Source: a virus. From it: DNA of 64,000 nucleotides. The notes beneath the pieces are model-generated. The model saw only the letters and a list, made by a program, of their open reading frames with translations. It did no database searches and was not told the origin of the DNA. Both the position numbers and the translations under genes were made by a program. Where the stretch lies: positions 1 through 64,000 of IMG/VR virus record IMGVR_UViG_3300035698_018475; one strand, 5' to 3'. Of the stretch, positions 1-64,000 are shown in pieces (the first letter of the stretch is position 1; each line of letters starts with the position of its first letter).

Positions 1-27
1 GAATAGGTAGATGCTTGGTAACTTTAC

Positions 28-95
28 GGCCTCCTCCCCAAAAGGGAAGGTAAGTCCTTAATGTGATGTTGCAGGTTCGAATCCTGCCGGGGCCT
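28..95 (+). tRNA. tRNA-like element (degenerate or partial; isotype not assignable)
   Basis: Perfect T-arm GCAGG-TTCGAAT-CCTGC at 71-87. CGGGGCC (88-94) pairs 6/7 with GGCCTCC (28-34). The D and anticodon arms are non-canonical and the element is only 68 nt. Confidence 0.35.
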
Positions 96-99
96 TTGG

Positions 100-170
100 C
101 TGCTGGGAAAATCAAGCCAATGTTGACTGTAGCACCAGCAGATAAACCATAAAGCTACAGCGTCTTGGTT
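100..170 (+). ncRNA. Candidate H-type pseudoknot RNA
   Basis: CTGCTGG (100-106) pairs with CCAGCAG (135-141). CTGTAGC (127-133) pairs with GCTACAG (154-160). An A-rich loop lies at 142-153. Confidence 0.35.
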
Positions 171-292
171 GGGATGTTAGTGGATGAGACAGGCCACACA
201 ACTGCATGACCATCTATGCTGCGGTGCGAGGAAAAGGCGAGAAGTGGTGCGTGCCGGGGAAGGGCCGGCATAAATAAAGGAAAGGATTGAGT

Positions 293-1339
293 ATGAAGAT
301 TAACCGGGAACAGTTTATCCAGGATCTAGAGGTTGTATCTAAAGCCTTGGGTACCAGTGGGTTTGTGTTATCTTTCCAGTGCTTTAGGATACAGGGAAAT
401 ACTTTATTTGCAACTGATGGTGCTACTTCTATAAAACGGACAGTTGAGTATGATACTGGGGTTGACTGTGCTATATTTGGATTACCATTGTTGAATACTC
501 TGCGAAGTATAAAGGATGAGGAGATAAAAATAAGGGAAAAGGATGGTAATCTTCTGGTGGAGACCCAGAAGATTGAGGGGACTTTCAATGTGGTGGAAGA
601 TGCTAGTAAAATGTCTATACCATCCTATGGTAAAGCGAAGGGTGAAACTCTAAATCCTTCTTTTGTTGAGGCACTATCAAGTTGTAAGTTTGCAGCTTCC
701 AGGGATGAGACTAGAGGTTGTTTATGTGGAGTTTTTGTAGGTGAGAAATATATCTATGCAACAGATGGGCATCGTGCTATAAGATACTCCGTGGATAATA
801 ATTGTGGTGCTGGTGGTCTGGTATTTCCTATTAAGGTTATTGAGGTTCTGGAGGAACTATGTAAAGTGGGGGAGAAAATCGAAGTTGTGGAAAAAGAGGA
901 GAAGGTAATTATTCATTTCTCTAATACTGTTTTAGAAAGTTCCACGCTGTCTGGAAAATTCCCTACTGAAGTTGACAGAATATTCAAACAATACAAGGAT
1001 CTGTTGGAGATAAAGTTTTCTACCGATGTTTCTGATGTAGTTGACAGACACATCACTTTTCAAAAAGGAGTGATGGATATTGATCGCTTCACTACTATAG
1101 ACTTGGGAGAGGATTGTGCTTTCTTTAGCACAAGAGATCCTGTTGTGGGTAATTTGGATGAAGAGGTAGAAGTTGATTTTGTCCATGATAAGGATATTAG
1201 TTTCAATATCAATCCTATATTCTTACATAAGGTATTGAAGGAGGGCAACAAGTTGGAGTATAGTCCTTCTGGTAAGTTAATTAAGATATCATCCAATAAG
1301 TTCGAATATCTGGCTATGACTAAAATAGGAGTAGTGTGA
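293..1339 (+). CDS. dnaN: DNA polymerase III beta-type sliding clamp
   Basis: About 350 aa with FATDG and YATDGHR motifs, CKFAASRDETR..LCGV, and a C-terminal FNINPIFL, all typical of the beta clamp. ATG at 293 follows AAGGA. Confidence 0.9.
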   Translation: MKINREQFIQDLEVVSKALGTSGFVLSFQCFRIQGNTLFATDGATSIKRTVEYDTGVDCAIFGLPLLNTLRSIKDEEIKIREKDGNLLVETQKIEGTFNVVEDASKMSIPSYGKAKGETLNPSFVEALSSCKFAASRDETRGCLCGVFVGEKYIYATDGHRAIRYSVDNNCGAGGLVFPIKVIEVLEELCKVGEKIEVVEKEEKVIIHFSNTVLESSTLSGKFPTEVDRIFKQYKDLLEIKFSTDVSDVVDRHITFQKGVMDIDRFTTIDLGEDCAFFSTRDPVVGNLDEEVEVDFVHDKDISFNINPIFLHKVLKEGNKLEYSPSGKLIKISSNKFEYLAMTKIGVV

Positions 1340-1340
1340 A

Positions 1341-1489
1341 GTCGCGGCGGCGTGGCAGCGTCGGTGAGTTGTATACCTTACGCTGTAAGTGTCATTTGAG
1401 GGCTGTTACCGTAGAATGACCGTGCTAAGGTTGCCAAAGAAATGCAACTGAGGAAGGACTTGGCTTGAGGGTTAAACCAAGGTCGTGAC
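1341..1489 (+). ncRNA. Candidate structured ncRNA (multi-stem junction)
   Basis: Closing helix GTCGCGGC/GTCGTGAC encloses four hairpins (CAGCGT/ACGCTG, GTCATT/AATGAC, GTTGC/GCAAC, CTTGG/CCAAG), followed by a T-rich tract. It is a GC-rich island between dnaN and polA. Confidence 0.5.
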
Positions 1490-1528
1490 TTTATTTTATA
1501 AAAGATAGTAAGACAAGGATTAGTTTAT

Positions 1529-4054
1529 ATGGCACTTCAGAGATCTTTCTTTATTGATGAAGAAGAACTCCTTGCTGAAGAGAAGAAGAGGAGGAGTAAA
1601 AGATCTGGTAAGTCCAGGAGATCCACAGGTTCCACAAGAAAAGTGTTTAATTGTGAGACCTGTGGGTTATACGAGAAATGTCGGTCTCCTAAGATAGAGA
1701 GGTATGGAGAAGGAAGGAAGGGGATACTATTCATAGGGATCAATCCGGGGGCAGAAGAGGATAGATCTGGCATTCCCTTTATTGGAGAGTCCGGGGAGTT
1801 ACTTGAAGATATTGTAGACTGTATGGGACTCAGTCTGGATGAGGATTGTGTGAGGACCAATATAGTACAATGTAGAACCCCAAAGAATAGGCTTCCTACT
1901 GGGGAAGAAATTAAGAGTTGTCAATCAAGACTTATCAAAGATATACAAGAGGTTAAGCCTAAGTTGATTATAACTCTTGGTAAAGAGCCTACAAATACCC
2001 TTTTTCGTATGGTGGGTATGAGTGGTTATGGTATTGGAACCGTTCATGGGTTGGTCTTTCCTTTACAGAAGTTTAATTGTTGGATGGGTTGTACTTATCA
2101 TCCGGCATATATAGTGAGGGAAGGGGAGAAGTCTTATGATAGGGGAGTAGGTAAGAGAGATATACTTGCTTTTGATATTGATGACGCTCTTAGTTATTTG
2201 GATAAACCTATACCATCTATATTGTCAAGAGAGGGTTGTATACTTATACAGGACTCAGTGGATTGTATAGCGATCCTAAAAGAGTTTCAGAGGAATAAAA
2301 ATCCAGTAGCTTTTGATTATGAGACTACTTGTCTATCTGCTTTTAATCCAAAGGGTAGGATATTATTAGTTTCTTTGAGTGATGATCCAGAGGAAGGTTT
2401 TTGTATACCTTTGGGGATGAATGACTGGAATGATGTGGAAGAAGCTTATGTGTATCAAGAGTTTAAGAACTTCCTTGCAAGTGATGTTCCTAAAGTAGTT
2501 CAAAGTTTGAATATGGAAGAACTATGGAGTAGGATACATCTTAAACAACCTATAAATAAGTTTGTATTTGATACCATGATAGGGCATCATGTAATGTATT
2601 GCAGGAAGGGAACTGCCGATCTGGACTTCCAAGTCAGGATGCTTACCGGGGATGATTATAAGGATATGGTGGATAAGAAGAAGTTGGAGAAAGAGCCAGT
2701 ACAGAAGGCAGCTATTTATAATAATTTGGACTCCCGGCATACTGTATTATCTTACCAAACCAATAGGGGGAAGATGGATGATGGTTTGGCCTTTTTTAAT
2801 GAACTGCTTACCAGGGGTAGTGTCGTTATGGCAAATCTTACTGAGAGAGGAGTAAGGATAGATACTGAACTATTAGATACTCTGAAGGAAAATACATCAG
2901 AAGAGGTGGAAATAACTTTAGAGGAAGTAACTTCCTGTAAAGCTGCAAAGAGGTATCGTAAGGAGTGGGGAGATACCATAAATGTTAATTCCGGAGATCA
3001 GCTCATTTCTTTATTGCACGACCTATATGACTGTAAAGTAACAAAACGAACTGGGACTGGAATGCCCTCTACTGATGTTAATACTTTGTCCAAATTAAAG
3101 GAGGGTTGTAAAGATCCCGAGTTGGTAGAGTTCTTGGATTGTCTATCTTCACATAAGAAGGTTTTTAGTTTTCTGGGGAAGATAAAAACATTTGAGAAGC
3201 ATATATGTCAGGATGGGAAAATACATTCCCTGTTCCATCTGGATGTAGCAGAGACTTTCAGGAGTTCAAGTTCTGATCCCAACCTTCAGAATGTTCCCAT
3301 TCATGATGAATTACTGCAATTGATAAGGCAATGTATAGTACCTTCCAAAGGGAATGTGATTATAGAGGTGGATTATGATGGATTGGAAGTTCGTGGTATA
3401 GGAATGAATTCTAATGATAGAACTTTAATTGAGGAAATCAAAGGTGGGGATTCCTCAGATACCCATCGGTCGTGGGGTGCCAAGATATATCAAGTTAAGT
3501 TCAAAGAAGTAACTGAGGAGCAAAGGTACAGATCTAAAAACAGGTTTGTGTTTCCCGCTTTTTATGGGGCTGTTGCACCTTCTATAGCTCGTTCTTTGGA
3601 AATGGAAGAAGACTATGTAAAGGGTTTGTGGGACGAGTTTTGGGATAGATACAGTGACGTTAAAGAGTGGAAAGAGTCTGTAAAAGAGTTTTACCAAGAG
3701 CATGGGTATATCCGTGGGTTGTCAGGTTATAGACGGTATGGACCACTGAATGATGAGCAGTTAGGTAATACTCCAGTACAGGGAATTGCTTTCCATCTTC
3801 TGTTGGATGCCTTAATAAGAGTGGATGATTCTCTCACAGGGAAGTTGGTTAGGAGTGGTTTTAAGACACTACCTATTATTCAAATTCATGATAGTATTGT
3901 GTTTGATACTCCTCCGGATGAGGTGGAAGATGTGGTACCATTTGTTTCTGATATAATGACGTCCAAAAGATTTGATTGGCAATTGGATGTACCACTATCC
4001 GTGAGTTGGAAGATTGGAGAGAACTGGTTGGATATGAAGGATTTGGAGAATTGA
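1529..4054 (+). CDS. polA: Family A DNA polymerase with N-terminal uracil-DNA-glycosylase-like domain and 3'-5' exonuclease
   Basis: UDG domain: CxxC, GINPGAEED..G.PFIG.SG.LL, YHPAY. Exonuclease: AFDYETT. Polymerase: SSSDPNLQN, motif A DYDGLEVR, motif B R..K...F...YG, motif C QIHDSIVF. Confidence 0.93.
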   Translation: MALQRSFFIDEEELLAEEKKRRSKRSGKSRRSTGSTRKVFNCETCGLYEKCRSPKIERYGEGRKGILFIGINPGAEEDRSGIPFIGESGELLEDIVDCMGLSLDEDCVRTNIVQCRTPKNRLPTGEEIKSCQSRLIKDIQEVKPKLIITLGKEPTNTLFRMVGMSGYGIGTVHGLVFPLQKFNCWMGCTYHPAYIVREGEKSYDRGVGKRDILAFDIDDALSYLDKPIPSILSREGCILIQDSVDCIAILKEFQRNKNPVAFDYETTCLSAFNPKGRILLVSLSDDPEEGFCIPLGMNDWNDVEEAYVYQEFKNFLASDVPKVVQSLNMEELWSRIHLKQPINKFVFDTMIGHHVMYCRKGTADLDFQVRMLTGDDYKDMVDKKKLEKEPVQKAAIYNNLDSRHTVLSYQTNRGKMDDGLAFFNELLTRGSVVMANLTERGVRIDTELLDTLKENTSEEVEITLEEVTSCKAAKRYRKEWGDTINVNSGDQLISLLHDLYDCKVTKRTGTGMPSTDVNTLSKLKEGCKDPELVEFLDCLSSHKKVFSFLGKIKTFEKHICQDGKIHSLFHLDVAETFRSSSSDPNLQNVPIHDELLQLIRQCIVPSKGNVIIEVDYDGLEVRGIGMNSNDRTLIEEIKGGDSSDTHRSWGAKIYQVKFKEVTEEQRYRSKNRFVFPAFYGAVAPSIARSLEMEEDYVKGLWDEFWDRYSDVKEWKESVKEFYQEHGYIRGLSGYRRYGPLNDEQLGNTPVQGIAFHLLLDALIRVDDSLTGKLVRSGFKTLPIIQIHDSIVFDTPPDEVEDVVPFVSDIMTSKRFDWQLDVPLSVSWKIGENWLDMKDLEN

Positions 4055-4055
4055 T

Positions 4056-4994
4056 ATGAATCTGGATAAATTCCAAGATATACTTCAAGAAAAGAAGTTA
4101 TTCAGTCCCGGACCAGTACCGAGTAAAATTGAGATAGATATATCTTACAGTCATCGAAGTGATCAGTTTGAAGGTCTTTACAAAGGACTTAAGAATCGTT
4201 TAAGAGGGAAGTTGAATATACCTGGAGAGTATAATATCTTATTTGTTGGTGGAAGTGGTACTTGTGCCATTGAAGCTGTATTAAGTTCCTTACGCAAAAT
4301 GAATATGGATTTTAGGGGATGTGGAGTTTTTTATGAAAGAGCTAAGAAGATAAGGGAAGATTACTCAGATGGTAGTATTAGAAGCAGAGTCTTATATTAT
4401 GTTCAGTTTGAGACCAGTGAAAGTTTTTATGATAATCCAAGAAAAGAAATAGTAAACAGTTATTATTTGGTTGTCGCTGATTGTGTTAGTAGTTTGGGAT
4501 TTTATCCTCTTCCTGAGGCAGATATAATAATAACCAGTTCTTCTAAGATACTTGGTGGTCTCCCGAGTTTGGGTATTATTCTATATAATGAAAATGCTGA
4601 ATCTTATATCAATGGTTATGGGGATTATTTGAATTTATTGAAGTATATAGAATATGATAAGAAAAATCAAACACCCCATACTGCTTTGATCCCACAGTTT
4701 ATTAGTTTGTACCGTTCTTTGGATAACTTGATAACTCCAGAGCAGATTGTGAAAAATTGTAAAGCATTGCATACTAATAGAGTTATATTTAAGTTCGAGA
4801 CCATAGCACCTGTACTTACTATTCTTACCAGAGATCAAGAGCAATTGAACCTTTTTCTAGAAAACTTTAGAATATGGAATATTGAAGTATATTACAATCC
4901 AGCCTATATGAAGAACTGTTTTCAAGTAAGTATGTTTAACTATAGAGATATAAGGTATTACGAGTTAATCAAAACCATTATTGAGGAGTGTTGA
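4056..4994 (+). CDS. PLP-dependent class V aminotransferase (serine-pyruvate/AEP transaminase-like)
   Basis: Motifs FSPGPV, SHRS, GSGT.AIEA, ADCVSSLG, SSSK (PLP lysine) and TPHT. There is no cysteine-desulfurase SxGSAC loop. Confidence 0.8.
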   Translation: MNLDKFQDILQEKKLFSPGPVPSKIEIDISYSHRSDQFEGLYKGLKNRLRGKLNIPGEYNILFVGGSGTCAIEAVLSSLRKMNMDFRGCGVFYERAKKIREDYSDGSIRSRVLYYVQFETSESFYDNPRKEIVNSYYLVVADCVSSLGFYPLPEADIIITSSSKILGGLPSLGIILYNENAESYINGYGDYLNLLKYIEYDKKNQTPHTALIPQFISLYRSLDNLITPEQIVKNCKALHTNRVIFKFETIAPVLTILTRDQEQLNLFLENFRIWNIEVYYNPAYMKNCFQVSMFNYRDIRYYELIKTIIEEC

Positions 4995-4995
4995 G

Positions 4996-5682
4996 ATGAA
5001 TGTAGTTTGTCATGTTTCCGGTGGAGCGGATAGTGCTTTGGCTGCGGTTAAGGCGAAGGTACGTTATGTGCCGGGAAAGAAGATCTATCCTCTATTCTGT
5101 GACTACAATCAGGTTTGTATGGAGCAGGAACTGGCTTGTGCAGCAGGGATAGTTCGTAATCTGGGTTTAGAGGAGTTAAAAATGGTCACTATGAGGGATC
5201 TTTGGACCTCCAGTGGTATGATTGATGGAGAGAGTGAGGAGAATCCTGATGTTTACACTCCACTGCGGAATTTGATGTTTGTCGCTGCAGCTATGGCTTA
5301 TGCAGATATTGTGGATGCAGATATTGTAGTTGTGGGTAGTAAAGGGTTTAGTAAGATACATGATGATCCTTACAGTTTTTATGATAGTACTCTTTCTTTT
5401 TATTCTTTAATGGAAGGATTATGGAATTACACTACTCAAAATAAGAGAATGGTAAAGATACTTCCTATCCTTGCCGAAGGAAGAAGAAATACCATGACCA
5501 AGCAAGAAGTTTATGAACGGTTGGTAGATCATGGAATCGGTTTTAATGATACTTGGAGTTGTTTCAAAGGTGGGGTTGAAGAGTGTGGGGAGTGTCATAA
5601 TTGTAAAATGAAGAAGGCAATTTTTAACATCTTGGATAAGAAGAATAGTAATTATGGTGTTGAGGATAATAGATACAAATAA
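4996..5682 (+). CDS. queC: 7-cyano-7-deazaguanine synthase-like PP-loop ATPase
   Basis: SGGADS PP-loop, Y.Q..E, YTPLRN and a C-terminal Zn site SC...C..C..C. ATG at 4996 follows GAGGAG. Confidence 0.85.
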   Translation: MNVVCHVSGGADSALAAVKAKVRYVPGKKIYPLFCDYNQVCMEQELACAAGIVRNLGLEELKMVTMRDLWTSSGMIDGESEENPDVYTPLRNLMFVAAAMAYADIVDADIVVVGSKGFSKIHDDPYSFYDSTLSFYSLMEGLWNYTTQNKRMVKILPILAEGRRNTMTKQEVYERLVDHGIGFNDTWSCFKGGVEECGECHNCKMKKAIFNILDKKNSNYGVEDNRYK

Positions 5683-5693
5683 AGAGTCAAGGA

Positions 5694-6509
5694 ATGGCTA
5701 AAGAACTTTCTGAACAAGATATTCGGAAGAGGTTAAGAACCAAATATCCACCTCCTGTCTGGATATTCCTAGAGGAGTTAAGCAGGTATAACGGTTTCTC
5801 CCGTGGTTCTATGCGTAGTGCAGATGCTTTTGCAATAAATTTATATCCCTCACAAGGATGTAGTGTGGAGGGGTTTGAGATAAAAATGCAGCGGGGGGAT
5901 TGGTTAAGTGAGTTGAAGAACCCAGATAAGGCAGATGAATTCAAGCAATTTTGTGATAGATGGTGGTTGGTTGTGGGAAGTAGGGATCTTGTGAAGTTAG
6001 AAGAGTTGCCTCCAGGTTGGGGGTTAATGGTGCCATATAATGTAGGGTTAAGCATCAAGAGGGGAGCCCCCATGTTGAAGCCCGATCCTTGGGATATGGC
6101 ATTATTTACCTCTATTCTTAAGGTTGTGAGAGAGAATAGAGAGGATAAAGAGTATATTGATCGTATTAAGCATGAGGAGTTTGAGAGAGGTCAATGTAGT
6201 ACTGCAAGAAATTATACATCTCTGAGAGATAAATTATTTGCACTTGAAAAGTTAAGAGATGACTTTCACAAAAGTACCGGGGTAAAATTAAGCAGTTGGA
6301 ATTTTGAGAAGTTGGGGAAAGCTATTAGAATAGTTATGAGTACTAATAGTCTGCAAGAGTATTATCAAAGTATGCTTAGAATAATGGAACAGGGTACCTT
6401 TGAGCTAGAGCAGAAGGAGAAAAGTCTTTTAGAAATACGGGAAGTGTTAAAGAGTAGAGGTGTAGTTTTTCGTAGAAAAAGACCAGTTTCCCAGGAATGT
6501 ACTTCCTGA
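5694..6509 (+). CDS. PD-(D/E)xK nuclease-like (MmcB-like) protein with coiled-coil C-terminus
   Basis: ADAFAI...GFEIK..R.DW..EL..P.KA...CDRWWLVV matches the phage MmcB-like pattern. Confidence 0.65.
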   Translation: MAKELSEQDIRKRLRTKYPPPVWIFLEELSRYNGFSRGSMRSADAFAINLYPSQGCSVEGFEIKMQRGDWLSELKNPDKADEFKQFCDRWWLVVGSRDLVKLEELPPGWGLMVPYNVGLSIKRGAPMLKPDPWDMALFTSILKVVRENREDKEYIDRIKHEEFERGQCSTARNYTSLRDKLFALEKLRDDFHKSTGVKLSSWNFEKLGKAIRIVMSTNSLQEYYQSMLRIMEQGTFELEQKEKSLLEIREVLKSRGVVFRRKRPVSQECTS

Positions 6510-6710
6510 TTGGAGTATATTATATACATAATGGATGAACCACGGGTAATTAAAGAGTCCAAGATGGATGTTTCTCTTAGGGAGCAGAGGGAAAGACTTG
6601 AGGTTTTAATGGCAGAAGCTCTTATGATGCCAAAAGAAGTTTTTGATCCGGAAAAGATTAGTCTAAGTATATATGGTGGTATGTTGCGAATATGTTGTAT
6701 CAAGAAGTAA
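6510..6710 (+). CDS. Hypothetical protein
   Basis: ORF fills the gap between co-oriented genes; the start may be ATG 6531. Confidence 0.45.
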   Translation: MEYIIYIMDEPRVIKESKMDVSLREQRERLEVLMAEALMMPKEVFDPEKISLSIYGGMLRICCIKK

Positions 6711-7639
6711 GACCAACTGATTTGAAAGATATTATAGGTAATAAATCTATAATAGACTCCATCAGTAAAGTGTTGGGGAGGGAATCTCGGAAACGACCAC
6801 ATACCTTTATGTTGGCTGGACCATCTGGATGTGGGAAGACCACAATAGCCCGGATAATGGCAAAAGAGTTCGGTTGTGATGCATTAGGTATTGAAGAGTT
6901 GAATGCTGCAAATACTCGTGGTATTGATACAGTTCGTCAAATAGTACAAGGTGCTCATATACTGCCTTTAACGGGATTGGCAAAGTGTTATATCTTAGAT
7001 GAATCTCATCAATTGACAAATGCAGCACAGCAGGCGTTGTTGAAAATAATAGAGGATTGTCCTTCCCATTGTTATTTCTTTTTCTGTACTACAGATCCAC
7101 AGAATATAATTAAGACTATTCATAATAGATGTACCAGATATGATGTGCAATTATTGGGCAGATCTGATATTGTAAATCTTTTACAAAGAACTCTTGATGA
7201 GAAAGCTGTTGGGAAGGATAAAGAAGTTCTAGAGGCCATAGCAGATGTTTCAAATGGTTCTCCAAGAACCGCTTTAGTTCATTTGGAGAAAGTTTTTGGG
7301 GTGGAAGATACAGATACTATTATAGATCTTCTCCTAGGTGGCACAGAAAAGGATAGTAGTATTTGGGATATAGTTAGTATCATTTGTTCGGCCCCCAAGG
7401 TTAGGAGAAAGAAGTGGAAGATAGCTTTAGCTCTTGTTAATAAGTTAGATAATGATTCAGAAGATATTAGGAGAACTCTTGTATCTTGTTTGTTGAAGAA
7501 GATGTCCGAGAGTGATGATGAAAAGGATTTGCAGGATTATATTAAGCTCCTACAGTTGTTTGATAAGAATACTTACTATGGGGGAAAAGCTTTACTAGGT
7601 AGTTTGATTGTTCAGGCTTGTTTTATTGATGAGTTGTAA
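6692..7639 (+). CDS. dnaX: Clamp loader ATPase, DNA Pol III gamma/tau-like
   Basis: LYQ..RP..L.DIIGN, Walker A GPSGCGKTT, ELNAA..RGID.VR, Walker B ILDESH and an NRC arginine finger. Confidence 0.85.
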   Translation: MLYQEVRPTDLKDIIGNKSIIDSISKVLGRESRKRPHTFMLAGPSGCGKTTIARIMAKEFGCDALGIEELNAANTRGIDTVRQIVQGAHILPLTGLAKCYILDESHQLTNAAQQALLKIIEDCPSHCYFFFCTTDPQNIIKTIHNRCTRYDVQLLGRSDIVNLLQRTLDEKAVGKDKEVLEAIADVSNGSPRTALVHLEKVFGVEDTDTIIDLLLGGTEKDSSIWDIVSIICSAPKVRRKKWKIALALVNKLDNDSEDIRRTLVSCLLKKMSESDDEKDLQDYIKLLQLFDKNTYYGGKALLGSLIVQACFIDEL

Positions 7640-7642
7640 ATT

Positions 7643-7822
7643 ATGGATATTAGTAATATAACTTTTAGCCAATTTATTTCATGTTTGTTGGTTGTTGTTT
7701 TAAGTATACTGGGAACGACTCTATTTCTTTATTTTGGTATTAAAGCCATTATGTTAGGTTTTTACGAAGCTAAGTTATTTTTCAAGAACAAGTTAAAGGA
7801 GAATCATGATGAGAAAGGATAG
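7643..7822 (+). CDS. Small membrane protein
   Basis: 59-aa ORF (MDISNITF...) not in the track, with one long hydrophobic segment; it fills the gap. Confidence 0.5.
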   Translation: MDISNITFSQFISCLLVVVLSILGTTLFLYFGIKAIMLGFYEAKLFFKNKLKENHDEKG

Positions 7823-8867
7823 ATTAGATGCTATCGAGAGAGAGTACAAAGACTCTCAACAAAGTGGTCGTCAACGTTTTTGTTTTGTTAATGTTGGTAA
7901 GCTCGACCGGTTGGGGATAGAACAGTTCAAGCCAGCGGAGAGTAATAATTTTATTCGTATACTATGTAATCCGGATCAGGAAGGATTCTACGGGAAGAGG
8001 GTTCATGTTCATTCTAATGTAGGGGTGGATAATAAGACTTATATCTGTCCCAAAGGCACCTATGGTAAGAAGTGTCCTATATGTGAAGAAGTGGTTCAGA
8101 TGAAGAAAGCAGGGGAAGATCAGGAGTTGATCAATGAACTAAGGGCATTCACCAGGTATTTGTTCTTCATAGTAGATACTACCGATGCCGTCAGTGAAGA
8201 TAAGGGACTACAATGGTTTGATGCATCTCCCGGCATACGGGACGAAATAGTCACATTATCTGTAAATAAGAGGACTGGGAAGCCCATAGATGTATCTGAT
8301 CCTGAGGAAGGTAAAGAGATTGGTTTTACCCGGACCGGTAAGAGACTTAGGACGAGATATAAAGGTTTTGAGTTGTTAGAACCAGAGGTTGATATTCCGG
8401 ATGATGTTTATGATGAAGTTCCATTATTTGAGGATGTTTTGCAAGAAACCTCATATGATTTACTCGAAGAGGCTTTTGGTGGTATTACTCCTGATGAGGA
8501 AGTAAAGTCCAAGCGTAGTAGACGATCCAGGAAAGACAAAGACGATGATGACGATAATAAAGAGGAGGAGAAAGAGGAGGAGAAAGAAAAAAAATCTACC
8601 CGTAGTAGACGATCCAGGAAAGACAAAGACGATGATGACGATAAAGATGATATCCCTTTTGACGATAAGGGGGAAGAGGAAGGAAAGTCCAAGCGTAGTA
8701 GACGGTCCAGGAAAGACAACGATGACGATGATGATGAAGAGGAAGGAAAGTCTAGTCGTAGTAGACGATCCAGGAAAGACAAAGATGATGACGATGATGA
8801 TGAAGAGATGACTTTAAGAGAGAAACTTAGGCGTCGTAGAAAACAGAAGGCAGAAGAAGGGGATTAG
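7806..8867 (+). CDS. gp32-like single-stranded DNA-binding protein with repetitive charged tail
   Basis: N-terminal NFIRILC...VHVH...YICP...CPICE core, a long acidic tail, and a position upstream of uvsY-like and recA genes. Confidence 0.75.
   Translation: MMRKDRLDAIEREYKDSQQSGRQRFCFVNVGKLDRLGIEQFKPAESNNFIRILCNPDQEGFYGKRVHVHSNVGVDNKTYICPKGTYGKKCPICEEVVQMKKAGEDQELINELRAFTRYLFFIVDTTDAVSEDKGLQWFDASPGIRDEIVTLSVNKRTGKPIDVSDPEEGKEIGFTRTGKRLRTRYKGFELLEPEVDIPDDVYDEVPLFEDVLQETSYDLLEEAFGGITPDEEVKSKRSRRSRKDKDDDDDNKEEEKEEEKEKKSTRSRRSRKDKDDDDDKDDIPFDDKGEEEGKSKRSRRSRKDNDDDDDEEEGKSSRSRRSRKDKDDDDDDEEMTLREKLRRRRKQKAEEGD
8505..8800 (+). repeat. Four in-frame coding repeats (RSRRSRKDKDDDDD) in the SSB tail
   Basis: CGTAGTAGACG(A/G)TCCAGGAAAGACAA..GA(C/T)GA units start at about 8514, 8601, 8694 and 8757. 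Confidence 0.9.
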
Positions 8868-8869
8868 TA

Positions 8870-9190
8870 ATGAGGAAAATAAAAGGTCTTAATCATGCAA
8901 GGTTAGGTTCTGAAATTAACTGGCAAGAAAGGAAGTATGTAGAACGATTTCAGAAGGAGGATGATGACTTCTTCAAATATCTATTAACGCCATCGGAAAA
9001 TTATACTGCAAGAGGTCCGGTTAGATATGTGGAACCCACTGAAGAAGAGAAGAGGATAGTAGTATCGGTTATACAATGGCTCGGTTCTGCTTGTGGGCAG
9101 TCTTTTGTAAAAGAAGTTCAAAAGCAAATAGAGATGAAAGAACTGGAAACTGGGAGAGCCAAAAAGAAAAAGAAAAAGAAAAGGGAGTAA
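8870..9190 (+). CDS. Hypothetical protein
   Basis: Co-oriented, tightly packed ORF. Confidence 0.6.
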   Translation: MRKIKGLNHARLGSEINWQERKYVERFQKEDDDFFKYLLTPSENYTARGPVRYVEPTEEEKRIVVSVIQWLGSACGQSFVKEVQKQIEMKELETGRAKKKKKKKRE

Positions 9191-9195
9191 TTAGT

Positions 9196-9768
9196 GTGAG
9201 TATAACCACAAAAGAGGTTGTAGAGTTTATTGATAGTGTTAAAGAACGTATTCCTATAGATCAGTACGATCTGGATGGAGAGTGTGTGCGTCAAGTAGTA
9301 TTGTATGAAGAAGTCTCAAGTATGGCATCTATGGAACGTTCTGAGGTTAGACTAGCTAAAGAACATCTTGATAGTATTAAAGCACAGTCAAATGTTGATA
9401 TCCGGAAAGACCCTGAGGGTTCTGGTTTAACTGGAAAAGTAACTGAATCTTCTTTAACTAATTTTGTTGAAACTCGGGAGGAGATTAAAAATGCTAAGAA
9501 AGCTTGGTTGGATGAGGAAGAACTTTCCAACGCTTTAGATAGTATACTACGGACAGTTGAGCAGAGGAAGAGCATGCTGAGGGATCTTGTTCAACTATTT
9601 ATCTTCCAGTACTATCATGTGGAGAGTAAGAAACCAGTGGGTAGGAAAGATCTAAGAGATTCCCAGGAAGATGCTATAACTGCCGCCAGAGATAGTGGTA
9701 GGAAAAGGCGGAGATCGAGACAAACAGATAATGATCTTTCTCGGGAGGATCATGGGGATAGTGTATGA
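9196..9768 (+). CDS. UvsY-like recombination mediator
   Basis: Helical coiled-coil protein (ID.YDLD.E..RQ..LY ... K.TE...V ... EQRKSMLRDL) between SSB and recA. GTG start follows AGGGAG. Confidence 0.55.
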   Translation: MSITTKEVVEFIDSVKERIPIDQYDLDGECVRQVVLYEEVSSMASMERSEVRLAKEHLDSIKAQSNVDIRKDPEGSGLTGKVTESSLTNFVETREEIKNAKKAWLDEEELSNALDSILRTVEQRKSMLRDLVQLFIFQYYHVESKKPVGRKDLRDSQEDAITAARDSGRKRRRSRQTDNDLSREDHGDSV

Positions 9769-10853
9769 CTGAGTCTAAGAAAAGACGGCGAAGAACTCCT
9801 GGAGATGCAGCCAAGGAAGTCAGTGAAGGTTTGGCAGTACAAGATCTTTCTGAGGTCAGGTCTTGGATACCTACTGGATGTACTCTTCTTGATATAGCAA
9901 TATCCGGGAAATATCCTGGTGGGGTACCTTTGGGGCATACTGTTCATATTCTTGGTGGAGCATCTACAGCGAAGACCGTGCTGGGCATGACTATTCTTGG
10001 TGCGGTTCAGAGGGTGGGTGGTATAGCAATCTTTCAGGATCCGGAGTATACTTTTGATCCTGTTTGGGCCAAGTTGTTTGGTCTTGATTGTTCTAATGAG
10101 GATAATTGGAAGTGTGGTTGTTGGTGGAAGGGGGTGGAAGATCATTTACCAAATGAACAGCCTGGTACTATCGAGGAATTATTTGATGTTTATATCAAGA
10201 AGATAGTCACTCTGGATAAGGATCGACCAAAGGTTGTGGTAGTAGATAGTTTGACTGCACTTCCATCAGAGGTGGAGTTGAAGGATGAGATGGAGGATGG
10301 TACTTATGGAACCTCCAGAGCCAAACAGATTGGATTAGGAATAAGAAAGTATCTCCGTGAATTGAATAAATCAAATACTACCATAATTTTTATTGATCAA
10401 ACCAGGGATCAAATAAATTCATTTGGTAAGAAAGAAACGGTATCTGGTGGTAGGGCGTTGCAGTTCTATTCTTCTGTTAGGATACACCTTAAAGAAGAAG
10501 GGACAATAAAGAATAAGAGTAAGAAAGATATTGGAGTATGGCTTGGGTTTAAGATTATAAAGAACAAGGTGGCCGCACCAGGTAAGGCCAGTAAGTTCAG
10601 TATCATCTGGGATTATGGTTTGGATGATATTACATCTAATCTTGAGTTCTTAAAAGAGTTTCAAACTTTGGATGCCACAAAAGAGGAGAAGAAGTCCGGG
10701 AGGGTTGAGTTTGATGGTAAGAAATTATATGTACAGAAGATGATTGATCATATTGAGAATAACAATTTAGAGAAAGAGTTGCAACAAGAAGTTGCTTTAT
10801 GTTGGGAAATACTGTATGAAACTGAGTCTAGGAAATGTCGGGAGTGGAGTTAG
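9765..10853 (+). CDS. recA: RecA/UvsX recombinase
   Basis: PTG...LD.AI.G..PGG.P.G, P-loop GGASTAKT, VVDSLTAL, IFIDQTR, GGRALQFYSSVRI, KNKVAAP. Confidence 0.92.
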   Translation: MTESKKRRRRTPGDAAKEVSEGLAVQDLSEVRSWIPTGCTLLDIAISGKYPGGVPLGHTVHILGGASTAKTVLGMTILGAVQRVGGIAIFQDPEYTFDPVWAKLFGLDCSNEDNWKCGCWWKGVEDHLPNEQPGTIEELFDVYIKKIVTLDKDRPKVVVVDSLTALPSEVELKDEMEDGTYGTSRAKQIGLGIRKYLRELNKSNTTIIFIDQTRDQINSFGKKETVSGGRALQFYSSVRIHLKEEGTIKNKSKKDIGVWLGFKIIKNKVAAPGKASKFSIIWDYGLDDITSNLEFLKEFQTLDATKEEKKSGRVEFDGKKLYVQKMIDHIENNNLEKELQQEVALCWEILYETESRKCREWS

Positions 10854-10904
10854 CTTTTCTCCTCCTTTGTTCCCCATTCCTTTTGTGGGATGGTGGGTTT
10901 GATT

Positions 10905-10940
10905 GGTAGGGGCCTGCCGTAGGTGGGTCTCTACCTTTTT
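10905..10940 (+). terminator. Rho-independent terminator
   Basis: GGTAGGGGCCTGCC-GTA-GGTGGGTCTCTACC hairpin followed by TTTTT, downstream of recA. Confidence 0.7.
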
Positions 10941-10955
10941 AGGAAATAATGTAGT

Positions 10956-11744
10956 ATGAGTAATAAACGGACTTATATTGGTATTGATCTTTCACTGAAT
11001 CATTTTGGTATTTGTGCTACTTCTGATGATAGTAAATTTATAAATTGGGGTTACTTAACAGATAAGAAGAAATACCGGCCTACGAATTATTCTAGTTTTA
11101 ATTGTACTCAATACTATTTAACTGAAAAAGGGAAGGGAGAAGATCGGAATCTATTCCTAGCTCGAAGAAGATGTATAGTTTATCAAAGTCTGATTAACTT
11201 TTTATATAAGTTTCATCCTCCAATTCAATGCAGAAGAAGAAATAAATTTTTCACTTATGTTTGTATGGAAGATGTGGTGTATACCAATAAGACTAATTCT
11301 TCTTATGAATTGGCAGAGATTATAGGATTAGTTAAATATTATTTGTGGGAGAATAATTTTCACCTCCGTCTATTAGCTCCTGGATCTCTCAAATTGTGGG
11401 CTACTGGTAAAGGGAATGCACTCAAGAAAGATATGGTGGCAGTAGTAGAGAGATCATTGGGGGAAGATATAGATCTTTCTTTTCTTGATAAATTGATGGT
11501 GGAAAGGAAGAGGAAAAGGAAGGGGAAAGAACCCTTGGTAGATTTGGATGGTCCCGGTACTGATATGGCCGAAGCTTTTCTTATGGCTCGTTTTGTTGAG
11601 GAAGAGTTAATAATACGTGATGGTATTTCAGATCTAAAGGATCTAGCAGAACATCGGAGGAATGTTTTTCTCCGTACCACTCCAGCACACCCGGTGAATA
11701 TCCTGGCCACACCTTTTATACATAAAGGAGAAGTAAGTGAGTAG
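10956..11744 (+). CDS. ruvC: RuvC-like Holliday junction resolvase
   Basis: YIGIDLSL..FG, MED, ELAE..G.VK..L, P.SLK.WATGKGNA.K..M and D.AEA. Confidence 0.8.
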   Translation: MSNKRTYIGIDLSLNHFGICATSDDSKFINWGYLTDKKKYRPTNYSSFNCTQYYLTEKGKGEDRNLFLARRRCIVYQSLINFLYKFHPPIQCRRRNKFFTYVCMEDVVYTNKTNSSYELAEIIGLVKYYLWENNFHLRLLAPGSLKLWATGKGNALKKDMVAVVERSLGEDIDLSFLDKLMVERKRKRKGKEPLVDLDGPGTDMAEAFLMARFVEEELIIRDGISDLKDLAEHRRNVFLRTTPAHPVNILATPFIHKGEVSE

Positions 11745-11851
11745 AAGAAATAAAAACAATTCCTGGTTGGGATACCTCATCACCTCTTTTTCCCGATGTG
11801 TTTCCAAATTCTGGCTGGGAGTTGTTTTATTTACTAGTGAAAGAGGAATGA

Positions 11852-12016
11852 ATGAAAAGAGGTAACAAAGTTAAGTTGAAAGCTATTGATGTGGAAGGTG
11901 TAATAAGAGCTGTTTGTAAATCATCTATCACTACTTATAAAATAAGTTATTGGTGGGATGGCATACGTAAAGAGGAATGGTTGGAACCTGATGAATTTAC
12001 TATAATTAGTGAGTAG
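11852..12016 (+). CDS. Small hypothetical protein (54 aa)
   Basis: MKRGNKVKLK...ISYWWDG..KEEW; AGAGGA RBS. Not in the track. Confidence 0.6.
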   Translation: MKRGNKVKLKAIDVEGVIRAVCKSSITTYKISYWWDGIRKEEWLEPDEFTIISE

Positions 12017-12031
12017 GGATAGTACAGAGTT

Positions 12032-13129
12032 ATGTTAAAGAAGATACTGATAAAGAATTTTCAATCCCATGCAGATACGTGCATTGAGTTTGATCCAGGT
12101 GTGACCCTGTTGACAGGAACCTCTAATAACGGCAAAACGGTTGTTTTAAGAGCGTTAAATTGGATAATTAACAATCGACCCACGGGGGATGCTTATATCC
12201 GAAATGGGGAGGATTCCTGCGAAGTCCGGTTGTTTACTGATAAATGCGAAATCAGGAAAGTTCGGGGTAAAAAGGATAATTTCTATACCCTCACTACTGG
12301 AGGAGAAGAAGTTAAATTTTCTTCTATGGGCACCACGGTTCCTGAAGAGATCACTGATTCTCTAGGAATAGCACCTATTAACATTCAACAGCAGTTAGAT
12401 CCTTACTTTCTAGTTTTGGAAAGTCCTGGAAAGGTGGGTTCCTATTTTAATTCTGTTATGAAGTTGGAGGAAGTGCAGGAAGTAATATCTCATACTACTG
12501 GGCATATTAGATCAGAGAGTCACGATCTAGTTCGGTTGGAAGCAGAGAAGTCTGATTTAGATAAAGAACTGGCTTTCTACCAGGAGTTGGATCTAGTCAG
12601 GTTTGAGAAGAATGTCAAGGCCCATGAGAAGTTACAACAGGAAATAATAGATCTTCATGGTTATAATCATCAGTTATTAAAAGCAAAGATTGATCTTCAT
12701 AAGGTGGAAGAACAATTAGTGGAGTTTCCCTTCTCTGATGTGGAGGTTATGCTGGGGGAATCTAGTGGTAAGCAAATAGATATTGCTGCATCCTCCAGTG
12801 CATTGGCGGATCTTATTGATCTAATAACTGGTATAGAGGATGTGAATGGTCGTCTTTCTATGTTGGATATAACCAGGATTGACCAGGTGCAGGAGGGAAG
12901 TATCGGTTTATCTTCCAGTGTGAAGGAATATAGAAGATCAGTAGAAGATCTGGATGATTTACTGGAGGATCTTGAGGATATAGAAAATGGAGTGGATGCA
13001 GTAGATAAACGCATCACAATTTTTGTTAAAGAGAAGAAAGAGTTGATGCTTCAATTGGATACTTGTCCTTATTGTTTGCACCCATTGGATGAAGAAGGTA
13101 AGAAGAATCTTCTGGGAGTAGAGGAGTAA
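12032..13129 (+). CDS. sbcC: SbcC/Rad50 ATPase, N-terminal half (Walker A, coiled coil, Zn hook)
   Basis: IKNFQSH..T.IEF..G...LTG.SN.GKT..LRAL, IQQQLDPYFL and a terminal CPYC; no Walker B. Confidence 0.85.
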   Translation: MLKKILIKNFQSHADTCIEFDPGVTLLTGTSNNGKTVVLRALNWIINNRPTGDAYIRNGEDSCEVRLFTDKCEIRKVRGKKDNFYTLTTGGEEVKFSSMGTTVPEEITDSLGIAPINIQQQLDPYFLVLESPGKVGSYFNSVMKLEEVQEVISHTTGHIRSESHDLVRLEAEKSDLDKELAFYQELDLVRFEKNVKAHEKLQQEIIDLHGYNHQLLKAKIDLHKVEEQLVEFPFSDVEVMLGESSGKQIDIAASSSALADLIDLITGIEDVNGRLSMLDITRIDQVQEGSIGLSSSVKEYRRSVEDLDDLLEDLEDIENGVDAVDKRITIFVKEKKELMLQLDTCPYCLHPLDEEGKKNLLGVEE

Positions 13130-13131
13130 GG

Positions 13132-13323
13132 TTGACTGATTTTGTAGAAGATGATGAGACTGAGGAACTTCAAGAGATGGTACAAGAACTACTCGATGTG
13201 GATCAAGGTCTATATAGTGGGGAGATGGACTTTTTGGAGAACATAGATTCTGAGTGGGAAGGTAATTTTACTGTAAGACAAGCTCGGTGGATACGAAAAA
13301 TTCATGAAAGGGTAATTGGATGA
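13132..13323 (+). CDS. Hypothetical protein
   Basis: Tightly packed ORF overlapping the next start. Confidence 0.6.
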   Translation: MTDFVEDDETEELQEMVQELLDVDQGLYSGEMDFLENIDSEWEGNFTVRQARWIRKIHERVIG

Positions 13324-13622
13324 AGATTTTGAAGGATGAACCAAGAGAAGAACCGAAAGAAGAACCAAAACAAGCAACGAAAGGTAAGAGGATAGAATTT
13401 GTGGATCGTTTTGGAAGTAAGTGCATAGTCCGTAAGAGTACACTTATGAAAGAAGAAGGTGGGTTGGAGTTAGGGGTTGAGGTATTGTCGGAGTTACTAA
13501 ATCCTGAGGGACCTCAAACTATGCATATTCCAAAAGATGTGGTACAGGATTTGATTCCACATCTCCAGGCTTTTGTTGAGGTGGGGGATATTGATCTCAA
13601 TCAAGAAGAAGAGGTTAAGTGA
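13320..13622 (+). CDS. Hypothetical protein
   Basis: 4-nt overlaps at both ends. Confidence 0.6.
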   Translation: MKILKDEPREEPKEEPKQATKGKRIEFVDRFGSKCIVRKSTLMKEEGGLELGVEVLSELLNPEGPQTMHIPKDVVQDLIPHLQAFVEVGDIDLNQEEEVK

Positions 13623-14554
13623 TGAAGTTACTCCTACTGGGTGATACACATTTCTCAGGGAAAGCCCCCGAGAGAAGGTTGGACGACTACTTTGAGACTC
13701 AACTAAAGAAGTTTAGGCAGGTTCTAGATATTGCTCAGGAATATGATTGTGCTACTATTATACAAACAGGGGACTTCTTTGATTCCCCCTATGTTTCTAA
13801 TCATGTTAAAGCTGCTTTGATAACCATACTAATAGAATCTGATGTAAGACTCTTTTGTATCTTTGGTCAGCATGATATATATGGTCATTCTTCTCAAACT
13901 TATTATAGAAGTCCATTAGCAGTTCTAGAAGCCGCATTGGGTTTGGAAGTATTAAGAAATCATAATTCCAGACCATTTTGTAATGATAGTATACGTATGT
14001 ATGGTGCCTCTTTTGGTGAGCCAGTTCCTGAGTTATCCCCTTATTGCAAGAGTTTAGACTCCTTTAATATTCTTGTTGTACATGATATGATAGGAGATAG
14101 AGAACTCTATCCTGGGCAAGAATTGAAAGGTCCCAGGAATTATCTAAGGAAGTATAAAGACTTTGACCTTGTCGTTGCAGGTGATTATCATTATTCCTTC
14201 TGGGATAAACTGGGAGATAGGGTTATATGTAATCCTGGATGTATGATGCGGAAGACTATAAGTAAGTTCGATCTTGAGCATAAACCTGGGGTATTTATAT
14301 TTGATACTATTAAGAGGGAGAAGAATTGGATACCACTAGATATAGAACCAGTGGAAGATGTTTTTGATCTTTCTGTGGTGCCCAAGAGAGATACATCTAA
14401 AGTGATGGAGTTCATTGAGAATCTTAGGAACAGTAAAGAAGTTAAGTCCACTTGGAGACATGTTCTCCAGGAGCTTATGGATAAGGAAAAGACTGGTAAG
14501 CCAGTGAGAGAATTGTTGGATACCATTATAGGTGAGGTGTTGAAGGATGAGTGA
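13619..14554 (+). CDS. sbcD: SbcD/Mre11 metallophosphoesterase nuclease
   Basis: GDTH, TGDFFD, GQHD, VHDM, GDYH and NPGC phosphoesterase motifs. Confidence 0.88.
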   Translation: MMKLLLLGDTHFSGKAPERRLDDYFETQLKKFRQVLDIAQEYDCATIIQTGDFFDSPYVSNHVKAALITILIESDVRLFCIFGQHDIYGHSSQTYYRSPLAVLEAALGLEVLRNHNSRPFCNDSIRMYGASFGEPVPELSPYCKSLDSFNILVVHDMIGDRELYPGQELKGPRNYLRKYKDFDLVVAGDYHYSFWDKLGDRVICNPGCMMRKTISKFDLEHKPGVFIFDTIKREKNWIPLDIEPVEDVFDLSVVPKRDTSKVMEFIENLRNSKEVKSTWRHVLQELMDKEKTGKPVRELLDTIIGEVLKDE

Positions 14555-14798
14555 TAATACTTTAACTAAGTTGAAAAGTAAGACCCAGGAATTGCAGAGA
14601 TTGAGGGATAAGTTTAATTCTCTGAAAGGTCAGCAGGAAGTCTTATTAAAGACTCTGAAGGATAAGTTCGAAGTCGAAACCGTACAAGAGGCTGAAGCAC
14701 TCCTGGAGAAGAAAGAGAAAGAGTTGGAGAAGAAGGAGAAGGAAGCATCTGAATTGGTGCAGGAGATGGAAGAGATTATAGAGAAGTGTGAAAGGTAA
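14547..14798 (+). CDS. Coiled-coil protein (possible third piece of split SbcC)
   Basis: 83 aa, almost wholly heptad-like; overlaps the sbcD stop. Confidence 0.65.
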   Translation: MSDNTLTKLKSKTQELQRLRDKFNSLKGQQEVLLKTLKDKFEVETVQEAEALLEKKEKELEKKEKEASELVQEMEEIIEKCER

Positions 14799-14809
14799 CT
14801 AGTGAAATT

Positions 14810-15133
14810 ATGAGTCGAGATCATCACTTTGCGAAGCCGTGGTATGAACGTGAAGCAGAGGAAAGTCAATTATACTATCGTTTTCTAAACTGGCTTTACA
14901 ATTTGTTTGGTCAAGGAAAGCCATTCGGTCTGCCTTACAGGTGTACTGAATGTAATGACAAGATTCCTGCGTATTGTAAAGAAGATGATGGATTATGTCG
15001 TCTTTGCTCGACGAATAAATGGTGCAATAGTCCTGAGCCATGGCTCCTTGCCAAAAGGATCGTTGATTCCGGACTGATGGACGGCCCAGAAGAAAGAATC
15101 AGCCTCGAAGATTTACTACGTAAATGTAAATGA
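14810..15133 (+). CDS. Hypothetical Cys-rich protein
   Basis: CxxC...C....CxxC; co-oriented. Confidence 0.55.
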   Translation: MSRDHHFAKPWYEREAEESQLYYRFLNWLYNLFGQGKPFGLPYRCTECNDKIPAYCKEDDGLCRLCSTNKWCNSPEPWLLAKRIVDSGLMDGPEERISLEDLLRKCK

Positions 15134-15339
15134 GATATTATAGAGAAGTGTAAAAGTAAAGGTTAAGATGATACATAAGATAATAGATATTTTTAGTATT
15201 ATTTTGTTGGTGTTTGTAATATTAGTTGCTATTTATCTTTCGCTGGAATTATATTTGTATAGTAAATGTAGGAAAAGTGATGAAGATATGTATAGTAATG
15301 GGTTTAAGTTGTGGTGGAAAAGTAGGAAGACAAATTCAA

Positions 15340-15948
15340 ATGAATAAATACTCTGATTTTCTGGCAGTTACTAAAGCAAGTATATCCAAGTTAGAGAAGG
15401 ATAGAGATATAGTACAAAAAGCTATAAGTAGTAAGAGTACTTTAGTGGAAAATCTTGAAGAGTCCAGGGATCTAATGAACTCTGTGGGTGTAATCTGCCA
15501 GGAGAATATGAAGAATGTCGTTGAAGAACTGGTCAGTCAAGCCCTGGAAGCAGTGTTTGGTGTGGGGCATTGGTTTGAAATGGAGTCCAAAGTTGTCAGG
15601 AATCAACCTGAGATATATATGTATATGGTCAGGGATGGTCAGAGATTTAGTCTCAAGGAAGAGCTGGGTGGTGGTGTGGTGGATCTGGTGTCTTTCATAT
15701 TAAGGATAGTCCTTTGGTCTGTGAGTAGTCCAAGATCGGCAAGTGTCATGATCCTGGACGAACCCGGGAAATTCATATCAAAAGATCTCCAAGAGTCGTT
15801 TGGGGAAATCATATCAGAGCTAAGTAAGATGCTGAGTATTCAGTTCATCCTAATCAGTCATGAGGAAGAACTTATAAAGACTGCAAATATATCATATAGT
15901 GTGATTTTATCCAAGGGTATAAGTACAGTGGAGCGTTTGGATGAGTAG
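15340..15948 (+). CDS. sbcC: SbcC/Rad50 ATPase, C-terminal half (signature, Walker B, H-loop)
   Basis: SLKEELGGGVVD (ABC signature variant), MILDEPGKF and FILISH. Probable ATG at 15340. Confidence 0.85.
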   Translation: MNKYSDFLAVTKASISKLEKDRDIVQKAISSKSTLVENLEESRDLMNSVGVICQENMKNVVEELVSQALEAVFGVGHWFEMESKVVRNQPEIYMYMVRDGQRFSLKEELGGGVVDLVSFILRIVLWSVSSPRSASVMILDEPGKFISKDLQESFGEIISELSKMLSIQFILISHEEELIKTANISYSVILSKGISTVERLDE

Positions 15949-16498
15949 TAATTTAGATAATCTCTCTTTGTTTTATACTGCAAATCAATTGGACAAAGTT
16001 TTTCACAAGATGCTTGTGGAAATAGTAGCGAGGATGAATGAGGATGATGTTTTTATCACAGTTCTGAAGGGAGGTCCTTTTGTAGCTTCTCGTCTATTTT
16101 CTGAGTTCATCTTGGGGGATGAGGTAATCTTTGATTTTGTTGGTATAAGAAGTTACAAGCATGGGGAGACCAAATCAGGGGAACTTGATTGTTATTGTCC
16201 ATTAACTCTTTCTCCCGAATTGGTTGATGGTAAGAATATTTTTATCATAGATGATGTGATAGAGACAGGGAAGACTCTTCTTAGTATAAGAGTAGCTTTG
16301 TCGTTTAAGTATAATCCTAAGAACATCTACACTTGTGTACTGGTTAATAAGGAAAGTGATGAGAGAGTAGATGATTACCAACTCGATATTGTTGGAGTAG
16401 AATATGATGGTACTAGGTTCTTGGTTGGTTGTGGTATGGATTTTGAGGAACGTTATCGTGGATTAGATGATATTTATACTATGGATCCAGGAGATTGA
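15941..16498 (+). CDS. hpt: Hypoxanthine/guanine phosphoribosyltransferase
   Basis: VLKGG..., PRPP loop IIDDVIETGKTL, FLVGCGMDFEERYRGL. Confidence 0.88.
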   Translation: MSSNLDNLSLFYTANQLDKVFHKMLVEIVARMNEDDVFITVLKGGPFVASRLFSEFILGDEVIFDFVGIRSYKHGETKSGELDCYCPLTLSPELVDGKNIFIIDDVIETGKTLLSIRVALSFKYNPKNIYTCVLVNKESDERVDDYQLDIVGVEYDGTRFLVGCGMDFEERYRGLDDIYTMDPGD

Positions 16499-16501
16499 TA
16501 T

Positions 16502-17119
16502 ATGCAATTAGTTAAACCTTCAATTGAATTTATGTCGATTACAGAAAATCCTCTACAAGCTATTGAACTGGCTGGAAGGACTTGCTATAAGAGTGAGGAT
16601 AAGATTACCCCAGATTCGGCACAGCAGTTTGTTCGTAAGTTACTAACCCGTGGACATCTAGCTATGATTGAGCATGCTTCTGCGAGTAATCGAGTAATCT
16701 GTGATAGAGGGGTGACTCATGAAGTTGTTAGACATCGACTTTTTAGCTATGCTCAAGAGTCTACTCGATACTGTAATTATTCTGGTGGTGTTACTTACAT
16801 ACAGCCTCCTTGGGTAAGTGAAAAAGCTGTAAGTGATACGGATGTAATTTGGCATCATTGTATGTTTGAATGTGAATCAGCATATAAAAAATTATTAACC
16901 CGTGGTTGGACACCACAAATGGCACGCGGTGTATTGCCTAATGCACTTAAAACTGAAATCGTTATAACGGGGAATCTTCGGGAGTGGTTACACTTTTTTA
17001 CCCTAAGGTGTGCAAAGACCGCACACCCACAGATGCGAGAAGTAGCTGATATGTTACTTACGGATATACAGGGGAAAGTACCTATAATTTTTGATAGGAT
17101 AAAGTTGGAAGGAGCTTAA
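16502..17119 (+). CDS. thyX: FAD-dependent thymidylate synthase
   Basis: AGRTCYKS, GH.AMIEH, THEVVRHR..SYAQESTRY, ARGVLPN. Confidence 0.95.
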   Translation: MQLVKPSIEFMSITENPLQAIELAGRTCYKSEDKITPDSAQQFVRKLLTRGHLAMIEHASASNRVICDRGVTHEVVRHRLFSYAQESTRYCNYSGGVTYIQPPWVSEKAVSDTDVIWHHCMFECESAYKKLLTRGWTPQMARGVLPNALKTEIVITGNLREWLHFFTLRCAKTAHPQMREVADMLLTDIQGKVPIIFDRIKLEGA

Positions 17120-17120
17120 T

Positions 17121-17546
17121 ATGTTATTGGAAAAGACTTATACAGTTGATTATGCTCATCGTCTGAAAGATCATAAAGGTTTGTGCTGTAATTTGCATGG
17201 TCACACTGGAGTGGTTGAGATCTCTCTTAGTGGAGAGATTCAGCAAGATGGTATGATCATAGATTTTGGTCATCTTAAATGGTTGGAAGCCATAGTGAAT
17301 AAGTTGGATCATGTTGTACTTGTTCAACAAAGTGATGAGTTGTTGAGAGCTCTTAGTTCTTGTAATTTCAGTTTTAAGATAGTAGTATTTTCAGGTCCAC
17401 CTACGGCAGAAGCCATAGTTCTATACTTAGGAAAGGCCATAGGTACACACTTGAAAGAAATGGGATCAACAATAACTCTTCAGCGGATTCGTTTTGCAGA
17501 GACTCCCGGTAATGTCGTAGAGTGGAAATATGGGAGAGTAGTATGA
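17121..17546 (+). CDS. queD: 6-carboxytetrahydropterin synthase
   Basis: AHRL..H.G.C..LHGH, DFG.LK, LDH, PTAE and ETP. Confidence 0.9.
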   Translation: MLLEKTYTVDYAHRLKDHKGLCCNLHGHTGVVEISLSGEIQQDGMIIDFGHLKWLEAIVNKLDHVVLVQQSDELLRALSSCNFSFKIVVFSGPPTAEAIVLYLGKAIGTHLKEMGSTITLQRIRFAETPGNVVEWKYGRVV

Positions 17547-18037
17547 AAAGAGTGAGAAGACGAAAAAGTACTTATGACTGCAGTTGTGGTACAAGAGTGT
17601 TTTACAGGGGCAGAGTGAATTCTTGGATGGGAGAATTTTCTGCAACTCCCACTATTCCACTCCTTCATTGTGAAAAGTATAGAGTACCTTTCTACTGTGA
17701 AGAGTGTGGTGCTATTAAATCACCGTGGAGGGCCATAAGAGATATAGCTGTGATTTACCCCATACCGGTACAGAATACCTATAGAGAACAAGGTAAAGTG
17801 GTGATCCCAGACCAATACAAGGGGTTTTACAAGAAAGGAGAAGGGGTACTTCTTTCTATTGGTCCGGGATATTGGGATAAAAAGTTTCACCCAGTGACAA
17901 ATCAACTTGTTCCCGGGGCGTTAGTACGTTATAATAAGGATGTAATGTGGACAATAACTGAGACAGGAGTGGATGGTGAGGAGTATGCTCTGACTATTTG
18001 TGGAGCACAAGATATTTGGTTCATCCAGGAGGAGTAA
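17543..18037 (+). CDS. groES: GroES-like co-chaperonin with N-terminal Cys/His extension
   Basis: RAIRD..VI.P......G.VVIP.....K..EG..LSIGPG....G..V.Y resembles the Cpn10 fold. Confidence 0.55.
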   Translation: MKRVRRRKSTYDCSCGTRVFYRGRVNSWMGEFSATPTIPLLHCEKYRVPFYCEECGAIKSPWRAIRDIAVIYPIPVQNTYREQGKVVIPDQYKGFYKKGEGVLLSIGPGYWDKKFHPVTNQLVPGALVRYNKDVMWTITETGVDGEEYALTICGAQDIWFIQEE

Positions 18038-18041
18038 ATAC

Positions 18042-18215
18042 ATGGAACTGACAGAGATGGTTAAGAATCATAATATGATATATCTTGGTGGTTGGGACAG
18101 GTTATATTGTAAACGTTGTGGAAAATATTTTACAATTGGAGCAGATATGTGCGATGCAGATGGTATTGATAGAGAACTTAAAAGAATTGATAAAATCAAA
18201 TGCTGTAAAAAATGA
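18042..18215 (+). CDS. Small hypothetical Zn-finger protein
   Basis: ATG after GGAGG; LYCKRCGK. Confidence 0.55.
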   Translation: MELTEMVKNHNMIYLGGWDRLYCKRCGKYFTIGADMCDADGIDRELKRIDKIKCCKK

Positions 18216-18874
18216 GTACTGGGATAGAAAAATTTAGGGCCGAGGAACGTTTTCGTCTAGCTTGGTTGAAGCATAGGGGAAACGTGCTTGCCGTATGTGA
18301 GGAGCTTAATTATCCCCTAGAGTTGGGGGAGAAATATGCAGCCAAGATTAAGAGGAAAGCAGATAGGAATGTTGCATACGGGGTGGCACAGACTATAATG
18401 ATGCAGCTTCTTTTTGGTTATGAGAGTAGAGTACATCATTTACAAACTACTTTGCTATCTCTGGAGAAGTATGATGAGTATTACATATCTTGTTGCTGTG
18501 AAGCCCCGGTGGATTTCACAAAGAAGAGGAGGAAGAAGGATTTCCATTGTACTAAATGTAAAGAACCATGTCATATTAAGTATGCTAGGTCCACTCAGAT
18601 TCTTGACATAAAGTATGAAACTATTAGACTCTTACGGGAAGAAGATTCCGCCATGGTGGATTTTGCAAAGAGAATGGGATATGTGAACCCCGATGCCCCA
18701 GTTCCAGTTGTGACCCGTAATCAGTTTCTTGTTGTGAATCCACAGGATAAACAAGTACAGGAGGATAATACCTTTGTTAATGATGTTGAGAAACTGCCTC
18801 CCATGGAGAGGGAGAAGTTGAGGAAAGAGTTGGAGTCTCATATAGTTAATAGTAAGGAAAAAAGTGATGCTTAG
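18212..18874 (+). CDS. Putative terminase small subunit / HTH protein
   Basis: N-terminal HTH-like segment (WLKHRGNVLAVCEEL), Cys clusters and a helical C-terminus, about 0.6 kb upstream of terL. Confidence 0.4.
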   Translation: MSTGIEKFRAEERFRLAWLKHRGNVLAVCEELNYPLELGEKYAAKIKRKADRNVAYGVAQTIMMQLLFGYESRVHHLQTTLLSLEKYDEYYISCCCEAPVDFTKKRRKKDFHCTKCKEPCHIKYARSTQILDIKYETIRLLREEDSAMVDFAKRMGYVNPDAPVPVVTRNQFLVVNPQDKQVQEDNTFVNDVEKLPPMEREKLRKELESHIVNSKEKSDA

Positions 18875-19025
18875 ATGTACTGATTGTGGGTGGGAACAAC
18901 CAATAGTTAGTGAACGTGATGAACCAAAGTTGTATGAATGTTATGATGGTCGATACAGATGTTGGACTTGTTATTTTAAGAGAGAAGATGAGATGAATCT
19001 GAAAGTAGAAGAGGTGGTAAAGTGA
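18867..19025 (+). CDS. Small Zn-ribbon protein (52 aa)
   Basis: MLRCTDCG...CWTC; overlaps both neighbours. Not in the track. Confidence 0.55.
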   Translation: MLRCTDCGWEQPIVSERDEPKLYECYDGRYRCWTCYFKREDEMNLKVEEVVK

Positions 19026-19261
19026 GAGTTTTTACTATTCAATTTCCAATTCCAGAGCGGACTTTTGATAAGATAGTCTCTGCTGGAGAGAAACAATCTG
19101 GAAAGAAAGTTTTTTTAATGGATCAAAATATAACAGATTTAACTTTACTTATTGATGGTAAGGAGGTTAAACCTTGTCACATTAAGATTGAACCAGGAAG
19201 AGTAAGCAGAGAAGAAATTGCTACCGTTCGTAAGAATTTACTAGGTAAATTAAAAGCATGA
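19022..19261 (+). CDS. Hypothetical protein
   Basis: GTG start overlapping the previous stop. Confidence 0.55.
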   Translation: MRVFTIQFPIPERTFDKIVSAGEKQSGKKVFLMDQNITDLTLLIDGKEVKPCHIKIEPGRVSREEIATVRKNLLGKLKA

Positions 19262-19272
19262 AGGAGTAAATT

Positions 19273-19452
19273 ATGCAAGAAACTAGTACAAGTCTTGCTT
19301 CTATCAGTATGAGTAGTATTGATAAGTTTGATGGGGCTGCGGATAGTTTAGAGGCAAAAGGTTGTAAATTAGTGCCGGGTAGAGAAGAGCAAAAGAAAAG
19401 AATGAGTGAAGTCGAAGAACCTAAGATATTTTTTATTGGGAAATGGCATTAA
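19273..19452 (+). CDS. Small hypothetical protein (59 aa)
   Basis: AAGGAG RBS; MQETSTSL...; not in the track. Confidence 0.5.
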   Translation: MQETSTSLASISMSSIDKFDGAADSLEAKGCKLVPGREEQKKRMSEVEEPKIFFIGKWH

Positions 19453-19471
19453 AGGGTAATGGTACAGTATA

Positions 19472-21427
19472 ATGCCAACTAAGGTTAAAGTAGATTCTTA
19501 TCTTGACTATCTGTATAGGATGGATTACAAAGAACATCCTACAAATTTTGAAACCTTTATCTGTGACGATCAGTTTCTTGGGAAATCCACAGGGAATGGG
19601 AGAGCCATATACAATATTTGGAAGAAGAAGTTGCCCCAGATATTGGGGGAAAATAGTAGACCAGTAGTGGTATTTACCGGGGCCATTGGTACGGGGAAGA
19701 CCACATCAGCTTATCTTGGAGTAGCTTATGTGATGCATCGGTTGTTGTGCCTGAAAGATCCTTGGGGATTTTTTGACCTGTCAGATGGGGATAAGATGTC
19801 CGTTACTTTCTTCAATCTAACCAGGGATCTGGGGAAGTCCCGTGGATATGGTCTACTCCAATCTTATCTGGGGAAGTCCCAATGGTTTCTCGACAGGTCC
19901 TCCTCAGTCACGGGTAAGATTATTCCAACTGTTAACTTCCCACTATTTGAATATCTACTTGCGTCCCCATACTCCAAGGGTTTTGGTACCGCGGGGCATC
20001 ATGTTATTGCCGCGGTGATGGATGAAGTGGATGATCCTAATGAATCTGTCAAACAAAAGGTACGGGTATTAAAAGCTTATGAATCCACTTGGAGAAGGTT
20101 TGAATCTCGTTTTATGATCCATGGAGAGAGTTTGGGGAAATTCTTTTTACTGGCATCAAAGCAGGAAGAACTATCCTTTTTGAATACCTTTGTTGATGAG
20201 ATGAAGGGATCAAAACAAATAGTTATAGTTGATATAGCCCTGTGGGAAGCAAAACCTTCTACTAATTATTGTGGTAAAAAGTTTCCGGTTACTGTGGGAG
20301 ATGCTTATACTCTTCCCACTCTTCCCACTGTGGAGGAAGCGAAAGTAGCTACCAGGGAGGGTAAGACTATTATTTGGGTCCCTGTGGAGTACAAGGATGA
20401 TTTTGGGAGAGATATTATAGGGGCACTGCGGGATATAGCGGGAGTAAGTGTTGCTGCTTCCAGGAGAGGTAAGTTATTCCCCTCTGAGAAGTTCTTATTC
20501 AGTTGCTATGATGATACCAAACCTAATCCAGTATCTAAAAATGAGATTCTCACCGGTCTGAAAGATCCTGTGGATTATATAACTTATTTTAATCTATCTA
20601 AGTTTAGATCTTCTCTGAATGTGCCACGATACATCCATGAGGATATAGCTTTCTCCGGAGATGGTGATTGTGTCGGTCTTGGATGCTCCCATGTCAAGGA
20701 GTGGAGGGAAGTACCTATACAGAGAGCGGATGGTTCGTTCACTTATAAAAGAGTCAAGGTGATTGAGACTGATTTTGCAATTAGGTTCAGGGCCAATCCG
20801 GGGGATCAAGTTCCAGCGTTTAAGGTTAGAAAACTTATTTTGGACCTTCGTTCAAGAGGTTTGGTCATCAAGAAGTTTACTGCCGACCTGGTTTTGGCCT
20901 CCACAGATACTATGCAGATCCTGGGTAATGTTGGAATAGATTGTGATTATTTATCCCTGGACCGTACTTTACAGGCATATATGGAGTTCAAGAACCTGGT
21001 GTTGGAAGAGAGGTGGGTTGGGGGAGTGTGGCCTTATCTTCATTTCGAACTGAAAAATTTGGAACTTGATGAAGAGAAGGGTAAAGTGGATCATCCTGAT
21101 AAAGTTACGGAGATTGAAGTATTAAAAGATGGGGATGTCCGGGAGGTTGTTATGGTGGGATCAAAAGATGTTTCAGATGGAGTGGTAGGGTCAGTTTTTA
21201 GTGCTCTATCAGAAGGAGCTGCTCCTCCTGATGTTGGAGTAATGAAAGACCTTCTAGATAAAGTCAAGCATGAACCTGGGAGAATGGATGAAATGCAAAA
21301 AGTAGTAACCGATCTGACCGGGTTAAGTTTGGCTCAAAATATTCCAAGTACCTCGGAGGAAAATACTGCCGGGGTTGATAAGTTTGTTGAAGTACTTAAA
21401 AAAATGGGTAGGCCGTCTAAGTATTGA
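19472..21427 (+). CDS. Terminase large subunit
   Basis: Walker A FTGAIGTGKTT, Walker B AVMDEVD, nuclease HEDIA...D..G and DHP...SKD.SD.V.GSV. Confidence 0.9.
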   Translation: MPTKVKVDSYLDYLYRMDYKEHPTNFETFICDDQFLGKSTGNGRAIYNIWKKKLPQILGENSRPVVVFTGAIGTGKTTSAYLGVAYVMHRLLCLKDPWGFFDLSDGDKMSVTFFNLTRDLGKSRGYGLLQSYLGKSQWFLDRSSSVTGKIIPTVNFPLFEYLLASPYSKGFGTAGHHVIAAVMDEVDDPNESVKQKVRVLKAYESTWRRFESRFMIHGESLGKFFLLASKQEELSFLNTFVDEMKGSKQIVIVDIALWEAKPSTNYCGKKFPVTVGDAYTLPTLPTVEEAKVATREGKTIIWVPVEYKDDFGRDIIGALRDIAGVSVAASRRGKLFPSEKFLFSCYDDTKPNPVSKNEILTGLKDPVDYITYFNLSKFRSSLNVPRYIHEDIAFSGDGDCVGLGCSHVKEWREVPIQRADGSFTYKRVKVIETDFAIRFRANPGDQVPAFKVRKLILDLRSRGLVIKKFTADLVLASTDTMQILGNVGIDCDYLSLDRTLQAYMEFKNLVLEERWVGGVWPYLHFELKNLELDEEKGKVDHPDKVTEIEVLKDGDVREVVMVGSKDVSDGVVGSVFSALSEGAAPPDVGVMKDLLDKVKHEPGRMDEMQKVVTDLTGLSLAQNIPSTSEENTAGVDKFVEVLKKMGRPSKY

Positions 21428-21486
21428 ATATAATTTGTAGTAGTTAGAGTTTTATTTTACTAGTTACTAGTAGAAAGGAGTTCGTT

Positions 21487-21804
21487 ATGAGCCCAGAAGA
21501 GAGTCCAGTGGGAGAAACCCAAGGTGGGAATGTCCCAAAAACAGAACCAGAAACCCCTTCGGAGGAACAGGCAGAACCGAAGGAAGCTCAGGAAGAAGCT
21601 GTTACTACCAATGAAAATACCAGTGAGGTGGTAGAAGAAGATCAGAGTGAAGATTCTCCTAGTGAAGATTCTCCTGATGATGCCAAGGAAGAAGAACCTA
21701 CTCCGGAAGTGGCGTCACCACAAGAGCCTGCTCCCCCAACTGCGGATCAGGTGACTGAACCAGGTCCGGAAAAGCCTGTGGAAGGAGAGAGTCCTAACCC
21801 CTAG
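21487..21804 (+). CDS. Acidic low-complexity protein
   Basis: AAGGAG RBS; rich in E, P and S. Confidence 0.65.
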   Translation: MSPEESPVGETQGGNVPKTEPETPSEEQAEPKEAQEEAVTTNENTSEVVEEDQSEDSPSEDSPDDAKEEEPTPEVASPQEPAPPTADQVTEPGPEKPVEGESPNP

Positions 21805-21864
21805 AGGTAGGTAGATACACGCTCCTCAGTACTCAGCTACAGGGAGAAATTCTTGTAGCTGGGT

Positions 21865-22242
21865 ATGTTTTTTAATCAATTAGTAAAGGTACTTCTTGTG
21901 GCTAAGAGTAATAAGAAAGTTAATGATGAACGTCGTAAGATGCTTCGTCAGTTTAGGAATGATCTGAATGAAGTAACAGTAGATCTGGTGAATAAGTATG
22001 ACCCTACTTATCCAGAGTTGTATTCCATAATGAGTGATATCCTAAATTCTTGGGCGAAACAGATGTTGGAAGATGAGCAGGATGGAATAGTGGTAAGACC
22101 CAAGGCTGATTTTGATGATTCATTATGTGAGTATTGTGCTGGAAAGTTAGTTAAGCACCGGAGGAAGACTCTTTGTTCCAAGTGTGGGAAAGAACCTTCT
22201 CCTTCAGATGAAGGTCATGGATTATTCCCGGATCGACTTTAA
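21865..22242 (+). CDS. Hypothetical protein with C-terminal Zn ribbon
   Basis: CEYC...CSKC. Confidence 0.6.
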   Translation: MFFNQLVKVLLVAKSNKKVNDERRKMLRQFRNDLNEVTVDLVNKYDPTYPELYSIMSDILNSWAKQMLEDEQDGIVVRPKADFDDSLCEYCAGKLVKHRRKTLCSKCGKEPSPSDEGHGLFPDRL

Positions 22243-22304
22243 TCATATATTGTTCATTGTTTACCGGGTGGAAGATACTAATGTTTTGTGAAAGGAGTAT
22301 TGTT

Positions 22305-22658
22305 ATGTTGTGTAGAAGGTTTTCTACTATATTGCTGCTTGTAGCAGTAATGATGATGTTAGCGGGATGTATAGGTACTCACACTCGTGATCAAGTACTT
22401 ATCCCCGCCATGGCCGTCGCTTGGGACGGTGTATGTACCGATGCGGTTGCGGGAGGTGCCGATGTTGATGTCTTGGACAAGTTTACAGTGGCGTTGAAAG
22501 AAAAAGATAAAGTAACTATTATATCTCTTTGGCCGGCTATTAAAATCTCAGCGGAAACGGGAATTAAAAATGCTCCACCGGGATTAAAAGCCTCGAAAGA
22601 AGAGAGGATACGTAATTTCGACGAAGCTGTAGTTAAGCTGGCTAGCAGATTATTTTGA
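22305..22658 (+). CDS. Lipoprotein
   Basis: Signal peptide with lipobox LAGC; ATG 22305 after AAGGAG. Confidence 0.7.
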   Translation: MLCRRFSTILLLVAVMMMLAGCIGTHTRDQVLIPAMAVAWDGVCTDAVAGGADVDVLDKFTVALKEKDKVTIISLWPAIKISAETGIKNAPPGLKASKEERIRNFDEAVVKLASRLF

Positions 22659-22760
22659 GATTGCTGGTCAGTTGACAAATGCAGGTGGAGGTTTGTGTTT
22701 TACTATATAAGTGCTTCTTATTTTAATATGGATCGATCCTAACTATGAAGGAGATATTGG

Positions 22761-23045
22761 ATGTCATTGAAAGACCAAATAGGTGACTTGCTGAAGCAGG
22801 CACTGGAAGAAGCTGGAACTGATTTAGCTGCGGCTGGAGAAGAATTATTGACCTACACAAACGAGCGGATTGCCCACCTACAGACAGTGATGGGACAGGA
22901 AGGTTTCGACCAGGCTGTGGTTGTGGAGCGTGACAATGTTCTTCTGAAAGCCAGTCTTGCAGCTACTGGTCAAGCTGATCAACTCGATGCACGTATCTTG
23001 GCTTTGATTCAAGGTATATTGCTCATCGCAGTAGCGGCTATATAG
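22761..23045 (+). CDS. Hypothetical helical protein with C-terminal hydrophobic segment
   Basis: AAGGAG RBS. Confidence 0.65.
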   Translation: MSLKDQIGDLLKQALEEAGTDLAAAGEELLTYTNERIAHLQTVMGQEGFDQAVVVERDNVLLKASLAATGQADQLDARILALIQGILLIAVAAI

Positions 23046-23066
23046 TAGCTGACAATAGTGTTTAAT

Positions 23067-23102
23067 CCTCCCAGGATCTCCCCTAACGGGGGATCTTGGG
23101 GG
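23067..23102 (+). terminator. 36-nt hairpin element, copy 1
   Basis: CCTCCCAGGATCTCCCC-TAAC-GGGGGATCTTGGGGG; near-identical to 53473-53508. Confidence 0.55.
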
Positions 23103-23134
23103 TTTAAGGACAAAACAGATGTGTTTCTTAGAAA

Positions 23135-23413
23135 GTGAGGTATATGATGCAAGATGTAGTAATTCCAGAATACCTTCTGATCTACATCCCGGTAATAGTG
23201 TGGCTGTTAAGTCAGCTTAAGAGTGCCATTACTAGTGATAAAGTCAAAGGTTTTATACCTTTGGTTGCTCTTCTTGGAGCAGTTGGGCTATCACTCTTGG
23301 CGAAGCAACCGGAAATTACTTGGCGTGCCACTATCTTGGGTGGTATACTCTTGGGTGTAGGAGCGAGTGGGGCTTATGAGACCTTTAGGGCCAGGAAGTT
23401 ACTTAAAAAGTGA
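23135..23413 (+). CDS. Holin-like membrane protein
   Basis: Three hydrophobic segments, FIPLVALLG..GILLGVGASGAYE and a basic C-terminus. Confidence 0.6.
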   Translation: MRYMMQDVVIPEYLLIYIPVIVWLLSQLKSAITSDKVKGFIPLVALLGAVGLSLLAKQPEITWRATILGGILLGVGASGAYETFRARKLLKK

Positions 23414-23430
23414 ATATACAAGCTCTCTGA

Positions 23431-23556
23431 ATCCAGTATGTAGGCGTGAAAATATCGCGGAGAAACTATGGTAGGAGTTTCATAGCCCCTCCCGTAACGC
23501 AGCCATAGGCTTAATCGGGCAATCGGCTATTAAAGCTGAGCATACTGGAATTTTTT
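23431..23556 (+). ncRNA. Candidate structured ncRNA
   Basis: TCCAGTATG/CATACTGGA closing helix, internal hairpins including a GCAA tetraloop, then T6. Confidence 0.45.
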
Positions 23557-23572
23557 GTAGGAAAGGGGACCG

Positions 23573-23923
23573 ATGATGAGTAAAATGAAATATATGCTTA
23601 TAATAAGTATAATACTATTGATGGTAGTAACAGTTGCTGCCCCACCGTTAATCATGCGATTGAACCGTATAAATTATCGGTGGTTGAAGTGGACACCGTT
23701 ACGGTCGGAAGTCAAGGTGTGGACACTTGGGGATCCCAATAACATTGAGTATCATAAGATAACAGATCAATGGCTTGATCCGAACTGTACAGAGATGCAC
23801 TTGGATATACTGATGCCAAAATATGGTGGTGAGGATAAAGTGATTGAGATTAAGATGCTCGTCCGGTGGATAGGTTTACCAGAATTTGCACAAGAGGTTA
23901 GACAAGAGGAGCTAATTAAATGA
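23573..23923 (+). CDS. Exported/membrane-anchored protein (paralog A)
   Basis: Signal-like N-terminus; WLKW.P..EV.V..DPN pattern shared with the next gene. Confidence 0.6.
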   Translation: MMSKMKYMLIISIILLMVVTVAAPPLIMRLNRINYRWLKWTPLRSEVKVWTLGDPNNIEYHKITDQWLDPNCTEMHLDILMPKYGGEDKVIEIKMLVRWIGLPEFAQEVRQEELIK

Positions 23924-24246
23924 GTAAGTCCTGGATAGTTCCAGTTCTTTTGCTGGTAGTAATAGGAACATTCGTTTTTGCATATGAACCCACACGGTAT
24001 GTGACTAGTCGTTGGTTACAGTGGTATCCCCATCAAATTGATGTTGTAGTACGGGATCCAAACGGAGTAGAGTTACAACGTGAGGAGATTTATATAGAGA
24101 TTGATCCAAATATGTTTACCTTAGGAACGATGTGTGTGGATGTACCACTTCCTGAAAGGTGTGTGGCAACCATATATATAAAGGTAAAACGTATAGACTT
24201 CGCAGTATATGCAGAGGTTACACAAAGAGGGAATGATGATAAATGA
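23920..24246 (+). CDS. Exported/membrane-anchored protein (paralog B)
   Basis: Signal-like N-terminus; WLQW.P..DV.V.DPN. Confidence 0.6.
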   Translation: MSKSWIVPVLLLVVIGTFVFAYEPTRYVTSRWLQWYPHQIDVVVRDPNGVELQREEIYIEIDPNMFTLGTMCVDVPLPERCVATIYIKVKRIDFAVYAEVTQRGNDDK

Positions 24247-24761
24247 AGAAAATTAGGATGTTAATTCTAATATTACTACTGGTTGGCTGTGCCAGTAATG
24301 GTGGGGATGAACCAGGTTGTGGTATGTATTCTAATGGCAGGTTCTGGCCAACTGATTACAATTATAAGAATACAAAACAATTTGAACAAGGCCACTTCTG
24401 GTTACCTCCAGATAAGAAAAACTGCCTGGTTGCTACAGAGCTTCCAAAAGGTAAGGTACTTTTAGTTGTACTTGGTGACAGGATTGGCATGGAGTGGCAA
24501 CGGGTCGATCCAAATACAATTCAGTTCAACCGACCTGGTAATCAGAGAGTAGATGGGTTGTACAGAATATATCAATACCCAGATCCCCATGAACCATCTC
24601 CGATAGATCCATCCTATTGGGGTTGGAAACAGGTGATGTATCACTGGCTGCGAACCGATTGCAGTGAAGAAAATGATGACTGCTATGGTGCCGATTGGAA
24701 TTTTGATGGTGGAGTTAATTTGATTGACTATGCTTTGGCGGTCCAAGAAAGGGGTTGGTGA
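24243..24761 (+). CDS. Lipoprotein with C-terminal dockerin/EF-hand-like motif
   Basis: Lipobox LVGC; C-terminal ADWNFDGGVNLIDYA...W. Confidence 0.65.
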   Translation: MKKIRMLILILLLVGCASNGGDEPGCGMYSNGRFWPTDYNYKNTKQFEQGHFWLPPDKKNCLVATELPKGKVLLVVLGDRIGMEWQRVDPNTIQFNRPGNQRVDGLYRIYQYPDPHEPSPIDPSYWGWKQVMYHWLRTDCSEENDDCYGADWNFDGGVNLIDYALAVQERGW

Positions 24762-24789
24762 TGTGTGAGAAGTTTAGGAAAGGAGCCGG

Positions 24790-25155
24790 ATGATGCTAGA
24801 TGAGGGAAAAGAAATACCCTTTGATCATGTACCTGATGGTACTTCTGCTAAGGATACAACCAGTGCTAGTGGTTTTTGGCTTTCTATAAAGTCTCTGCTA
24901 GAAACATGGAATAAGCTAATTGAGATGATGGAACATCCACTGGAAGAAGCTTGGTTAGCTATTTTTGAAGCTCATGAGTTCTCCCTTCCTGATGGAGATG
25001 TTCTTATACTTCCAGTGGGTGGACTACAGGAAATGGGGATAACAAAAGATATGATCCCCCCACAGTGGGAAAAGCAGATATTTGAATCCCCGCATGTTGA
25101 AGAGGGGATTTTCATGAAACCTGTTATACCCGATCCTTTTGCAAGTAGGAATTAG
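24790..25155 (+). CDS. Hypothetical protein
   Basis: AAGGAG RBS. Confidence 0.55.
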   Translation: MMLDEGKEIPFDHVPDGTSAKDTTSASGFWLSIKSLLETWNKLIEMMEHPLEEAWLAIFEAHEFSLPDGDVLILPVGGLQEMGITKDMIPPQWEKQIFESPHVEEGIFMKPVIPDPFASRN

Positions 25156-25186
25156 TTGTAAAAGTTGACTGAAAGAGTGGGACAAA

Positions 25187-25339
25187 ATGAAGTACATAGA
25201 GACCCAAGAAGAAGCCAGAGAGCGTCATAGAGAGTGGGAGAGGCGGGAGCGAAAACGTAATGCAGACTTTATTATAATACTGTTAATCTTTGCTGGTGCC
25301 ATTTTCATAGGAAGAGTGCTAATAGCATTACTAGTATAA
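25187..25339 (+). CDS. Small membrane protein (50 aa)
   Basis: Charged N-terminus and C-terminal TM helix; not in the track. Confidence 0.5.
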   Translation: MKYIETQEEARERHREWERRERKRNADFIIILLIFAGAIFIGRVLIALLV

Positions 25340-25355
25340 GTGGAGTTTAACTACT

Positions 25356-25532
25356 ATGGCTGAAAGAAGAATAATACAAGTGGAATACAATGAAAGTACC
25401 AGTTGGTACATAGTGAAGTGGGAAGAAGTGTGGCACGCAAAGTGCAGGACTATAGAATTGGCGGAAGTGGTGAGAAAATATCTACAGGATATACTGGACA
25501 GTGGGGGAGACATCACGGGGGGAGGAGATTAG
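25356..25532 (+). CDS. Small hypothetical protein (58 aa)
   Basis: GGAG RBS; MAERRIIQVEY...; not in the track. Confidence 0.5.
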   Translation: MAERRIIQVEYNESTSWYIVKWEEVWHAKCRTIELAEVVRKYLQDILDSGGDITGGGD

Positions 25533-25711
25533 GAGGATAATAATGCAAAAAGAAAGAGAGAAGAATCAAAGGAGTACCCAGAGAAATGAAGAGTATAAGT
25601 ATGGAGTAAATCCATTACAAGATATAATTCCTTTATATAAAAGGTTACGGTTAATGAAAGCTCTACATAAAAATAATAAATAAATAAATGGAGATTGATT
25701 GAGGGAGTAGT

Positions 25712-26038
25712 ATGGGTGATGATAAAACAATAAAAAAGATGGATCTTAAAGAGTTTCGAGAACTAGGTATATTGCATGAACTCAATCGTCAGTTCCTACA
25801 TCCTCTGGGTTTAGCCTTGGAAGTCAATGTTGATACCACTACTGGAGAAGTCACATTGAGTGGTATCTGGGACTATCGTCAAGATGAGGAAGGTATTTTA
25901 TACAGTAAGTTGAATGAAGAGAAGATAAGACGATTCCAGGAGTTTCAAACTCAACAACACACAAAACGTTTGAGTTGTGTGGGTTTTATCATACAAGATA
26001 CATCACTTCAAGACAAAAGGGAGGAGGAGATTAGATGA
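25712..26038 (+). CDS. Hypothetical phage protein
   Basis: KEFRELG.L.ELNRQFLHPLGLALEV resembles a recurrent phage hypothetical; GAGGGAG RBS. Confidence 0.7.
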   Translation: MGDDKTIKKMDLKEFRELGILHELNRQFLHPLGLALEVNVDTTTGEVTLSGIWDYRQDEEGILYSKLNEEKIRRFQEFQTQQHTKRLSCVGFIIQDTSLQDKREEEIR

Positions 26039-26334
26039 GAGTACCTAAATACCTATATATGGTGACCGATACTGATGAGAGGATACCTTGTTATGTACAA
26101 ATAACAGAAGAAGGACCTTTGCTTATGGACTATGATGAGTCCTGTGAAGGTGGGGTTATCCCACGCCCCACTCTATTTACCTCTCTCCGTGCCGCCAAAG
26201 AAGCTGTAAGAAATACTGTAAGAGTATATTTGAAAACTTATGCTATAGACCCAAAATCGGTCACTGATATGAGAATCCACTCAAGTTTTTATAATATTGT
26301 CCAATTTGTAAATCCAATGAATAATAATAAATAA
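26035..26334 (+). CDS. Hypothetical protein
   Basis: GGAGGAGG RBS; 4-nt overlap. Confidence 0.65.
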   Translation: MRVPKYLYMVTDTDERIPCYVQITEEGPLLMDYDESCEGGVIPRPTLFTSLRAAKEAVRNTVRVYLKTYAIDPKSVTDMRIHSSFYNIVQFVNPMNNNK

Positions 26335-26370
26335 ATAAATAAATAAAGCACCTTTGGTAGTACACATACG

Positions 26371-26949
26371 ATGGATCCACGGACGGAACAAGTAAAGCAC
26401 TTATCTGATTTATACAGACAAAGTGGGGATATCCTTATATTTTGCCAAATTCTTGAGAGGATAGACCCACTTATTTTGAGGCAGTTAAGGAAGTTACGCT
26501 ATCTAAGACCACAATTATATAATGTACGCAATGAAGATCTATACCAATGTGCGGTCTTAGGGATTGAGCAGGCGATAAGGGAATCCCCTGAGAGTGAAAC
26601 CCCTGCACTTCTTCAGTTGAAAATCCTATCCTGTATAGGTAAGCAGGTACATCTGTATCACAAACCAAAGGTCGAAGAGAGATTAGTCCAATATGTACCT
26701 CGCGAAACATATGAAGAAAATTGGGAAGCCCTGGATTTATCCATGGATTTGTCTTCCTTAGTACGTCAAGGTATACTGAATCAGATGGACATGGAGTTAT
26801 TCCTACTGAGGGTGCACCAGGGCTACTCGTGGATAAAGTTACGGGATCATTTCAACATATCTTGCAAGAAGCTTACATATAGATTTTACTATGTTCTTCC
26901 TATAGTCAGGAACTATCTGGAAATGTATACCCATAATGGGTTTAAGTGA
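26371..26949 (+). CDS. Sigma-70-like RNA polymerase sigma factor
   Basis: Region-2-like EDLYQCAVLGIEQAI and region-4-like L..MD.ELF.LR..QGYSW..L...FNIS; lies just upstream of the portal gene. Confidence 0.55.
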   Translation: MDPRTEQVKHLSDLYRQSGDILIFCQILERIDPLILRQLRKLRYLRPQLYNVRNEDLYQCAVLGIEQAIRESPESETPALLQLKILSCIGKQVHLYHKPKVEERLVQYVPRETYEENWEALDLSMDLSSLVRQGILNQMDMELFLLRVHQGYSWIKLRDHFNISCKKLTYRFYYVLPIVRNYLEMYTHNGFK

Positions 26950-27039
26950 GTTGCTTTTCCGTGTAATTATTATGTAGTGGGTATGCACTGTATATAGTCC
27001 CTATGTATGTGGTGTGTAGTAGAGAGAGATGAGGATTTT

Positions 27040-29643
27040 ATGGCAAATAGGTTGTTAAATTTACTGAAAAAGATATACCCCACTCCTGCAACTCTCCCAG
27101 TCTCAGCGGTTGAAGATGTGGTTGACGCCGCGAAAGGTGGGGATAAGGATTTCAAGGAGTCATATAAAGCGATACTGGCCAGATTAGGGTCTTACACCAG
27201 TCAGATATCAGATGAGATATTTAAGTCCACAATGGTCAATTTTGAGAGGGTCATGTTATACCGTGAGATTGACCGGGCATTGATGCATTGGTTGGTAGGT
27301 TCAGCCGCTGAGTTGTTTGCTGATTACAGTACTACTTATGATAAGTTGAGAAATTCAACGGTGTGGGTGAGTTCAGAGAGTAAGAAGTATCAAAATGAGT
27401 TGAACAACATGTTGCACCAGATTGATATAGAGGAGAAGATCTACGACTGGGCGTATACTACAGGGGTTTATGGTGATTTGTTTATCCAACCTGAGGCTAT
27501 CCCCGGGATAGGTATAGTGGGTGTCAATGATGATGACCACCCGATGAATGTGTCCCGCCTGGATTACAATGTTTTAATAGGATTCTACCGTACTCCCACA
27601 GTTGTAGGTGGTACAGCCTCAACCCAAGCGGAGTTACTACCCCCGTGGGAGTATGTTCATTTCAGGTTATTGGGTGCAAAGAAGAGACGGTCTGTTCATG
27701 GGGATCCCCTGTTTAGTCAATACTCCTCAGTCCACTTCTTATCACAGGATCCCAGGCAGATGTCCAGCAAGTATGGGACGAGTCTATTGGTGAATGCACT
27801 CCCGGCTTTTAAGAGGTTACGCTTGGCTGAGGATTCCCTGTTGATGGCTAGGGCGACTCGTGGGGTTGAGAAATACATATATAAAGTTCGTGTCGATTCT
27901 TGTTTGGTGGGAAACACCAGGATCAAGCTATTAGACGGTAATTGCCCCACTATTAGAGAGATGGCACAGGATGAGGAGGCCTATATAGGTAAGAGTGTTT
28001 TGACCGTGAATGAGCTTACCCAGGAGTTGGAACCCAATAAGATCCTAGCAGTTTGTTTAACCAGGGTAGACGCTGAGTTAGTCAGAGTGCATTTGGATAA
28101 TGACAAGTATGTGGATTGTACTCCTGACCACCTATTTATGTTACGATCAGGACTTTACAAACAAGCAAAGGACTTACAGCCTAATGATAGTCTAATGCCT
28201 TACTATGAGAAGAGGTCTGAATATGATCTAAAGGGTTATAAGAAAGTGTACGATCCAGGGCTGGGTAGGTGGTATTACGTTCATCGATTAGTATCTGAAA
28301 GAGTTGGTCGGGGATTGGTCAATCATCACAAAGACTTTAATACGGACAATAATGATCCCACTAACTTGGGGGTAATGACTCAATCTGATCATATGAAGTT
28401 ACATCAAGCTACTGGGGGAGTTGGTTTTAGTGCTTGGGTGAAGGGAAGTAAACAAAGTGAAGAGCAGGTGAAGAAGAGAATAAACTCCAGGAGAAGTACA
28501 GGTAAGCCTTGGCATAGTGAGGAGACTATAAAGAAGATTAGTCAGGCAAGGAAAGGTAAAGGTACTCATTGTACTCCTCATACTGAACAAGGAAAGAAGA
28601 ATATAAGTAAGGGGAAGAAGGATGCAAACAAAGCGAAGCAGTTAAATCATAAGGTGGTTAAAGTAGAGTTTTTGTGGGAGAGGCAAAACACTTATGATAT
28701 TCAGATAGAGAATACTCCTAACTTTCCTTTGGATGTAGGTATATTTGTTCATAACTCCAATGTGGAGGCTGTGGATGCTATAATCGATCAATACGCTTCA
28801 CTGTTGAAGAAGGCGAGGGCAATAGATACCAGACCTAACAATCCCTACTTTGACCAACAGATGCAACTCCTTTCGGTCATGGAAGATATAATCATCCCCG
28901 TATGGGGGGATGTCAATGATTTAGCCATAGAGAAGATAGGGGGAGATGCAAATATCCGGTGGATAGTCGATATAGTTGAGGCCAGGAATCAGCTGGCATC
29001 ATCCCTGAGAGTGCCACTTGCATTGTTAGGGGGATTCACCCAGGAAGCCACTGGCTCTCTGGGTTCCACTTCAATAGAGCAACTGGATATCAGGTTTGGC
29101 AGGACCGCCAAGAGGGTGCAAAGGGCTTTGATCCAGGGTATAACCAGGTTATGCCAAATACATTTGGCCTATGTGGGGATGGACCCGGATCCGACTTTGT
29201 TTGAAGTTAATATGCCAGAGACCTCCACGGCTGAAGAAGAGTCGATAAAAGAGACGTTGTCTACTTCTGTGGATGCAATAGCTAGATTCATGGAGATGTT
29301 GAACAGTGTGGAGGGAGTGCAGTTCAACCAAGGGAAATTAGTTGATTTCCTCAGTCAGAAGATTATCCGTCTGGGGGATTTCCAGATAGAGGATTATATT
29401 GAAAAGGGTGAGGGGATGCTAACAGAATCCAAACGGGCCATGATAGATCTTGGTCTGGACTACATAGCCAATTCAAAGGGGTTGCCCAAGGAGTTTGGTC
29501 CAAGGTGGGGTAATAACGGGGATGTCCGGGCCTGGACTTATGCAAATAATGATCTATGGGAGTCCAAGTTTGGTCCGAAGAGTAAATGTGGAGGAAAGGT
29601 GGAGGTTAAGACCACCTATCCTGTTGAGGGTACTAAGAAGTGA
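27040..29643 (+). CDS. Portal protein (T4 gp20-like) containing an intein
   Basis: LYREID..., WEYVHFRL, YGTSLL..A....RL.L.EDSLLM.R..R and EDIIIP; ATG 27040 after GAGGA. Confidence 0.85.
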   Translation: MANRLLNLLKKIYPTPATLPVSAVEDVVDAAKGGDKDFKESYKAILARLGSYTSQISDEIFKSTMVNFERVMLYREIDRALMHWLVGSAAELFADYSTTYDKLRNSTVWVSSESKKYQNELNNMLHQIDIEEKIYDWAYTTGVYGDLFIQPEAIPGIGIVGVNDDDHPMNVSRLDYNVLIGFYRTPTVVGGTASTQAELLPPWEYVHFRLLGAKKRRSVHGDPLFSQYSSVHFLSQDPRQMSSKYGTSLLVNALPAFKRLRLAEDSLLMARATRGVEKYIYKVRVDSCLVGNTRIKLLDGNCPTIREMAQDEEAYIGKSVLTVNELTQELEPNKILAVCLTRVDAELVRVHLDNDKYVDCTPDHLFMLRSGLYKQAKDLQPNDSLMPYYEKRSEYDLKGYKKVYDPGLGRWYYVHRLVSERVGRGLVNHHKDFNTDNNDPTNLGVMTQSDHMKLHQATGGVGFSAWVKGSKQSEEQVKKRINSRRSTGKPWHSEETIKKISQARKGKGTHCTPHTEQGKKNISKGKKDANKAKQLNHKVVKVEFLWERQNTYDIQIENTPNFPLDVGIFVHNSNVEAVDAIIDQYASLLKKARAIDTRPNNPYFDQQMQLLSVMEDIIIPVWGDVNDLAIEKIGGDANIRWIVDIVEARNQLASSLRVPLALLGGFTQEATGSLGSTSIEQLDIRFGRTAKRVQRALIQGITRLCQIHLAYVGMDPDPTLFEVNMPETSTAEEESIKETLSTSVDAIARFMEMLNSVEGVQFNQGKLVDFLSQKIIRLGDFQIEDYIEKGEGMLTESKRAMIDLGLDYIANSKGLPKEFGPRWGNNGDVRAWTYANNDLWESKFGPKSKCGGKVEVKTTYPVEGTKK
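27901..28755 (+). mobile_element. Intein (285 aa) with HNH/NUMOD3 homing endonuclease
   Basis: Starts CLVGNTRIKLLDG; block B CTPDHLF; HRLV..HHKD....NN.P.NL; HSEETIKKIS; ends YDI.....NF.L..G.FVHN with a +1 Ser. Confidence 0.92.
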
Positions 29644-29689
29644 TAGATAGATAGATAGATAAATACTTGAACCATAAGGAGTTACCAAC

Positions 29690-30019
29690 ATGGTGGGTAA
29701 GGATGTTGTAGCGAAGAGTAACAATGGTAATGGTTGGAAGAGTCCCAGATTTTTATTAACATTGGGTGTCATAGTAGTGGGTGGGGCATGTGCTTTTACA
29801 GTGTTAAGAGCAACAGTTGCTTTTGATTCTGCTAAGTCTGACAGAGGGGATGAGATATTGAAGGAACAGGTGGATCAAAAAGTCGATAAAGTGGAATATC
29901 AGGAGTGTATTAAGAGGGTTGAACAAAGTATTGATACTATACAGACCACTCAGGAGAGAGTGGAGGGTAAAGTGGATAAACTTCTGTTGTTGAGGGGTAC
30001 AGGTGATCCAGGTGAATAG
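29690..30019 (+). CDS. Membrane-anchored coiled-coil protein
   Basis: N-terminal TM helix plus coiled coil; AAGGAG RBS. Confidence 0.6.
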   Translation: MVGKDVVAKSNNGNGWKSPRFLLTLGVIVVGGACAFTVLRATVAFDSAKSDRGDEILKEQVDQKVDKVEYQECIKRVEQSIDTIQTTQERVEGKVDKLLLLRGTGDPGE

Positions 30020-31073
30020 GCCAAAGCTAATTTCTATTATTCAAAATGTGGCATCCACCAAGGTCCTACTGGTGGGGGACTTCATGCTCGACAGTTACAT
30101 CTATGGTGATGTTGGGAGAATATCCCCTGAGGTCCCAGTACCAATACTTGAAGTGAAGAGTAGGGAATATCACCCGGGTGGAGCGGGTGGAGTGGCGGCT
30201 AACCTGGCTAAGTTAGGGGCAGAGGTTAAGTGCTTTGGTATTGTGGGTGATGACCTTTCGGGGGACACCCTTAGGAAACTCCTATCAGATATTCCGAAAG
30301 TTGATGTAACTGGGTTGATCACCATAAAAGATGGGTTTGCCAGACCTACTACTGTTAAAGGCCGGTTCATGGGAGTATCCTCCGGTGGTCATAAACAACA
30401 ATTGCTGAGGGTGGATGAAGAACAGGTGGATCCCATTGACTCCCCGGTGAGTGATGTACTACTTAATATGATAGATTCTATCATGGAGTGGGCTGATATA
30501 GTGTGTATCCAGGATTACAACAAGGGGGTGGTCAGTCATGGTTTTTGTACTGCTTTGATACAATTAGCAAAAAGTAGTAATATCCCTGTAGTGGTGGATC
30601 CTGCAAAAATCCAGAATTACTCAAAGTATCACGGTGCTTATCTTATAAAGCCCAACAAGTTAGAACTATCTACAGTGGCACAGATGGAGGTGGATTCAAC
30701 AGAACAGATGTTAATAGCCTGTAAGAGATTGGCTTCCCTGGATATACCACATATAGTACTAACTCTTGATGGAGAGGGGATATTCCTATATTCAGACCAC
30801 TCTATTGAAGTGGGACCCAGTGCTCCAGTGGCTTCCCAAATCATACCCACCAAGGAGAGAGATATCTATGATGTCACCGGTGCGGGGGATATGGTAATAG
30901 CTGTATTGAGCCTACTTCTGGGTGGGAAGTGGGATGATCCTACTGAACCTTTAATCCTCAAAGAGTGTTGTGAACTTTGTAATATAGCTGCTGGTCTGGA
31001 AGTTGAGAAATATGGATCTTGTCCTATCACCAAGGCTGAAATAGTCCTGGAATTGGAGAGTTGTAATGAGTAA
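30012..31073 (+). CDS. hldE: D-glycero-beta-D-manno-heptose-7-phosphate kinase (HldE/RfaE domain I, PfkB family)
   Basis: LVGDFMLDSY.YG.V.RISPE.PVP, GGA.GVA.NL..LG, DYNKGV, VVDP, KPN..E and YDVTGAGD; kinase domain only. Confidence 0.88.
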   Translation: MNRPKLISIIQNVASTKVLLVGDFMLDSYIYGDVGRISPEVPVPILEVKSREYHPGGAGGVAANLAKLGAEVKCFGIVGDDLSGDTLRKLLSDIPKVDVTGLITIKDGFARPTTVKGRFMGVSSGGHKQQLLRVDEEQVDPIDSPVSDVLLNMIDSIMEWADIVCIQDYNKGVVSHGFCTALIQLAKSSNIPVVVDPAKIQNYSKYHGAYLIKPNKLELSTVAQMEVDSTEQMLIACKRLASLDIPHIVLTLDGEGIFLYSDHSIEVGPSAPVASQIIPTKERDIYDVTGAGDMVIAVLSLLLGGKWDDPTEPLILKECCELCNIAAGLEVEKYGSCPITKAEIVLELESCNE

Positions 31074-31731
31074 ATTTCAAGATTTACACAAGAGTGTGAA
31101 GGAAAAGGTTTCTAAGTCTATTACAGAAAAGGGTAAACCCTCGAAAGATTTACTTCAGAAAGAGAAAATAGTAGCCCAAGCACAAAAAATTATTCTGGCC
31201 AATAGTTTTAAACTTGTAGAAGTAGAAGAATATGAGAAGCAAGATGGGGACTATCTTTATGAGGATCCTTCTGAAAATCAGGTAGGTATTTCTCGAGACG
31301 CTTTTACTCCAGATGAATATGAGATACCGGGGGTACCAGATATTGCCATAAGTATAACTTCTGCTTATGGTGGATATAGTAATAGGTACAATTTTCGTTT
31401 GGAGAAAGGAAAAGTAGTAGCCGGTGAAGAGGAAATTGAGACTAAGATGGATCTGGATCAGGAACTGAAAAATCTGGAGAAAGGCGTGAATGAAAAGGTC
31501 CGTGATGGGGATGTTACTTTTGTCGAGGATGGTGCGGAGCATTTGAACCATGCGACAGAACAAATAGGGGAAGTCATAGAAGAGTTGAATAATGCTATCC
31601 GTAACCTGGGGAGAAGAGTCAAAGCAAAGTATGGTAATCAATTAGAGAGAGTAAAGACTAAGCTGACGAAAATCAATGATGAGATAAGTCAAGTACAGGA
31701 TGATGTAGAACAGGCGTTGGGTGAGGAATAA
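31066..31731 (+). CDS. Putative head-internal protein (MSKFQ leader)
   Basis: Leader MSKFQDLHKSVKE; acidic, with a coiled-coil C-terminus. Confidence 0.65.
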   Translation: MSKFQDLHKSVKEKVSKSITEKGKPSKDLLQKEKIVAQAQKIILANSFKLVEVEEYEKQDGDYLYEDPSENQVGISRDAFTPDEYEIPGVPDIAISITSAYGGYSNRYNFRLEKGKVVAGEEEIETKMDLDQELKNLEKGVNEKVRDGDVTFVEDGAEHLNHATEQIGEVIEELNNAIRNLGRRVKAKYGNQLERVKTKLTKINDEISQVQDDVEQALGEE

Positions 31732-31734
31732 GTG

Positions 31735-32229
31735 ATGGGTGATGTAGATCCCGAAATACGTAAACAAGTGATACAAGCCACTCTTGGTGGTACTGCTCTC
31801 AACGAGTTAAAGAAAAGTCTAGTTAATAGGAAAGAAGTAGATTTTGCTACGAAGAATTGTTCTCCAGTGGGTACTCCCACGGCCGTCAGTTCTAGGAGAG
31901 TGGTATTACATACTAAGACTTGCTGCCCTTGTTGTAAGTCAGCTATTACAGAGGGCAGCAGGTTTTGTTCTTCCTGTGGAGAAAAGGTGGATCACCCCGT
32001 ATTAGAGAATAACATGGCTAACAGCTTGGAATCGGGACAATCCCCTCTTAGGGGAGAGCCTGAGAAGCCTAAGAACGGTTCTAGTCTGAATGCAACACTT
32101 GAGAAGGTGTTACAAAACAAAGAGGAAGTGCATGACTTATCTGAGAGTGAGAAGTCGGGGTTGAGGCAAGAGGTTCTGGCAGATATGGATACCTCCCTGG
32201 TGGGTAAAATTATGTCAGGAGTGTTCTAA
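31735..32229 (+). CDS. Hypothetical protein with double Zn ribbon
   Basis: CPCC...CSSCG. Confidence 0.6.
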   Translation: MGDVDPEIRKQVIQATLGGTALNELKKSLVNRKEVDFATKNCSPVGTPTAVSSRRVVLHTKTCCPCCKSAITEGSRFCSSCGEKVDHPVLENNMANSLESGQSPLRGEPEKPKNGSSLNATLEKVLQNKEEVHDLSESEKSGLRQEVLADMDTSLVGKIMSGVF

Positions 32230-32588
32230 TGTTTAGTAAAATACTTGAGTTTGTGAAGGATAGATCTCATTTAAGTACTGCCAAACTAAGAGTGGTTGTA
32301 CAGTGGCCGGAATCAGAAGGTAAATTATCTTCCAAGCAGGTTCGATCTTTGCTGAATAAAGAGATCAGAAAGTTGGGAGTAGTATTGGGTGATGTAGAAT
32401 GTGTCCCAACTGAATTAGTGGGGAGAGATAAATCCGTGATTGGTCCCAGAAGAGTGCATCAGTTATATTTTGATCTTCGGTATGATCCTGGGAACAAACC
32501 ATCCAAGAAAGATATAGAGCTTGCACTGGGTAATATCTTTGAACCAGTAGGTGGTAAGATTCAGAGAGTACAAACATCAGGATTTTAA
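32229..32588 (+). CDS. Hypothetical protein
   Basis: TAATG coupling; leader MFSKILEFVKD. Confidence 0.6.
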   Translation: MFSKILEFVKDRSHLSTAKLRVVVQWPESEGKLSSKQVRSLLNKEIRKLGVVLGDVECVPTELVGRDKSVIGPRRVHQLYFDLRYDPGNKPSKKDIELALGNIFEPVGGKIQRVQTSGF

Positions 32589-32599
32589 GGAGTATATAA

Positions 32600-33088
32600 A
32601 TGAGTAAGTTTCAAGAGTTACACAAGGTGGTAAAAGAATCAGTTACTTTATCAGAAGCCACAGGGGAGTGGGCATCCCAGTGGTATAAGTGGATAGATCA
32701 AGAACAAGACACTGGAGAGTTATGGGAAATCTATGATTCTATCACCGGTGCGGCAGGGAGGGAATTTCCTGAAGATACTGCTGATATGGATATCACTAAA
32801 CTTCGTGTGGCATTGAAGAAGGCTGTGAGTGGTATGGATGAGGAGGAGTTGGAAGATAAGTTTCCCGGAGAGATCGGGGCTAAAAAGGAGAAGGTTATAA
32901 CCTTATCTAAAATATTGGATTCTATCTTTAAGAGTATCTTGGAGTCCGATGTTGATGGGGTTATAGATCAGTATAATGAGTTTTTTGGGACTAATTATAC
33001 TGCACAAGATGTACAACGGGATGTTGAAAGTTTCGTAGATTATGCTGAACAGAAGGGTATAACTCCACCTTATAGTGAGGAGGGGTAA
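32600..33088 (+). CDS. Putative head-internal protein (MSKFQ leader)
   Basis: Leader MSKFQELHKVVKESVTLSE. Confidence 0.65.
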   Translation: MSKFQELHKVVKESVTLSEATGEWASQWYKWIDQEQDTGELWEIYDSITGAAGREFPEDTADMDITKLRVALKKAVSGMDEEELEDKFPGEIGAKKEKVITLSKILDSIFKSILESDVDGVIDQYNEFFGTNYTAQDVQRDVESFVDYAEQKGITPPYSEEG

Positions 33089-33091
33089 CTA

Positions 33092-33475
33092 ATGTCTGTA
33101 CAAGCTGATAAAGTCTATGCCCGATTGCAGGAAGTAAGGAAGTACTGTATACCTCAGGATGATTCCGTACTTAGTACAATACTTCGCGACATGTTTGTGG
33201 AATATCAGGCTGGGAATTACCAACGGGTGGAAGAGTGGTTAAAGTCTTTTACCACACAAGAACAACTGATGGCCCGGTTAATAGTTAAGTTGAAGGATAA
33301 AGCAGTGTATAAGACTTTGAAAGCCTTATCAGAGGGTAGGGTGGAACACACTCCTACAGCTTTGAAGGGTCTATTCAGTTTAGGCACACATATAGCGATA
33401 GAATTAGAACAAGGGAATAAAAAGTTTGGTATGCTGCTTCCCCCATTATATAATAAGATAGGAAAGCTGATTTAG
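33092..33475 (+). CDS. Hypothetical protein
   Basis: GAGGAGG RBS. Confidence 0.65.
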   Translation: MSVQADKVYARLQEVRKYCIPQDDSVLSTILRDMFVEYQAGNYQRVEEWLKSFTTQEQLMARLIVKLKDKAVYKTLKALSEGRVEHTPTALKGLFSLGTHIAIELEQGNKKFGMLLPPLYNKIGKLI

Positions 33476-33490
33476 TTAAGGAGTACACAG

Positions 33491-33847
33491 ATGAATAAGT
33501 TCCAAGGCATTCATCAAGCGGTAAAAAATGAAGTAAGTATCAAAGAGCAGGGAGGAGGGGAAGATTATGAAGATGTTATCCGGGGATCAGAAGAAGAGTT
33601 TGCAGCCAGATCTGGTGGAGAGTTCCCCGGTGAAGATGATAATACTATTAGTAAGATCATAAGTATTATCTCTAATCAGCTCAGGGATAGTACTTTCAGG
33701 CAGGATATAGAGGAGATACTGGCAGAAGATCTGGGGTTTGGTTATGAGAAAGCCGAAGGAGTGGTAGGTAAAGTACTAGAAATTGTTGTCGCCAGGATGG
33801 GTTCTAGTATGTTCCGGGAAGATATAGAGGAATTGTACCATGAATGA
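33491..33847 (+). CDS. Putative head-internal protein (MNKFQ leader)
   Basis: Leader MNKFQGIHQAVKNEVSIKE. Confidence 0.65.
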   Translation: MNKFQGIHQAVKNEVSIKEQGGGEDYEDVIRGSEEEFAARSGGEFPGEDDNTISKIISIISNQLRDSTFRQDIEEILAEDLGFGYEKAEGVVGKVLEIVVARMGSSMFREDIEELYHE

Positions 33848-34061
33848 TTTATTGGATAAAACCATACCGGATAAGCATCAACCTATACAAGAGGCAGATA
33901 AGGGTCAGGATGAGTGGCAAGCTGAGAAGGTCCTGACCTATATCCGGGATCTACTACAGGCAGCGGGCAAGGAAGATCTGGTGGTGGCCATGGAGGGTAC
34001 AGAGTTGCTACTAAAAGCACAGGGTAAGGTGTTCAAGGTGAATGTTGAAAAGGTGTTATAA
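33840..34061 (+). CDS. Hypothetical protein
   Basis: 8-nt overlap; GAGGA RBS. Confidence 0.6.
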   Translation: MNDLLDKTIPDKHQPIQEADKGQDEWQAEKVLTYIRDLLQAAGKEDLVVAMEGTELLLKAQGKVFKVNVEKVL

Positions 34062-34114
34062 TGTTTAGTAAATCATGCCAGTGGAGCAAATTTCTGCTGA
34101 TGCGTGTGTGGCAG

Positions 34115-34156
34115 GAAGTGGTGGCTGGTTGGTTTGGTGTGACTGGTCATCACTTC
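34115..34156. terminator. Long G:U-rich hairpin
   Basis: GAAGTGGTGGCTGGT pairs with ACTGGTCATCACTTC over 15 bp using only Watson-Crick and G:U pairs. Confidence 0.5.
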
Positions 34157-34189
34157 TATATTAAGTAAGTAAGTTTAAGGAGCTTTGAT

Positions 34190-34540
34190 ATGGCTGGGAC
34201 ATTGGACAATATCACAGGCCCTTTGATGAAGTCTATTTCTCGGGTGAGAATAGAGTTTAGTGGTACTACTCTGTCTGAAATAGTGGCAGGAGTAGCTGGT
34301 GAGAGAGTTAAGGTCTTCAAGATGATGATCTCAGTAGATACTTCCTGTGAGATCGCACTAAGATCTGGAACAGGGAATGATATTTTTACTCTTCATGCCG
34401 GTGATAACTGGGGCCAGATTCTGCAGGGATCTGAGAAAAACCCTGTTATTGTCTCTAATGTCAGTAATAGTCTTACCATACAGGCCGATACGGTGGGTAT
34501 TAGTGGTAATGTTTATGTTGAGTATTTGGTAGAGTCATAA
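34190..34540 (+). CDS. Putative virion decoration protein (paralog 1)
   Basis: Beta-rich; shares HAG..WG and TIQAD...NVY with 37846-38202. Confidence 0.6.
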   Translation: MAGTLDNITGPLMKSISRVRIEFSGTTLSEIVAGVAGERVKVFKMMISVDTSCEIALRSGTGNDIFTLHAGDNWGQILQGSEKNPVIVSNVSNSLTIQADTVGISGNVYVEYLVES

Positions 34541-36627
34541 TGTACTCAAACTATAAATACAAAAAGCAGATAAGTCTCACAGGAGAGTCCGGTGCCGGAA
34601 CCGGTTATCAGGTCAAACTTCTCATTGCAAAGACTTCTGCTGCAGTGGGAGAAGATCTTGATCTAGATGGTCACTGTAAAGATGACTTTTCTGATATTCG
34701 TTTCACGAATTCTGTGGAAGATACTGCACTTAGCTATTGGATCGAATCCATAGTAGATTCAGGTGGTACTAAGTTAGCCACTGTTTGGGTAAAAGTGGGG
34801 GATGACCTTAGTTCTGGAACTGTCGATATCTATATCTACTACAGTCGTTCCATAGCGGTATCTGAAAGTAGTGGAACAAATACGTTTGAGCAGTTTGGTA
34901 TTGGTGCTCAATCTTTGGTCTCTCAGGATAACCCTTATCAGAATATTGTAGTACAGAATGATAACACCCAGCTTACTCTCAACCATGAAATAGTTGGTTC
35001 TGGTGAGCTTCATCCAAACGTGATCCACTTCCCGGATGGTCTGGATGGGTATACCTACTGGATGTTCTATACTCCCTATCCGGATGATAATGATGAGGAT
35101 GTTTGGCTTGAGCGATCAAATGATGGAATTACTTGGACAAAGTCAGGTGTTTCTAACCCCATAATTGCACATGGTGGTGGTGGGTGGATGGATACTCACC
35201 TTGCCGATCCCGATGTAATTTATGTCGAAGAGTATGACAAATTTTTCTGCGTCTTTGTTGGCACGGATGGCACGGATTATCAGATAGGGCTTGCTTATTC
35301 TGATACCGGCGATGGAACTACCTGGACGGTCTTAGGTGTACTGGTTGATGGTACTGAGGCCTGGGAGTTAGATAGTGTTGGTAATAAGGGGATCGTTTGT
35401 CCGGCTCTCTGGTTTGATACTACACAGCTAAAGTTTCATATTTGGTATACATGTCCCGATGAAGTTGTGGGTATTCCGGGTAATAGCAGAAAACTCTGTC
35501 ATGCAACTTTTACCTGGGTAGATACTGAGGGATCAGAGGCAGTGGCTAATTTTACACGAATCGGTGGCGATTTTATATTTTATCCTGACGCAGATGCTGA
35601 CTTCCAGGCTGGTTTGGGACATGTTGATGTGTGGTACGATCCGGATGATGCTTCTTATCCGTTCTATATGTATGCGGTTCGGGCCGTTGTAAATAAGCTC
35701 GCAACTAATCATTGGGAACTGGCTCTCTTTCGTTCTGCTGATGGGACGACTTGGTCCTATGTGGGGTCCGTAATGAAGCGATTGGCTCAATTGTGGGGTA
35801 ATCGTTTTATCTACCGTACCTGTGTGATGACACAAGGAAATGGTGAGGTTTACAAAGGTGACGATGATGAGATAACCATATTCTTCTCTTGTGCTAATTG
35901 TGTAGATCCTTACTCACCTTCTATCGGTATTGCCAACAGTTTAGCATCAAGACAAGTGTATTCCCTAGATACTGATGTCTGGTCTATATTATCCCAAGAG
36001 GCTGGTGCTTACCTTTCGACCTACGGTTCAAATGGTGGGGTGTTGCTTTATGGAGGGGCTGACACAAAAGAGATATGTCTTAAAGGGCAGGGACATACCC
36101 ACGGTCACGCTGCTCGTTGGCAAGGTGTGTTTTCCAATACGGCAGGTGCGAGTCAAATAAGTGCTGTTGGCTGGTTTGATGGTGTGGAAACAACAGCAGC
36201 CGCAAAGCAGAATGTACTGGAATCTGTGCATGGAACGGAGTATGCTTTGGCAGCCGACGGTACTAACTTTGGTCTTGATACGATTACCGGTGTACTTACT
36301 GTAAGTAGTCGGGCAATCTGGGAAATTCAATGTTTTGGTGATGCTGCTTCTCCATCGACCATAATGATTCAGAATGGTGTTGATCTTACAGCAAGCATAC
36401 CTGATGCTGAAGATGAGTGTTTCACTGCTCCACCTTCTTGGTACACTAAGCTATTCTGTCGGGATGAAGAAAACACAGCGTTCTTGATTGTTGATTGGTA
36501 TTTGATACGAAAGGTAGTGGCTACTGAACCGAGTTTTGACGAAGCTGGTGAAGAAGAGCGTATAGCACAGCAGATAGGATGGGGTAGTTGGTGGCCTAAG
36601 GCATCTTATATGGGTGCTGGTGGTTAG
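34540..36627 (+). CDS. DUF2341-domain protein with inserted glycoside-hydrolase-like beta-propeller
   Basis: N-terminal YQVKL...DFSDIRFT....LSYWIE...VWVKV and C-terminal VDWYLIRK...EP (DUF2341-like); the middle carries HPNV, ADPDV.Y and IGLAYS propeller motifs. Confidence 0.65.
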   Translation: MYSNYKYKKQISLTGESGAGTGYQVKLLIAKTSAAVGEDLDLDGHCKDDFSDIRFTNSVEDTALSYWIESIVDSGGTKLATVWVKVGDDLSSGTVDIYIYYSRSIAVSESSGTNTFEQFGIGAQSLVSQDNPYQNIVVQNDNTQLTLNHEIVGSGELHPNVIHFPDGLDGYTYWMFYTPYPDDNDEDVWLERSNDGITWTKSGVSNPIIAHGGGGWMDTHLADPDVIYVEEYDKFFCVFVGTDGTDYQIGLAYSDTGDGTTWTVLGVLVDGTEAWELDSVGNKGIVCPALWFDTTQLKFHIWYTCPDEVVGIPGNSRKLCHATFTWVDTEGSEAVANFTRIGGDFIFYPDADADFQAGLGHVDVWYDPDDASYPFYMYAVRAVVNKLATNHWELALFRSADGTTWSYVGSVMKRLAQLWGNRFIYRTCVMTQGNGEVYKGDDDEITIFFSCANCVDPYSPSIGIANSLASRQVYSLDTDVWSILSQEAGAYLSTYGSNGGVLLYGGADTKEICLKGQGHTHGHAARWQGVFSNTAGASQISAVGWFDGVETTAAAKQNVLESVHGTEYALAADGTNFGLDTITGVLTVSSRAIWEIQCFGDAASPSTIMIQNGVDLTASIPDAEDECFTAPPSWYTKLFCRDEENTAFLIVDWYLIRKVVATEPSFDEAGEEERIAQQIGWGSWWPKASYMGAGG

Positions 36628-36679
36628 TGTTTGTTTATGAAAGATAAGGTAAAAGTTACTTTTTATAGGAGATTGACAA

Positions 36680-37540
36680 ATGATTGATCCGAAGAAAATC
36701 ATGGAAAGCGTTGATAAAAACACCTCACGGGATTTCGGTGTATTTATCATGAAGTATGGTAATCAGGTGTATAACATCCAGGAATCCCGTTACTGGGAGC
36801 AACGTGAGAAAGCGTTGGAAGAAGCCAAGGCAATCACTCCACCGGCGAACTGTTATGTGGAAGTCAGGGAGAAGATCGATGGAACTTTCTTGCATGAGAA
36901 GAGTTCGTTATGGAGATCTGACAGAGTGGCAGAGGGTTCAGGTAAGGGTGACTATGGGCTAAACCCGGATACTACCTCTGCGGGCCCGAAAGAGACCGAT
37001 ACTCCCAAGGAAATTTCTCACGGTATAACCGATGGGGATAAGCTCAAACCTGAGACGGCCCCAAATGAAGGTGGGAAAAGTACCGTTGGTGCAGTGGTTA
37101 AGAGTAAGAACCTCACTCCGAAACCTAAGGGCTCCGGTGGTGGGGACAACTCGGGTGGTACAGAAGGTGGGGGCCAAACCGGGAAGCTACCTCTGAAGAA
37201 AGAGAAGGCTCCCAATGAGTCCCGCCAAAAAGTGGATGAAGGTACTCCCGAGTCCAAGTATGGTGGGGCAATAGCCAAAGCTGATAATATTATGACAGCG
37301 GCTAAGAAGGCTTATGATGACGCAAAAACCGCTCATAAGAAGGCAGTTGGTGCTGCGAGAGATACTTTGGCGAAGGATAAGGCTGCAGCCAAGAAGAATA
37401 AGAAGAAAACTAAGGAAGGTAAGGTCCCTGCATCCCCTTCAACAGATCCGGAGGGCACTCTGGTTAAGAAGTTGACCGAAGAAGAAGAGGGAGATCTTCC
37501 CGGTGAAGAAGAGAGGGAAGAACAGGACCCAAAAGAATAG
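36680..37540 (+). CDS. Low-complexity putative head protein (short isoform)
   Basis: G/P/K-rich linker, an Ala/Lys-rich helix and an acidic end; the stop lies directly after a slippery heptamer. Confidence 0.7.
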   Translation: MIDPKKIMESVDKNTSRDFGVFIMKYGNQVYNIQESRYWEQREKALEEAKAITPPANCYVEVREKIDGTFLHEKSSLWRSDRVAEGSGKGDYGLNPDTTSAGPKETDTPKEISHGITDGDKLKPETAPNEGGKSTVGAVVKSKNLTPKPKGSGGGDNSGGTEGGGQTGKLPLKKEKAPNESRQKVDEGTPESKYGGAIAKADNIMTAAKKAYDDAKTAHKKAVGAARDTLAKDKAAAKKNKKKTKEGKVPASPSTDPEGTLVKKLTEEEEGDLPGEEEREEQDPKE

Positions 37541-37573
37541 GGGCTACTCCCGGAGAAGAAGGTGGTAGCCCTA
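37528..37573 (+). promoter_or_regulatory. Candidate -1 programmed ribosomal frameshift signal
   Basis: In-frame C CCA AAA heptamer (37528-37534) followed by the stem TAGGGGCTAC/GTAGCCCTA; the -1 frame runs into ORF 37579. Confidence 0.65.
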
Positions 37574-37578
37574 CTGAA

Positions 37579-37839
37579 ATGGATCATTCCGAACTTACAA
37601 GTATAATACGACAAATGGCTTTCCTTGCTGGTCAGGGACATTCTGAAGAGTGGGTAAGAAATTTGGTATTAGCCGTTGCTTCTGATAACAATTTAGAACT
37701 TAGTTCTACAGAACAACAAGAGGTCATGAAAGGTTGGCAGGAGGATCTTGCTATGTACTTGGGTTTGGAGGATGATACTGATAATGGGGAAGGTGCTGAA
37801 GGGTTTGAAGTAACAAGATTTGGAGAAGAAGAAGACTAA
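37579..37839 (+). CDS. Hypothetical domain; probable -1 frameshift extension of 36680
   Basis: Frame is open upstream to about 37506; no well-placed RBS. Confidence 0.6.
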   Translation: MDHSELTSIIRQMAFLAGQGHSEEWVRNLVLAVASDNNLELSSTEQQEVMKGWQEDLAMYLGLEDDTDNGEGAEGFEVTRFGEEED

Positions 37840-37845
37840 CCACTT

Positions 37846-38202
37846 ATGGCACTACAGGATATAAATCTGTCTTACCTGGGATTAGTCAAGCAATTGTATG
37901 TCCCTATAACAAGTAATGTTCTCCTAACCTTGGTGGAGGGGGAATTAGATTACAGGATTTGGATATGGAGGTTTGAGATATCGAGTGATGTACCGGCCAA
38001 GTTCATCATAAGAACTGGGACTAACCAGATATTCAACATGCACGCAGGCCAAAAGTGGGGTCATGTGGATCCATCAGAATCCAGATCACCCCGGTATATA
38101 ACAAATGATGGCGAAGATTTTACTATACAGGCTGATAAGGCCGTATTGGATGCAAATGTGTATCTCCAATGGCAGTTGAGAAGGGTAGAACCTTTAGAGT
38201 AG
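37846..38202 (+). CDS. Putative virion decoration protein (paralog 2)
   Basis: HAGQKWG and FTIQAD...ANVY, as in 34190. Confidence 0.6.
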   Translation: MALQDINLSYLGLVKQLYVPITSNVLLTLVEGELDYRIWIWRFEISSDVPAKFIIRTGTNQIFNMHAGQKWGHVDPSESRSPRYITNDGEDFTIQADKAVLDANVYLQWQLRRVEPLE

Positions 38203-38208
38203 TAACAT

Positions 38209-39537
38209 ATGGAAATACCTTCACTATTATTGCCCAGAGTATCCTTACCACTGATAATCACTGGTGGTATCATAGGGCTATCTTACGATACCACCCAATT
38301 TGAATTGGTGACTAATGAGCTGCATCTACAGCATCACACTATAACTCCCGGTTCAGTGACTATCACCCAACCACTTACAGTTCAGGGTGATCTAATCACG
38401 AATGGACAATTGAATGTTATATCAGTTTCAACTCCTCAATTTACTCTAACCAATGGGGCCACCACTGCAACTTTTGCATTAGATGTCGTTGGAGATCTTA
38501 CTATTAACCCATCAGGGAACGAGCTTTCCATTGAGGCTGATGTTAATTTGGGGGGTAGTGGAATAACGGCTGCTATAGGGCAATTTACGACGAATTTATT
38601 AGCGGAAAATCTTGATGTTGATACTTTGAATCTGAATGGAAATGTAATTTCTGATAGTACAGGAACAATAAGTTTTGATGATGAGATTCTTACTACTACG
38701 GGACGAATAGGTATTGGGACTGTTCCTCTTGCTAGTTCATTGTTACATATAAAATATGGTAGTGCAGGGGGCTATCCCGCATGGTTAGAATGGGATAAAA
38801 ATATAATAGAAAGTAGTGGAGCATCCGTATTAACATTACTAAGCCCTAATACAGGTGGGGGTTGGATAGTTTTTGCAGACCCACAGAATAGAGATAGTGG
38901 GGCAATAGGTTATATTCACAGCACAAACCAAATGAGATTCTATACCCTTGGCACTCAACGAGTCACAATCCTCAGTACGGGACTGGTTGGGATCAATGAT
39001 ACAACACCAAGTTACACATTAGATGTTAATGGAACTTTCCGAGTAGCAGGGGTGAGTATTTTTGAGGAAGACTTCTATTTTAGTGGTGACAGTTCTGGAT
39101 TACCTTACGGTTCTTGTTCTTGTTATGAGATAGGTTGGACACAGGTAGCAGCCGTGAATACCTGGTATAATGTAATTGATGCGGGTTTTATAAGTGGTTT
39201 ACTAAATAATGTGACTCATGATGGAAATGGGAAGCTAACTGTTAGTAAAGCAGGGATATATAAAGTCATTGTAAGTTTGGATCTTGAGGTTAATGCTGTA
39301 AATAATCATGTAGAAATAGGTTTTGAAGTAAGTAATAGTGGGAGTGCAGTCACAGAGGGAATAGTGTGTACGGAAACAAAGTTTGCAAACGAAGAACATC
39401 AAATGGCTACAACTGCACTATTAGATTTAGCTGAAAATGCTACAATAGAATTATGTATAAGGACAACTGATGCGGGAAACCCCACTATTAAATTAGAGTG
39501 TGTAAGTATGAATTGTATTCAAATAGGTGGAACTTAA
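38209..39537 (+). CDS. Fiber-like structural protein
   Basis: T/G/N-rich shaft with GRIGIGT and GLVGINDTTPSYTLDVNG repeats and a C-terminal beta-sandwich. Confidence 0.7.
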   Translation: MEIPSLLLPRVSLPLIITGGIIGLSYDTTQFELVTNELHLQHHTITPGSVTITQPLTVQGDLITNGQLNVISVSTPQFTLTNGATTATFALDVVGDLTINPSGNELSIEADVNLGGSGITAAIGQFTTNLLAENLDVDTLNLNGNVISDSTGTISFDDEILTTTGRIGIGTVPLASSLLHIKYGSAGGYPAWLEWDKNIIESSGASVLTLLSPNTGGGWIVFADPQNRDSGAIGYIHSTNQMRFYTLGTQRVTILSTGLVGINDTTPSYTLDVNGTFRVAGVSIFEEDFYFSGDSSGLPYGSCSCYEIGWTQVAAVNTWYNVIDAGFISGLLNNVTHDGNGKLTVSKAGIYKVIVSLDLEVNAVNNHVEIGFEVSNSGSAVTEGIVCTETKFANEEHQMATTALLDLAENATIELCIRTTDAGNPTIKLECVSMNCIQIGGT

Positions 39538-39559
39538 TGGACTTCAAGGAGCATAAGAT

Positions 39560-39799
39560 ATGGATATAATTTTTCGTATCCCAGATCAACATATAACTCG
39601 GGTAGTTGATGGCCTTCAAAAGCAATTTTTTAGTCTTGCCCCACCTGGAATTGATGCTAGTGGATTAACTAGTGCTAAACGTGCAAAAGAAGCAATACGA
39701 CTATGGATTATTCAATCGGTAAAAAGTTCAGAATATCAGGACGCTATGGATACTATTACTATTGATGTCCCAGATGATGTAGTGGAGAGTGATATTTAG
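39560..39799 (+). CDS. Hypothetical (fiber-associated) protein
   Basis: AAGGAG RBS. Confidence 0.6.
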   Translation: MDIIFRIPDQHITRVVDGLQKQFFSLAPPGIDASGLTSAKRAKEAIRLWIIQSVKSSEYQDAMDTITIDVPDDVVESDI

Positions 39800-39820
39800 T
39801 TATTTAGAAGGAGAAGTATC

Positions 39821-40186
39821 ATGAGATTTACTTTTACTGATCGGATGATGGTTAATACCTTACTTCCCGGTCAAGGTAATATGCTTACCTTACGTTTAGT
39901 GAAGGACATAAGGGAGAAGTTTGATTTTTCCGTGGAAGAACTTGAGAAGTATAAAATAAATTCCAAGGAGAGTGGGAGAATAACCTGGGATCCTGCACTG
40001 GATGTTCATATAGAGTTCGATATTGATCTGACAAATTCGGAGATTGGATTTCTTAAAGATCGTGTGGGTGAGATGGATACAACCAGTTCTATCCCTTATA
40101 GTGCATTGGAATTGTGTGAAAAGATCAAAGCTCTTGAGGTGGAACAAAAAGAAGTAGTAGTAGAAGAAGGACCTAAGGTAGAGTGA
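39821..40186 (+). CDS. Hypothetical (fiber-associated) protein
   Basis: AAGGAG RBS. Confidence 0.65.
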   Translation: MRFTFTDRMMVNTLLPGQGNMLTLRLVKDIREKFDFSVEELEKYKINSKESGRITWDPALDVHIEFDIDLTNSEIGFLKDRVGEMDTTSSIPYSALELCEKIKALEVEQKEVVVEEGPKVE

Positions 40187-40539
40187 TGGCAAAACTGGGT
40201 TTTAGATATTATAATACTGGATCGAATATATACTTGGTCCTTGTTTATGGGAACAATCAGCATGTTCGGGCATTGGATAATGCTCTGGTGGATTACGACG
40301 TCGATGATTGGGAAGATTATGAACGGTATATGATTGAAATAGGGGATTACTTTTATGAGTATGAACTGCCCGCAGGCTTACTGGACGGTAATTACTCAGT
40401 TGATGTATTTGATGCCCTGGATAGTTTGGCTTACCCCACAGATCAAAAGGTAGGTCAGTTAATATTTGATTTGAAAGATGGGGAATTCCAGACTATAATA
40501 GTTGTTGTAGAAGGTATGGAAGATATTGGGAGTTGGTAA
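40183..40539 (+). CDS. Hypothetical protein
   Basis: 4-nt overlap; beta-rich. Confidence 0.6.
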   Translation: MMAKLGFRYYNTGSNIYLVLVYGNNQHVRALDNALVDYDVDDWEDYERYMIEIGDYFYEYELPAGLLDGNYSVDVFDALDSLAYPTDQKVGQLIFDLKDGEFQTIIVVVEGMEDIGSW

Positions 40540-40540
40540 T

Positions 40541-42784
40541 ATGAAGAATAATAGTCTAATGAATCATGTGATTTCCAATAGTAGGGCTATAAATGATGAG
40601 GCTTCCCTAAGTGCAGGTATGTCTGATAGAGAGATGTTACAGGCTCATAGGGATATGCTGGGTTCCACCGCTGGGAGAGTGGGGCTTGATGCCAGCAGGA
40701 AGTCCCAATATGTAGCTTTTATGTTGGAGAGATATGAGTTGGGTACCTATGCTCCAGAGTTTGCACATGAGTGGGCCACGAGGTTTAAGCAGGGTAAAGA
40801 GTGGAGTTTCTCGGATGGTGAGAGTAAGAAAGTATTGGAGAGGTTGTATCCTGCATTGTATGAAGGTAGTAAAGTCCCAGAAGAGACATCCGACCACTAT
40901 AAGAATCTGATATATCGTATATTTAACGATATGGATCGGGATACTCTTTTACAAGTTATACAAGGCGAGGGTATTACTAGTGAATTTGAAGAACAATTAC
41001 CAGGCAAGTCCCTAGGTGGGGCCAGTGATGATGAGATAAGAGATACGTTGATAGGTGTTTGGGATGAGTTTGATGCAGATGTGTATAATAATATAAGGAA
41101 GTATACCACGGAATCTAAAAGTGACCATCAAAAGAAACTATTGGAATTGATTCAACTGGATGGTGAATTGGTGTTCAACATCCATAGAAACTACATAGGG
41201 GAAGTGGAGGAAGTCACCGATGAAACAAGAACAAGGGTGCAAGGTTTTCTGGGGGAGTCCGCCACGGATCAACAAATCAAGCAAATCTGGGAAGAGTACA
41301 ACTCCACGGGAAGTGAGGATCAGGAGCGGGGGGATGGAACACATACAGATCAAAGTGGAGAGAAAGTAGATAAAAATGGGTATCTTCTACAGATGGGTTT
41401 ATTCCATGATGAACTTAGTGCTGCTCTTTCCGAAGAAGAGTATAACATGTTATCCCAGTTAGTGGGTAAGCAGGATTCTTCAATTGATAAGATTGATTCT
41501 CCGGCTATAGATAAATGGTTGGTCGATGGTGGTCCCCTTCAAGAAGTAGAAGATTTTGTAGATTCTGAAGAGTCCCTACTTAGCTTATTAAGGAGTTTGG
41601 ATAATCCTACGGTAGAAGAACAACAGTTGACTAAATTAGTTACAAGGATTGTAAGTATATTAGTTGCTAAGGATCTAACTTCTGAGTCTAAGAAAGTAAA
41701 TGAACAAGAAGAGGGTGGTAAAGAAGATATACTTGGGGACTATATTACTCAACGAATTAGGAAGATGACTCCTGAGCAGGCGAGAGAAGTTGCAAAGAAG
41801 ATGATCTCTAGGATGGAGTCCGAGATAGAGCAGATAAAATCCGAACTTCCTCCCGCTGAAGAGTCTAAGAAAGTAAACGAACAAGGTAAAAAGGGTAAGA
41901 GGCCATGGGAAGAGCCAGAAGAAGAGGACGAAGGTCCTATTGGTTTACCTGGTCGTGATTTATCACGTGATCTATCAGATGAAGAAGAGGACGACGAAGG
42001 TCCTATTGGTTTACCTGGTCGTGATTTATCAGATGATGAGTTCGAGGAGGAACCCATGGATAAGCCTGAACCTGGGGTGGATATGGAACCTGTGGAACAA
42101 CCAGTTGAACCCCCAGAGGAAGAACTACCTATGGAAGAAGAGCCCACTATGGAGAAAGAGTATGTGGGTAAAAAGGGAGAAGAACATTACTATATGGTAC
42201 AAGGTACTTCCAATACTGGGGAAGTAAATGATTTGATTATGCAGGATGCAGAGGAAGAGAAGTTGTTCTCCGCATCTGAACAGAATCTGGATCCTACCGA
42301 TATTCCCGGGTTTATCATATCAGCCATGAAAGAACTGGATTTGGAAGAAATATCTACCTCTCTGGTGGATAGGTATATAATCCCTGCGGCCGAAGATAGA
42401 GCGAAGGAACAGGCGGAAGAGGAATTCACTGAACAAGAACCCTTGGAACTTGGAGAGGAACCGAGGGAAGATCAAGTGGAAGAAATGCCACCTGAGGGGG
42501 AAGAAGAAATGATACCACCTGAGGAAGAAGAGGAGTTTGAGCCTGAACCCAGGAGGAAGAAGAGGCATGAGGGTGTAATACCTTTCCAGGGAAAGAGTTA
42601 TGCTTATTCCATTTATGAAGGGCAGACTTCTGTTATGGTAAATATAGGTGGAAGGAACTTTACCTTCGCTTCTGGAACCATCAGTTTATATGAATCTATG
42701 GGACAGGTAAAAAATCTAATGGTAGATACCCTTAAACAGTTGTCTAGCCTGGAGTTAGGGAAGTTACGGGAGAATACAAAATAG
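40541..42784 (+). CDS. Large acidic modular prohead-core/internal protein
   Basis: Directly upstream of the protease gene; very acidic; repeated ESKKVNEQ linkers. Confidence 0.7.
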   Translation: MKNNSLMNHVISNSRAINDEASLSAGMSDREMLQAHRDMLGSTAGRVGLDASRKSQYVAFMLERYELGTYAPEFAHEWATRFKQGKEWSFSDGESKKVLERLYPALYEGSKVPEETSDHYKNLIYRIFNDMDRDTLLQVIQGEGITSEFEEQLPGKSLGGASDDEIRDTLIGVWDEFDADVYNNIRKYTTESKSDHQKKLLELIQLDGELVFNIHRNYIGEVEEVTDETRTRVQGFLGESATDQQIKQIWEEYNSTGSEDQERGDGTHTDQSGEKVDKNGYLLQMGLFHDELSAALSEEEYNMLSQLVGKQDSSIDKIDSPAIDKWLVDGGPLQEVEDFVDSEESLLSLLRSLDNPTVEEQQLTKLVTRIVSILVAKDLTSESKKVNEQEEGGKEDILGDYITQRIRKMTPEQAREVAKKMISRMESEIEQIKSELPPAEESKKVNEQGKKGKRPWEEPEEEDEGPIGLPGRDLSRDLSDEEEDDEGPIGLPGRDLSDDEFEEEPMDKPEPGVDMEPVEQPVEPPEEELPMEEEPTMEKEYVGKKGEEHYYMVQGTSNTGEVNDLIMQDAEEEKLFSASEQNLDPTDIPGFIISAMKELDLEEISTSLVDRYIIPAAEDRAKEQAEEEFTEQEPLELGEEPREDQVEEMPPEGEEEMIPPEEEEEFEPEPRRKKRHEGVIPFQGKSYAYSIYEGQTSVMVNIGGRNFTFASGTISLYESMGQVKNLMVDTLKQLSSLELGKLRENTK
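41930..42031 (+). repeat. 36-nt exact direct repeat (EGPIGLPGRDLS x2)
   Basis: GAAGGTCCTATTGGTTTACCTGGTCGTGATTTATCA at 41930 and 41996. Confidence 0.9.
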
Positions 42785-42793
42785 GAGTTTATT

Positions 42794-45700
42794 ATGAAAG
42801 TTATACCTTTTCCGAAGGATGACAGGGAAGTTGTGTTCGAGAAGTACCAGATGGTACAAATGCAAGAAGGGGAAGAGCTCCCAAGTAAGGTGTTGTGCAG
42901 AGTGGTATATCCTGTGTGCAACCTTGATCAACTTAATGCAAATAAGAGGAGGTATAGGAAGGCAGTGTGGGAACAGGTGATGGATTCCGATACTCTTAAG
43001 GAAAAGTTGGACCACCGATGTCTGTTTGGGCACGCAGAACATCCTAAGGAGTCCCAGAGTCAGTTGGAGAAAACCTCTCATGTCATAAATAGGATCTGGG
43101 TAGATGAGGATTCTAATAGGGTGTTGCAGGAAATTGATGTTCTGGACACTCCTTATGGAAGAATAGTGGATACTCTACTGCAAGCTGAATGTGGAGTTGG
43201 AGTGTCCACCAGGGCTGAGGGGGAATTGGAGGAACAGAAAGATGATGAGGGTGAAACCTTTTATGATGTGATCCCGGAATCTTATGGATATATTACTACT
43301 GATTTCACCGCCGATCCCTCAACTCCTAATCCTTATCCCATGGAAGTGCAAAGGAGAATGGTGGAATCGATCGAAAAAGACAGGAACGATCTTGATCAGG
43401 GGTTCGCCATAGCCATGTTGGAGAGTATAAAGGGTAAGAAGGCACAATCTTTATGTGAGTCCATCAAGAGTAGTAAGGTGGAAGAAGAAGAGAAACCTTT
43501 GCAGAAAGTTAAACTAGTTGAACGAAGAGGTAAATCCGATCCCACCTATGCCAAGAAAATCATGGACTTCATAGATGGGGAGTGGAAAGAGACCCGGGAG
43601 AAGGATCTCACCAAGTTGATGCAAGAGTACAGGGAGCATATTAAGGTGGCACCCAAAGAGTCAGTGAAGAACTGGCTCGGTAGATTATGGCAGACTAACG
43701 AGAAAGGTTTGGTCCCCTTTGTGTCTGAAGAGTTCGTGAGGGACTATAAATCGTTATTGGAGCAGGAGGATCCGGGAGAGTTCGATCTTGATGGGGAAAT
43801 GGCGGCAGAGGGGAATGCTGGGGCAAAACCAGGTGAGGAGGAGTTGGAGGGAGATCTGGGTGATGAGGAAGTTATAGGTGAGCCTGAGGGAGATGGGGAT
43901 ATCCCGGGAGAGCCTGGTCCGGATCTGGAAGTTCCTGGGGAAGAGATGATAGTGGGTGAAGAGTTACCTGCAGAAGGAGAACTACCACCTGGGTTTGGTG
44001 CAGAAGTATCAGTGGGAGTTATGGATATTCCCGATGTATCGGCCACAGCCCTGATGTTACCTCCCCCGATATTGGATCCTCGAACAGCGGGAGTGAGCCA
44101 GATAGCCGATAGATTTGGATTCTTGGAGTTTATGACAGATTCAGGTAATAGTGTGGTCAGTCCATATCTGCAGAGGTTGGAAAAGGAGAGGTTGGATCTA
44201 TTGGATGAGTTGTCCTACAGATATTCCAGATCTGTCAGGGAAAGTAAGAAAGGGCAAAAGATTGAGTTCCGTGTTGATGAGTCTAAACTGTTGGAAATCC
44301 AGGATGTTAGATCCTCCAAGAGGGTTATTGAGTTCCTGGAAAGGGATTGGACAGAACCCGTGGAGAAGAAGATCTCCAAAACTATCCTGGAAAATAAGGA
44401 TACTATTCTTAAAGCTCCTATGGGGGAGACCAAGGATTATCTTTCCAGGGTGTGGGAAGCACAGTCTGAAGAGTTGATAGTTGATGCTTCTGATGACTTT
44501 GTTGATGAGTTACTGGAATTGATTAACTCTGATCCAGTGGATGAAACAGAAGATATCAAACAAGTATATACCGATGCTGGATTGGATCCCCCGAAAGGTA
44601 AGGGTATTCATACCAAGAAGTTCCATCGGATGGCGACTGATATAATGAAGGGGTATAGTGATGGGGAGCCCACTGAAGAAGAGAAGGGTATAGCATACGC
44701 AACTACCATGGATAGACTGGGAAGAGATAAGTCGGTGAGGAAGAGTCACCATCAGGATAAGTCTGAGAAGATTAACATCCAGGAAAACTACTGGGGGTTA
44801 TTGGACTTCCTAACTAAGTGGGAGGAGAACAAGGGTAAAGTGCCAAAGAAGAAGAAAGTGGAGTCAAGTGCAACTAAACCCGTCAGTTGTCAGTCTGAGG
44901 GAGACATAGTCAGTGGTAGGTTGTTTGAGAAGAAGAAAGTGAATGAGCAAGAGGGAGATTTATCTATAGAAGAAATTAAAGGTTACATGAGAAAGACCAT
45001 AGCTCAGATGTCTGATCCACAGTATGAGGATGTGATAGCTTTTACAGAAGAGTGGTCTAAGATAAAGCTCCCTGATACTGATGAAGTAATGGATGCTGCA
45101 AATGAGGTTATACGAGAGTTTGATCGTCTGGTGGAGATGTGGTCAAGTGGAGAATCTGGATGGGTAGGGGATGATGATATGGAGGAATCAAAGAAAAATA
45201 AATCTTCTATTGATCTTCAAATACAAGAGGCTTCCACCCGGGCTGAGAGAGATAAAGCTTTGGAGGTTCTGGAAGATATCCAGAACCAGCTTAAGCAATT
45301 ACAGGATTCAAAAGAGGTGGAAGTCGGATTACTGTTAGCTAAGTTACAGGAGAGTTCCTCTGATATAGTCCAAAGTTATCAAGCGTTGAAGAATAAGTTG
45401 AAGGAAACCTTCGGGGAACTAAAGGTGGCAAAGGCCAGTCTTGATGCAGATCAAGAGGAACTGGCCAAGAAGGATGCTACTATAGCTACTTTGAAGGGGG
45501 ATGTTACTCAGATGAAAGCTGAGTATGGTACAGAGATAGAACAATTGGAGAACCGTCATCTTACTGAAAGAACTAAGATGTTAAAAGGTTATACACAAGC
45601 CAGATTAGGCGAAAGTTCTTATAAAGCAATTCCAGACAGAACTCGAGCACTTCTTGAGGAATCAAAAGATCTGGAAGAGGTTGAAGACCGGCTAATTGCG

Positions 45701-45865
45701 GTCCGGCAGACCCTTAGAGAGAATGCACTTCATTCTACCGGGGATATTGGGATTGATAAGATCTCTGTCACTACCATAGATAGTACCGATCCTAAGCAAG
45801 CTGCAGTCAGTAAAGGCGTTAATCTGGCCTGTGAGGGTATGTTAGGAACTAAGAAGAAAAGTTAA
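42794..45865 (+). CDS. Prohead protease (T4 gp21-like) fused to extra modules and a scaffold-like coiled coil
   Basis: N.N.RRY, LFGHAEHP, SHVI, LDTPYG..V..LL...GVSTRA.G and DFTADPS; long C-terminal coiled coil. Confidence 0.85.
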   Translation: MKVIPFPKDDREVVFEKYQMVQMQEGEELPSKVLCRVVYPVCNLDQLNANKRRYRKAVWEQVMDSDTLKEKLDHRCLFGHAEHPKESQSQLEKTSHVINRIWVDEDSNRVLQEIDVLDTPYGRIVDTLLQAECGVGVSTRAEGELEEQKDDEGETFYDVIPESYGYITTDFTADPSTPNPYPMEVQRRMVESIEKDRNDLDQGFAIAMLESIKGKKAQSLCESIKSSKVEEEEKPLQKVKLVERRGKSDPTYAKKIMDFIDGEWKETREKDLTKLMQEYREHIKVAPKESVKNWLGRLWQTNEKGLVPFVSEEFVRDYKSLLEQEDPGEFDLDGEMAAEGNAGAKPGEEELEGDLGDEEVIGEPEGDGDIPGEPGPDLEVPGEEMIVGEELPAEGELPPGFGAEVSVGVMDIPDVSATALMLPPPILDPRTAGVSQIADRFGFLEFMTDSGNSVVSPYLQRLEKERLDLLDELSYRYSRSVRESKKGQKIEFRVDESKLLEIQDVRSSKRVIEFLERDWTEPVEKKISKTILENKDTILKAPMGETKDYLSRVWEAQSEELIVDASDDFVDELLELINSDPVDETEDIKQVYTDAGLDPPKGKGIHTKKFHRMATDIMKGYSDGEPTEEEKGIAYATTMDRLGRDKSVRKSHHQDKSEKINIQENYWGLLDFLTKWEENKGKVPKKKKVESSATKPVSCQSEGDIVSGRLFEKKKVNEQEGDLSIEEIKGYMRKTIAQMSDPQYEDVIAFTEEWSKIKLPDTDEVMDAANEVIREFDRLVEMWSSGESGWVGDDDMEESKKNKSSIDLQIQEASTRAERDKALEVLEDIQNQLKQLQDSKEVEVGLLLAKLQESSSDIVQSYQALKNKLKETFGELKVAKASLDADQEELAKKDATIATLKGDVTQMKAEYGTEIEQLENRHLTERTKMLKGYTQARLGESSYKAIPDRTRALLEESKDLEEVEDRLIAVRQTLRENALHSTGDIGIDKISVTTIDSTDPKQAAVSKGVNLACEGMLGTKKKS

Positions 45866-45881
45866 GTAAGGAATATAAAAA

Positions 45882-47357
45882 ATGGAAATGCAACAGATGA
45901 TAGAGAATCGTTTGACCGCTATCACTGAGAGCCGGAAGAGGCTGATCAATGAGTGGGATCCCTATATCTCTGCGGTCAATGAATGGATGAAGAGTGAAGG
46001 TGGTGGGCAAGAACTTTCTGAGTACGATAAGCAGAACATTGCCCAGTGCCTGGAGAATGCGTTGGTTGAGACCGGGTTGAAAAGTCGATCTCGGCTCTTA
46101 CAAGAAGCTACCACCGGAGATGCCATTCAGTTCATGGCTGTACAACTTCCGGTAATTGCCGCTCTTATTCCCAGTCTTGTGCTGAATAAGGTGGCAATCG
46201 TCCAAGCCCTGGATAGGCGGCAAGGTGCAGTATTTTATCTTGACGCCCTATATGGTACCACTAAGGGTGCCATTACGGCCGGCGATACCATGATCAGTGC
46301 TCAGACCGGGCATGCAAGGACTCGGGCAGCTCAGCGGTATGCTGTTACTACGGTGGAAAATGAGACCCTGGCAGATGACACTCTGGCAGCCAATACCATT
46401 ACTGGGTCGTTGGCTTACCGGCCCATGCTGGGTACTCTGAATATCACCCACGGTTCAGAGACTATTACTGATGTGGTGAATCCGGGTCAGTTGGTTTCTA
46501 ATGTCACAAACAACCCCTGTGGTTGGGTCAAGGTGGATGGTACATTCAGTGTGACCCTGAATGCCACTCCCTCAAGTGGTGGTAATGTGTATGCCGATTA
46601 CTGTTACTACTATGACACGGCCGACGATGGTGATCCCCTGGTCCCGGAGATTGATATCCAGCTACGATCTGAGATGTTGACTGCTCAGGACTTCCCGCTG
46701 AGAGCAAACTATTCAGTGGGTGCCAGTATTGATCTTGAGAAAGCACATGGTTTAATCCTCGAGGACGAGATCGTGAAGTTCCTCGGTGGTGAAATCAAGT
46801 TCGAGGTAGATCGCTACGGGCTCGATTTGATCTTACAGGCGGCCACTGGTGCCAGTGCAGCGACTCCAACTGGTACCTGGGTGGCAGCCCCCGGAGCCGG
46901 TCAGGAATGGTTATGGAAGAAGTATGAGTTCTTGGATCGGATAGAATATGGATCCAACAACATCTTCAGCCAGACCCTCCGTGCCATGTGTAATTTCATT
47001 ATCGCCGGTAATGATGTTGCTCGAGTTATCCGGCAGATGGGTGATCACTTCAAGCCCGCCCCCGGGTTGGACAAGCAGGTGCCCACCGGACCAATCGAGT
47101 TGGGTACTCTGGATGGTCGGCTGGTCATCCAGGATCCATTCCAGACTCATGACAGGTATATCCTCGGTTATAGGGGAGACAACTACCTGTTTGCGGGTGC
47201 TGTGTATGCACCGTATATTCCCCTGTTCAGTACTCCCACATTGGTAACTGCTGATCTGATGGCTCAGAAAGGCTTTATGACCTCCGCTGGTTTTAAGATT
47301 ACCAATCCCGGGATGTACACCTATGGGGATATAGATATATCCGGTATGTCCTCCTAA
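45882..47357 (+). CDS. Major capsid protein (T4 gp23-like)
   Basis: W.PY, LEN...E, VQAL....G.VFYL, R..YS.....DL.K.HG..LE, GAVYAPYIPL, GFMTS. Confidence 0.92.
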   Translation: MEMQQMIENRLTAITESRKRLINEWDPYISAVNEWMKSEGGGQELSEYDKQNIAQCLENALVETGLKSRSRLLQEATTGDAIQFMAVQLPVIAALIPSLVLNKVAIVQALDRRQGAVFYLDALYGTTKGAITAGDTMISAQTGHARTRAAQRYAVTTVENETLADDTLAANTITGSLAYRPMLGTLNITHGSETITDVVNPGQLVSNVTNNPCGWVKVDGTFSVTLNATPSSGGNVYADYCYYYDTADDGDPLVPEIDIQLRSEMLTAQDFPLRANYSVGASIDLEKAHGLILEDEIVKFLGGEIKFEVDRYGLDLILQAATGASAATPTGTWVAAPGAGQEWLWKKYEFLDRIEYGSNNIFSQTLRAMCNFIIAGNDVARVIRQMGDHFKPAPGLDKQVPTGPIELGTLDGRLVIQDPFQTHDRYILGYRGDNYLFAGAVYAPYIPLFSTPTLVTADLMAQKGFMTSAGFKITNPGMYTYGDIDISGMSS

Positions 47358-47397
47358 AGAAGAACCTATGGAGGTAGGTTAGTGAGTGTTATGGCGT

Positions 47398-47433
47398 TAG
47401 GTGGGAGTCATTCATTATGGTGGCTCCCGCCTA
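47398..47433 (+). terminator. Hairpin downstream of the capsid gene
   Basis: TAGGTGGGAGTCA/TGGCTCCCGCCTA 13-bp stem. Confidence 0.6.
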
Positions 47434-47471
47434 TTGATAATATTGTTGTCCTATTTGGTGGAGATTAAATT

Positions 47472-47963
47472 ATGGTCTTACGTAAGAAGAAAGCAGAACC
47501 AGTGGAGAAAGTGATTCGTAGTTTACTTACTGGTGGATTAAAGACCAGTGTTAGTAGTTACTCAGTGGAGAAGGATGAAATACTGGTAGCAACTTTTGCC
47601 AGTGAAGCAGAGTACAAGCGTCTTCTCACAATACAATCTTTTGTCCCCGCCACTGAAGAGGAACTATTGGATTATGCCAATAGGATCATTCCTATAGTGG
47701 ATGAAATAGTGGATATGCATTATTTTGAACAACCTGTTGTTGTTCCAGTGGTGTCTCTTGTTCCAGAGGTGCCTCTTGTTCCAGAGGTGCCTCTTGTTCC
47801 AGGACCAACGGAAGAGGTAGTGGATGGGGATATTAAGTTTGAATCAGTGGAGAGTACTTTTGATGAGGGTGAATCCTCAGAAATAGAACCTCCCTCGGAA
47901 GATGATGATGTCCCGGATGAACCTAAGAAAAGTGTTCCTTCCCGAAGGAGAAGAAAGCCATAA
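47472..47963 (+). CDS. Hypothetical protein
   Basis: GGAG RBS; acidic C-terminus with VPEVPL repeats. Confidence 0.65.
   Translation: MVLRKKKAEPVEKVIRSLLTGGLKTSVSSYSVEKDEILVATFASEAEYKRLLTIQSFVPATEEELLDYANRIIPIVDEIVDMHYFEQPVVVPVVSLVPEVPLVPEVPLVPGPTEEVVDGDIKFESVESTFDEGESSEIEPPSEDDDVPDEPKKSVPSRRRRKP
47742..47802 (+). repeat. 18-nt tandem repeat x3.4 (VPEVPL)
   Basis: GTTCCAG(A/T)GGTG(C/T)CTCTT units. Confidence 0.9.
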
Positions 47964-47966
47964 GTT

Positions 47967-49397
47967 ATGTCCAGACTACTTAATTCATCTAGTACTTCTT
48001 TTACCGGGGTGGATCTAACGGCTTCCCTGGATGTGGAACTTGTGGCTTATACTGCTACCAAAGATGTTGTATTGGATATACGTGCAGATATTGGTTCATC
48101 CTTAGGACCATTGAATAATGCAGTGAGTACTATAACTATCTCCGCCTGGATAACCAGGACCAATGGGGAAGAAGTAGAGACTTTCAGTGAAGATCTAAGT
48201 AAAGCATCCGGGCAGACTCAACTTCCATACAATTTTTATAAGAAGCTCTTGGTTCTTCGTGGTGAAGTTATAACCATAACTGGTTATAGTACCAACGCTT
48301 TGGATACTTCTATTGGTGGAGAGGTGTATATCTTTGGTAGGAATGTAAATTACTCTAGCGTCTCTTTCACTCAAGCAGATTTAACATCTTTGGTAGAACT
48401 GGGTTCATACACAGCCACCCATGATTTTGAAGTTTATGTCAGGGTAGACCTAGGTACTTCCACTTATGTATTAAACACTGGGGTGGTAAATCTAGATCTT
48501 ATTGGGGATTTGACCAATAGTTCTGGAGTGGAGGCCATTACCTATGAAGCAACTATCAGTAAGGGTGTAGGAATAACCATGCTGATATATATGCTGGATG
48601 ATTCTGTCAAGCTCCGGGATGATGAACAATTGGCTATAAATGTTGTATCAGATAATGCATCAGATATTGCTGTCAGTGGTACCATCTATTTTGCCCTATT
48701 AAGTACCACCACCAAGAGTGCAACTTTGGATTGGTTGAAAAATGAGTTCCTCCCATTGGAATTGATAACCCCGGATGAAGCGATCTACCAGCAGATAGAT
48801 AATTCAATTCGTTATTGGAATACCCACAGTGGTCGTAAGATTAGTGCTGTGGTGGAAGCAAATAGAGGGGATTCCAGGGTTCAGGTGGATCCAGAGTTTA
48901 AGACTGTAGTGCAGGTGTGGCCCACACAGAACACTGAGTGGATCCTGAATGATCATCCCATGTGGTCCCTGTTGGGTATAACCTTATTAGATAATGTGAC
49001 TACTGATCTGATTATAATGTCGGAGGCTTTCAAGAATTATAGGCAGTATGTGGGGACTAATTTCCAATGGACTTTTGAGAGGTCCTTGGATCCCGCCGTT
49101 GGGGGTTACTTGTATTATGATAATATACCTTCCCAGAATGAAGCCTTATTTGTAATAGGTACAAAACGAATCCTAGATGGGGAGGACATAGTAGATGATT
49201 ATATCCTGGATTGGATACAATACTATGCTCTATCGTTGATAAGAATTATAGAGGGAAATGCTCAGAGGAAGGCCGGCATCATAGGGGTAGCCAATGATGG
49301 GGCCGATCAATTACGGCAGGGGATGGATGAGAAGAAGGAACTACAGCAAAGGGTAGCTATAGATGCAAGATGGGTTGCTCTTGCAAAGAGAATATAA
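47967..49397 (+). CDS. Neck/head-tail adaptor (gp13-like C-terminus) with duplicated N-terminal beta domains
   Basis: C-terminal IDNSIRYWN...WI..YALSL...IEG..RK...DG..L...G..EK.EL pattern; position after the MCP. Confidence 0.6.
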   Translation: MSRLLNSSSTSFTGVDLTASLDVELVAYTATKDVVLDIRADIGSSLGPLNNAVSTITISAWITRTNGEEVETFSEDLSKASGQTQLPYNFYKKLLVLRGEVITITGYSTNALDTSIGGEVYIFGRNVNYSSVSFTQADLTSLVELGSYTATHDFEVYVRVDLGTSTYVLNTGVVNLDLIGDLTNSSGVEAITYEATISKGVGITMLIYMLDDSVKLRDDEQLAINVVSDNASDIAVSGTIYFALLSTTTKSATLDWLKNEFLPLELITPDEAIYQQIDNSIRYWNTHSGRKISAVVEANRGDSRVQVDPEFKTVVQVWPTQNTEWILNDHPMWSLLGITLLDNVTTDLIIMSEAFKNYRQYVGTNFQWTFERSLDPAVGGYLYYDNIPSQNEALFVIGTKRILDGEDIVDDYILDWIQYYALSLIRIIEGNAQRKAGIIGVANDGADQLRQGMDEKKELQQRVAIDARWVALAKRI

Positions 49398-50209
49398 TGT
49401 TTCAAGAATTACTAACATTTGTGCAGCAAGAAGTTGAGCATGACAAGTGGGTGTGCTTCGACTTTGATGGAGTGTGTTCAAAATATGATGATAATTTTGA
49501 ACTGGACTCCTTTGGACTCCCTATTCCTGGGGTAGCTGAGTGTATAAGGAATTTAAGGGGTAGTGGTTATAAAGTAACTCTTAATACTTGTAGGACTAGG
49601 ACTCCTGCGATGGATCAGTGGTTAGAAGAGAATGGGTTTGTCTTTGATTCTATAAATGATACTTCTCATAACCCTCAGTACTCTAGTAATGCTAAACCCG
49701 CGGCTGAACTATATGTGGATGATAGGGGGTTCAGGTTTAACCAGGATGAACCGGATAAGGGTGTGGAACAGATCTATCACTTATTGGATATGAATGAATC
49801 TGTCTCGTTCCATGTTATTAGTGAGACCACTGTGGATCATGCAAAGAACGAGTTGGAGAAGGCCGGATTGTTTGATAAAGATTCTGATTATGAAGGTATG
49901 ATTGGTCAGGCCGTTATGGATCTGATGAAAGTGTTTAGTGGTCAGGGTCACTCCGGGTTCTCCGCTGGAATGACTAGAGATATTTTTAACAAGTTGTCCA
50001 ACTTTGAAACCTTGACCCCAATAACTGATGATCCTTCAGAGTGGATGGATGTGACTGAATATGGAGCAGAAGGGTCTCCAAAGATGTGGCAGAGTAAGAG
50101 AGATCCATCCTTGTTCAGTTCCGATGGGGGAAAGACTTATTATGATGTGGATAAACCGAAGAAGATCATGAAGTCTGAGACAAGTAAGAGTAAGAAAGAT
50201 GTTGCCTAA
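49397..50209 (+). CDS. HAD-family phosphatase fused to a conserved phage domain
   Basis: FDFDGV, NTCR and KP.AE.YVDDR; C-terminal GHSG.SA...LTP...WQ.KR.P..F..DGG.TYY. Confidence 0.75.
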   Translation: MFQELLTFVQQEVEHDKWVCFDFDGVCSKYDDNFELDSFGLPIPGVAECIRNLRGSGYKVTLNTCRTRTPAMDQWLEENGFVFDSINDTSHNPQYSSNAKPAAELYVDDRGFRFNQDEPDKGVEQIYHLLDMNESVSFHVISETTVDHAKNELEKAGLFDKDSDYEGMIGQAVMDLMKVFSGQGHSGFSAGMTRDIFNKLSNFETLTPITDDPSEWMDVTEYGAEGSPKMWQSKRDPSLFSSDGGKTYYDVDKPKKIMKSETSKSKKDVA

Positions 50210-51005
50210 CAGTTTATTGCGTATACCTTTGGATGAAGCAAACCTTCCTGCTATTAAAAGGAAGCAGGCATCTATAACCAGGTTATTTCCCCCGTTCCAT
50301 AAAAGAGTTAGGGCGGTTAAGAGGAATGGTGGAGTCACTCTGTTCGATACTGATCCTACTGTATGGCATTTTGAGGTAACTTCTGGGACGGAACCAGGTA
50401 CCAGTTATGTTGCTCATGTTAAATTCATGAACCTTAAAAGGTGGTTACGTAGAGCAGTAGCAGATAAGAGATTGTGGAAGAAGGGAACTAATCGTATTGA
50501 CCTAAAGAAAGTGGCTGATCTTATACTGAACAAGATAGATCTAAGAGTTTTATGTACCTGTCCGGCCTTCCAATACTACGGCCCTGCTTATATCTTAAGT
50601 CTAGGGAAGTATAAAGCCAAGTATGGTTCTCAAGAAAGACGACCTCCAGATATCAGGAATCCTAAACAGTATGGTGCTGTGTGTAAACATATGCACCTAT
50701 TATTGAAGGAACTCCCTGGTATGACCAGTAAGTTTGCTAATTTCTTAAGGGAATACTATACGGAAGATATTGAAAGATTTAGGAAGAAGGGAATTCAGCA
50801 AGCAATTAAGTTCAAGAGAGCCGGGGAGGAACTGGGTAAGCGTAAGGAAGAAGTTGAAGTTGAAACAGAAGAAGAGATGGAGTATGATATGGGGGAAGCC
50901 ACTACAGGGGATGCAATTGCTTTTGAACCATCACACTTTGGGACAAAGCCAATAGGTTCTGTCCCTGATTCTTTAACAAAGAGGAAGAAAAAGAAAAAGA
51001 AATGA
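50199..51005 (+). CDS. SWIM zinc-finger protein
   Basis: V.CTCPAF..YG ... VCKH. Confidence 0.7.
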   Translation: MLPNSLLRIPLDEANLPAIKRKQASITRLFPPFHKRVRAVKRNGGVTLFDTDPTVWHFEVTSGTEPGTSYVAHVKFMNLKRWLRRAVADKRLWKKGTNRIDLKKVADLILNKIDLRVLCTCPAFQYYGPAYILSLGKYKAKYGSQERRPPDIRNPKQYGAVCKHMHLLLKELPGMTSKFANFLREYYTEDIERFRKKGIQQAIKFKRAGEELGKRKEEVEVETEEEMEYDMGEATTGDAIAFEPSHFGTKPIGSVPDSLTKRKKKKKK

Positions 51006-51586
51006 GTGACATCATACTTAACCAGTTAGAGAAACTAATAGCTACTGAACCTTTTAAGGTCATAGATAATAATGCTATGCTGTGGAGAGATATATTTGGA
51101 GTAAGATCTGTACCTACTCCAAATACAATTGCAATCCCTGCTTTTTCCATTAGTAGGAAGAATAACCGATTAGAGACTTTGGCTAAGATGATCCAGCGGT
51201 TAGTGGATAACAGAAGGGTTAAACAAGTAAAAGGGGATATCATAGATAGGATGATAGGGGAGAAGAATACTTCTCTTATACTTTCCCATCTTAAGAATTT
51301 GAGTCACCTATATGGGATAAAAATTTGGAGTTCTATTGATTGTATAAGTGTTACTTACAGTGCAGTAATAACTTCTGATCTCCGTCCTCTTGAACAGGTG
51401 CTGATAAGTGACGGGGATATAATGGATAAGGTGCAAGAGATTGGGCAGGGTCTGGTGGTGGGGGACTATATCATACCCTCTGGGGGTGGTAATTTCGATA
51501 GTAGATTTTTCTATACCATAAAAGACGTGATGGAAGGAAGATATGATGAAGTCGATGAAGTCAGTGAAGTCGATATTGGAAGCTAA
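51002..51586 (+). CDS. Hypothetical protein
   Basis: 4-nt overlap. Confidence 0.6.
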   Translation: MSDIILNQLEKLIATEPFKVIDNNAMLWRDIFGVRSVPTPNTIAIPAFSISRKNNRLETLAKMIQRLVDNRRVKQVKGDIIDRMIGEKNTSLILSHLKNLSHLYGIKIWSSIDCISVTYSAVITSDLRPLEQVLISDGDIMDKVQEIGQGLVVGDYIIPSGGGNFDSRFFYTIKDVMEGRYDEVDEVSEVDIGS

Positions 51587-51986
51587 AGACGTTGATACCT
51601 ACAAGGCGTTAATCCAGGCATTGGGAGATTTCTCCAAGAGTCAACCATTTACCGGGGTGGACAAGCTCTTTAAGAAAGCTATTGATGATGGTAAGAAAAT
51701 ACTGCCCAAGGATAAACAGGCATTGGCCATTCTGGACCATCTTCTTCAGGGAGACTCCACTTCTTCCAGTAAGGTCCAACAGGTATTAAACACCAGGTTT
51801 GATACTCTTCCGATAGAGGTTAGACCTATTATTAAAGCCGGGGATAACAAAGAAGTGGCTTTTTGGATGGTCGGCGATAGGATGAGTGATAAGGTACAGG
51901 ATCTTATTAACTTCAGTGGTGAAGGTAAAGGTAAGTGGGTAGATAAGAATGGGAAGAAGGCAACTTTAGTTGTAAAAGATAAATGA
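51543..51986 (+). CDS. Hypothetical protein
   Basis: AAGGA RBS; leader KSILEA. Confidence 0.6.
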   Translation: MMKSMKSVKSILEAKDVDTYKALIQALGDFSKSQPFTGVDKLFKKAIDDGKKILPKDKQALAILDHLLQGDSTSSSKVQQVLNTRFDTLPIEVRPIIKAGDNKEVAFWMVGDRMSDKVQDLINFSGEGKGKWVDKNGKKATLVVKDK

Positions 51987-51987
51987 G

Positions 51988-53460
51988 GTGATTACTATGG
52001 GTGTTAATGTAACAAGTCTTTTAAGTTATATCCAGGATTCTGTCAACAGTCCCACTAATGAGGAACGGGGGGAAGGCATGGGTGTGGGTGGTCCCCGTCA
52101 GGGGGATGGTGGGATGGCTGCTTGTTATTGCCAGGAGTGTGGAGCTATACTTGAAAAGAAGAGGGGAGTTCCCTGTACTCTTGCCTATCAGAAATGTCCT
52201 GAGTGTAGTAAAGATGCTGTGGTGGGTATAGACCAACAGGAGCTTGATAGGATTAACCAAGAGAAGGAGAAGACTACTTCCAGTACTGAAGAGAGTAAAG
52301 AAGAAGTACCCTGGCACAAAGTTCCTGTAGGGAGAAGGGGAAGGACAGATTATGAGCTTCAATGTTTGGAATGTGGTCATAAGTTCCATACTCTTCCACC
52401 AAGTGAAAAATGTCCAATATGTGGATCAACTGATATTGATACCTATGTTGAGGAGAGTGTGGAGGGGAAGAAACCTGTTGTAGAAGAGTTAGGTACTCCA
52501 GAGGTAGGGGAGGAACAGGATAAAGTTCAACCCATTCCCACCGATAGAGAAGTATTTGCCTTTCAACACTGGGCTAATGGTCAGGAATTATTGAACTATG
52601 TTGAGAGGGAATTGGATAATATGGAGTTATCCAAAGAGAATGTACCAAGGGATGGTAAGATGTATGTGGAGGGGGAATCCACTTTTAAGGGGAATACTGT
52701 TCAAGTGGCTTCTGATTGGTTAGGGCAGGCACCATCAAATAAACATCACTTCATTATTTACCCAAGGTCTGAAGAAGGTAGATGGGAAGAATCTAAGGAG
52801 AATATACTACTGCAGTGTCGGGGGTGTGGGGAAGTCCTCGATGAGAAGGTGGAGAAGTGTAATTGTGGAGCCACTGAGTTTGAGGATCTACTCCCAAAAG
52901 TAAGTGAGGGGGGTTCCAAAAGTAAGGAAGAATCTATTAGAGAACAGTTTGGAGAGGAAGGTAAATTAACTCCTGTAGCCAAGGGTGTAGCAGACAAGAT
53001 GGATGCTGAGACTATAGCCAGGAATAAAAATGGTAAAGTAGTATCCGACCCGGATGATCCCCAGAAATTTATGGTAGTTGTAGAAGAAAGTGGATCTATA
53101 AATGAGCAGGAGAGACAGAACTTTACTACAGAAGTGGATGTTAACCTGACTTGGGAAGGGTATGGGGAGAGAGAAGAAGATATAGATCTTGTATCTAGGA
53201 AAGCCACTGTCAATTATGCATTGGATGTGCACTACCGTGCTTATGGTATAGGAGGTATAGTGCCTACTTTCACAGAACCAGTGGAAATCCTATACACTGA
53301 TGCCTCTGGGGAAAGAAAAGTAGAAGCAGATCTGAACGATGCTGAGATATACTGGGAAGCTGGAGAAGTGTATGCCCCCAATATGATAGGAGTAAAAGTT
53401 GATTCAACTGGTAAAGTTTTGAATACAGAAGTTTGGTTTAGTTACATAACGAAGACTTAA
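51988..53460 (+). CDS. Modular acidic protein with three Zn ribbons and EES linkers
   Basis: Three CxxC...CxxC-type pairs; EESKE, EESVE, EESIREQ and EESGSINEQ. The ATG may be 51997. Confidence 0.7.
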   Translation: MITMGVNVTSLLSYIQDSVNSPTNEERGEGMGVGGPRQGDGGMAACYCQECGAILEKKRGVPCTLAYQKCPECSKDAVVGIDQQELDRINQEKEKTTSSTEESKEEVPWHKVPVGRRGRTDYELQCLECGHKFHTLPPSEKCPICGSTDIDTYVEESVEGKKPVVEELGTPEVGEEQDKVQPIPTDREVFAFQHWANGQELLNYVERELDNMELSKENVPRDGKMYVEGESTFKGNTVQVASDWLGQAPSNKHHFIIYPRSEEGRWEESKENILLQCRGCGEVLDEKVEKCNCGATEFEDLLPKVSEGGSKSKEESIREQFGEEGKLTPVAKGVADKMDAETIARNKNGKVVSDPDDPQKFMVVVEESGSINEQERQNFTTEVDVNLTWEGYGEREEDIDLVSRKATVNYALDVHYRAYGIGGIVPTFTEPVEILYTDASGERKVEADLNDAEIYWEAGEVYAPNMIGVKVDSTGKVLNTEVWFSYITKT

Positions 53461-53472
53461 ACGACTATAGGA

Positions 53473-53508
53473 CCTCCCAGGATCTCCCCTAAGAGGGGAT
53501 TTTGGGGG
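53473..53508 (+). terminator. 36-nt hairpin element, copy 2
   Basis: CCTCCCAGGATCTCCCC-TAAG-AGGGGATTTTGGGGG. Confidence 0.55.
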
Positions 53509-53533
53509 ATATGGTTTGTGGGGTTAGATATAT

Positions 53534-55621
53534 ATGTTAGATCTTGAATCAAGGCATTTATGGATCAAAACTGATGGTACTACCTGGGATGCACCAGAAG
53601 GGCATGACCAATGGGCTTACAGGAAGATGAGGGGCTTCACTGGGAAAGAACCTGTATCAGATCCATCAGAGTTATGGCAGAAACTGACTGGGGATGTTAA
53701 GGTAAGTATTTCTGGGAATAGTATAGGGTTTGCATTCCATCGGGGAATTACCAGGAATCAAATAGATACTCTTAGATATATGGCAGAAGATTATACTACT
53801 ATTGGTTATGAGATATTTCCCTCTGAGGGTAATCCTATACAGACCCATGAGGAGATGCCCATAGGATTAACTTCTATGATGGGGGATCTTAGACAGGCAG
53901 GTATGTTGAAAGAAGCAACAGAGTACCCAGAATGGGGGCAGTATTGGATATATCCAAATGGAAGAGTAGAGGAAGTAGAAGGACATCAAGTAAGTGCTGG
54001 GAAACATTTTGGAATTAAACGACCTGCTTATAGTGCGGTGTACAGATTTATGAAGAAAAAGAAACTTATACGTGCTGTCACTTATGACTATACAGAAGTA
54101 GTTGTATTTGAATCTGTAATTAAACCTACTTCTTCTCAAATGAGAACCATCAGAAAGATGATGAGAGGAGCAAAAGAGGTACAGTTTGAAGTAACAAAGA
54201 AGATAGGTAGAACATATGAAACGGTATTTACAACAGAGGAACTTCATGAATTCTACAACTATAATTATGGTAAGGAGATAGATGAATCTCTTACGGAAAC
54301 TGTTAATAAGCAAGGATTACAACGTTTACTAAGGGTATATCAAGCACAGGAAAGAGGGGAAGATCCTGATTCTCAAGATCTTTATCATTCTCTAGTGATG
54401 ATGAGGGGGTACTATTCTGAATTCCTCGATTGGTACAAGAAGTATACGAGAGAGAAGTTACCTAAGTCAGCGAAGTTGGCAAGAGAAGATTATCGTAAAA
54501 GATTGAAAGAGATTGAAGCTGTTTTGGGGTCTGAAGAACTTAGATATAAAAGATTAGTAGTTTTAGATACTGCTATAAACCAGTGGCATGTAGATTTTCC
54601 CGTTATCTCTCATTTGGGGATGGAGGAAGGTGAAGATGATTTTGAATTGGAAAATCTTGCACATGATATTGCAATTATTCTTCGTAAGTTAGGAAGATTA
54701 CCAAAGAAGAGTCCTTATGTTACAGAATCTCTAATAGACTTCCCAGAGCAAGGGTTAGACCCTTCTATATGGGATTCTTATGTGAGTGGTTTACATATAT
54801 TAAAACCAGAGGTAAAGAGAAAGATTTTTCTAACTCTTCAACAATATCCTGGGTTTAGCCTATTGTCCATCCCTGGAGCTGATTATCATATAACTGGGTC
54901 GATGGGTACTAATCAGTATCAGGAAGATACAGATATAGATATTCATATAGTCCTCCCAGAGAGTTCTGAATATGCTGATAAGGAAATTCAGAGGCAGGTA
55001 TTTAAGTGGTTCAAAGAGTACAGAGATGTGATTGATGGTTATGTCAATCAGCATCCAATAGAAGTATACCTCCAGATAAATCCTTATCAGGAATACCTTT
55101 CCGATGCGGTATATGATATATTGAACCAAGAGTGGAAGAAAGGACCTTCCGTGGTACCCATGGATTTTGATCCATACGAAGAATATGTGGATATCTTGGA
55201 TGATGTGAATCAGGAAGCAGTTGCCGCAGATATACTCCTCGGAGAGTTGAAAAGGGATGTAATAGATTATGATACTATTAGACTTGCAATCAAAAGGAAT
55301 TTACCCACAGAGGTAAAGCAAAAGTTACTGACTCGTTTGCAGTCCCATCTGGAAGAGGTTGAGCAAGATATAGAAGAGTTGTATAAATTGAGGGGAGAGT
55401 GGGTACAGGATAGGAATCTGGCTTCTCAACCCACCAGTTTGGAACAGGCATTGGGTGATGTTGAGATGTCCAAGAGTTGGCGAGATAAAAATGCTATTTT
55501 CAAGTTTTTGAATCGTTATAATTATTTGAAACTTATTAGTGATTTGGCTAAAATGATAGAGGATGAAGTGGTAACTGATAGTGAGATGAATATCATTGGG
55601 GGTATGATAGGAATTGGGTAA
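53534..55621 (+). CDS. Multidomain protein with C-terminal Pol-beta-type nucleotidyltransferase
   Basis: ITGSMGT.QY...TDIDIHI and HPIEVY; two tandem WI.P/TDG..H modules at the N-terminus. Confidence 0.75.
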   Translation: MLDLESRHLWIKTDGTTWDAPEGHDQWAYRKMRGFTGKEPVSDPSELWQKLTGDVKVSISGNSIGFAFHRGITRNQIDTLRYMAEDYTTIGYEIFPSEGNPIQTHEEMPIGLTSMMGDLRQAGMLKEATEYPEWGQYWIYPNGRVEEVEGHQVSAGKHFGIKRPAYSAVYRFMKKKKLIRAVTYDYTEVVVFESVIKPTSSQMRTIRKMMRGAKEVQFEVTKKIGRTYETVFTTEELHEFYNYNYGKEIDESLTETVNKQGLQRLLRVYQAQERGEDPDSQDLYHSLVMMRGYYSEFLDWYKKYTREKLPKSAKLAREDYRKRLKEIEAVLGSEELRYKRLVVLDTAINQWHVDFPVISHLGMEEGEDDFELENLAHDIAIILRKLGRLPKKSPYVTESLIDFPEQGLDPSIWDSYVSGLHILKPEVKRKIFLTLQQYPGFSLLSIPGADYHITGSMGTNQYQEDTDIDIHIVLPESSEYADKEIQRQVFKWFKEYRDVIDGYVNQHPIEVYLQINPYQEYLSDAVYDILNQEWKKGPSVVPMDFDPYEEYVDILDDVNQEAVAADILLGELKRDVIDYDTIRLAIKRNLPTEVKQKLLTRLQSHLEEVEQDIEELYKLRGEWVQDRNLASQPTSLEQALGDVEMSKSWRDKNAIFKFLNRYNYLKLISDLAKMIEDEVVTDSEMNIIGGMIGIG

Positions 55622-55626
55622 AGTCA

Positions 55627-56175
55627 ATGTTTAGTAGTTTATTATCTCATATTAGAGAGAAAACTAGTCCTTACGGTATTGCTGGTTTAGAAGGTAAGAT
55701 GTGGTCTAAACTAGTAAGTTTAGAGATGGAAGCTACAGGAGTAGCTTTTGATATGGAGAATGATGATTCTGTGGGAGAACCCAAGAAGATAAAAGTTGAA
55801 GTTCTAGATAATATGAAGGACTTGTATCCCAAGGTGTTTGTACTATGTACTTTATATTCTGCGGGAGGAGATTGGCAGAACTCTGTAGGGTACTTCCGTT
55901 GTCAGTTGTTTAAGGGTACTGAAGCAGGAGAAGTATTTGTTGTAATACCAGTTGAGGGTAATGCTAATTTAGAAGCTAATGATAAAGGAGTGTACATTCC
56001 TACGGAGGGGGATGATCACACTTTGGTTAAGGATATGAATCTTTGGAAAGGTTTGAAAGATCTGATACAGGATAGGTTGGAAGTACATCATGATCCTTCT
56101 CAACCTTACGATGGAGCACCTTATAAGAGATCCAGGATGTTTCCTTCACATGATGTTCATAGGATATTTAGTTAA
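55627..56175 (+). CDS. Hypothetical protein
   Basis: Leader MFSSLLSHIRE. Confidence 0.6.
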   Translation: MFSSLLSHIREKTSPYGIAGLEGKMWSKLVSLEMEATGVAFDMENDDSVGEPKKIKVEVLDNMKDLYPKVFVLCTLYSAGGDWQNSVGYFRCQLFKGTEAGEVFVVIPVEGNANLEANDKGVYIPTEGDDHTLVKDMNLWKGLKDLIQDRLEVHHDPSQPYDGAPYKRSRMFPSHDVHRIFS

Positions 56176-56639
56176 TGAGTAAGATGTTGCCCCAGGAAAC
56201 TGTTGATGCAATGAGACAGCACCAAAATATTTCTGTCGATTCCTTCGGTATAGATTGTGATCTATACATACCATCCAACCTGGAAGTTCTGGAACCAGAA
56301 GACATATATACTAAGCCTGCGGATTACACCTATGTTCATTATACTACAATAGTAAGGATTGAGTGGTCTCCCAATATGCGGAGATTGCGGGCTTTAGGAT
56401 TATTCGCTGAGAATGATTTACCTATATTATCAAGGTTCCAAACTGAAGCACAAGCAGATGATGATACAATAAGACAGGTGGATATCCAGGTAAGAAGTTA
56501 TATCAAGGTTCCTATTCAATTTGTTCCTGATAAGTATAGTAAGACTGATGAGTTTGAGGTGGTAGATATTTTAACCGGGCCAGTTCATGATGCAACTTTA
56601 TCAAAAATATTCAAACTTGCCCCACGGAGAACGAGATGA
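56175..56639 (+). CDS. Head closure/neck protein (gp14-like)
   Basis: FGIDC.LYIP...LR.LGLF.E pattern; position in the neck module. Confidence 0.5.
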   Translation: MSKMLPQETVDAMRQHQNISVDSFGIDCDLYIPSNLEVLEPEDIYTKPADYTYVHYTTIVRIEWSPNMRRLRALGLFAENDLPILSRFQTEAQADDDTIRQVDIQVRSYIKVPIQFVPDKYSKTDEFEVVDILTGPVHDATLSKIFKLAPRRTR

Positions 56640-56821
56640 GTAAAGTCACAAATAAGAAAGATCATGAAGTAACCCTCAGATTGGGAGAGGAAAAGATACA
56701 TCTAGGTTCAGGACAATCCATTGATGTGGATCTCAGTAGGGTTAAGAATCTTCCTGAAGTAAGAAGGGATGTTACTATAGGAGGAGATCTGTCTGAGGTA
56801 CCTTCCAGATCAAGTAGTTAG
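56636..56821 (+). CDS. Small hypothetical protein
   Basis: 4-nt overlap. Confidence 0.55.
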   Translation: MSKVTNKKDHEVTLRLGEEKIHLGSGQSIDVDLSRVKNLPEVRRDVTIGGDLSEVPSRSSS

Positions 56822-56823
56822 TT

Positions 56824-57564
56824 ATGGCAGACACTTTCATAAAAGTCATAGATGAAGCTGTTAGAAGCTTGGTTTTCACCAAGTTTGGTGATGATATGGG
56901 CTTTTCTTCCATTGAGAGTGATGATGTTATATTGTTTCCCAAGGAAGTAGCTCAGAGAGTTATTGCCGAGAAGAGGGGAGTGAATGAAGTAGAGTTCGCA
57001 AATGTGTGGAGAGAAGCGACAAATATTGATTGGTCGAGGCAGAGAACTCCGTTAGCCAGACATGGTGTGTGGGGATCCTATGTGGATGGAGAATCCCCTG
57101 CTTCCGGTATAAGTGGAGAACGTATTGCTTTGGTAAATGCAAAGGCTGTTCCGGGAACCTTTGATTACGGTATTTGGTTCTGGAGTCAGGATAAGGATAA
57201 GGTAAATGCAGTTACTGAAACATACATGTTTTGGCCTCAGGATGACCCAAATCTTAGTCTAATTTTGAATGATATATATCCCCTCGAGTTTGATCTTCAT
57301 TTTGGGGAAATCCTGGATGAATCAGATCTCCCCACTATATTTGAGGTAGGTAGACTATTTGTAATACATATTCCTCTTAAGGTAGATGGTTGGGTGTTTA
57401 ACTTATCTCAGACAAGGACAATTAAGAAAATAGTCTTGACTTTATGGGATCATGATAATATATTAGACAGGTATGATGATGAAGAGGAGTTTTTACAAGA
57501 TGCTCCTTCAAGCGAGAAGAGTGTGTTACAATTATATCAAGAAACTACTTATGCAGATGAATGA
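56824..57564 (+). CDS. Tail terminator/sheath stabiliser (gp15-like)
   Basis: Position before the sheath gene; beta-rich FDY.IWFWS...L.V.GW pattern. Confidence 0.5.
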   Translation: MADTFIKVIDEAVRSLVFTKFGDDMGFSSIESDDVILFPKEVAQRVIAEKRGVNEVEFANVWREATNIDWSRQRTPLARHGVWGSYVDGESPASGISGERIALVNAKAVPGTFDYGIWFWSQDKDKVNAVTETYMFWPQDDPNLSLILNDIYPLEFDLHFGEILDESDLPTIFEVGRLFVIHIPLKVDGWVFNLSQTRTIKKIVLTLWDHDNILDRYDDEEEFLQDAPSSEKSVLQLYQETTYADE

Positions 57565-58654
57565 TCTTTTACAATTTATTAGAGATTCTGTTCAGGTAGA
57601 ATCCAAGAAGTCTGTAAAACGGACTTATTTGGATACAGGTAGAATCTCCCAGGAAGAATATAATAGTATCCTATCTTGGGATCCTACTGAACAGAAAAAG
57701 TACAGTGACTGGTTAGCCAAACAGTTTGTGGCCAAAGTTGATCCAGTGGAACTGGAACATGGTATACAAGACTTTCACCAAGGAGTAGAGAAGGGTTTAA
57801 TCAGAAACAAAGATATAAATACTTATACAATGGAGGAGTTTAATCAAGTTCTTGGTGAAATTGAGGGAGTTAAGACCGGGGGTGAAACAGAGGAGGAAGT
57901 TAAGAAAGGTGCTGACAAAGTTTGGGAGGATAGTTCCTATCTTGTGGTTTCACCACAAACTAGGGAAGCCTCTTGTTATTATGGGAAAGGTACTAAGTGG
58001 TGTACTTCTGCTACCAAGAGTAAGAATTATTTTGATACTTATAGATATAAAAAACATGTGAAATTTTACTATATAATAGATAAGAGGACGCAAGAGAAAT
58101 GGGCTGTGGCTGTAGATAGGTATGGTAATAAAGAATATTTTGATCAAAAAAATAAAAATATACAGAACATTCCTAGTGATGTACCTAAAAATATATTTAC
58201 ATCTTTCTCTAAGAAAGAAATAAAACAAATTATATTTGGGCAGGGAACAAGGAATTCTGATGGTTCTTACAGTTTTAAGGGAGATTTGGGTATAGCTGGC
58301 TTAGATCTGAAGAGTATAAAAGACTTAGGTGTAAAGATAAGAGACGTAGGAGGGAATTTTGATTGTTTTGATAATGAACTAACTACTTTAGAGGGATCTC
58401 CACAAAAAGTAGGAGGAAATTTCAATTGTCTGTATAACATACTAACTACCTTAGAAGGATCTCCACGAAGGATAGGAGGAAATTTCAATTGTTCAGGTAA
58501 TAAATTAACTACCTTAGAAGGAGCACCAGATTGGGTGGGAGGAAGTTTCAATTGTTATGATAACCCTCTTGAATCCTTAGAAGGTAAACCGGAATATATA
58601 GGTAAGAAATTTATGGTTCCAAGAAAATTGAGTAAGAGAAAAATTGAAATATAA
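57557..58654 (+). CDS. PcfJ-like domain protein with C-terminal leucine-rich repeats
   Basis: ASCYYG.GTKWCTS; four 22-aa VGG.F.C..N.L.TLEG.P units. Confidence 0.7.
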   Translation: MNDLLQFIRDSVQVESKKSVKRTYLDTGRISQEEYNSILSWDPTEQKKYSDWLAKQFVAKVDPVELEHGIQDFHQGVEKGLIRNKDINTYTMEEFNQVLGEIEGVKTGGETEEEVKKGADKVWEDSSYLVVSPQTREASCYYGKGTKWCTSATKSKNYFDTYRYKKHVKFYYIIDKRTQEKWAVAVDRYGNKEYFDQKNKNIQNIPSDVPKNIFTSFSKKEIKQIIFGQGTRNSDGSYSFKGDLGIAGLDLKSIKDLGVKIRDVGGNFDCFDNELTTLEGSPQKVGGNFNCLYNILTTLEGSPRRIGGNFNCSGNKLTTLEGAPDWVGGSFNCYDNPLESLEGKPEYIGKKFMVPRKLSKRKIEI

Positions 58655-58668
58655 TTTATAAGGAGATA

Positions 58669-60303
58669 GTGATGAGTCAGTACATTTCTCCCGGAGTATA
58701 TGTTAAAGAGAGAGATTTATCCACCATTATTCCCAACGTTTCTGCCACTACTTCGGCATTAGTGGGGTATTCCATCAAGGGTACTGTTGAAGTTAAGCTT
58801 ATAACTAACTCTCAACAGTTTATCAGTGAGTATGGAGAGCCGGTTCCTGGTAACTACTTCCACTACTCTGCTCTGGCTTTCCTTGAGAATGGGAATGCTC
58901 TGTACTGTTTACGGGTGATTAACGGAGCACTATATGGGGGTATGAATGTGGTTAATGAAGATTCAGAGTATGATAATGTGGGGTTCTCCGTAGGAAGATC
59001 TTCAATAGCATTCTATGATGATTCTCCGGTAACAGATGAGTTATTCTCCATATTCGGAAAAGATCCGGGAGTATGGGATAATAGGATTTCTATAATTGTT
59101 AGAGATGTGAATAATTTATACTATGATGGAAATCTGAGCTATCCTGCAGATGTGGTGGATCAGTACACATTTACTATTGATGTGTATTATCAGAATGATG
59201 ATGGGGAAAATCAGTTAGTGGAATCTTGGACCGTTTCAAGGCAGGAAAAAATTGATGGTTATGGACGACAGATGTATCTGGAAGATCGGATCAATGATTA
59301 CAGTGATTACATAATGGTGGCGGATAATACCGGGCAGGCAGATACGGTGGTACCAAAAGCTAATTCCAGTGTGGTACTACTCGTTGGTGGTACCGATGGT
59401 TCTGTTGCGACTTCAAGTCAGATAGCAACCGCTTGGGGTGAATTTACTAATCCGGATGATATTGATGTCAGGATACTTATCAACGGTGGAATTACTGCTG
59501 TGGCGGTCCAGCAGGCAATGTTGACTATTGCTGAGGCCAGGATGGATTGTATTGCTATTTTGGATATGCCTTATGGTTATATTGATTCTGTGGATGATAT
59601 AATAGATTGGCGTAGAAGTGTACAGAACTTTAATAGTTCCTACTGTGCCTTATACGCCCCGTGGGTCAAAATAAATGATTCCTTTAATGATAGGATTTTG
59701 GAAGTGCCTCCTTCTGGGTATGTGGCTTCCCAATATGCTTATAATGATTATGTGGCTCACCCATGGTTTGCACCTGCTGGTTTTAATCGAGGTATATTGA
59801 ATGTATTATCCATCTCCAGTGTGTTTACCCAAGGGGAAAGGGACCAATTATATAAATACCAGATCAATCCTTTGCAGGTCTTTAGAGGTCAAGGGAATGT
59901 TATCTGGGGGCAGAAGACCCAACAGTTTAAGCCATCAGCATTAAGTAGAGTGAATGTGAGGAGGATGTTGATAGTATTGGAGAAAGCAATATCTATTGCC
60001 TTACAGACCTTTGATTTTGATCCTAATAGTGAATTTTACAGGTTCAGAATTACTGCTATGGTTATAGAATATATGGATCTATTATCTACCCAAGGAGCGT
60101 TTCAAACAGAGTTGGGAGATGATGGGTATAAAGTAGTTTGTGATGATACTAATAATACTCCTGCTGTTATTGATAGAAATGAGTTAAGGGTAGACATATT
60201 TATCAAGCCCAGTAGAGCGGCAGAGTTTATTCAGTTACAGACCATTATTACAAGAACTGGAGCGTCGTTCAATGAACTTATTAGCCGCGGAGCTCTCCTC
60301 TAA
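58669..60303 (+). CDS. Tail sheath protein
   Basis: YISPGVYVKERDLS, ALYAPWV, VPPSG, WFAPAG.NRG, GQKT, RVNVRR and IFIKP.RAAEFI.L. Confidence 0.95.
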   Translation: MMSQYISPGVYVKERDLSTIIPNVSATTSALVGYSIKGTVEVKLITNSQQFISEYGEPVPGNYFHYSALAFLENGNALYCLRVINGALYGGMNVVNEDSEYDNVGFSVGRSSIAFYDDSPVTDELFSIFGKDPGVWDNRISIIVRDVNNLYYDGNLSYPADVVDQYTFTIDVYYQNDDGENQLVESWTVSRQEKIDGYGRQMYLEDRINDYSDYIMVADNTGQADTVVPKANSSVVLLVGGTDGSVATSSQIATAWGEFTNPDDIDVRILINGGITAVAVQQAMLTIAEARMDCIAILDMPYGYIDSVDDIIDWRRSVQNFNSSYCALYAPWVKINDSFNDRILEVPPSGYVASQYAYNDYVAHPWFAPAGFNRGILNVLSISSVFTQGERDQLYKYQINPLQVFRGQGNVIWGQKTQQFKPSALSRVNVRRMLIVLEKAISIALQTFDFDPNSEFYRFRITAMVIEYMDLLSTQGAFQTELGDDGYKVVCDDTNNTPAVIDRNELRVDIFIKPSRAAEFIQLQTIITRTGASFNELISRGALL

Positions 60304-60375
60304 ACCTTTGCTATATAAGGAGTTATAGATATTCCTAAAGGTGTTTATAAAAGAACTGAATTTCATAAAGAACGT

Positions 60376-61134
60376 ATGAGATCAGGAAAAGTCCTTATAA
60401 CAAGGGTTTGTCCTATATGTGGGGATACTTTTGAATGTGGGGATTGGGCATATAAGTATACTTATTGTAGTATTCGATGTTCTGGTATTTCACAAAGAGG
60501 TAAAGTGATTTCACAAGAACAGCGAGATAAAATAAGTACGACTCTACGAACTGTTAAAAGAGAAAGAAGGAAGTGCCTGGAGTGTGGAGAAATATTTGAG
60601 ATTAAGGTGAATGTTACTAAGAAATTTTGTAATAGAACTTGTTACTTTTCTTATAAAAAACGTGGTATGTATAAACATTCAGAGGAGACAAAGAAGAAGA
60701 TAGGAGATAGACATAGAAGAGAGAAGTTGAAGAAAGTCTGTCTTTCTTGTGGGAAGGAATTTTATGTATGTAAGTGTTTCAAATCCACTAAGTATTGTTC
60801 TATGAAGTGTTTTGGTTTGGATCATAGAGGGGATGGAGCAGCTGCTTGGAATGGTGGCACATCAAACTTTCCATATCCATTTGATTTTGATAAAGAACTG
60901 AAGGAGTTAATTCGTAAGAGAGATAGTTATGAATGTAGATTTTGTGGTATGTCACAAGAAGAACACTCGGAAGTTCTGGGAGAGCAGTTAAGTATACATC
61001 ATATTGATTATGATAAGGAAAATTCTGATCCAAACAATCTTATTTCCTTATGTAGAGGATGTCATCTCAGGACTAATGTTAATAGAGAAAGTTGGAAGAA
61101 GATTTTTAGATTAAAGTTAAAAATGGCGATTTAG
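60376..61134 (+). mobile_element. Free-standing HNH homing endonuclease with NUMOD3 and Zn fingers
   Basis: Repeated C..C...F...YCS..C; HSEETKKKI; RDSYEC.FC...IHHIDY...N....NL..LC..CH. Confidence 0.85.
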
Positions 61135-61157
61135 GGAACTATATAAGGAGAATAATT

Positions 61158-61676
61158 ATGAGTCCGACTATGGGAGTGGACAATCTTCGGGATAACTTAA
61201 CTAATCCACAACGTACTTATATGTGGGAATTCCAATGTGTGAATCCCATAGGAGGTGGTGATGGGGAGACCCTACTCCTTCGTTGTCAGACTATGGTTTG
61301 GCCGGGAGAAGCTTTCGGTGAAATACTTATTCCCTACAAGCAGACTGCCGGTCTGAAGGTTCCCGGTAAACGTAGCTATACTCATACTTTGGATACTACA
61401 ATGATCGAGGGGGAAGATGGGGTAGTACATGATATAATCCACGCTTGGATGCAACTTATTGTGGATAATAAAACTGGGATAGGAGTGGGGGATAATGCGG
61501 TGAAAACTGATATTTATCTTCGATTACTTTCTACTAAGGGGGAACAAACCAAGAGGATCCGGGTGATAGGTTGTTATCCACAGGCCAGAGATGAAATACC
61601 CCTATCCTATGATGATGAGGGTAATACATTGTTCCCCGTAACTTGGAGTTATGATCGTTGGGAAGAGGTTGTGTAG
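61158..61676 (+). CDS. Tail tube protein (gp19-like)
   Basis: NP.R..MWE, K.PG...Y, W..LI, GCYP......LSYD and VTWSYDRW. Confidence 0.85.
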   Translation: MSPTMGVDNLRDNLTNPQRTYMWEFQCVNPIGGGDGETLLLRCQTMVWPGEAFGEILIPYKQTAGLKVPGKRSYTHTLDTTMIEGEDGVVHDIIHAWMQLIVDNKTGIGVGDNAVKTDIYLRLLSTKGEQTKRIRVIGCYPQARDEIPLSYDDEGNTLFPVTWSYDRWEEVV

Positions 61677-61679
61677 TAT

Positions 61680-62249
61680 ATGGCTAAGTTCTCAGATTTA
61701 GTTTCTGGAGTTATGGGACCACAATCCCTTTTGTCCTATCATAGGACTTATAATTGGGATATATATTTCTTCTTCTCCATGGGTGGTATAAGGGGAGAAC
61801 TATTATCTAAGTTCTGTCAAGACATTACATTTGGTGGTTATTCCATATCCGATCTGGTAGAATTACGTAAAGGAGGAAGACAAGAGTTTTATCCCGGGAT
61901 GATGAATGTTAATACTGTTACTATGACCTTTGTCATTCCGTCTCCTGATATAGTGGGTAAATTCTTTCAATCTTGGAGGGAGCTAATAGTTGATCGTCAA
62001 GGTTTTTATGGAGTGAAGAATGACTATTCTAACAATATTTACATTTGGTTGGAGGGCAATAATTACTTTCCTAGTTCCAGATATGTATTAAAAAGAGCAT
62101 TTCCTCTGGATGTACCTTTGTTCAATTTATCTTATGGAGATGAAGATGTAGTGAGATATCCAATAAACTTTAAGGTGGATGATGTACAATTGGCAGGAGT
62201 TGCTGATACTGCAATAGATTTTGCCACTGGTCTTTTTAAGTGGTTTTAA
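61680..62249 (+). CDS. Tail-tube-like baseplate protein (gp48/gp54-like)
   Basis: Same fold pattern as the tube protein (AFP..V....LSY...F.VD). Confidence 0.65.
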   Translation: MAKFSDLVSGVMGPQSLLSYHRTYNWDIYFFFSMGGIRGELLSKFCQDITFGGYSISDLVELRKGGRQEFYPGMMNVNTVTMTFVIPSPDIVGKFFQSWRELIVDRQGFYGVKNDYSNNIYIWLEGNNYFPSSRYVLKRAFPLDVPLFNLSYGDEDVVRYPINFKVDDVQLAGVADTAIDFATGLFKWF

Positions 62250-62270
62250 GGAGATACATTTACAGAAGGG

Positions 62271-63032
62271 TTGGTAGATACAATGGGAAAGGATTTTAGA
62301 AGCGTTAAATTACCGTCTAAATGTTTGGTATATCCCGGGGTAAGTCCAGAGGATATATCTATCTGTCAATTAACTGGGGAGGAAGAAAGGTTATTATCGG
62401 AGGTCAATACTTCTAATTTGGATAGGAAGGTTCTTGAGGTCCTAAAGAATGTAGTACGAGGTGTAGACGTTTCTGTACTAACCGCAGGGGATCGATTGTT
62501 TCTCCTGATATGGGAGATTATGAATTCCTTTTCTGATGAGATTCCTGTAAGTTATCTATGTTACAATTGTAACAAGAAAGTGGATATTACTGGGAAGTTC
62601 TCTACTATGGAGGTTATAGAACTTCCAGATGATTTCAAACAACCATATCCAGTGACTCTGTCAGATGAAAAAGTAGTAAATCTCCGTTTACTCACAGCGG
62701 GTGATGAAGTTCTGATCTCTGATTATGAAAGTAGTGGTAAAGATGCTTGGTGTTATAGGTATGCATTAAGTATAGTTTCTGATGATGATATTTTGAGAAG
62801 GATTAAGTTCTATCAGGATCTTCCAGTAAAAGATACTGCTAAAATCAGAGCTTTCCAAGAGAAGTTTTTCCATGGACCCAGTATGGAATTTCCCTGTAAA
62901 TGTCCATACTGTGGGGAGGAGGAACTTGTTTCCATACCCTTTCGTATTGAGTTCCTTTTTCCGTCTGGCGAGGGGCTTGTCAGAAATCATGGAATTGGAG
63001 TTTCATCTGATGTGGTACCTAAGGATGAGTAA
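62271..63032 (+). CDS. Baseplate hub/assembly protein (gp26-like)
   Basis: V.LPSK..Y, LT.GDR.FLL, CYNC, LRLLT.GDE and CPYCG. The ATG may be 62283. Confidence 0.7.
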   Translation: MVDTMGKDFRSVKLPSKCLVYPGVSPEDISICQLTGEEERLLSEVNTSNLDRKVLEVLKNVVRGVDVSVLTAGDRLFLLIWEIMNSFSDEIPVSYLCYNCNKKVDITGKFSTMEVIELPDDFKQPYPVTLSDEKVVNLRLLTAGDEVLISDYESSGKDAWCYRYALSIVSDDDILRRIKFYQDLPVKDTAKIRAFQEKFFHGPSMEFPCKCPYCGEEELVSIPFRIEFLFPSGEGLVRNHGIGVSSDVVPKDE

Positions 63033-63120
63033 ATCTGATCTTCTGCAGTGTTCTCTGAAAGAAAGAGATTGGTTATATAACAGATTGATACAGGTGATTA
63101 GTAGGAAGAAAGATGGCTAA
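62989..63120 (+). CDS. Small tail-assembly protein (43 aa) or frameshift extension of 62271
   Basis: MELEFHLMWYL..S..D...S..ER.WLY.RL; overlaps the upstream gene by 44 nt. Confidence 0.5.
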   Translation: MELEFHLMWYLRMSKSDLLQCSLKERDWLYNRLIQVISRKKDG

Positions 63121-64000
63121 GAGACCTACTTGGATTAGATCTTATATGAAGCTTGGGAGGTAGGCTTTTGATGATTACACCCTTTCTGTACTTCGCCTAA
63201 TAGAGAAGAAGTACTCTGAGGACTATGTAGTATTTCTTAAACAACTTAGATCTCATTTTTCTCCCGGCACTTCTATAGGAGAAAAGGCACGTATTTTAGA
63301 AAAACAGGTTCATCAGTCTATTAAGACCATCAGGAATCTCCGTGGTTGGTATGGTGGGAAAGCCACGAGAAAAGAAATATCTGAATTGTATGTGACCTTG
63401 GAAGCAATAGAATTGGGGATAAAAGATATTGCTGAGATGTCGGGAGCTTCCCAGGAGTTGAAAAGTGTACTGGTTTCTATACAGGAGCAGGTTAATGTTT
63501 CAGTAGAAGAAATCCAGAAAGCAGGAAAAGCGATTAAGAAAGGAGTATCTTCTGCAAGAGTAAAAGGAAAAGGTAGAAAAAGGCAGAGAAGGGATTCTTC
63601 TTTCCAAAGGGATATTTTAAGAGGCTTTCTTGGGGAAATGGTGGTGGGGAGAGGAGATGGACGTAGGACTAAAGGTAAGGCAGAGGGTCGTGGAAGAACC
63701 AGGTTAATGCGGGCTCTGACTCCAGTTTCTACCCCTGAGATAGGTGGAGAGAGGCCCAGAACCAGGGCAACCACAGTAGGAGGAGTATCTGCAGGAGGTT
63801 TATATGAATTCTTTGACCAAGGTGCTTATAAAGCCACATGGACCAGAGATGTTATTAGTGAGTTGAGGGAGATTAGAACCAAATTAACCATTGGTACAAA
63901 AGGTAAGGGAGTGGGTGGTTTACTGGGTAAGTTGGCTTTAGTTCTTGGTGGTGGGGCGGGAGTGGTGGCACTTATGGGTGGTTTGGTCGTTACTCTAGGA
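63113..64000 (+). CDS. Probable tape measure protein N-terminus (runs off the window; in-frame TAG at codon 17)
   Basis: ATG overlaps the previous stop, with an AGGA RBS. TAG at 63161-63163, then the frame is open to the window end with a G/A/L-rich tail. Confidence 0.55.

Follow-up and report, generated by a model that had tools for sequence, protein, structure and literature searches.

What does a PLP enzyme do when its gene is lodged between those for a DNA polymerase and a QueC-family protein in a phage genome? The window (the whole 64,000-nucleotide stretch that was analyzed, positions 1 to 64,000 of IMG/VR record IMGVR_UViG_3300035698_018475) is part of the circular genome, 124 kb in a metagenomic assembly, of an uncultured phage and carries such an arrangement, in which an earlier note, made from the sequence alone, saw a possible new step of deazaguanine modification. 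The reading we favor, with a probability of roughly 45%, sees the PLP enzyme and the QueC-like protein as a two-enzyme tailoring module in DpdA-dependent 7-deazaguanine DNA modification. The genes concerned are as follows.

1529 to 4054, + strand: DNA polymerase A gene, polA (Pfam DNA_pol_A 1.3e-64, UDG 2.4e-23, exo 4.8e-05)
4056 to 4994, + strand: PLP enzyme, 312 aa, predicted class V fold (ATG at 4056, TGA at 4992-4994)
4996 to 5682, + strand: QueC-family PP-loop ATPase, 228 aa (PF06508, 94 bits; ATG at 4996)
17121 to 17546, + strand: QueD, 6-carboxytetrahydropterin synthase (PF01242, 85 bits), away from the polA/PLP/QueC block
122593 to 123744 of the genome: DpdA, 383 aa, matching annotated DpdA/Tgt in 186 phages (Iggy, PaMx25, RHEph04, and others)

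The polA stop codon (TGA, 4052-4054) is separated by 1 nt from the PLP enzyme gene, and a second 1-nt gap separates the PLP enzyme and QueC-like genes, an arrangement described in the earlier note and confirmed here from the open reading frames and the sequence. The polA product has UDG-like and 3'-5' exonuclease domains at its N-terminus. The QueC-like open reading frame has an earlier possible start (TTG, 4981), but ATG 4996, which has a Shine-Dalgarno sequence (GAGGAG) 7 to 8 nt on its 5' side, is preferred because it matches the MNVVCHVSGGADS start in homologues. A 127-bp terminal repeat at the genome ends gives a circular assembly, such that QueE-u193-DpdA-zf-clamp-polA-AT-QueC (AT being the PLP enzyme) form a single block, of which the DpdA-clamp-polA order is common to phage Iggy and the related loci L007, L009, and L018. 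The 193-aa conserved neighbor, u193, matches nothing in Pfam even at an E value of 0.1, and the first 12 kb have no megablast match in GenBank phages.

FolE, QueD, and QueE together provide the route to 7-carboxy-7-deazaguanine (CDG). The phage genome codes for FolE (1.2e-64) and for QueD (profile E value of 4e-25), and the QueE candidate is a 254-aa radical SAM/Fer4_12 protein with homologues in related clusters. The phage DpdA shares 30 to 33% identity with annotated DpdAs (E values down to 9e-28); the PF01702 profile has no match to it, and TGT matches in related loci are weak. This gene set suggests that the phage may replace DNA guanine with a 7-deazaguanine through a DpdA-dependent system. 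The earlier note had named folE, queE, queF, and dpdA as genes to look for elsewhere in the genome; three of them are present, together with queD, but a direct search of the phage genome and 12 related records found no QueF. Weak QueF matches in the related records were rejected, being inside FolE genes and below the cutoff, and are attributable to the T-fold that FolE and QueF share. The QueC-like gene is present in single copy, with no second QueC-family gene in the phage genome, and scans of the block gave no matches to Gat-QueC, ArcS, or DpdL/M/N.

The PLP enzyme is, to judge from its family profile and structural model, a shortened and divergent member of the class V fold in the AGXT/AEPT/SerC subgroup. 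Its PF00266 score is 13.1 bits (E value of 0.046), below the gathering cutoff of 21.5 that several of its homologues exceed, and the class V assignment, made in the earlier note and upheld here at the level of fold, therefore rests on the matches of the family profile to PDB entries (2dr1, 8e-28; AEPT, 1.5e-24) and on an AlphaFold model (pLDDT of 95.1) for which Foldseek returns PDB structures 2dr1, 3f0h, 7e7g, and 3ffr (TM scores of 0.78 to 0.83, E values of ~1e-18). The PLP aspartate and lysine are intact, as previously claimed, with D142 (4479-4481) in the motif ADCVSS and K164 (4545-4547) in SSSKILGG; neither residue varies among 23 homologues, and both line up with the PLP Lys/Asp of PH1308 (SSSQK and DAVS of 2dr1) and of AEPT (K193). 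The solved structures and profiles closest to it are those of AEPT (PhnW; PntC-AEPT fusion) and PH1308-type serine aminotransferases, but the phage enzyme is 15 to 19% identical to them, is ~50 to 70 residues shorter, and has a family-invariant Gln (Q290, in FQVS) in place of the C-terminal substrate-binding Arg (AEPT 'FRVGCIG'), at a position where alignment confidence is moderate. Because the Arg that is replaced binds carboxylate, the enzyme could be a decarboxylase and not a transaminase, a point against a tailoring module. A NifS/DndA-like cysteine desulfurase with a PP-loop thiolation partner was considered and rejected, as the matches are to AGXT/AEPT/SerC and the partner is a QueC-family protein with the QueC zinc cysteines. 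No PHROGs family covers the PLP enzyme, and 57 homologues were found among 5.8 billion proteins.

Gene neighborhoods, built from related loci with our own open reading frame calling and local HMMs, place distant relatives of the PLP enzyme beside RimK-type ATP-grasp ligases, MobA/IspD cytidylyltransferases, TagF-like phosphotransferases, and HAD phosphatases. In about 12 of the 34 best cluster representatives, the N-terminus bears a fused HAD-like domain that has all four motifs, and within deazaguanine clusters HAD is either fused (L034, L036, and L039) or adjacent (L016, L017, and L057). Other fusions among the relatives are AT+HAD, HAD+AT, and CTase+AT, and the cytidylyltransferase association of PntC-AEPT recurs in relatives L012, L024, and P0102; in the phage clusters, we noted neither PEP mutase nor phosphonopyruvate decarboxylase. 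In this phage itself no HAD phosphatase was found, an observation that counts against a tailoring module. The relatives in glycan/teichoic-type clusters have no deazaguanine genes beside them, and some are nested among the phage ones. A quick IQ-TREE tree of the PLP enzyme, with SH-aLRT support, has the glycan/teichoic-type and deazaguanine contexts interleaved, with at least five label changes forced by well-supported branches. Judged by these associations, the family resembles a portable phospho-amine supplier.

These relatives also bear on whether the PLP enzyme acts on the deazaguanine itself, either converting 7-formyl-7-deazaguanine to preQ1, the QueF-independent route to a preQ1-like base raised in the earlier note, or acting at a base amino group after DNA insertion. 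Such a substrate would suit the lack of QueF in the genome and the 12 related records, and thymidine hypermodification offers known examples of PLP enzymes working on side chains carried by DNA (PMC8989533 and PMC11472151). We give it a slim chance, however, as the clusters have no conserved carboxylate or nitrile reductase to supply the aldehyde, and close relatives are in clusters that lack deazaguanine genes; on these two grounds the preQ1-like route is disfavored. Nor does anything in ViI, M6, or PaMx11-type phages match the PLP enzyme. The note's other proposal, supply of an amine side chain, fits the contexts of the relatives, the HAD fusions, and the atypical QueC, while the undescribed base that it foresaw stands as a prediction.

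Conservation of the pairing, put forward earlier as a check, is borne out by the adjacency of the PLP enzyme and QueC-like genes in ~20 distinct viral or metagenomic loci, including many distant viral contigs and extending down to 27% identity, in orders such as AT-QueC-DpdA, QueC-AT-HAD, and FolE-AT-QueC. The partner QueC clade is found only alongside the PLP enzyme, and the canonical YxQxH viral QueCs (L081 and L104) have no PLP enzyme nearby. All of the module carriers found are metagenomic or IMG/VR viral contigs, and neither the PLP enzyme nor the QueC-like clade has a tblastn match among 50,697 GenBank phages. The pairing is not described in the papers searched, and PMC6884629 and PMC10516641 mention no PLP enzyme in these pathways, in agreement with the earlier note, which knew of no class V transaminase there. 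A search for long fusion forms of the PLP enzyme turned up no AT-QueC fusion protein, which counts weakly against a tailoring module.

The same genome contains a large glycosyltransferase-rich glycan island, recognized from its open reading frame pattern, which could in principle use the amine, a point against a tailoring module. The PLP enzyme might accordingly be an auxiliary metabolic gene, serving serine or phosphonate metabolism or supplying the island, with its place next to QueC a historical accident; the distant relatives in glycan and teichoic-type clusters are compatible with this, as is the remote relative P0200, a SerB-SerC-SerA-like triple fusion. An accident of this kind is improbable, since the adjacency persists at 27 to 56% identity while the remaining cluster genes reshuffle, and it holds in small contigs and in phages without a glycan island within the flanks examined. 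The 1-nt gap, moreover, couples the two genes, and the partner belongs to a special clade.

The QueC-like protein is a family member, scoring far above the PF06508 cutoff of 22 bits and containing a VSGGADS PP-loop, and it aligns with Escherichia coli QueC at 20 to 27% identity. Canonical QueC turns CDG into preQ0, consuming ammonia and two ATP. The canonical motif YxQxHxxE (Libby et al. 2026) is replaced in the phage protein by YNQVCMEQE (Y37-x-Q39-(x)5-E45), and throughout the clade the motif His is C, Y, S, or P and the Glu is preceded by one additional residue. The canonical VPxRN is TPLRN, with the P, R, and N kept, and YPDC is FYDS, the clade as a whole having [F/Y]-x-D-[S/C], in which the Pro is lost, the aromatic residue and Asp are kept, and the Cys is mostly Ser. 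All four cysteines of the zinc motif are kept, spaced as C189-(x)7-C197-xx-C200-xx-C203 versus the canonical C(x)8CxxCxxC; the C(x)7C spacing is shared by most PLP-paired QueCs, and that of L015 is C(x)10C. The clade retains most of the residues essential in canonical QueC (Y35, R99, and aromatics at the Y131 and Y189 positions), so it may have kept the ability to make ADG or preQ0, a further point against a tailoring module. Among PDB sequences, Cap9 (9nto) matches best, and the structure model fits QueC and Cap9 structures to an equal degree, such that Foldseek cannot separate them. In the tree, the PLP-paired QueCs form a clade of their own, and a sister relationship to Cap9-like proteins is unsupported. 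They do not group with the Cap9-like '443-QueC(206)-225' cassette clade (the cassette being a putative Cap9), and this counts against a tailoring module.

This pattern of conservation could also be that of an ordinary, fast-evolving preQ0 or ADG synthase which the PLP enzyme helps indirectly, for example through local delivery of nitrogen or ammonia, the base then being the known dPreQ0 or dADG. The Pfam match, the retained SGGxDS, RN loop, aromatics, and zinc cysteines, and the fit of the model to QueC structures are all as expected for such an enzyme, and nitrogen-supplying domains fused to phage QueCs are known (PMC6884629), comparable to the glutaminase domain in Gat-QueC. We consider this unlikely, although less so than either of the alternatives above: release of ammonia for a partner is not normal for enzymes of the aminotransferase fold, the partners of the relatives (cytidylyltransferases, TagF-like proteins, and HAD) need a phosphorylated small molecule and not ammonia, and the fused HAD domain would be left without a role.

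The tailoring module is favored by the pathway genes (FolE, QueD, QueE, and DpdA), the lack of QueF, the single atypical QueC with its Cap9-like spacings, the conserved pairing, the co-distribution of the two genes, the gene neighborhoods and HAD fusions of the PLP enzyme's relatives, and precedents in characterized systems. In a specific mechanism, to which we give slightly less than even odds, a small phospho-amine produced by the PLP enzyme would be ligated to CDG by the QueC-like protein, and DpdA would put the product into DNA. The PLP enzyme would draw on a common phosphorylated metabolite, and candidate amines are (S)-serinol phosphate, from dihydroxyacetone phosphate, and, on the serine branch, ethanolamine phosphate or phosphoserine, with 2-aminoethylphosphonate a less likely candidate. 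The QueC-like protein would, like QueC and Cap9, adenylate the carboxylate of CDG, with the amine attacking instead of ammonia, and would stop at an N-substituted 7-carboxamide, short of the nitrile preQ0. In those lineages that have a fused or adjacent HAD-like phosphatase, which this phage lacks, the phosphate would then be stripped, and DpdA would swap DNA guanine for the tailored base. In an alternative order, DpdA would insert CDG and the ligation would take place on DNA. The product predicted for virion DNA is a new 7-deazaguanine of the amide type, presumably shielding the DNA from host nucleases.

The components of this scheme have parallels in characterized systems. Phage DpdA systems, such as those of Escherichia phage CAjan and Pseudomonas phage Iggy (Hutinet 2019, PMC6884629; Cui 2023, PMC10516641), have the same core of FolE, QueD, QueE, a QueC-family protein, and DpdA, but the system described here has an additional class V PLP enzyme coupled to the QueC gene and a divergent QueC clade without GenBank phage relatives, and the described tailoring enzymes were not detected. 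Cap9 of type IV CBASS (Wassarman et al. 2025; PDB 9nto) is a QueC-family PP-loop protein like that in the window and couples CDG to an amine in place of ammonia (bioRxiv 10.1101/2025.04.06.647259), showing that the QueC scaffold can accept an amine other than ammonia. Motif variants of Cap9 are Y/FxQ(x)5E and CE(x)6CxxCxxC (PMC13329287), and its spacings, YxQ(x)5E and C(x)7CxxCxxC, are also those of the QueC-like protein. However, Cap9 modifies a protein N-terminus together with a CD-NTase and Cap10 in bacterial defense, whereas the QueC-like protein has a PLP partner and a putative role in phage DNA modification, with no CD-NTase or Cap10 neighbors beside its gene.

The proposed order of events parallels that of Campylobacter jejuni capsule amidation, in which a PLP enzyme (Cj1437, a transaminase producing serinol-P, or Cj1436, with ethanolamine-P) is followed by an ATP-dependent amide ligase (Cj1438) and a HAD phosphatase (Cj1435) (PMC11800397). 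The capsule ligase is an ATP-grasp enzyme acting on polysaccharide glucuronate and Cj1437 is not among the PDB relatives of the PLP family, and the likeness is one of working logic and not of membership. CmoX/CmoY of Synechococcus phage S-B43 likewise use a base carboxyl as a handle for an adenylating amide ligase, CmoY ligating glycine to a carboxyl on DNA cytosine (PMC12783734), but there the modified base is a pyrimidine, an asparagine-synthetase homologue serves as the ligase, and the amine does not come from a PLP enzyme.

Eight 7-deazaguanine derivatives have been reported in viral DNA (Cui et al. 2023, PMC10516641), and these are explained by QueC, QueF, ArcS/Gat-QueC, or DpdL/M/N chemistry. 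The combination of a PLP enzyme with an atypical QueC suggests one more base beyond these, amide-linked and probably bulkier, and a new catalytic role for the QueC scaffold in the chemistry of small molecules or DNA. More tentatively, this and many other uncultured phages may make amide-type hypermodified 7-deazaguanines, such as 7-[N-(hydroxyalkyl)carboxamido]-7-deazaguanine, using QueC as a CDG:amine ligase, a dedicated PLP enzyme, and, in some lineages, HAD. The restriction of carriers to metagenomic and IMG/VR contigs would explain why no such base has come from nucleoside mass spectrometry of cultured phages. Bases of this kind would bear on evasion of restriction and CRISPR and on the sequencing and detection of phage DNA, and their synthesis is a potential new enzymatic handle for DNA functionalization. 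If the tailoring reading is correct, the QueC scaffold would serve a third purpose, in addition to preQ0 synthesis and protein deazaguanylation, and the amine supply would be a portable module common to phages and to bacterial glycan and teichoic-type pathways.

The viral record is 124,322 bp long, with the window as its first 64 kb, and carries a terminal repeat of 127 bp. This length is a common assembler k-mer, and the record's "direct terminal repeat" probably reflects a circular assembly and not true virion ends; because the repeat resembles an assembler overlap, the genome is treated as a closed circle. Strand composition bias is strong, with a GC skew of ∼+0.26 across a co-oriented plus-strand block (1-98.9 kb of the whole genome) and of -0.17 across a minus-strand block (99-121 kb). 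On the circular map, one block reads QueE-u193-DpdA-zinc finger protein-clamp-polA-PLP enzyme-QueC, in which the DpdA-clamp-polA order is identical to that of phage Iggy. The separation by single nucleotides that the earlier note described for polA, the aminotransferase gene, and queC is borne out, with a 1-nt gap on either side of the 312-aa gene. The relevant genes are as follows.

1529-4054, polA, coding for a UDG-like, an exonuclease, and a polymerase A domain (ORF calling and sequence)
4056-4994, 312-aa PLP enzyme (ORF calling and sequence)
4996-5682, QueC-family protein, from an ATG at 4996 with a GAGGAG ribosome-binding site at its start
17121-17546, QueD
111386-111937, minus strand, FolE
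121208-121972, QueE candidate, radical SAM
122593-123744, DpdA (DNA transglycosylase), 383 aa, with matches in 186 phages, Iggy and PaMx25 among them, to proteins annotated as DpdA/Tgt

Thus folE, queE (as a candidate), and dpdA, which the earlier note had named as genes to look for elsewhere in the genome, are all present, and no QueF was found; the 124,322-bp genome also has no second QueC-family gene, and no HAD phosphatase was found in it. Several neighbors are of note. In the polymerase, residues 60-200 form a domain of the uracil-DNA-glycosylase superfamily (PF03167), N-terminal to the exonuclease and polymerase domains. Directly 3' of the QueC-like gene is a 271-aa gene (5694-6509) matching phrog_14517 and a "DNA repair protein" PHROG, with a weak MmcB-like (PD-(D/E)XK-type) match and a C-terminal part weakly like the baseplate hub assembly catalyst family. 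Within 15941-17546, QueD is immediately preceded by a 185-aa type I phosphoribosyltransferase (PF00156) and ThyX; a phosphoribosyltransferase beside QueD might point to a base being handled as its nucleotide, and it was not found beside pathway genes in related loci. The DpdA stop codon is overlapped by a gene (L022:4744-5172, genome 123744-124172) for a 142-aa C2H2 zinc finger protein of the zf-met/dsRNA-binding type (PF12874, PF12171), a finger unusual in phage. The 193-aa u193, between QueE and DpdA (L022:2991-3572, genome 121991-122572), is without a Pfam match; similar proteins of 193 to 221 aa lie directly upstream of the PLP enzyme in loci L007 (621-1274) and L008 (7231-7896), the similarity being weak (38% across 50 residues), and this protein type may be an additional component of the pathway.

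The 312-aa protein scores 13 bits against PF00266, under the Pfam threshold, and has no PHROGs family, but it is nonetheless a class V fold PLP enzyme. Phmmer matches it to PH1308 and AGXT-type structures, a 23-homologue profile matches PDB entry 2dr1 (8e-28) and 2-aminoethylphosphonate (AEP) transaminase (1.5e-24), its AlphaFold model (pLDDT 95) superposes on AGXT, AEP transaminase, and SerC structures with TM scores of ∼0.8, and the Schiff-base lysine K164 and aspartate D142 are invariant in the family. Whereas AEP transaminase has a substrate-binding arginine on an FRVG strand, the window enzyme has FQVS there, with the glutamine family-invariant, and the usual alpha-carboxylate handling is therefore perhaps lost. 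The enzyme could be a transaminase for a carboxylate-free substrate or a decarboxylase.

Relatives of the PLP enzyme are absent from 50,697 GenBank phage records and number 57 among 5.8 billion clustered proteins. We compared 12 IMG/VR, 49 metagenome, and 2 bacterial loci, annotated by ORF calling, BLAST, local HMMs, and Pfam search of records. The pairing that the earlier note saw in one genome is conserved: the PLP enzyme gene directly adjoins a QueC-like gene in ∼20 distinct loci (L007-L011, L014-L018, L026/27, L030-34, L036-38, L061, and L082), with PLP enzyme identities as low as 27% and with differing gene orders (FolE-AT-QueC-DpdA, AT-QueC-QueD-QueE-FolE-DpdA, and DpdA-QueC-AT-HAD, AT being the PLP enzyme). 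The 375- to 397-aa neighbors in these loci have weak TGT matches. It is highly likely that the PLP enzyme is a genuine deazaguanine pathway member. That it is an unrelated auxiliary gene, possibly supplying the phage's glycan island, is improbable beside this recurrent pairing, even with distant relatives (25 to 38% identity) lying outside deazaguanine clusters.

The QueC-like partner is itself atypical, with only 15 close relatives in a large protein collection, no counterpart in GenBank phages by tblastn (1e-5), and 20 to 27% identity to Escherichia coli QueC; its top PDB sequence match is Cap9, not QueC. Set against the canonical QueC signature of Libby et al. 2026, SGGxDS, the PxRN loop, and four zinc cysteines are retained, as are the Asp and aromatic residue of YPDC, but YxQxHxxE has lost its His and gained one residue, YPDC has lost its Pro and its Cys is mostly Ser, and there are a GSKGxxK insertion and a C(x)7C cysteine spacing. 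This protein shares its YxQ(x)5E and C(x)7C spacings with Cap9 as reported (PMC13329287), and in Cap9, QueC chemistry joins 7-carboxy-7-deazaguanine (CDG) to a protein amine, not ammonia (bioRxiv 10.1101/2025.04.06.647259). In a tree, the AT-paired QueCs form one clade, apart both from a group of E. coli QueC and a viral QueC of canonical type and from the clade of a "443-QueC(206)-225" cassette. Because the AT-paired clade is not sister to the cassette clade, and QueC and Cap9 structures are equally good Foldseek matches, the Cap9 likeness is a lead rather than family membership. A reading in which the QueC is ordinary and the PLP enzyme helps it with nitrogen would fit the retained motifs; it is unlikely. 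Viral QueCs with canonical motifs (L081 and L104) have no PLP enzyme nearby. The cassette itself recurs in ∼20 IMG/VR viral contigs (L084-L103) as a ∼131-aa gene, a ∼443-aa gene, a 206-aa QueC-family gene (∼5001-5570 per locus; YGQHCAE, C(x)7CxxCxxC, Pfam QueC 110 bits), and a ∼220-aa gene, with no FolE, QueD, or QueE nearby, and may be a Cap9/CBASS-type or other QueC-based defense carried by (pro)phages.

The distant relatives adjoin RimK-type ATP-grasp ligases (L013, L047, and L052), NT5C-like HAD phosphatases (L013 and L050), a methyltransferase-HAD fusion (L044), MobA/IspD-type cytidylyltransferases (L012 and L024), and TagF-like glycerophosphotransferases (L024 and the L062 group). The family tree mixes these contexts with the deazaguanine one, at least five label changes being forced by well-supported branches; for example, deazaguanine loci L038, L016, and L018 are sister to cytidylyltransferase, TagF, and ATP-grasp clades, respectively. 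About one-third of the closest cluster representatives have, at the N terminus, a HAD-like domain in which the four HAD motifs are all present, deazaguanine clusters include HAD-fused or HAD-adjacent versions, and other fusions are with a C-terminal HAD, cytidylyltransferase, or methyltransferase. A cytidylyltransferase requires a phosphorylated or phosphonylated substrate, a ligase requires an amine, and a HAD phosphatase takes off phosphate; these needs are most simply reconciled if the product of the PLP enzyme is a small, free phospho-amine on which differing downstream enzymes draw. Of the two mechanisms in the earlier note, these neighbor and fusion contexts thus favor supply of an amine side chain and argue against direct amination of a carbonyl on the deazaguanine. 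In light of the same contexts, it is very unlikely that the enzyme acts on an intermediate of deazaguanine synthesis or on the base once in DNA.

A Candidatus Melainabacteria MAG (L024:3888-15567; also L023) codes for a relative of the PLP enzyme with 35% identity. Its cluster also has genes for a MobA/IspD cytidylyltransferase, a methyltransferase, a protein of FemAB/GNAT-like type, and a TagF-like glycerophosphotransferase, and an 866-aa alpha/beta-hydrolase-TPP enzyme fusion is mapped downstream; the cluster resembles a route to cell-surface decoration with a CDP-activated amino-alcohol or phosphonate. The remote relative P0200 (856 aa) is a fusion of three parts, HAD phosphatase, class V aminotransferase, and D-2-hydroxyacid dehydrogenase, and by its domains would be a SerB-SerC-SerA-like single-chain phosphoserine pathway.

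We tentatively favor an amine-ligation pathway running from the PLP enzyme through the QueC-like protein to DpdA, to which as a whole we give a probability of about 0.45. FolE, QueD, and QueE, whose genes are present, would by family make CDG, and the PLP enzyme would supply a phospho-amine, such as serinol phosphate from dihydroxyacetone phosphate, ethanolamine phosphate, or phosphoserine, with AEP less likely. The QueC-like protein would adenylate CDG, capture the phospho-amine, and halt at an N-substituted carboxamide, from which a HAD phosphatase, where encoded, would take off the phosphate. DpdA would then put the base into DNA, or CDG may be inserted first and ligation follow. Precedents for this logic are glucuronate amidation by Campylobacter jejuni Cj1437/Cj1438/Cj1435 (PMC11800397) and ligation of glycine to carboxymethylcytosine in DNA by phage CmoY (PMC12783734).

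Neither the main viral 7-deazaguanine papers nor the 2026 QueC-family survey mentions a PLP or class V enzyme, and a full-text literature search for deazaguanine with pyridoxal found nothing relevant. The present analysis adds family-wide contexts and a tree, the replacement of Arg by Gln, a comparison of motifs against the 2026 QueC signature, and an explicit model of amine ligation. What is new relative to these papers is the PLP enzyme-QueC pairing, within a known kind of system, phage DpdA-dependent deazaguanine modification, and with a chemistry that is predicted.

Follow-up and report, generated by a model that had tools for sequence, protein, structure and literature searches.

Genes and predicted sites of the prohead locus

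The window, i.e., the whole stretch of 64,000 nucleotides analysed, belongs to an uncultured phage with a 124-kb genome and a T4-type head (labelled G0; its nearest relative is labelled G1). A megablast search with the region found no match among cultured phages. All features described here lie on the plus strand, and every motif string quoted in a preliminary description of this DNA was found at its position.

The locus encodes a 1023-aa fusion of protease, variable insert and scaffold (42794–45865), which matched PF03420 (Peptidase_S77) at 33.8 bits (cut-off 27) and PHROG 207 (head maturation protease) at 2.5e-25. A profile of 16 homologs matched T4 gp21 (5JBL, E = 3.8e-14); this structure was reached by the profile alone, as phmmer with the entire fusion gave no match in the PDB. 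The protease domain (42794–43468) carries His83 (AEHP; nt 43040–43042) and Ser138 (GVSTRA; nt 43205–43207), which are invariant among the 16 aligned homologs and which we take to be the catalytic pair of a gp21-type protease. By sequence comparison, the phage encodes a gp21-type (S77) protease with catalytic His and Ser. The domain ends in SLCE222|SIK, and L-x-E-[SNK]-I-K is kept at the domain end in most relatives.

Among 13 relatives, the conserved parts of the fusion are only residues ~1–230 and the last ~200 residues; its length varies from 533 to 1545 aa across the clade, with variable modules of 70–1100 aa inserted. Over the C-terminal ~200 aa, all relatives can be aligned; this part contains a conserved coiled-coil domain, which together with the site DLQIQE812|A spans 45212–45865 (IQE|A in G0, IKE|A in G1). 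The region before the major capsid protein (MCP) contains no separate scaffold gene, and the same fusion is annotated as protease plus scaffold in cultured relatives; the coiled-coil domain is read here as the scaffold. P2 gpO and herpesvirus UL26 are protease–scaffold fusions as well. Within our fusion, EKKKVNEQ (44927–44950; aa 712–719; EEKKVNEE in G1) marks the border between a block conserved in G1 and a block diverged from it. Two motif-like strings in the same protein, RESKKGQKIE and DESKLLE, are not conserved in G1.

The fusion is followed by a gp23-type MCP (45882–47357), which matched PF07068 at 1.2e-36 and T4 gp23 structures at 8e-17. The proposal that it is matured at LLQE75|A (nt 46095–46109) is borne out as far as alignment goes: in 14 aligned capsid proteins (the window and 13 clade relatives), E75 never varies and L, I or V occupies P3, making this a predicted cut at a conserved residue. 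LTE65|A of T4 aligns weakly with ALVE63|T of the MCP and not with E75; E63 was rejected as the main site as it is Asp in two relatives. Co-variation between the C-terminus of the SWIM protein and the N-terminus of the MCP was confined to G0 and G1, with none in the other relatives.

The gene immediately upstream of the protease, g40526 (40541–42784), encodes an acidic protein of ~747 aa and holds the place of a prohead core gene. The ORF caller placed its start at TTG 40526, and ATG 40541 is the probable start. It had no match in Pfam or PHROG; a conserved domain of ~110 aa (aa ~540–650) recurs upstream of the protease in eight relatives, in proteins of 427–2173 aa, and gave no lead in a Protein Atlas search. 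ESKKVLE (40820–40840; aa 99–105; DSKKVLE in G1) stands close to where the conserved N-terminal domain ends. ESKKVNEQ occurs twice. Copy 1 (41684–41707; aa 387) opens a 59-aa cassette of motif plus helical module (nt 41684–41860) that the G1 ortholog lacks, and copy 2 (41861–41884; aa 446) closes the inserted module and is the counterpart of NESKVNEQ in G1. The DNA of the two copies is identical at 23 of 24 bases, with unrelated flanks. The modules behind the motif in the protease fusion and in g40526 had been described as similar; the similarity exists and is weak (16 of 37 residues identical, E = 6e-4).

The gene g51988 (51988–53460; probable start ATG 51997) encodes three zinc-ribbon modules, a mini-domain of ~45 aa and a C-terminal domain. 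EESIREQ (52927–52947; aa 314) directly precedes the mini-domain (aa 321–365). Four further protein contexts, including a protease fusion, contain this mini-domain too, each time behind [ILA]xEQ. EESGSINEQ (53083–53109; aa 366) separates the mini-domain from the conserved C-terminal domain and aligns with EESRLNEE in the G1 ortholog.

Module borders of g53534 and N-terminal leaders

The product of g53534 (53534–55621) comprises four modules with homology-based borders: A (7–130), B (136–250), C (250–398) and D (399–695). Module D is a Pol-beta-type nucleotidyltransferase (PF01909, 6e-5); when the modules were scanned one by one, Pfam and PHROG returned only zinc ribbons and NTP_transf_2. The N-terminal 400 aa gave nothing in a word-based search of near-length proteins, and an exhaustive search found relatives. 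Modules A and B were considered as tandem repeats; they are in register, without significance (E = 0.13).

Three sites in this protein had been placed exactly between its domains. All three do fall on homology-defined borders, and one of them, TESLID (aa 397–402), is better read as V-T-E398|S399. At the A/B border, MLKE127|A (53903–53917; aa 124–128) corresponds to LLHE|S in G1, where a 60-aa insert ending in GINE|Q follows, to VDE|S in P0002 and to LRE|S in P0006. DESLTE (54281–54298; aa 250–255) marks the B/C border; module C is wholly missing in G1 and occurs elsewhere as separate proteins of 150–180 aa. At the C/D border, YVTE398|S399 (54716–54730), the residue preceding SxIDFP is Glu in 58 of 62 homologs and Asp in the other four, with L, V, M or I at P3 in 56 of 62. 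The proposed match of motif positions to AlphaFold domain boundaries held for this site: residues 142–149 of the model (aa 391–398) have pLDDT below 50 and form a linker between two confident domains. Foldseek and VIA searches with the C+D model gave no significant match, returning no more than weak nucleotidyltransferase matches and generic helical bundles. The single-sequence AlphaFold model of the whole protein had a pLDDT of 36.6, too low for use. All sites of g53534 are of the simple hydrophobic-x-Glu form; the extended motif described below is absent from it.

Modules C and D also exist as separate proteins with leaders of 5–28 aa that terminate in hydrophobic-x-Glu, a site also retained in the fused forms; 48 stand-alone domain-D proteins carry such leaders. 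The Glu before SxIDFP could also be a structural residue of domain D and not a cleavage residue. P0002 consists of a leader, a further region and modules A-B-D joined by VDE|S; by eye, its further region looks like a lytic transglycosylase, an enzyme typical of ejected proteins. Shared leaders are also found beyond these modules. G0 proteins have N-terminal leaders of MSKFQELHKVVKE and MFQELL types, and 21 proteins of G5 begin with MSLEKDITxIKxLVE[AQ]; that is, otherwise unrelated proteins share a short N-terminal leader ending in a predicted protease-type site.

An extended motif is specific to head modules

We assessed whether acidic low-complexity proteins rich in Lys and Glu could yield the motifs by chance. 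In four proteins of the window, generic [ILV]xE occurred 82 times against 76.4 expected (P = 0.25), as a chance origin would have it; most such tripeptides therefore cannot be sites, and the frequency of [ILV]xE, which the preliminary description proposed as a statistical basis, fails in that role. The longer form behaved differently. The related motif E[SK][KR]x0-2[ILVM]xE reached its observed count in the same four proteins in 0 of 2000 shuffles. The extended motif, ES[KR]x0-1[ILVM]xE, was defined only after the window had been inspected; most of its occurrences were counted in relatives with linkers that cannot be aligned to those of the window. In 100,113 aa of head modules from 14 related phages, it occurred 41 times against 3.6 ± 1.9 expected from composition-preserving shuffles, and in 109,981 non-head aa from three complete genomes it occurred 0 times against 2.0 expected. 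All 17 matches in these three genomes lie in head modules. The anticipated enrichment relative to other genes thus holds for the extended motif, which is genuine, enriched and specific to head modules. With a more than tenfold excess over shuffles and none in about 110,000 non-head residues, chance is refuted for the extended motif and keeps a negligible probability overall.

The motif is selective at individual positions. In the head modules, the last residue was Glu rather than Asp by 41 to 5, and by 15 to 0 when Asn preceded it; the first was Glu rather than Asp by 41 to 3, and the second Ser rather than Thr by 41 to 5. In T4, Asp at P1 is reported to block processing (PMC9026906). ESKKVNEQ and EKKKVNEQ are islands conserved between G0 and G1 within otherwise unalignable sequence, and modules of ~60–100 aa are strung between ESK[VI]NE sites in relatives. 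Nine junctions between modules were checked in four proteins and all nine carry hydrophobic-x-Glu, the choice of junctions being partly motif-aware.

A motif of this kind might instead be an uncut docking or targeting peptide that draws each module into the prohead, for instance by binding to the portal, to the scaffold or to the inside of the capsid shell, the chains staying intact. Its restriction to head modules would suit such a role; the conserved E-S-K at P6–P4 is required by no known gp21-type rule, and targeting and processing in T4 use different leader residues (PMC9026906). However, the C-terminal half of the motif fits the protease rule exactly and shows strong selection of Glu over Asp, the N-terminal leaders end in the same hydrophobic-x-Glu, and a docking peptide need not fall exactly on every module border. 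We consider docking unlikely.

Alternatively, the motif may chiefly mark where modules were shuffled, as a scar or joint: cassettes would recombine at short stretches of shared linker-coding DNA, and the repeats would have no function in the protein. The insert of g40526, bracketed by its two nearly identical ESKKVNEQ copies, looks like such an event, as do ESL...ESL around module C and ESRVNE...ESKIHE around an insert in L007. Yet the motif is kept in protein with different codons among phages whose MCPs are only 41–55% identical, each of its positions is under selection, and non-head genes recombine too without carrying it. Moreover, shuffling is compatible with processing, since a functional site can also act as a joint. 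As the main explanation, shuffling appears less probable still than docking.

Proposed processing of head-internal polyproteins

We postulate that the motifs are prohead-protease sites in head-internal polyproteins, a reading that we regard as fairly probable. It had been proposed before; the separable modules, the motifs at their borders, the hydrophobic-x-Glu rule, the protease and the MCP site speak for it, and only the [ILV]xE statistics did not stand. The modules would probably be taken into the capsid and separated by cleavage inside it, in a larger and more modular version of T4 practice.

The region would then encode a T4-type prohead core in modular form. The gp21-type serine protease, joined through its variable insert to the coiled-coil scaffold domain, would co-assemble with the gp23-type capsid protein, and g40526, g51988 and g53534 would each encode a string of small folded modules that enters the prohead, in some cases through a short N-terminal leader resembling the T4 capsid-targeting sequence. 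After closure of the shell, the protease is predicted to cut behind the Glu of hydrophobic-x-Glu sites, of which E-S-K/R-(K)-V/I/L-N-E would be the strongest form. The predicted cuts would trim the capsid protein at Glu75, separate protease from scaffold, and break up the scaffold and the acidic linkers, releasing the modules within the head. Some modules, e.g., the nucleotidyltransferase, may exit with the DNA.

We also entertain, tentatively, a more specific possibility: cassettes bracketed by ES-K-V-N-E may be hitch-hikers at the protein level, insertable into any prohead-resident carrier and excised by the maturation protease, with the DNA of the site doubling as the recombination joint. 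The carrier might be the protease–scaffold fusion, a core protein or a loop within a folded domain, as in L007; because the protease would excise the module, the carrier would tolerate the insertion. If true, T4-type phages would have a general means of evolving and swapping effectors that the capsid delivers, for example a nucleotidyltransferase, a Tad3-like domain or zinc-ribbon modules.

Should the cuts be real, a single short peptide would suffice to recognise, directly from sequence, which proteins an entire clade of uncultured phages delivers with its capsids, and head cargo could evolve as swappable modules in protease–scaffold and core genes. The motif offers a gp21-type protease a concrete candidate substrate of six residues, whereas known rules comprise three residues only, and suggests a way of loading foreign proteins into capsids. 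Packaged modules, including the nucleotidyltransferase, would be candidates for early host take-over or counter-defence.

Comparison with known systems

In T4, the prohead core comprises the gp21 protease, the gp22 scaffold, gp67/gp68, and the internal proteins IPI-III and Alt, which carry capsid-targeting sequences; the protease cuts behind the Glu of L/I-x-E, cleaves core proteins into several fragments and removes the capsid-targeting leaders (PMC9026906). The present phage resembles T4 in its gp23-type MCP, its gp21-type S77 protease, a predicted Glu rule with hydrophobic P3, a predicted MCP propeptide site near residue 65–75 and short N-terminal leaders that end in a predicted site. Core proteins cut into several pieces and packaged enzymes (Alt in T4) are a further likeness, predicted here from sequence. 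It differs from T4 in that a single gene encodes protease and scaffold together with inserted modules totalling up to ~1100 aa, the predicted cargo consists of multi-module chains with internal sites and not of single proteins with one leader each, and more residues belong to the motif (E-S-K/R-(K)-V/I/L-N-E). At the sequence level, identity with T4 is low: the MCP matches at 8e-17, and the protease through a profile only.

Among cultured phages, Listeria phage LIS04 and Bacillus SP-15 (Thornevirus) have a protease–scaffold fusion in the form of a 559-aa peptidase, and Maribacter phage Colly_1 has a 'prohead core scaffolding protein and protease' of 435 aa. As in the window, these fusions directly precede a gp23-type MCP and share the coiled-coil C-terminal part, and the MCP site of LIS04 and Colly_1 has the form L/I-x-E|[AT]T. 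In these cultured phages, there is no insert between protease and scaffold, and the head region lacks ES[KR]-hydrophobic-x-E.

In phiKZ, 201phi2-1 and SPN3US, head, inner-body and ejection proteins are processed by gp175 or gp245 (PMC10052503, PMC5694885, PMC9026906). Three features are shared with these phages, as predictions in our case: processing of many head proteins after Glu by a diverged gp21 homolog, the possibility of several sites per propeptide, and a large protein mass in the head, which in those phages is thought to be ejected. Their P3 residue is small (S/A/G-x-E in phiKZ, A-x-E in SPN3US; PMC9026906, PMC10052503), whereas it is hydrophobic here; their protease lacks the scaffold fusion and inserts, and the 124-kb genome is not a jumbo genome. 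Cuts in SPN3US nearly always remove N-terminal propeptides and do not separate modules (PMC10052503), and propeptide removal is the pattern of the group; here, unrelated modules are predicted to be separated. Processing as proposed would thus add to the theme known from T4, phiKZ and SPN3US, and modular chains with a longer motif would be new to it.

Genome setting of the head module

The source record of this phage comprises 124,322 bp with terminal repeats; the window is its first 64 kb, and nearly all window genes lie on the + strand. The portal gene (27007–29643; 878 aa) contains an HNH-endonuclease-like insert at aa ~410–550, a possible intein or homing insertion, without a counterpart in the 603-aa portal of the related contig L003. 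It is followed by small proteins with common leaders (31066–33847). The head module includes g40526, an acidic protein of about 752 aa, the 1023-aa protease fusion (42794–45865), whose first ~230 aa form a gp21-type protease (PF03420, score 33.8 bits, threshold 27; PHROG 207, 2.5e-25), and a gp23-type major capsid protein (MCP; PF07068, 1.2e-36); the tail sheath is encoded farther downstream at 58669. No DNA-level match to cultured phages was found. The closest cultured MCPs, with 24–31% identity, were those of Bacillus SP-15, Listeria LIS04, Bacillus HSE3 and Maribacter Colly/Molly.

An extended motif in head proteins

The preliminary description proposed that long head-region proteins are strings of small domains released by the prohead protease, and all strings it quoted were found where it placed them. 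However, the enrichment of the generic T4 rule [ILV]xE that it proposed as a test was not observed (82 matches versus 76.4 expected from shuffling, P=0.25). The longer pattern E[SK][KR]x0-2[ILVM]xE occurred six times in the window's four proteins versus 0.59 expected, a count reached in 0/2000 shuffles. As this longer motif was defined post hoc from the window data, it was tested on relatives, namely 13 contigs from two MCP scans of IMG/VR with MCP identities of 41–82%. In the pooled head modules of 14 phages (100,113 aa), the extended motif ES[KR]x0-1[ILVM]xE was observed 41 times versus 3.6±1.9 expected; 109,981 non-head aa contained none versus 2.0 expected. In three complete genomes (this phage, G0; its nearest relative G1, 126.5 kb; another relative, G5, 215 kb), the head module held 17/17 matches, and the back-translated DNA pattern had no match outside the head module in these three records. 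We regard chance as a very improbable origin of the motif.

The forms in relatives were ESKVNE, ESKINE, ESRVNE, ESKLNE, ESKKVNE, ESRVQE and similar. With P1 as the Glu before the predicted cut, Asn occupied P2 in 13 of 39 matches, though it was outside the search pattern. The ratio of Glu to Asp was 41:5 at the final residue (15:0 with a preceding Asn) and 41:3 at the first residue, and that of Ser to Thr at the second position was 41:5, indicating selection at every position. Together, the head-module enrichment, the non-head absence and this selection identify a genuine short linear motif specific to the head module. Such a motif might also be a docking peptide that is left uncut, which we consider unlikely.

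The predicted capsid protein site

In the MCP, Glu75 was invariant in the window and in 13/13 clade relatives, P3 was always L, I or V, and two cultured phages showed the same site form (LIS04 ALLE/TT; Colly_1 AIME/AT; the slash marks the predicted cut). Glu63 was rejected as the main site; HMMER aligns it weakly with T4 LTE65/A, but it is Asp in two relatives. Separately, the SWIM-type protein at 50199–51005 has a C-terminal peptide, MGE/ATTGDAIAF (50889–50918), that mirrors the predicted mature MCP N-terminus LLQE/ATTGDAIQF. G1 also has an MCP-like C-terminal copy (VEE/TTTGDAIAF); none was present in 11 other relatives, in which the MCP N-termini differ.

Sites at module borders

We compared g53534 with its 603-aa G1 ortholog, in which modules A, B and D are kept. 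The MLKE/A site corresponds to LLHE/S in G1, followed by a 60-aa insert ending in GINE/Q. Module C, bracketed by DESL...TESL in this phage, is wholly missing from the ortholog. An exhaustive HMMER search with aa 1–396 found module C (aa ~250–396) as separate 150–180-aa proteins and in several fusion contexts, and module A alone, or A and B jointly, in other chains. Leaders such as MFEQLLEKCLESLKE, MIELLEKILQLNE and MKQLIERLLKIQE open the stand-alone module C proteins. Domain D, a nucleotidyltransferase, had 62 homologs starting with SxIDFP; the preceding residue was Glu in 58 and Asp in four, and P3 was L/V/M/I in 56. Stand-alone proteins with a leader of 5–28 aa (for example, MFDLLEKMLE/SSIDFP) accounted for 48/62, and the other 14 were fusions with the same site internal. 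In the AlphaFold model of C and D (72 sequences, mean pLDDT 88), the sole long low-confidence stretch was residues 142–149 (aa 391–398, KKSPYVTE), immediately N-terminal of Ser399. Therefore, all three sites named earlier in g53534 lie on true module borders, although the exact reading TESLID gives way to VTE398/S.

In metagenomic phage proteins, modules C and D frequently occur side by side or as a fusion (window 54281–55621; P0003–P0012); C, a helical bundle, carries the motifs NQWHxDxPV and RLGRLPxxSPY. For these modules, Foldseek returned no more than weak nucleotidyltransferase rows; the pair may make up a two-part enzyme, or be an enzyme and its partner. Another metagenomic protein, P0002 (755 aa), has a leader, a hydrophobic segment, a region resembling a lytic transglycosylase by eye, and modules A-B-D with VDE/S joints; a cell-wall-cutting domain in this chain would suit an ejected protein.

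In g51988, a conserved ~45-aa mini-domain (52948–53082, aa 321–365; xAKGxxxxxDAExxAxxKxGxVxxDPxDPxKFxVxV) lies between EESIREQ and EESGSINEQ, the latter aligned with EESRLNEE in G1. It recurs in four other proteins, including the L002 protease fusion (five contexts in the clade), and [ILA]xEQ precedes it every time. No family match was found for the mini-domain, which resembles, by eye, half of an SPOR/RNP-like beta-alpha-beta-beta unit.

A 59-aa cassette of g40526, consisting of the first ESKKVNEQ plus the next 51 residues, is inserted relative to G1 and closed by the second ESKKVNEQ; the remaining site is a conserved island amid unalignable sequence. The similar module reported after the motif in g40526 and the protease fusion was recovered, but the similarity is weak (16/37, E=6e-4). 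The entire middle of g40526 is low-complexity and acidic, comparable to the acidic internal peptides remaining from T4 core proteins, and aa ~460–500 (41900–42010) carry EDEGPIGLPGRDLS in tandem in a very acidic, Pro-rich stretch.

Relatives display the module-between-sites pattern more plainly than the window. L007_3465 (L007 3465–7256; 1263 aa) has four sites spaced 69–98 aa with zinc-ribbon modules in between, and L010_29 has at least 2173 aa. At aa ~735–845 of the former, ESRVNE and ESKIHE enclose a zinc-ribbon insert of ~100 aa, which interrupts a conserved domain also found in g40526 (the insertion point lies between ...GTSNTGE and VNDLIM... in G0); cassettes flanked by the motif can apparently break into a folded domain. 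Because motif repeats flank inserts, these alignments suggest that the site doubles as a joint for module exchange. That it is solely a recombination joint, without function in the protein, seems to us quite improbable.

In the protease fusion, clade conservation is limited to the first ~230 and last ~200 aa, and full lengths span 533–1545 aa. All aligned homologs of the protease domain, which matches T4 gp21 by profile (5JBL, 3.8e-14), have His83 and Ser138. EKKKVNEQ (EEKKVNEE in G1) marks the border of the conserved versus the divergent block, and IQE812/A (IKE/A in G1) the start of the conserved coiled-coil domain. No scaffold gene separates the protease gene from the MCP.

The most likely reading, which we consider reasonably probable, is a T4-type prohead core whose cargo modules would travel in multi-module chains and within the protease-scaffold gene, to be cut at hydrophobic-x-Glu, with E-S-K/R-(K)-V/I/L-N-E as the preferred site. 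The observation that sites lie between head-protein modules is confirmed and sharpened to the extended motif. The earlier processed-cargo interpretation is partly supported by the head specificity and border positions of the motif, whereas its basis in [ILV]xE frequency is lost.

Leaders and possible packaged proteins

Two of the leader sequences are MFQELLTFVQQE and MSKFQELHKVVKE. The protein at 49397–50209 (probable start ATG 49397) has the leader MFQELLTFVQQE, which resembles a capsid-targeting sequence, and a HAD-like N-terminal half. It strongly matches PF25185, 'Type I Thoeris inhibitor Tad3' (1.5e-34), and may be a packaged counter-defence protein. In G5 (L023–L033), 21 proteins of 107–1263 aa at about 124–155 kb share the leader MSLEKDITxIKxLVE[AQ], among them the core protein encoded ahead of the protease and the product of the gene after the MCP; this set looks like a greatly enlarged capsid-targeting family.

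Comparison with known systems

In T4, gp21 recognises L/I-x-E and cleaves C-terminal to the Glu. It breaks up three core proteins (gp22, gp67 and gp68) and strips propeptides of 7–65 residues; Asp at the cleavage position stops processing, and a 10-residue capsid-targeting sequence is enough for protein loading (PMC9026906). The proteases of phiKZ and SPN3US use S/A/G-x-E and A-x-E, cutting behind the Glu, and some propeptides have several sites (PMC10052503). Cultured relatives carry a bare fusion, of 559 aa in LIS04 and 435 aa in Colly_1 (annotated 'prohead core scaffolding protein and protease'), and neither the insert nor the extended motif was found in these two phages. The protease-scaffold fusion is therefore already known; what belongs to the uncultured clade is the long motif together with the module inserts.
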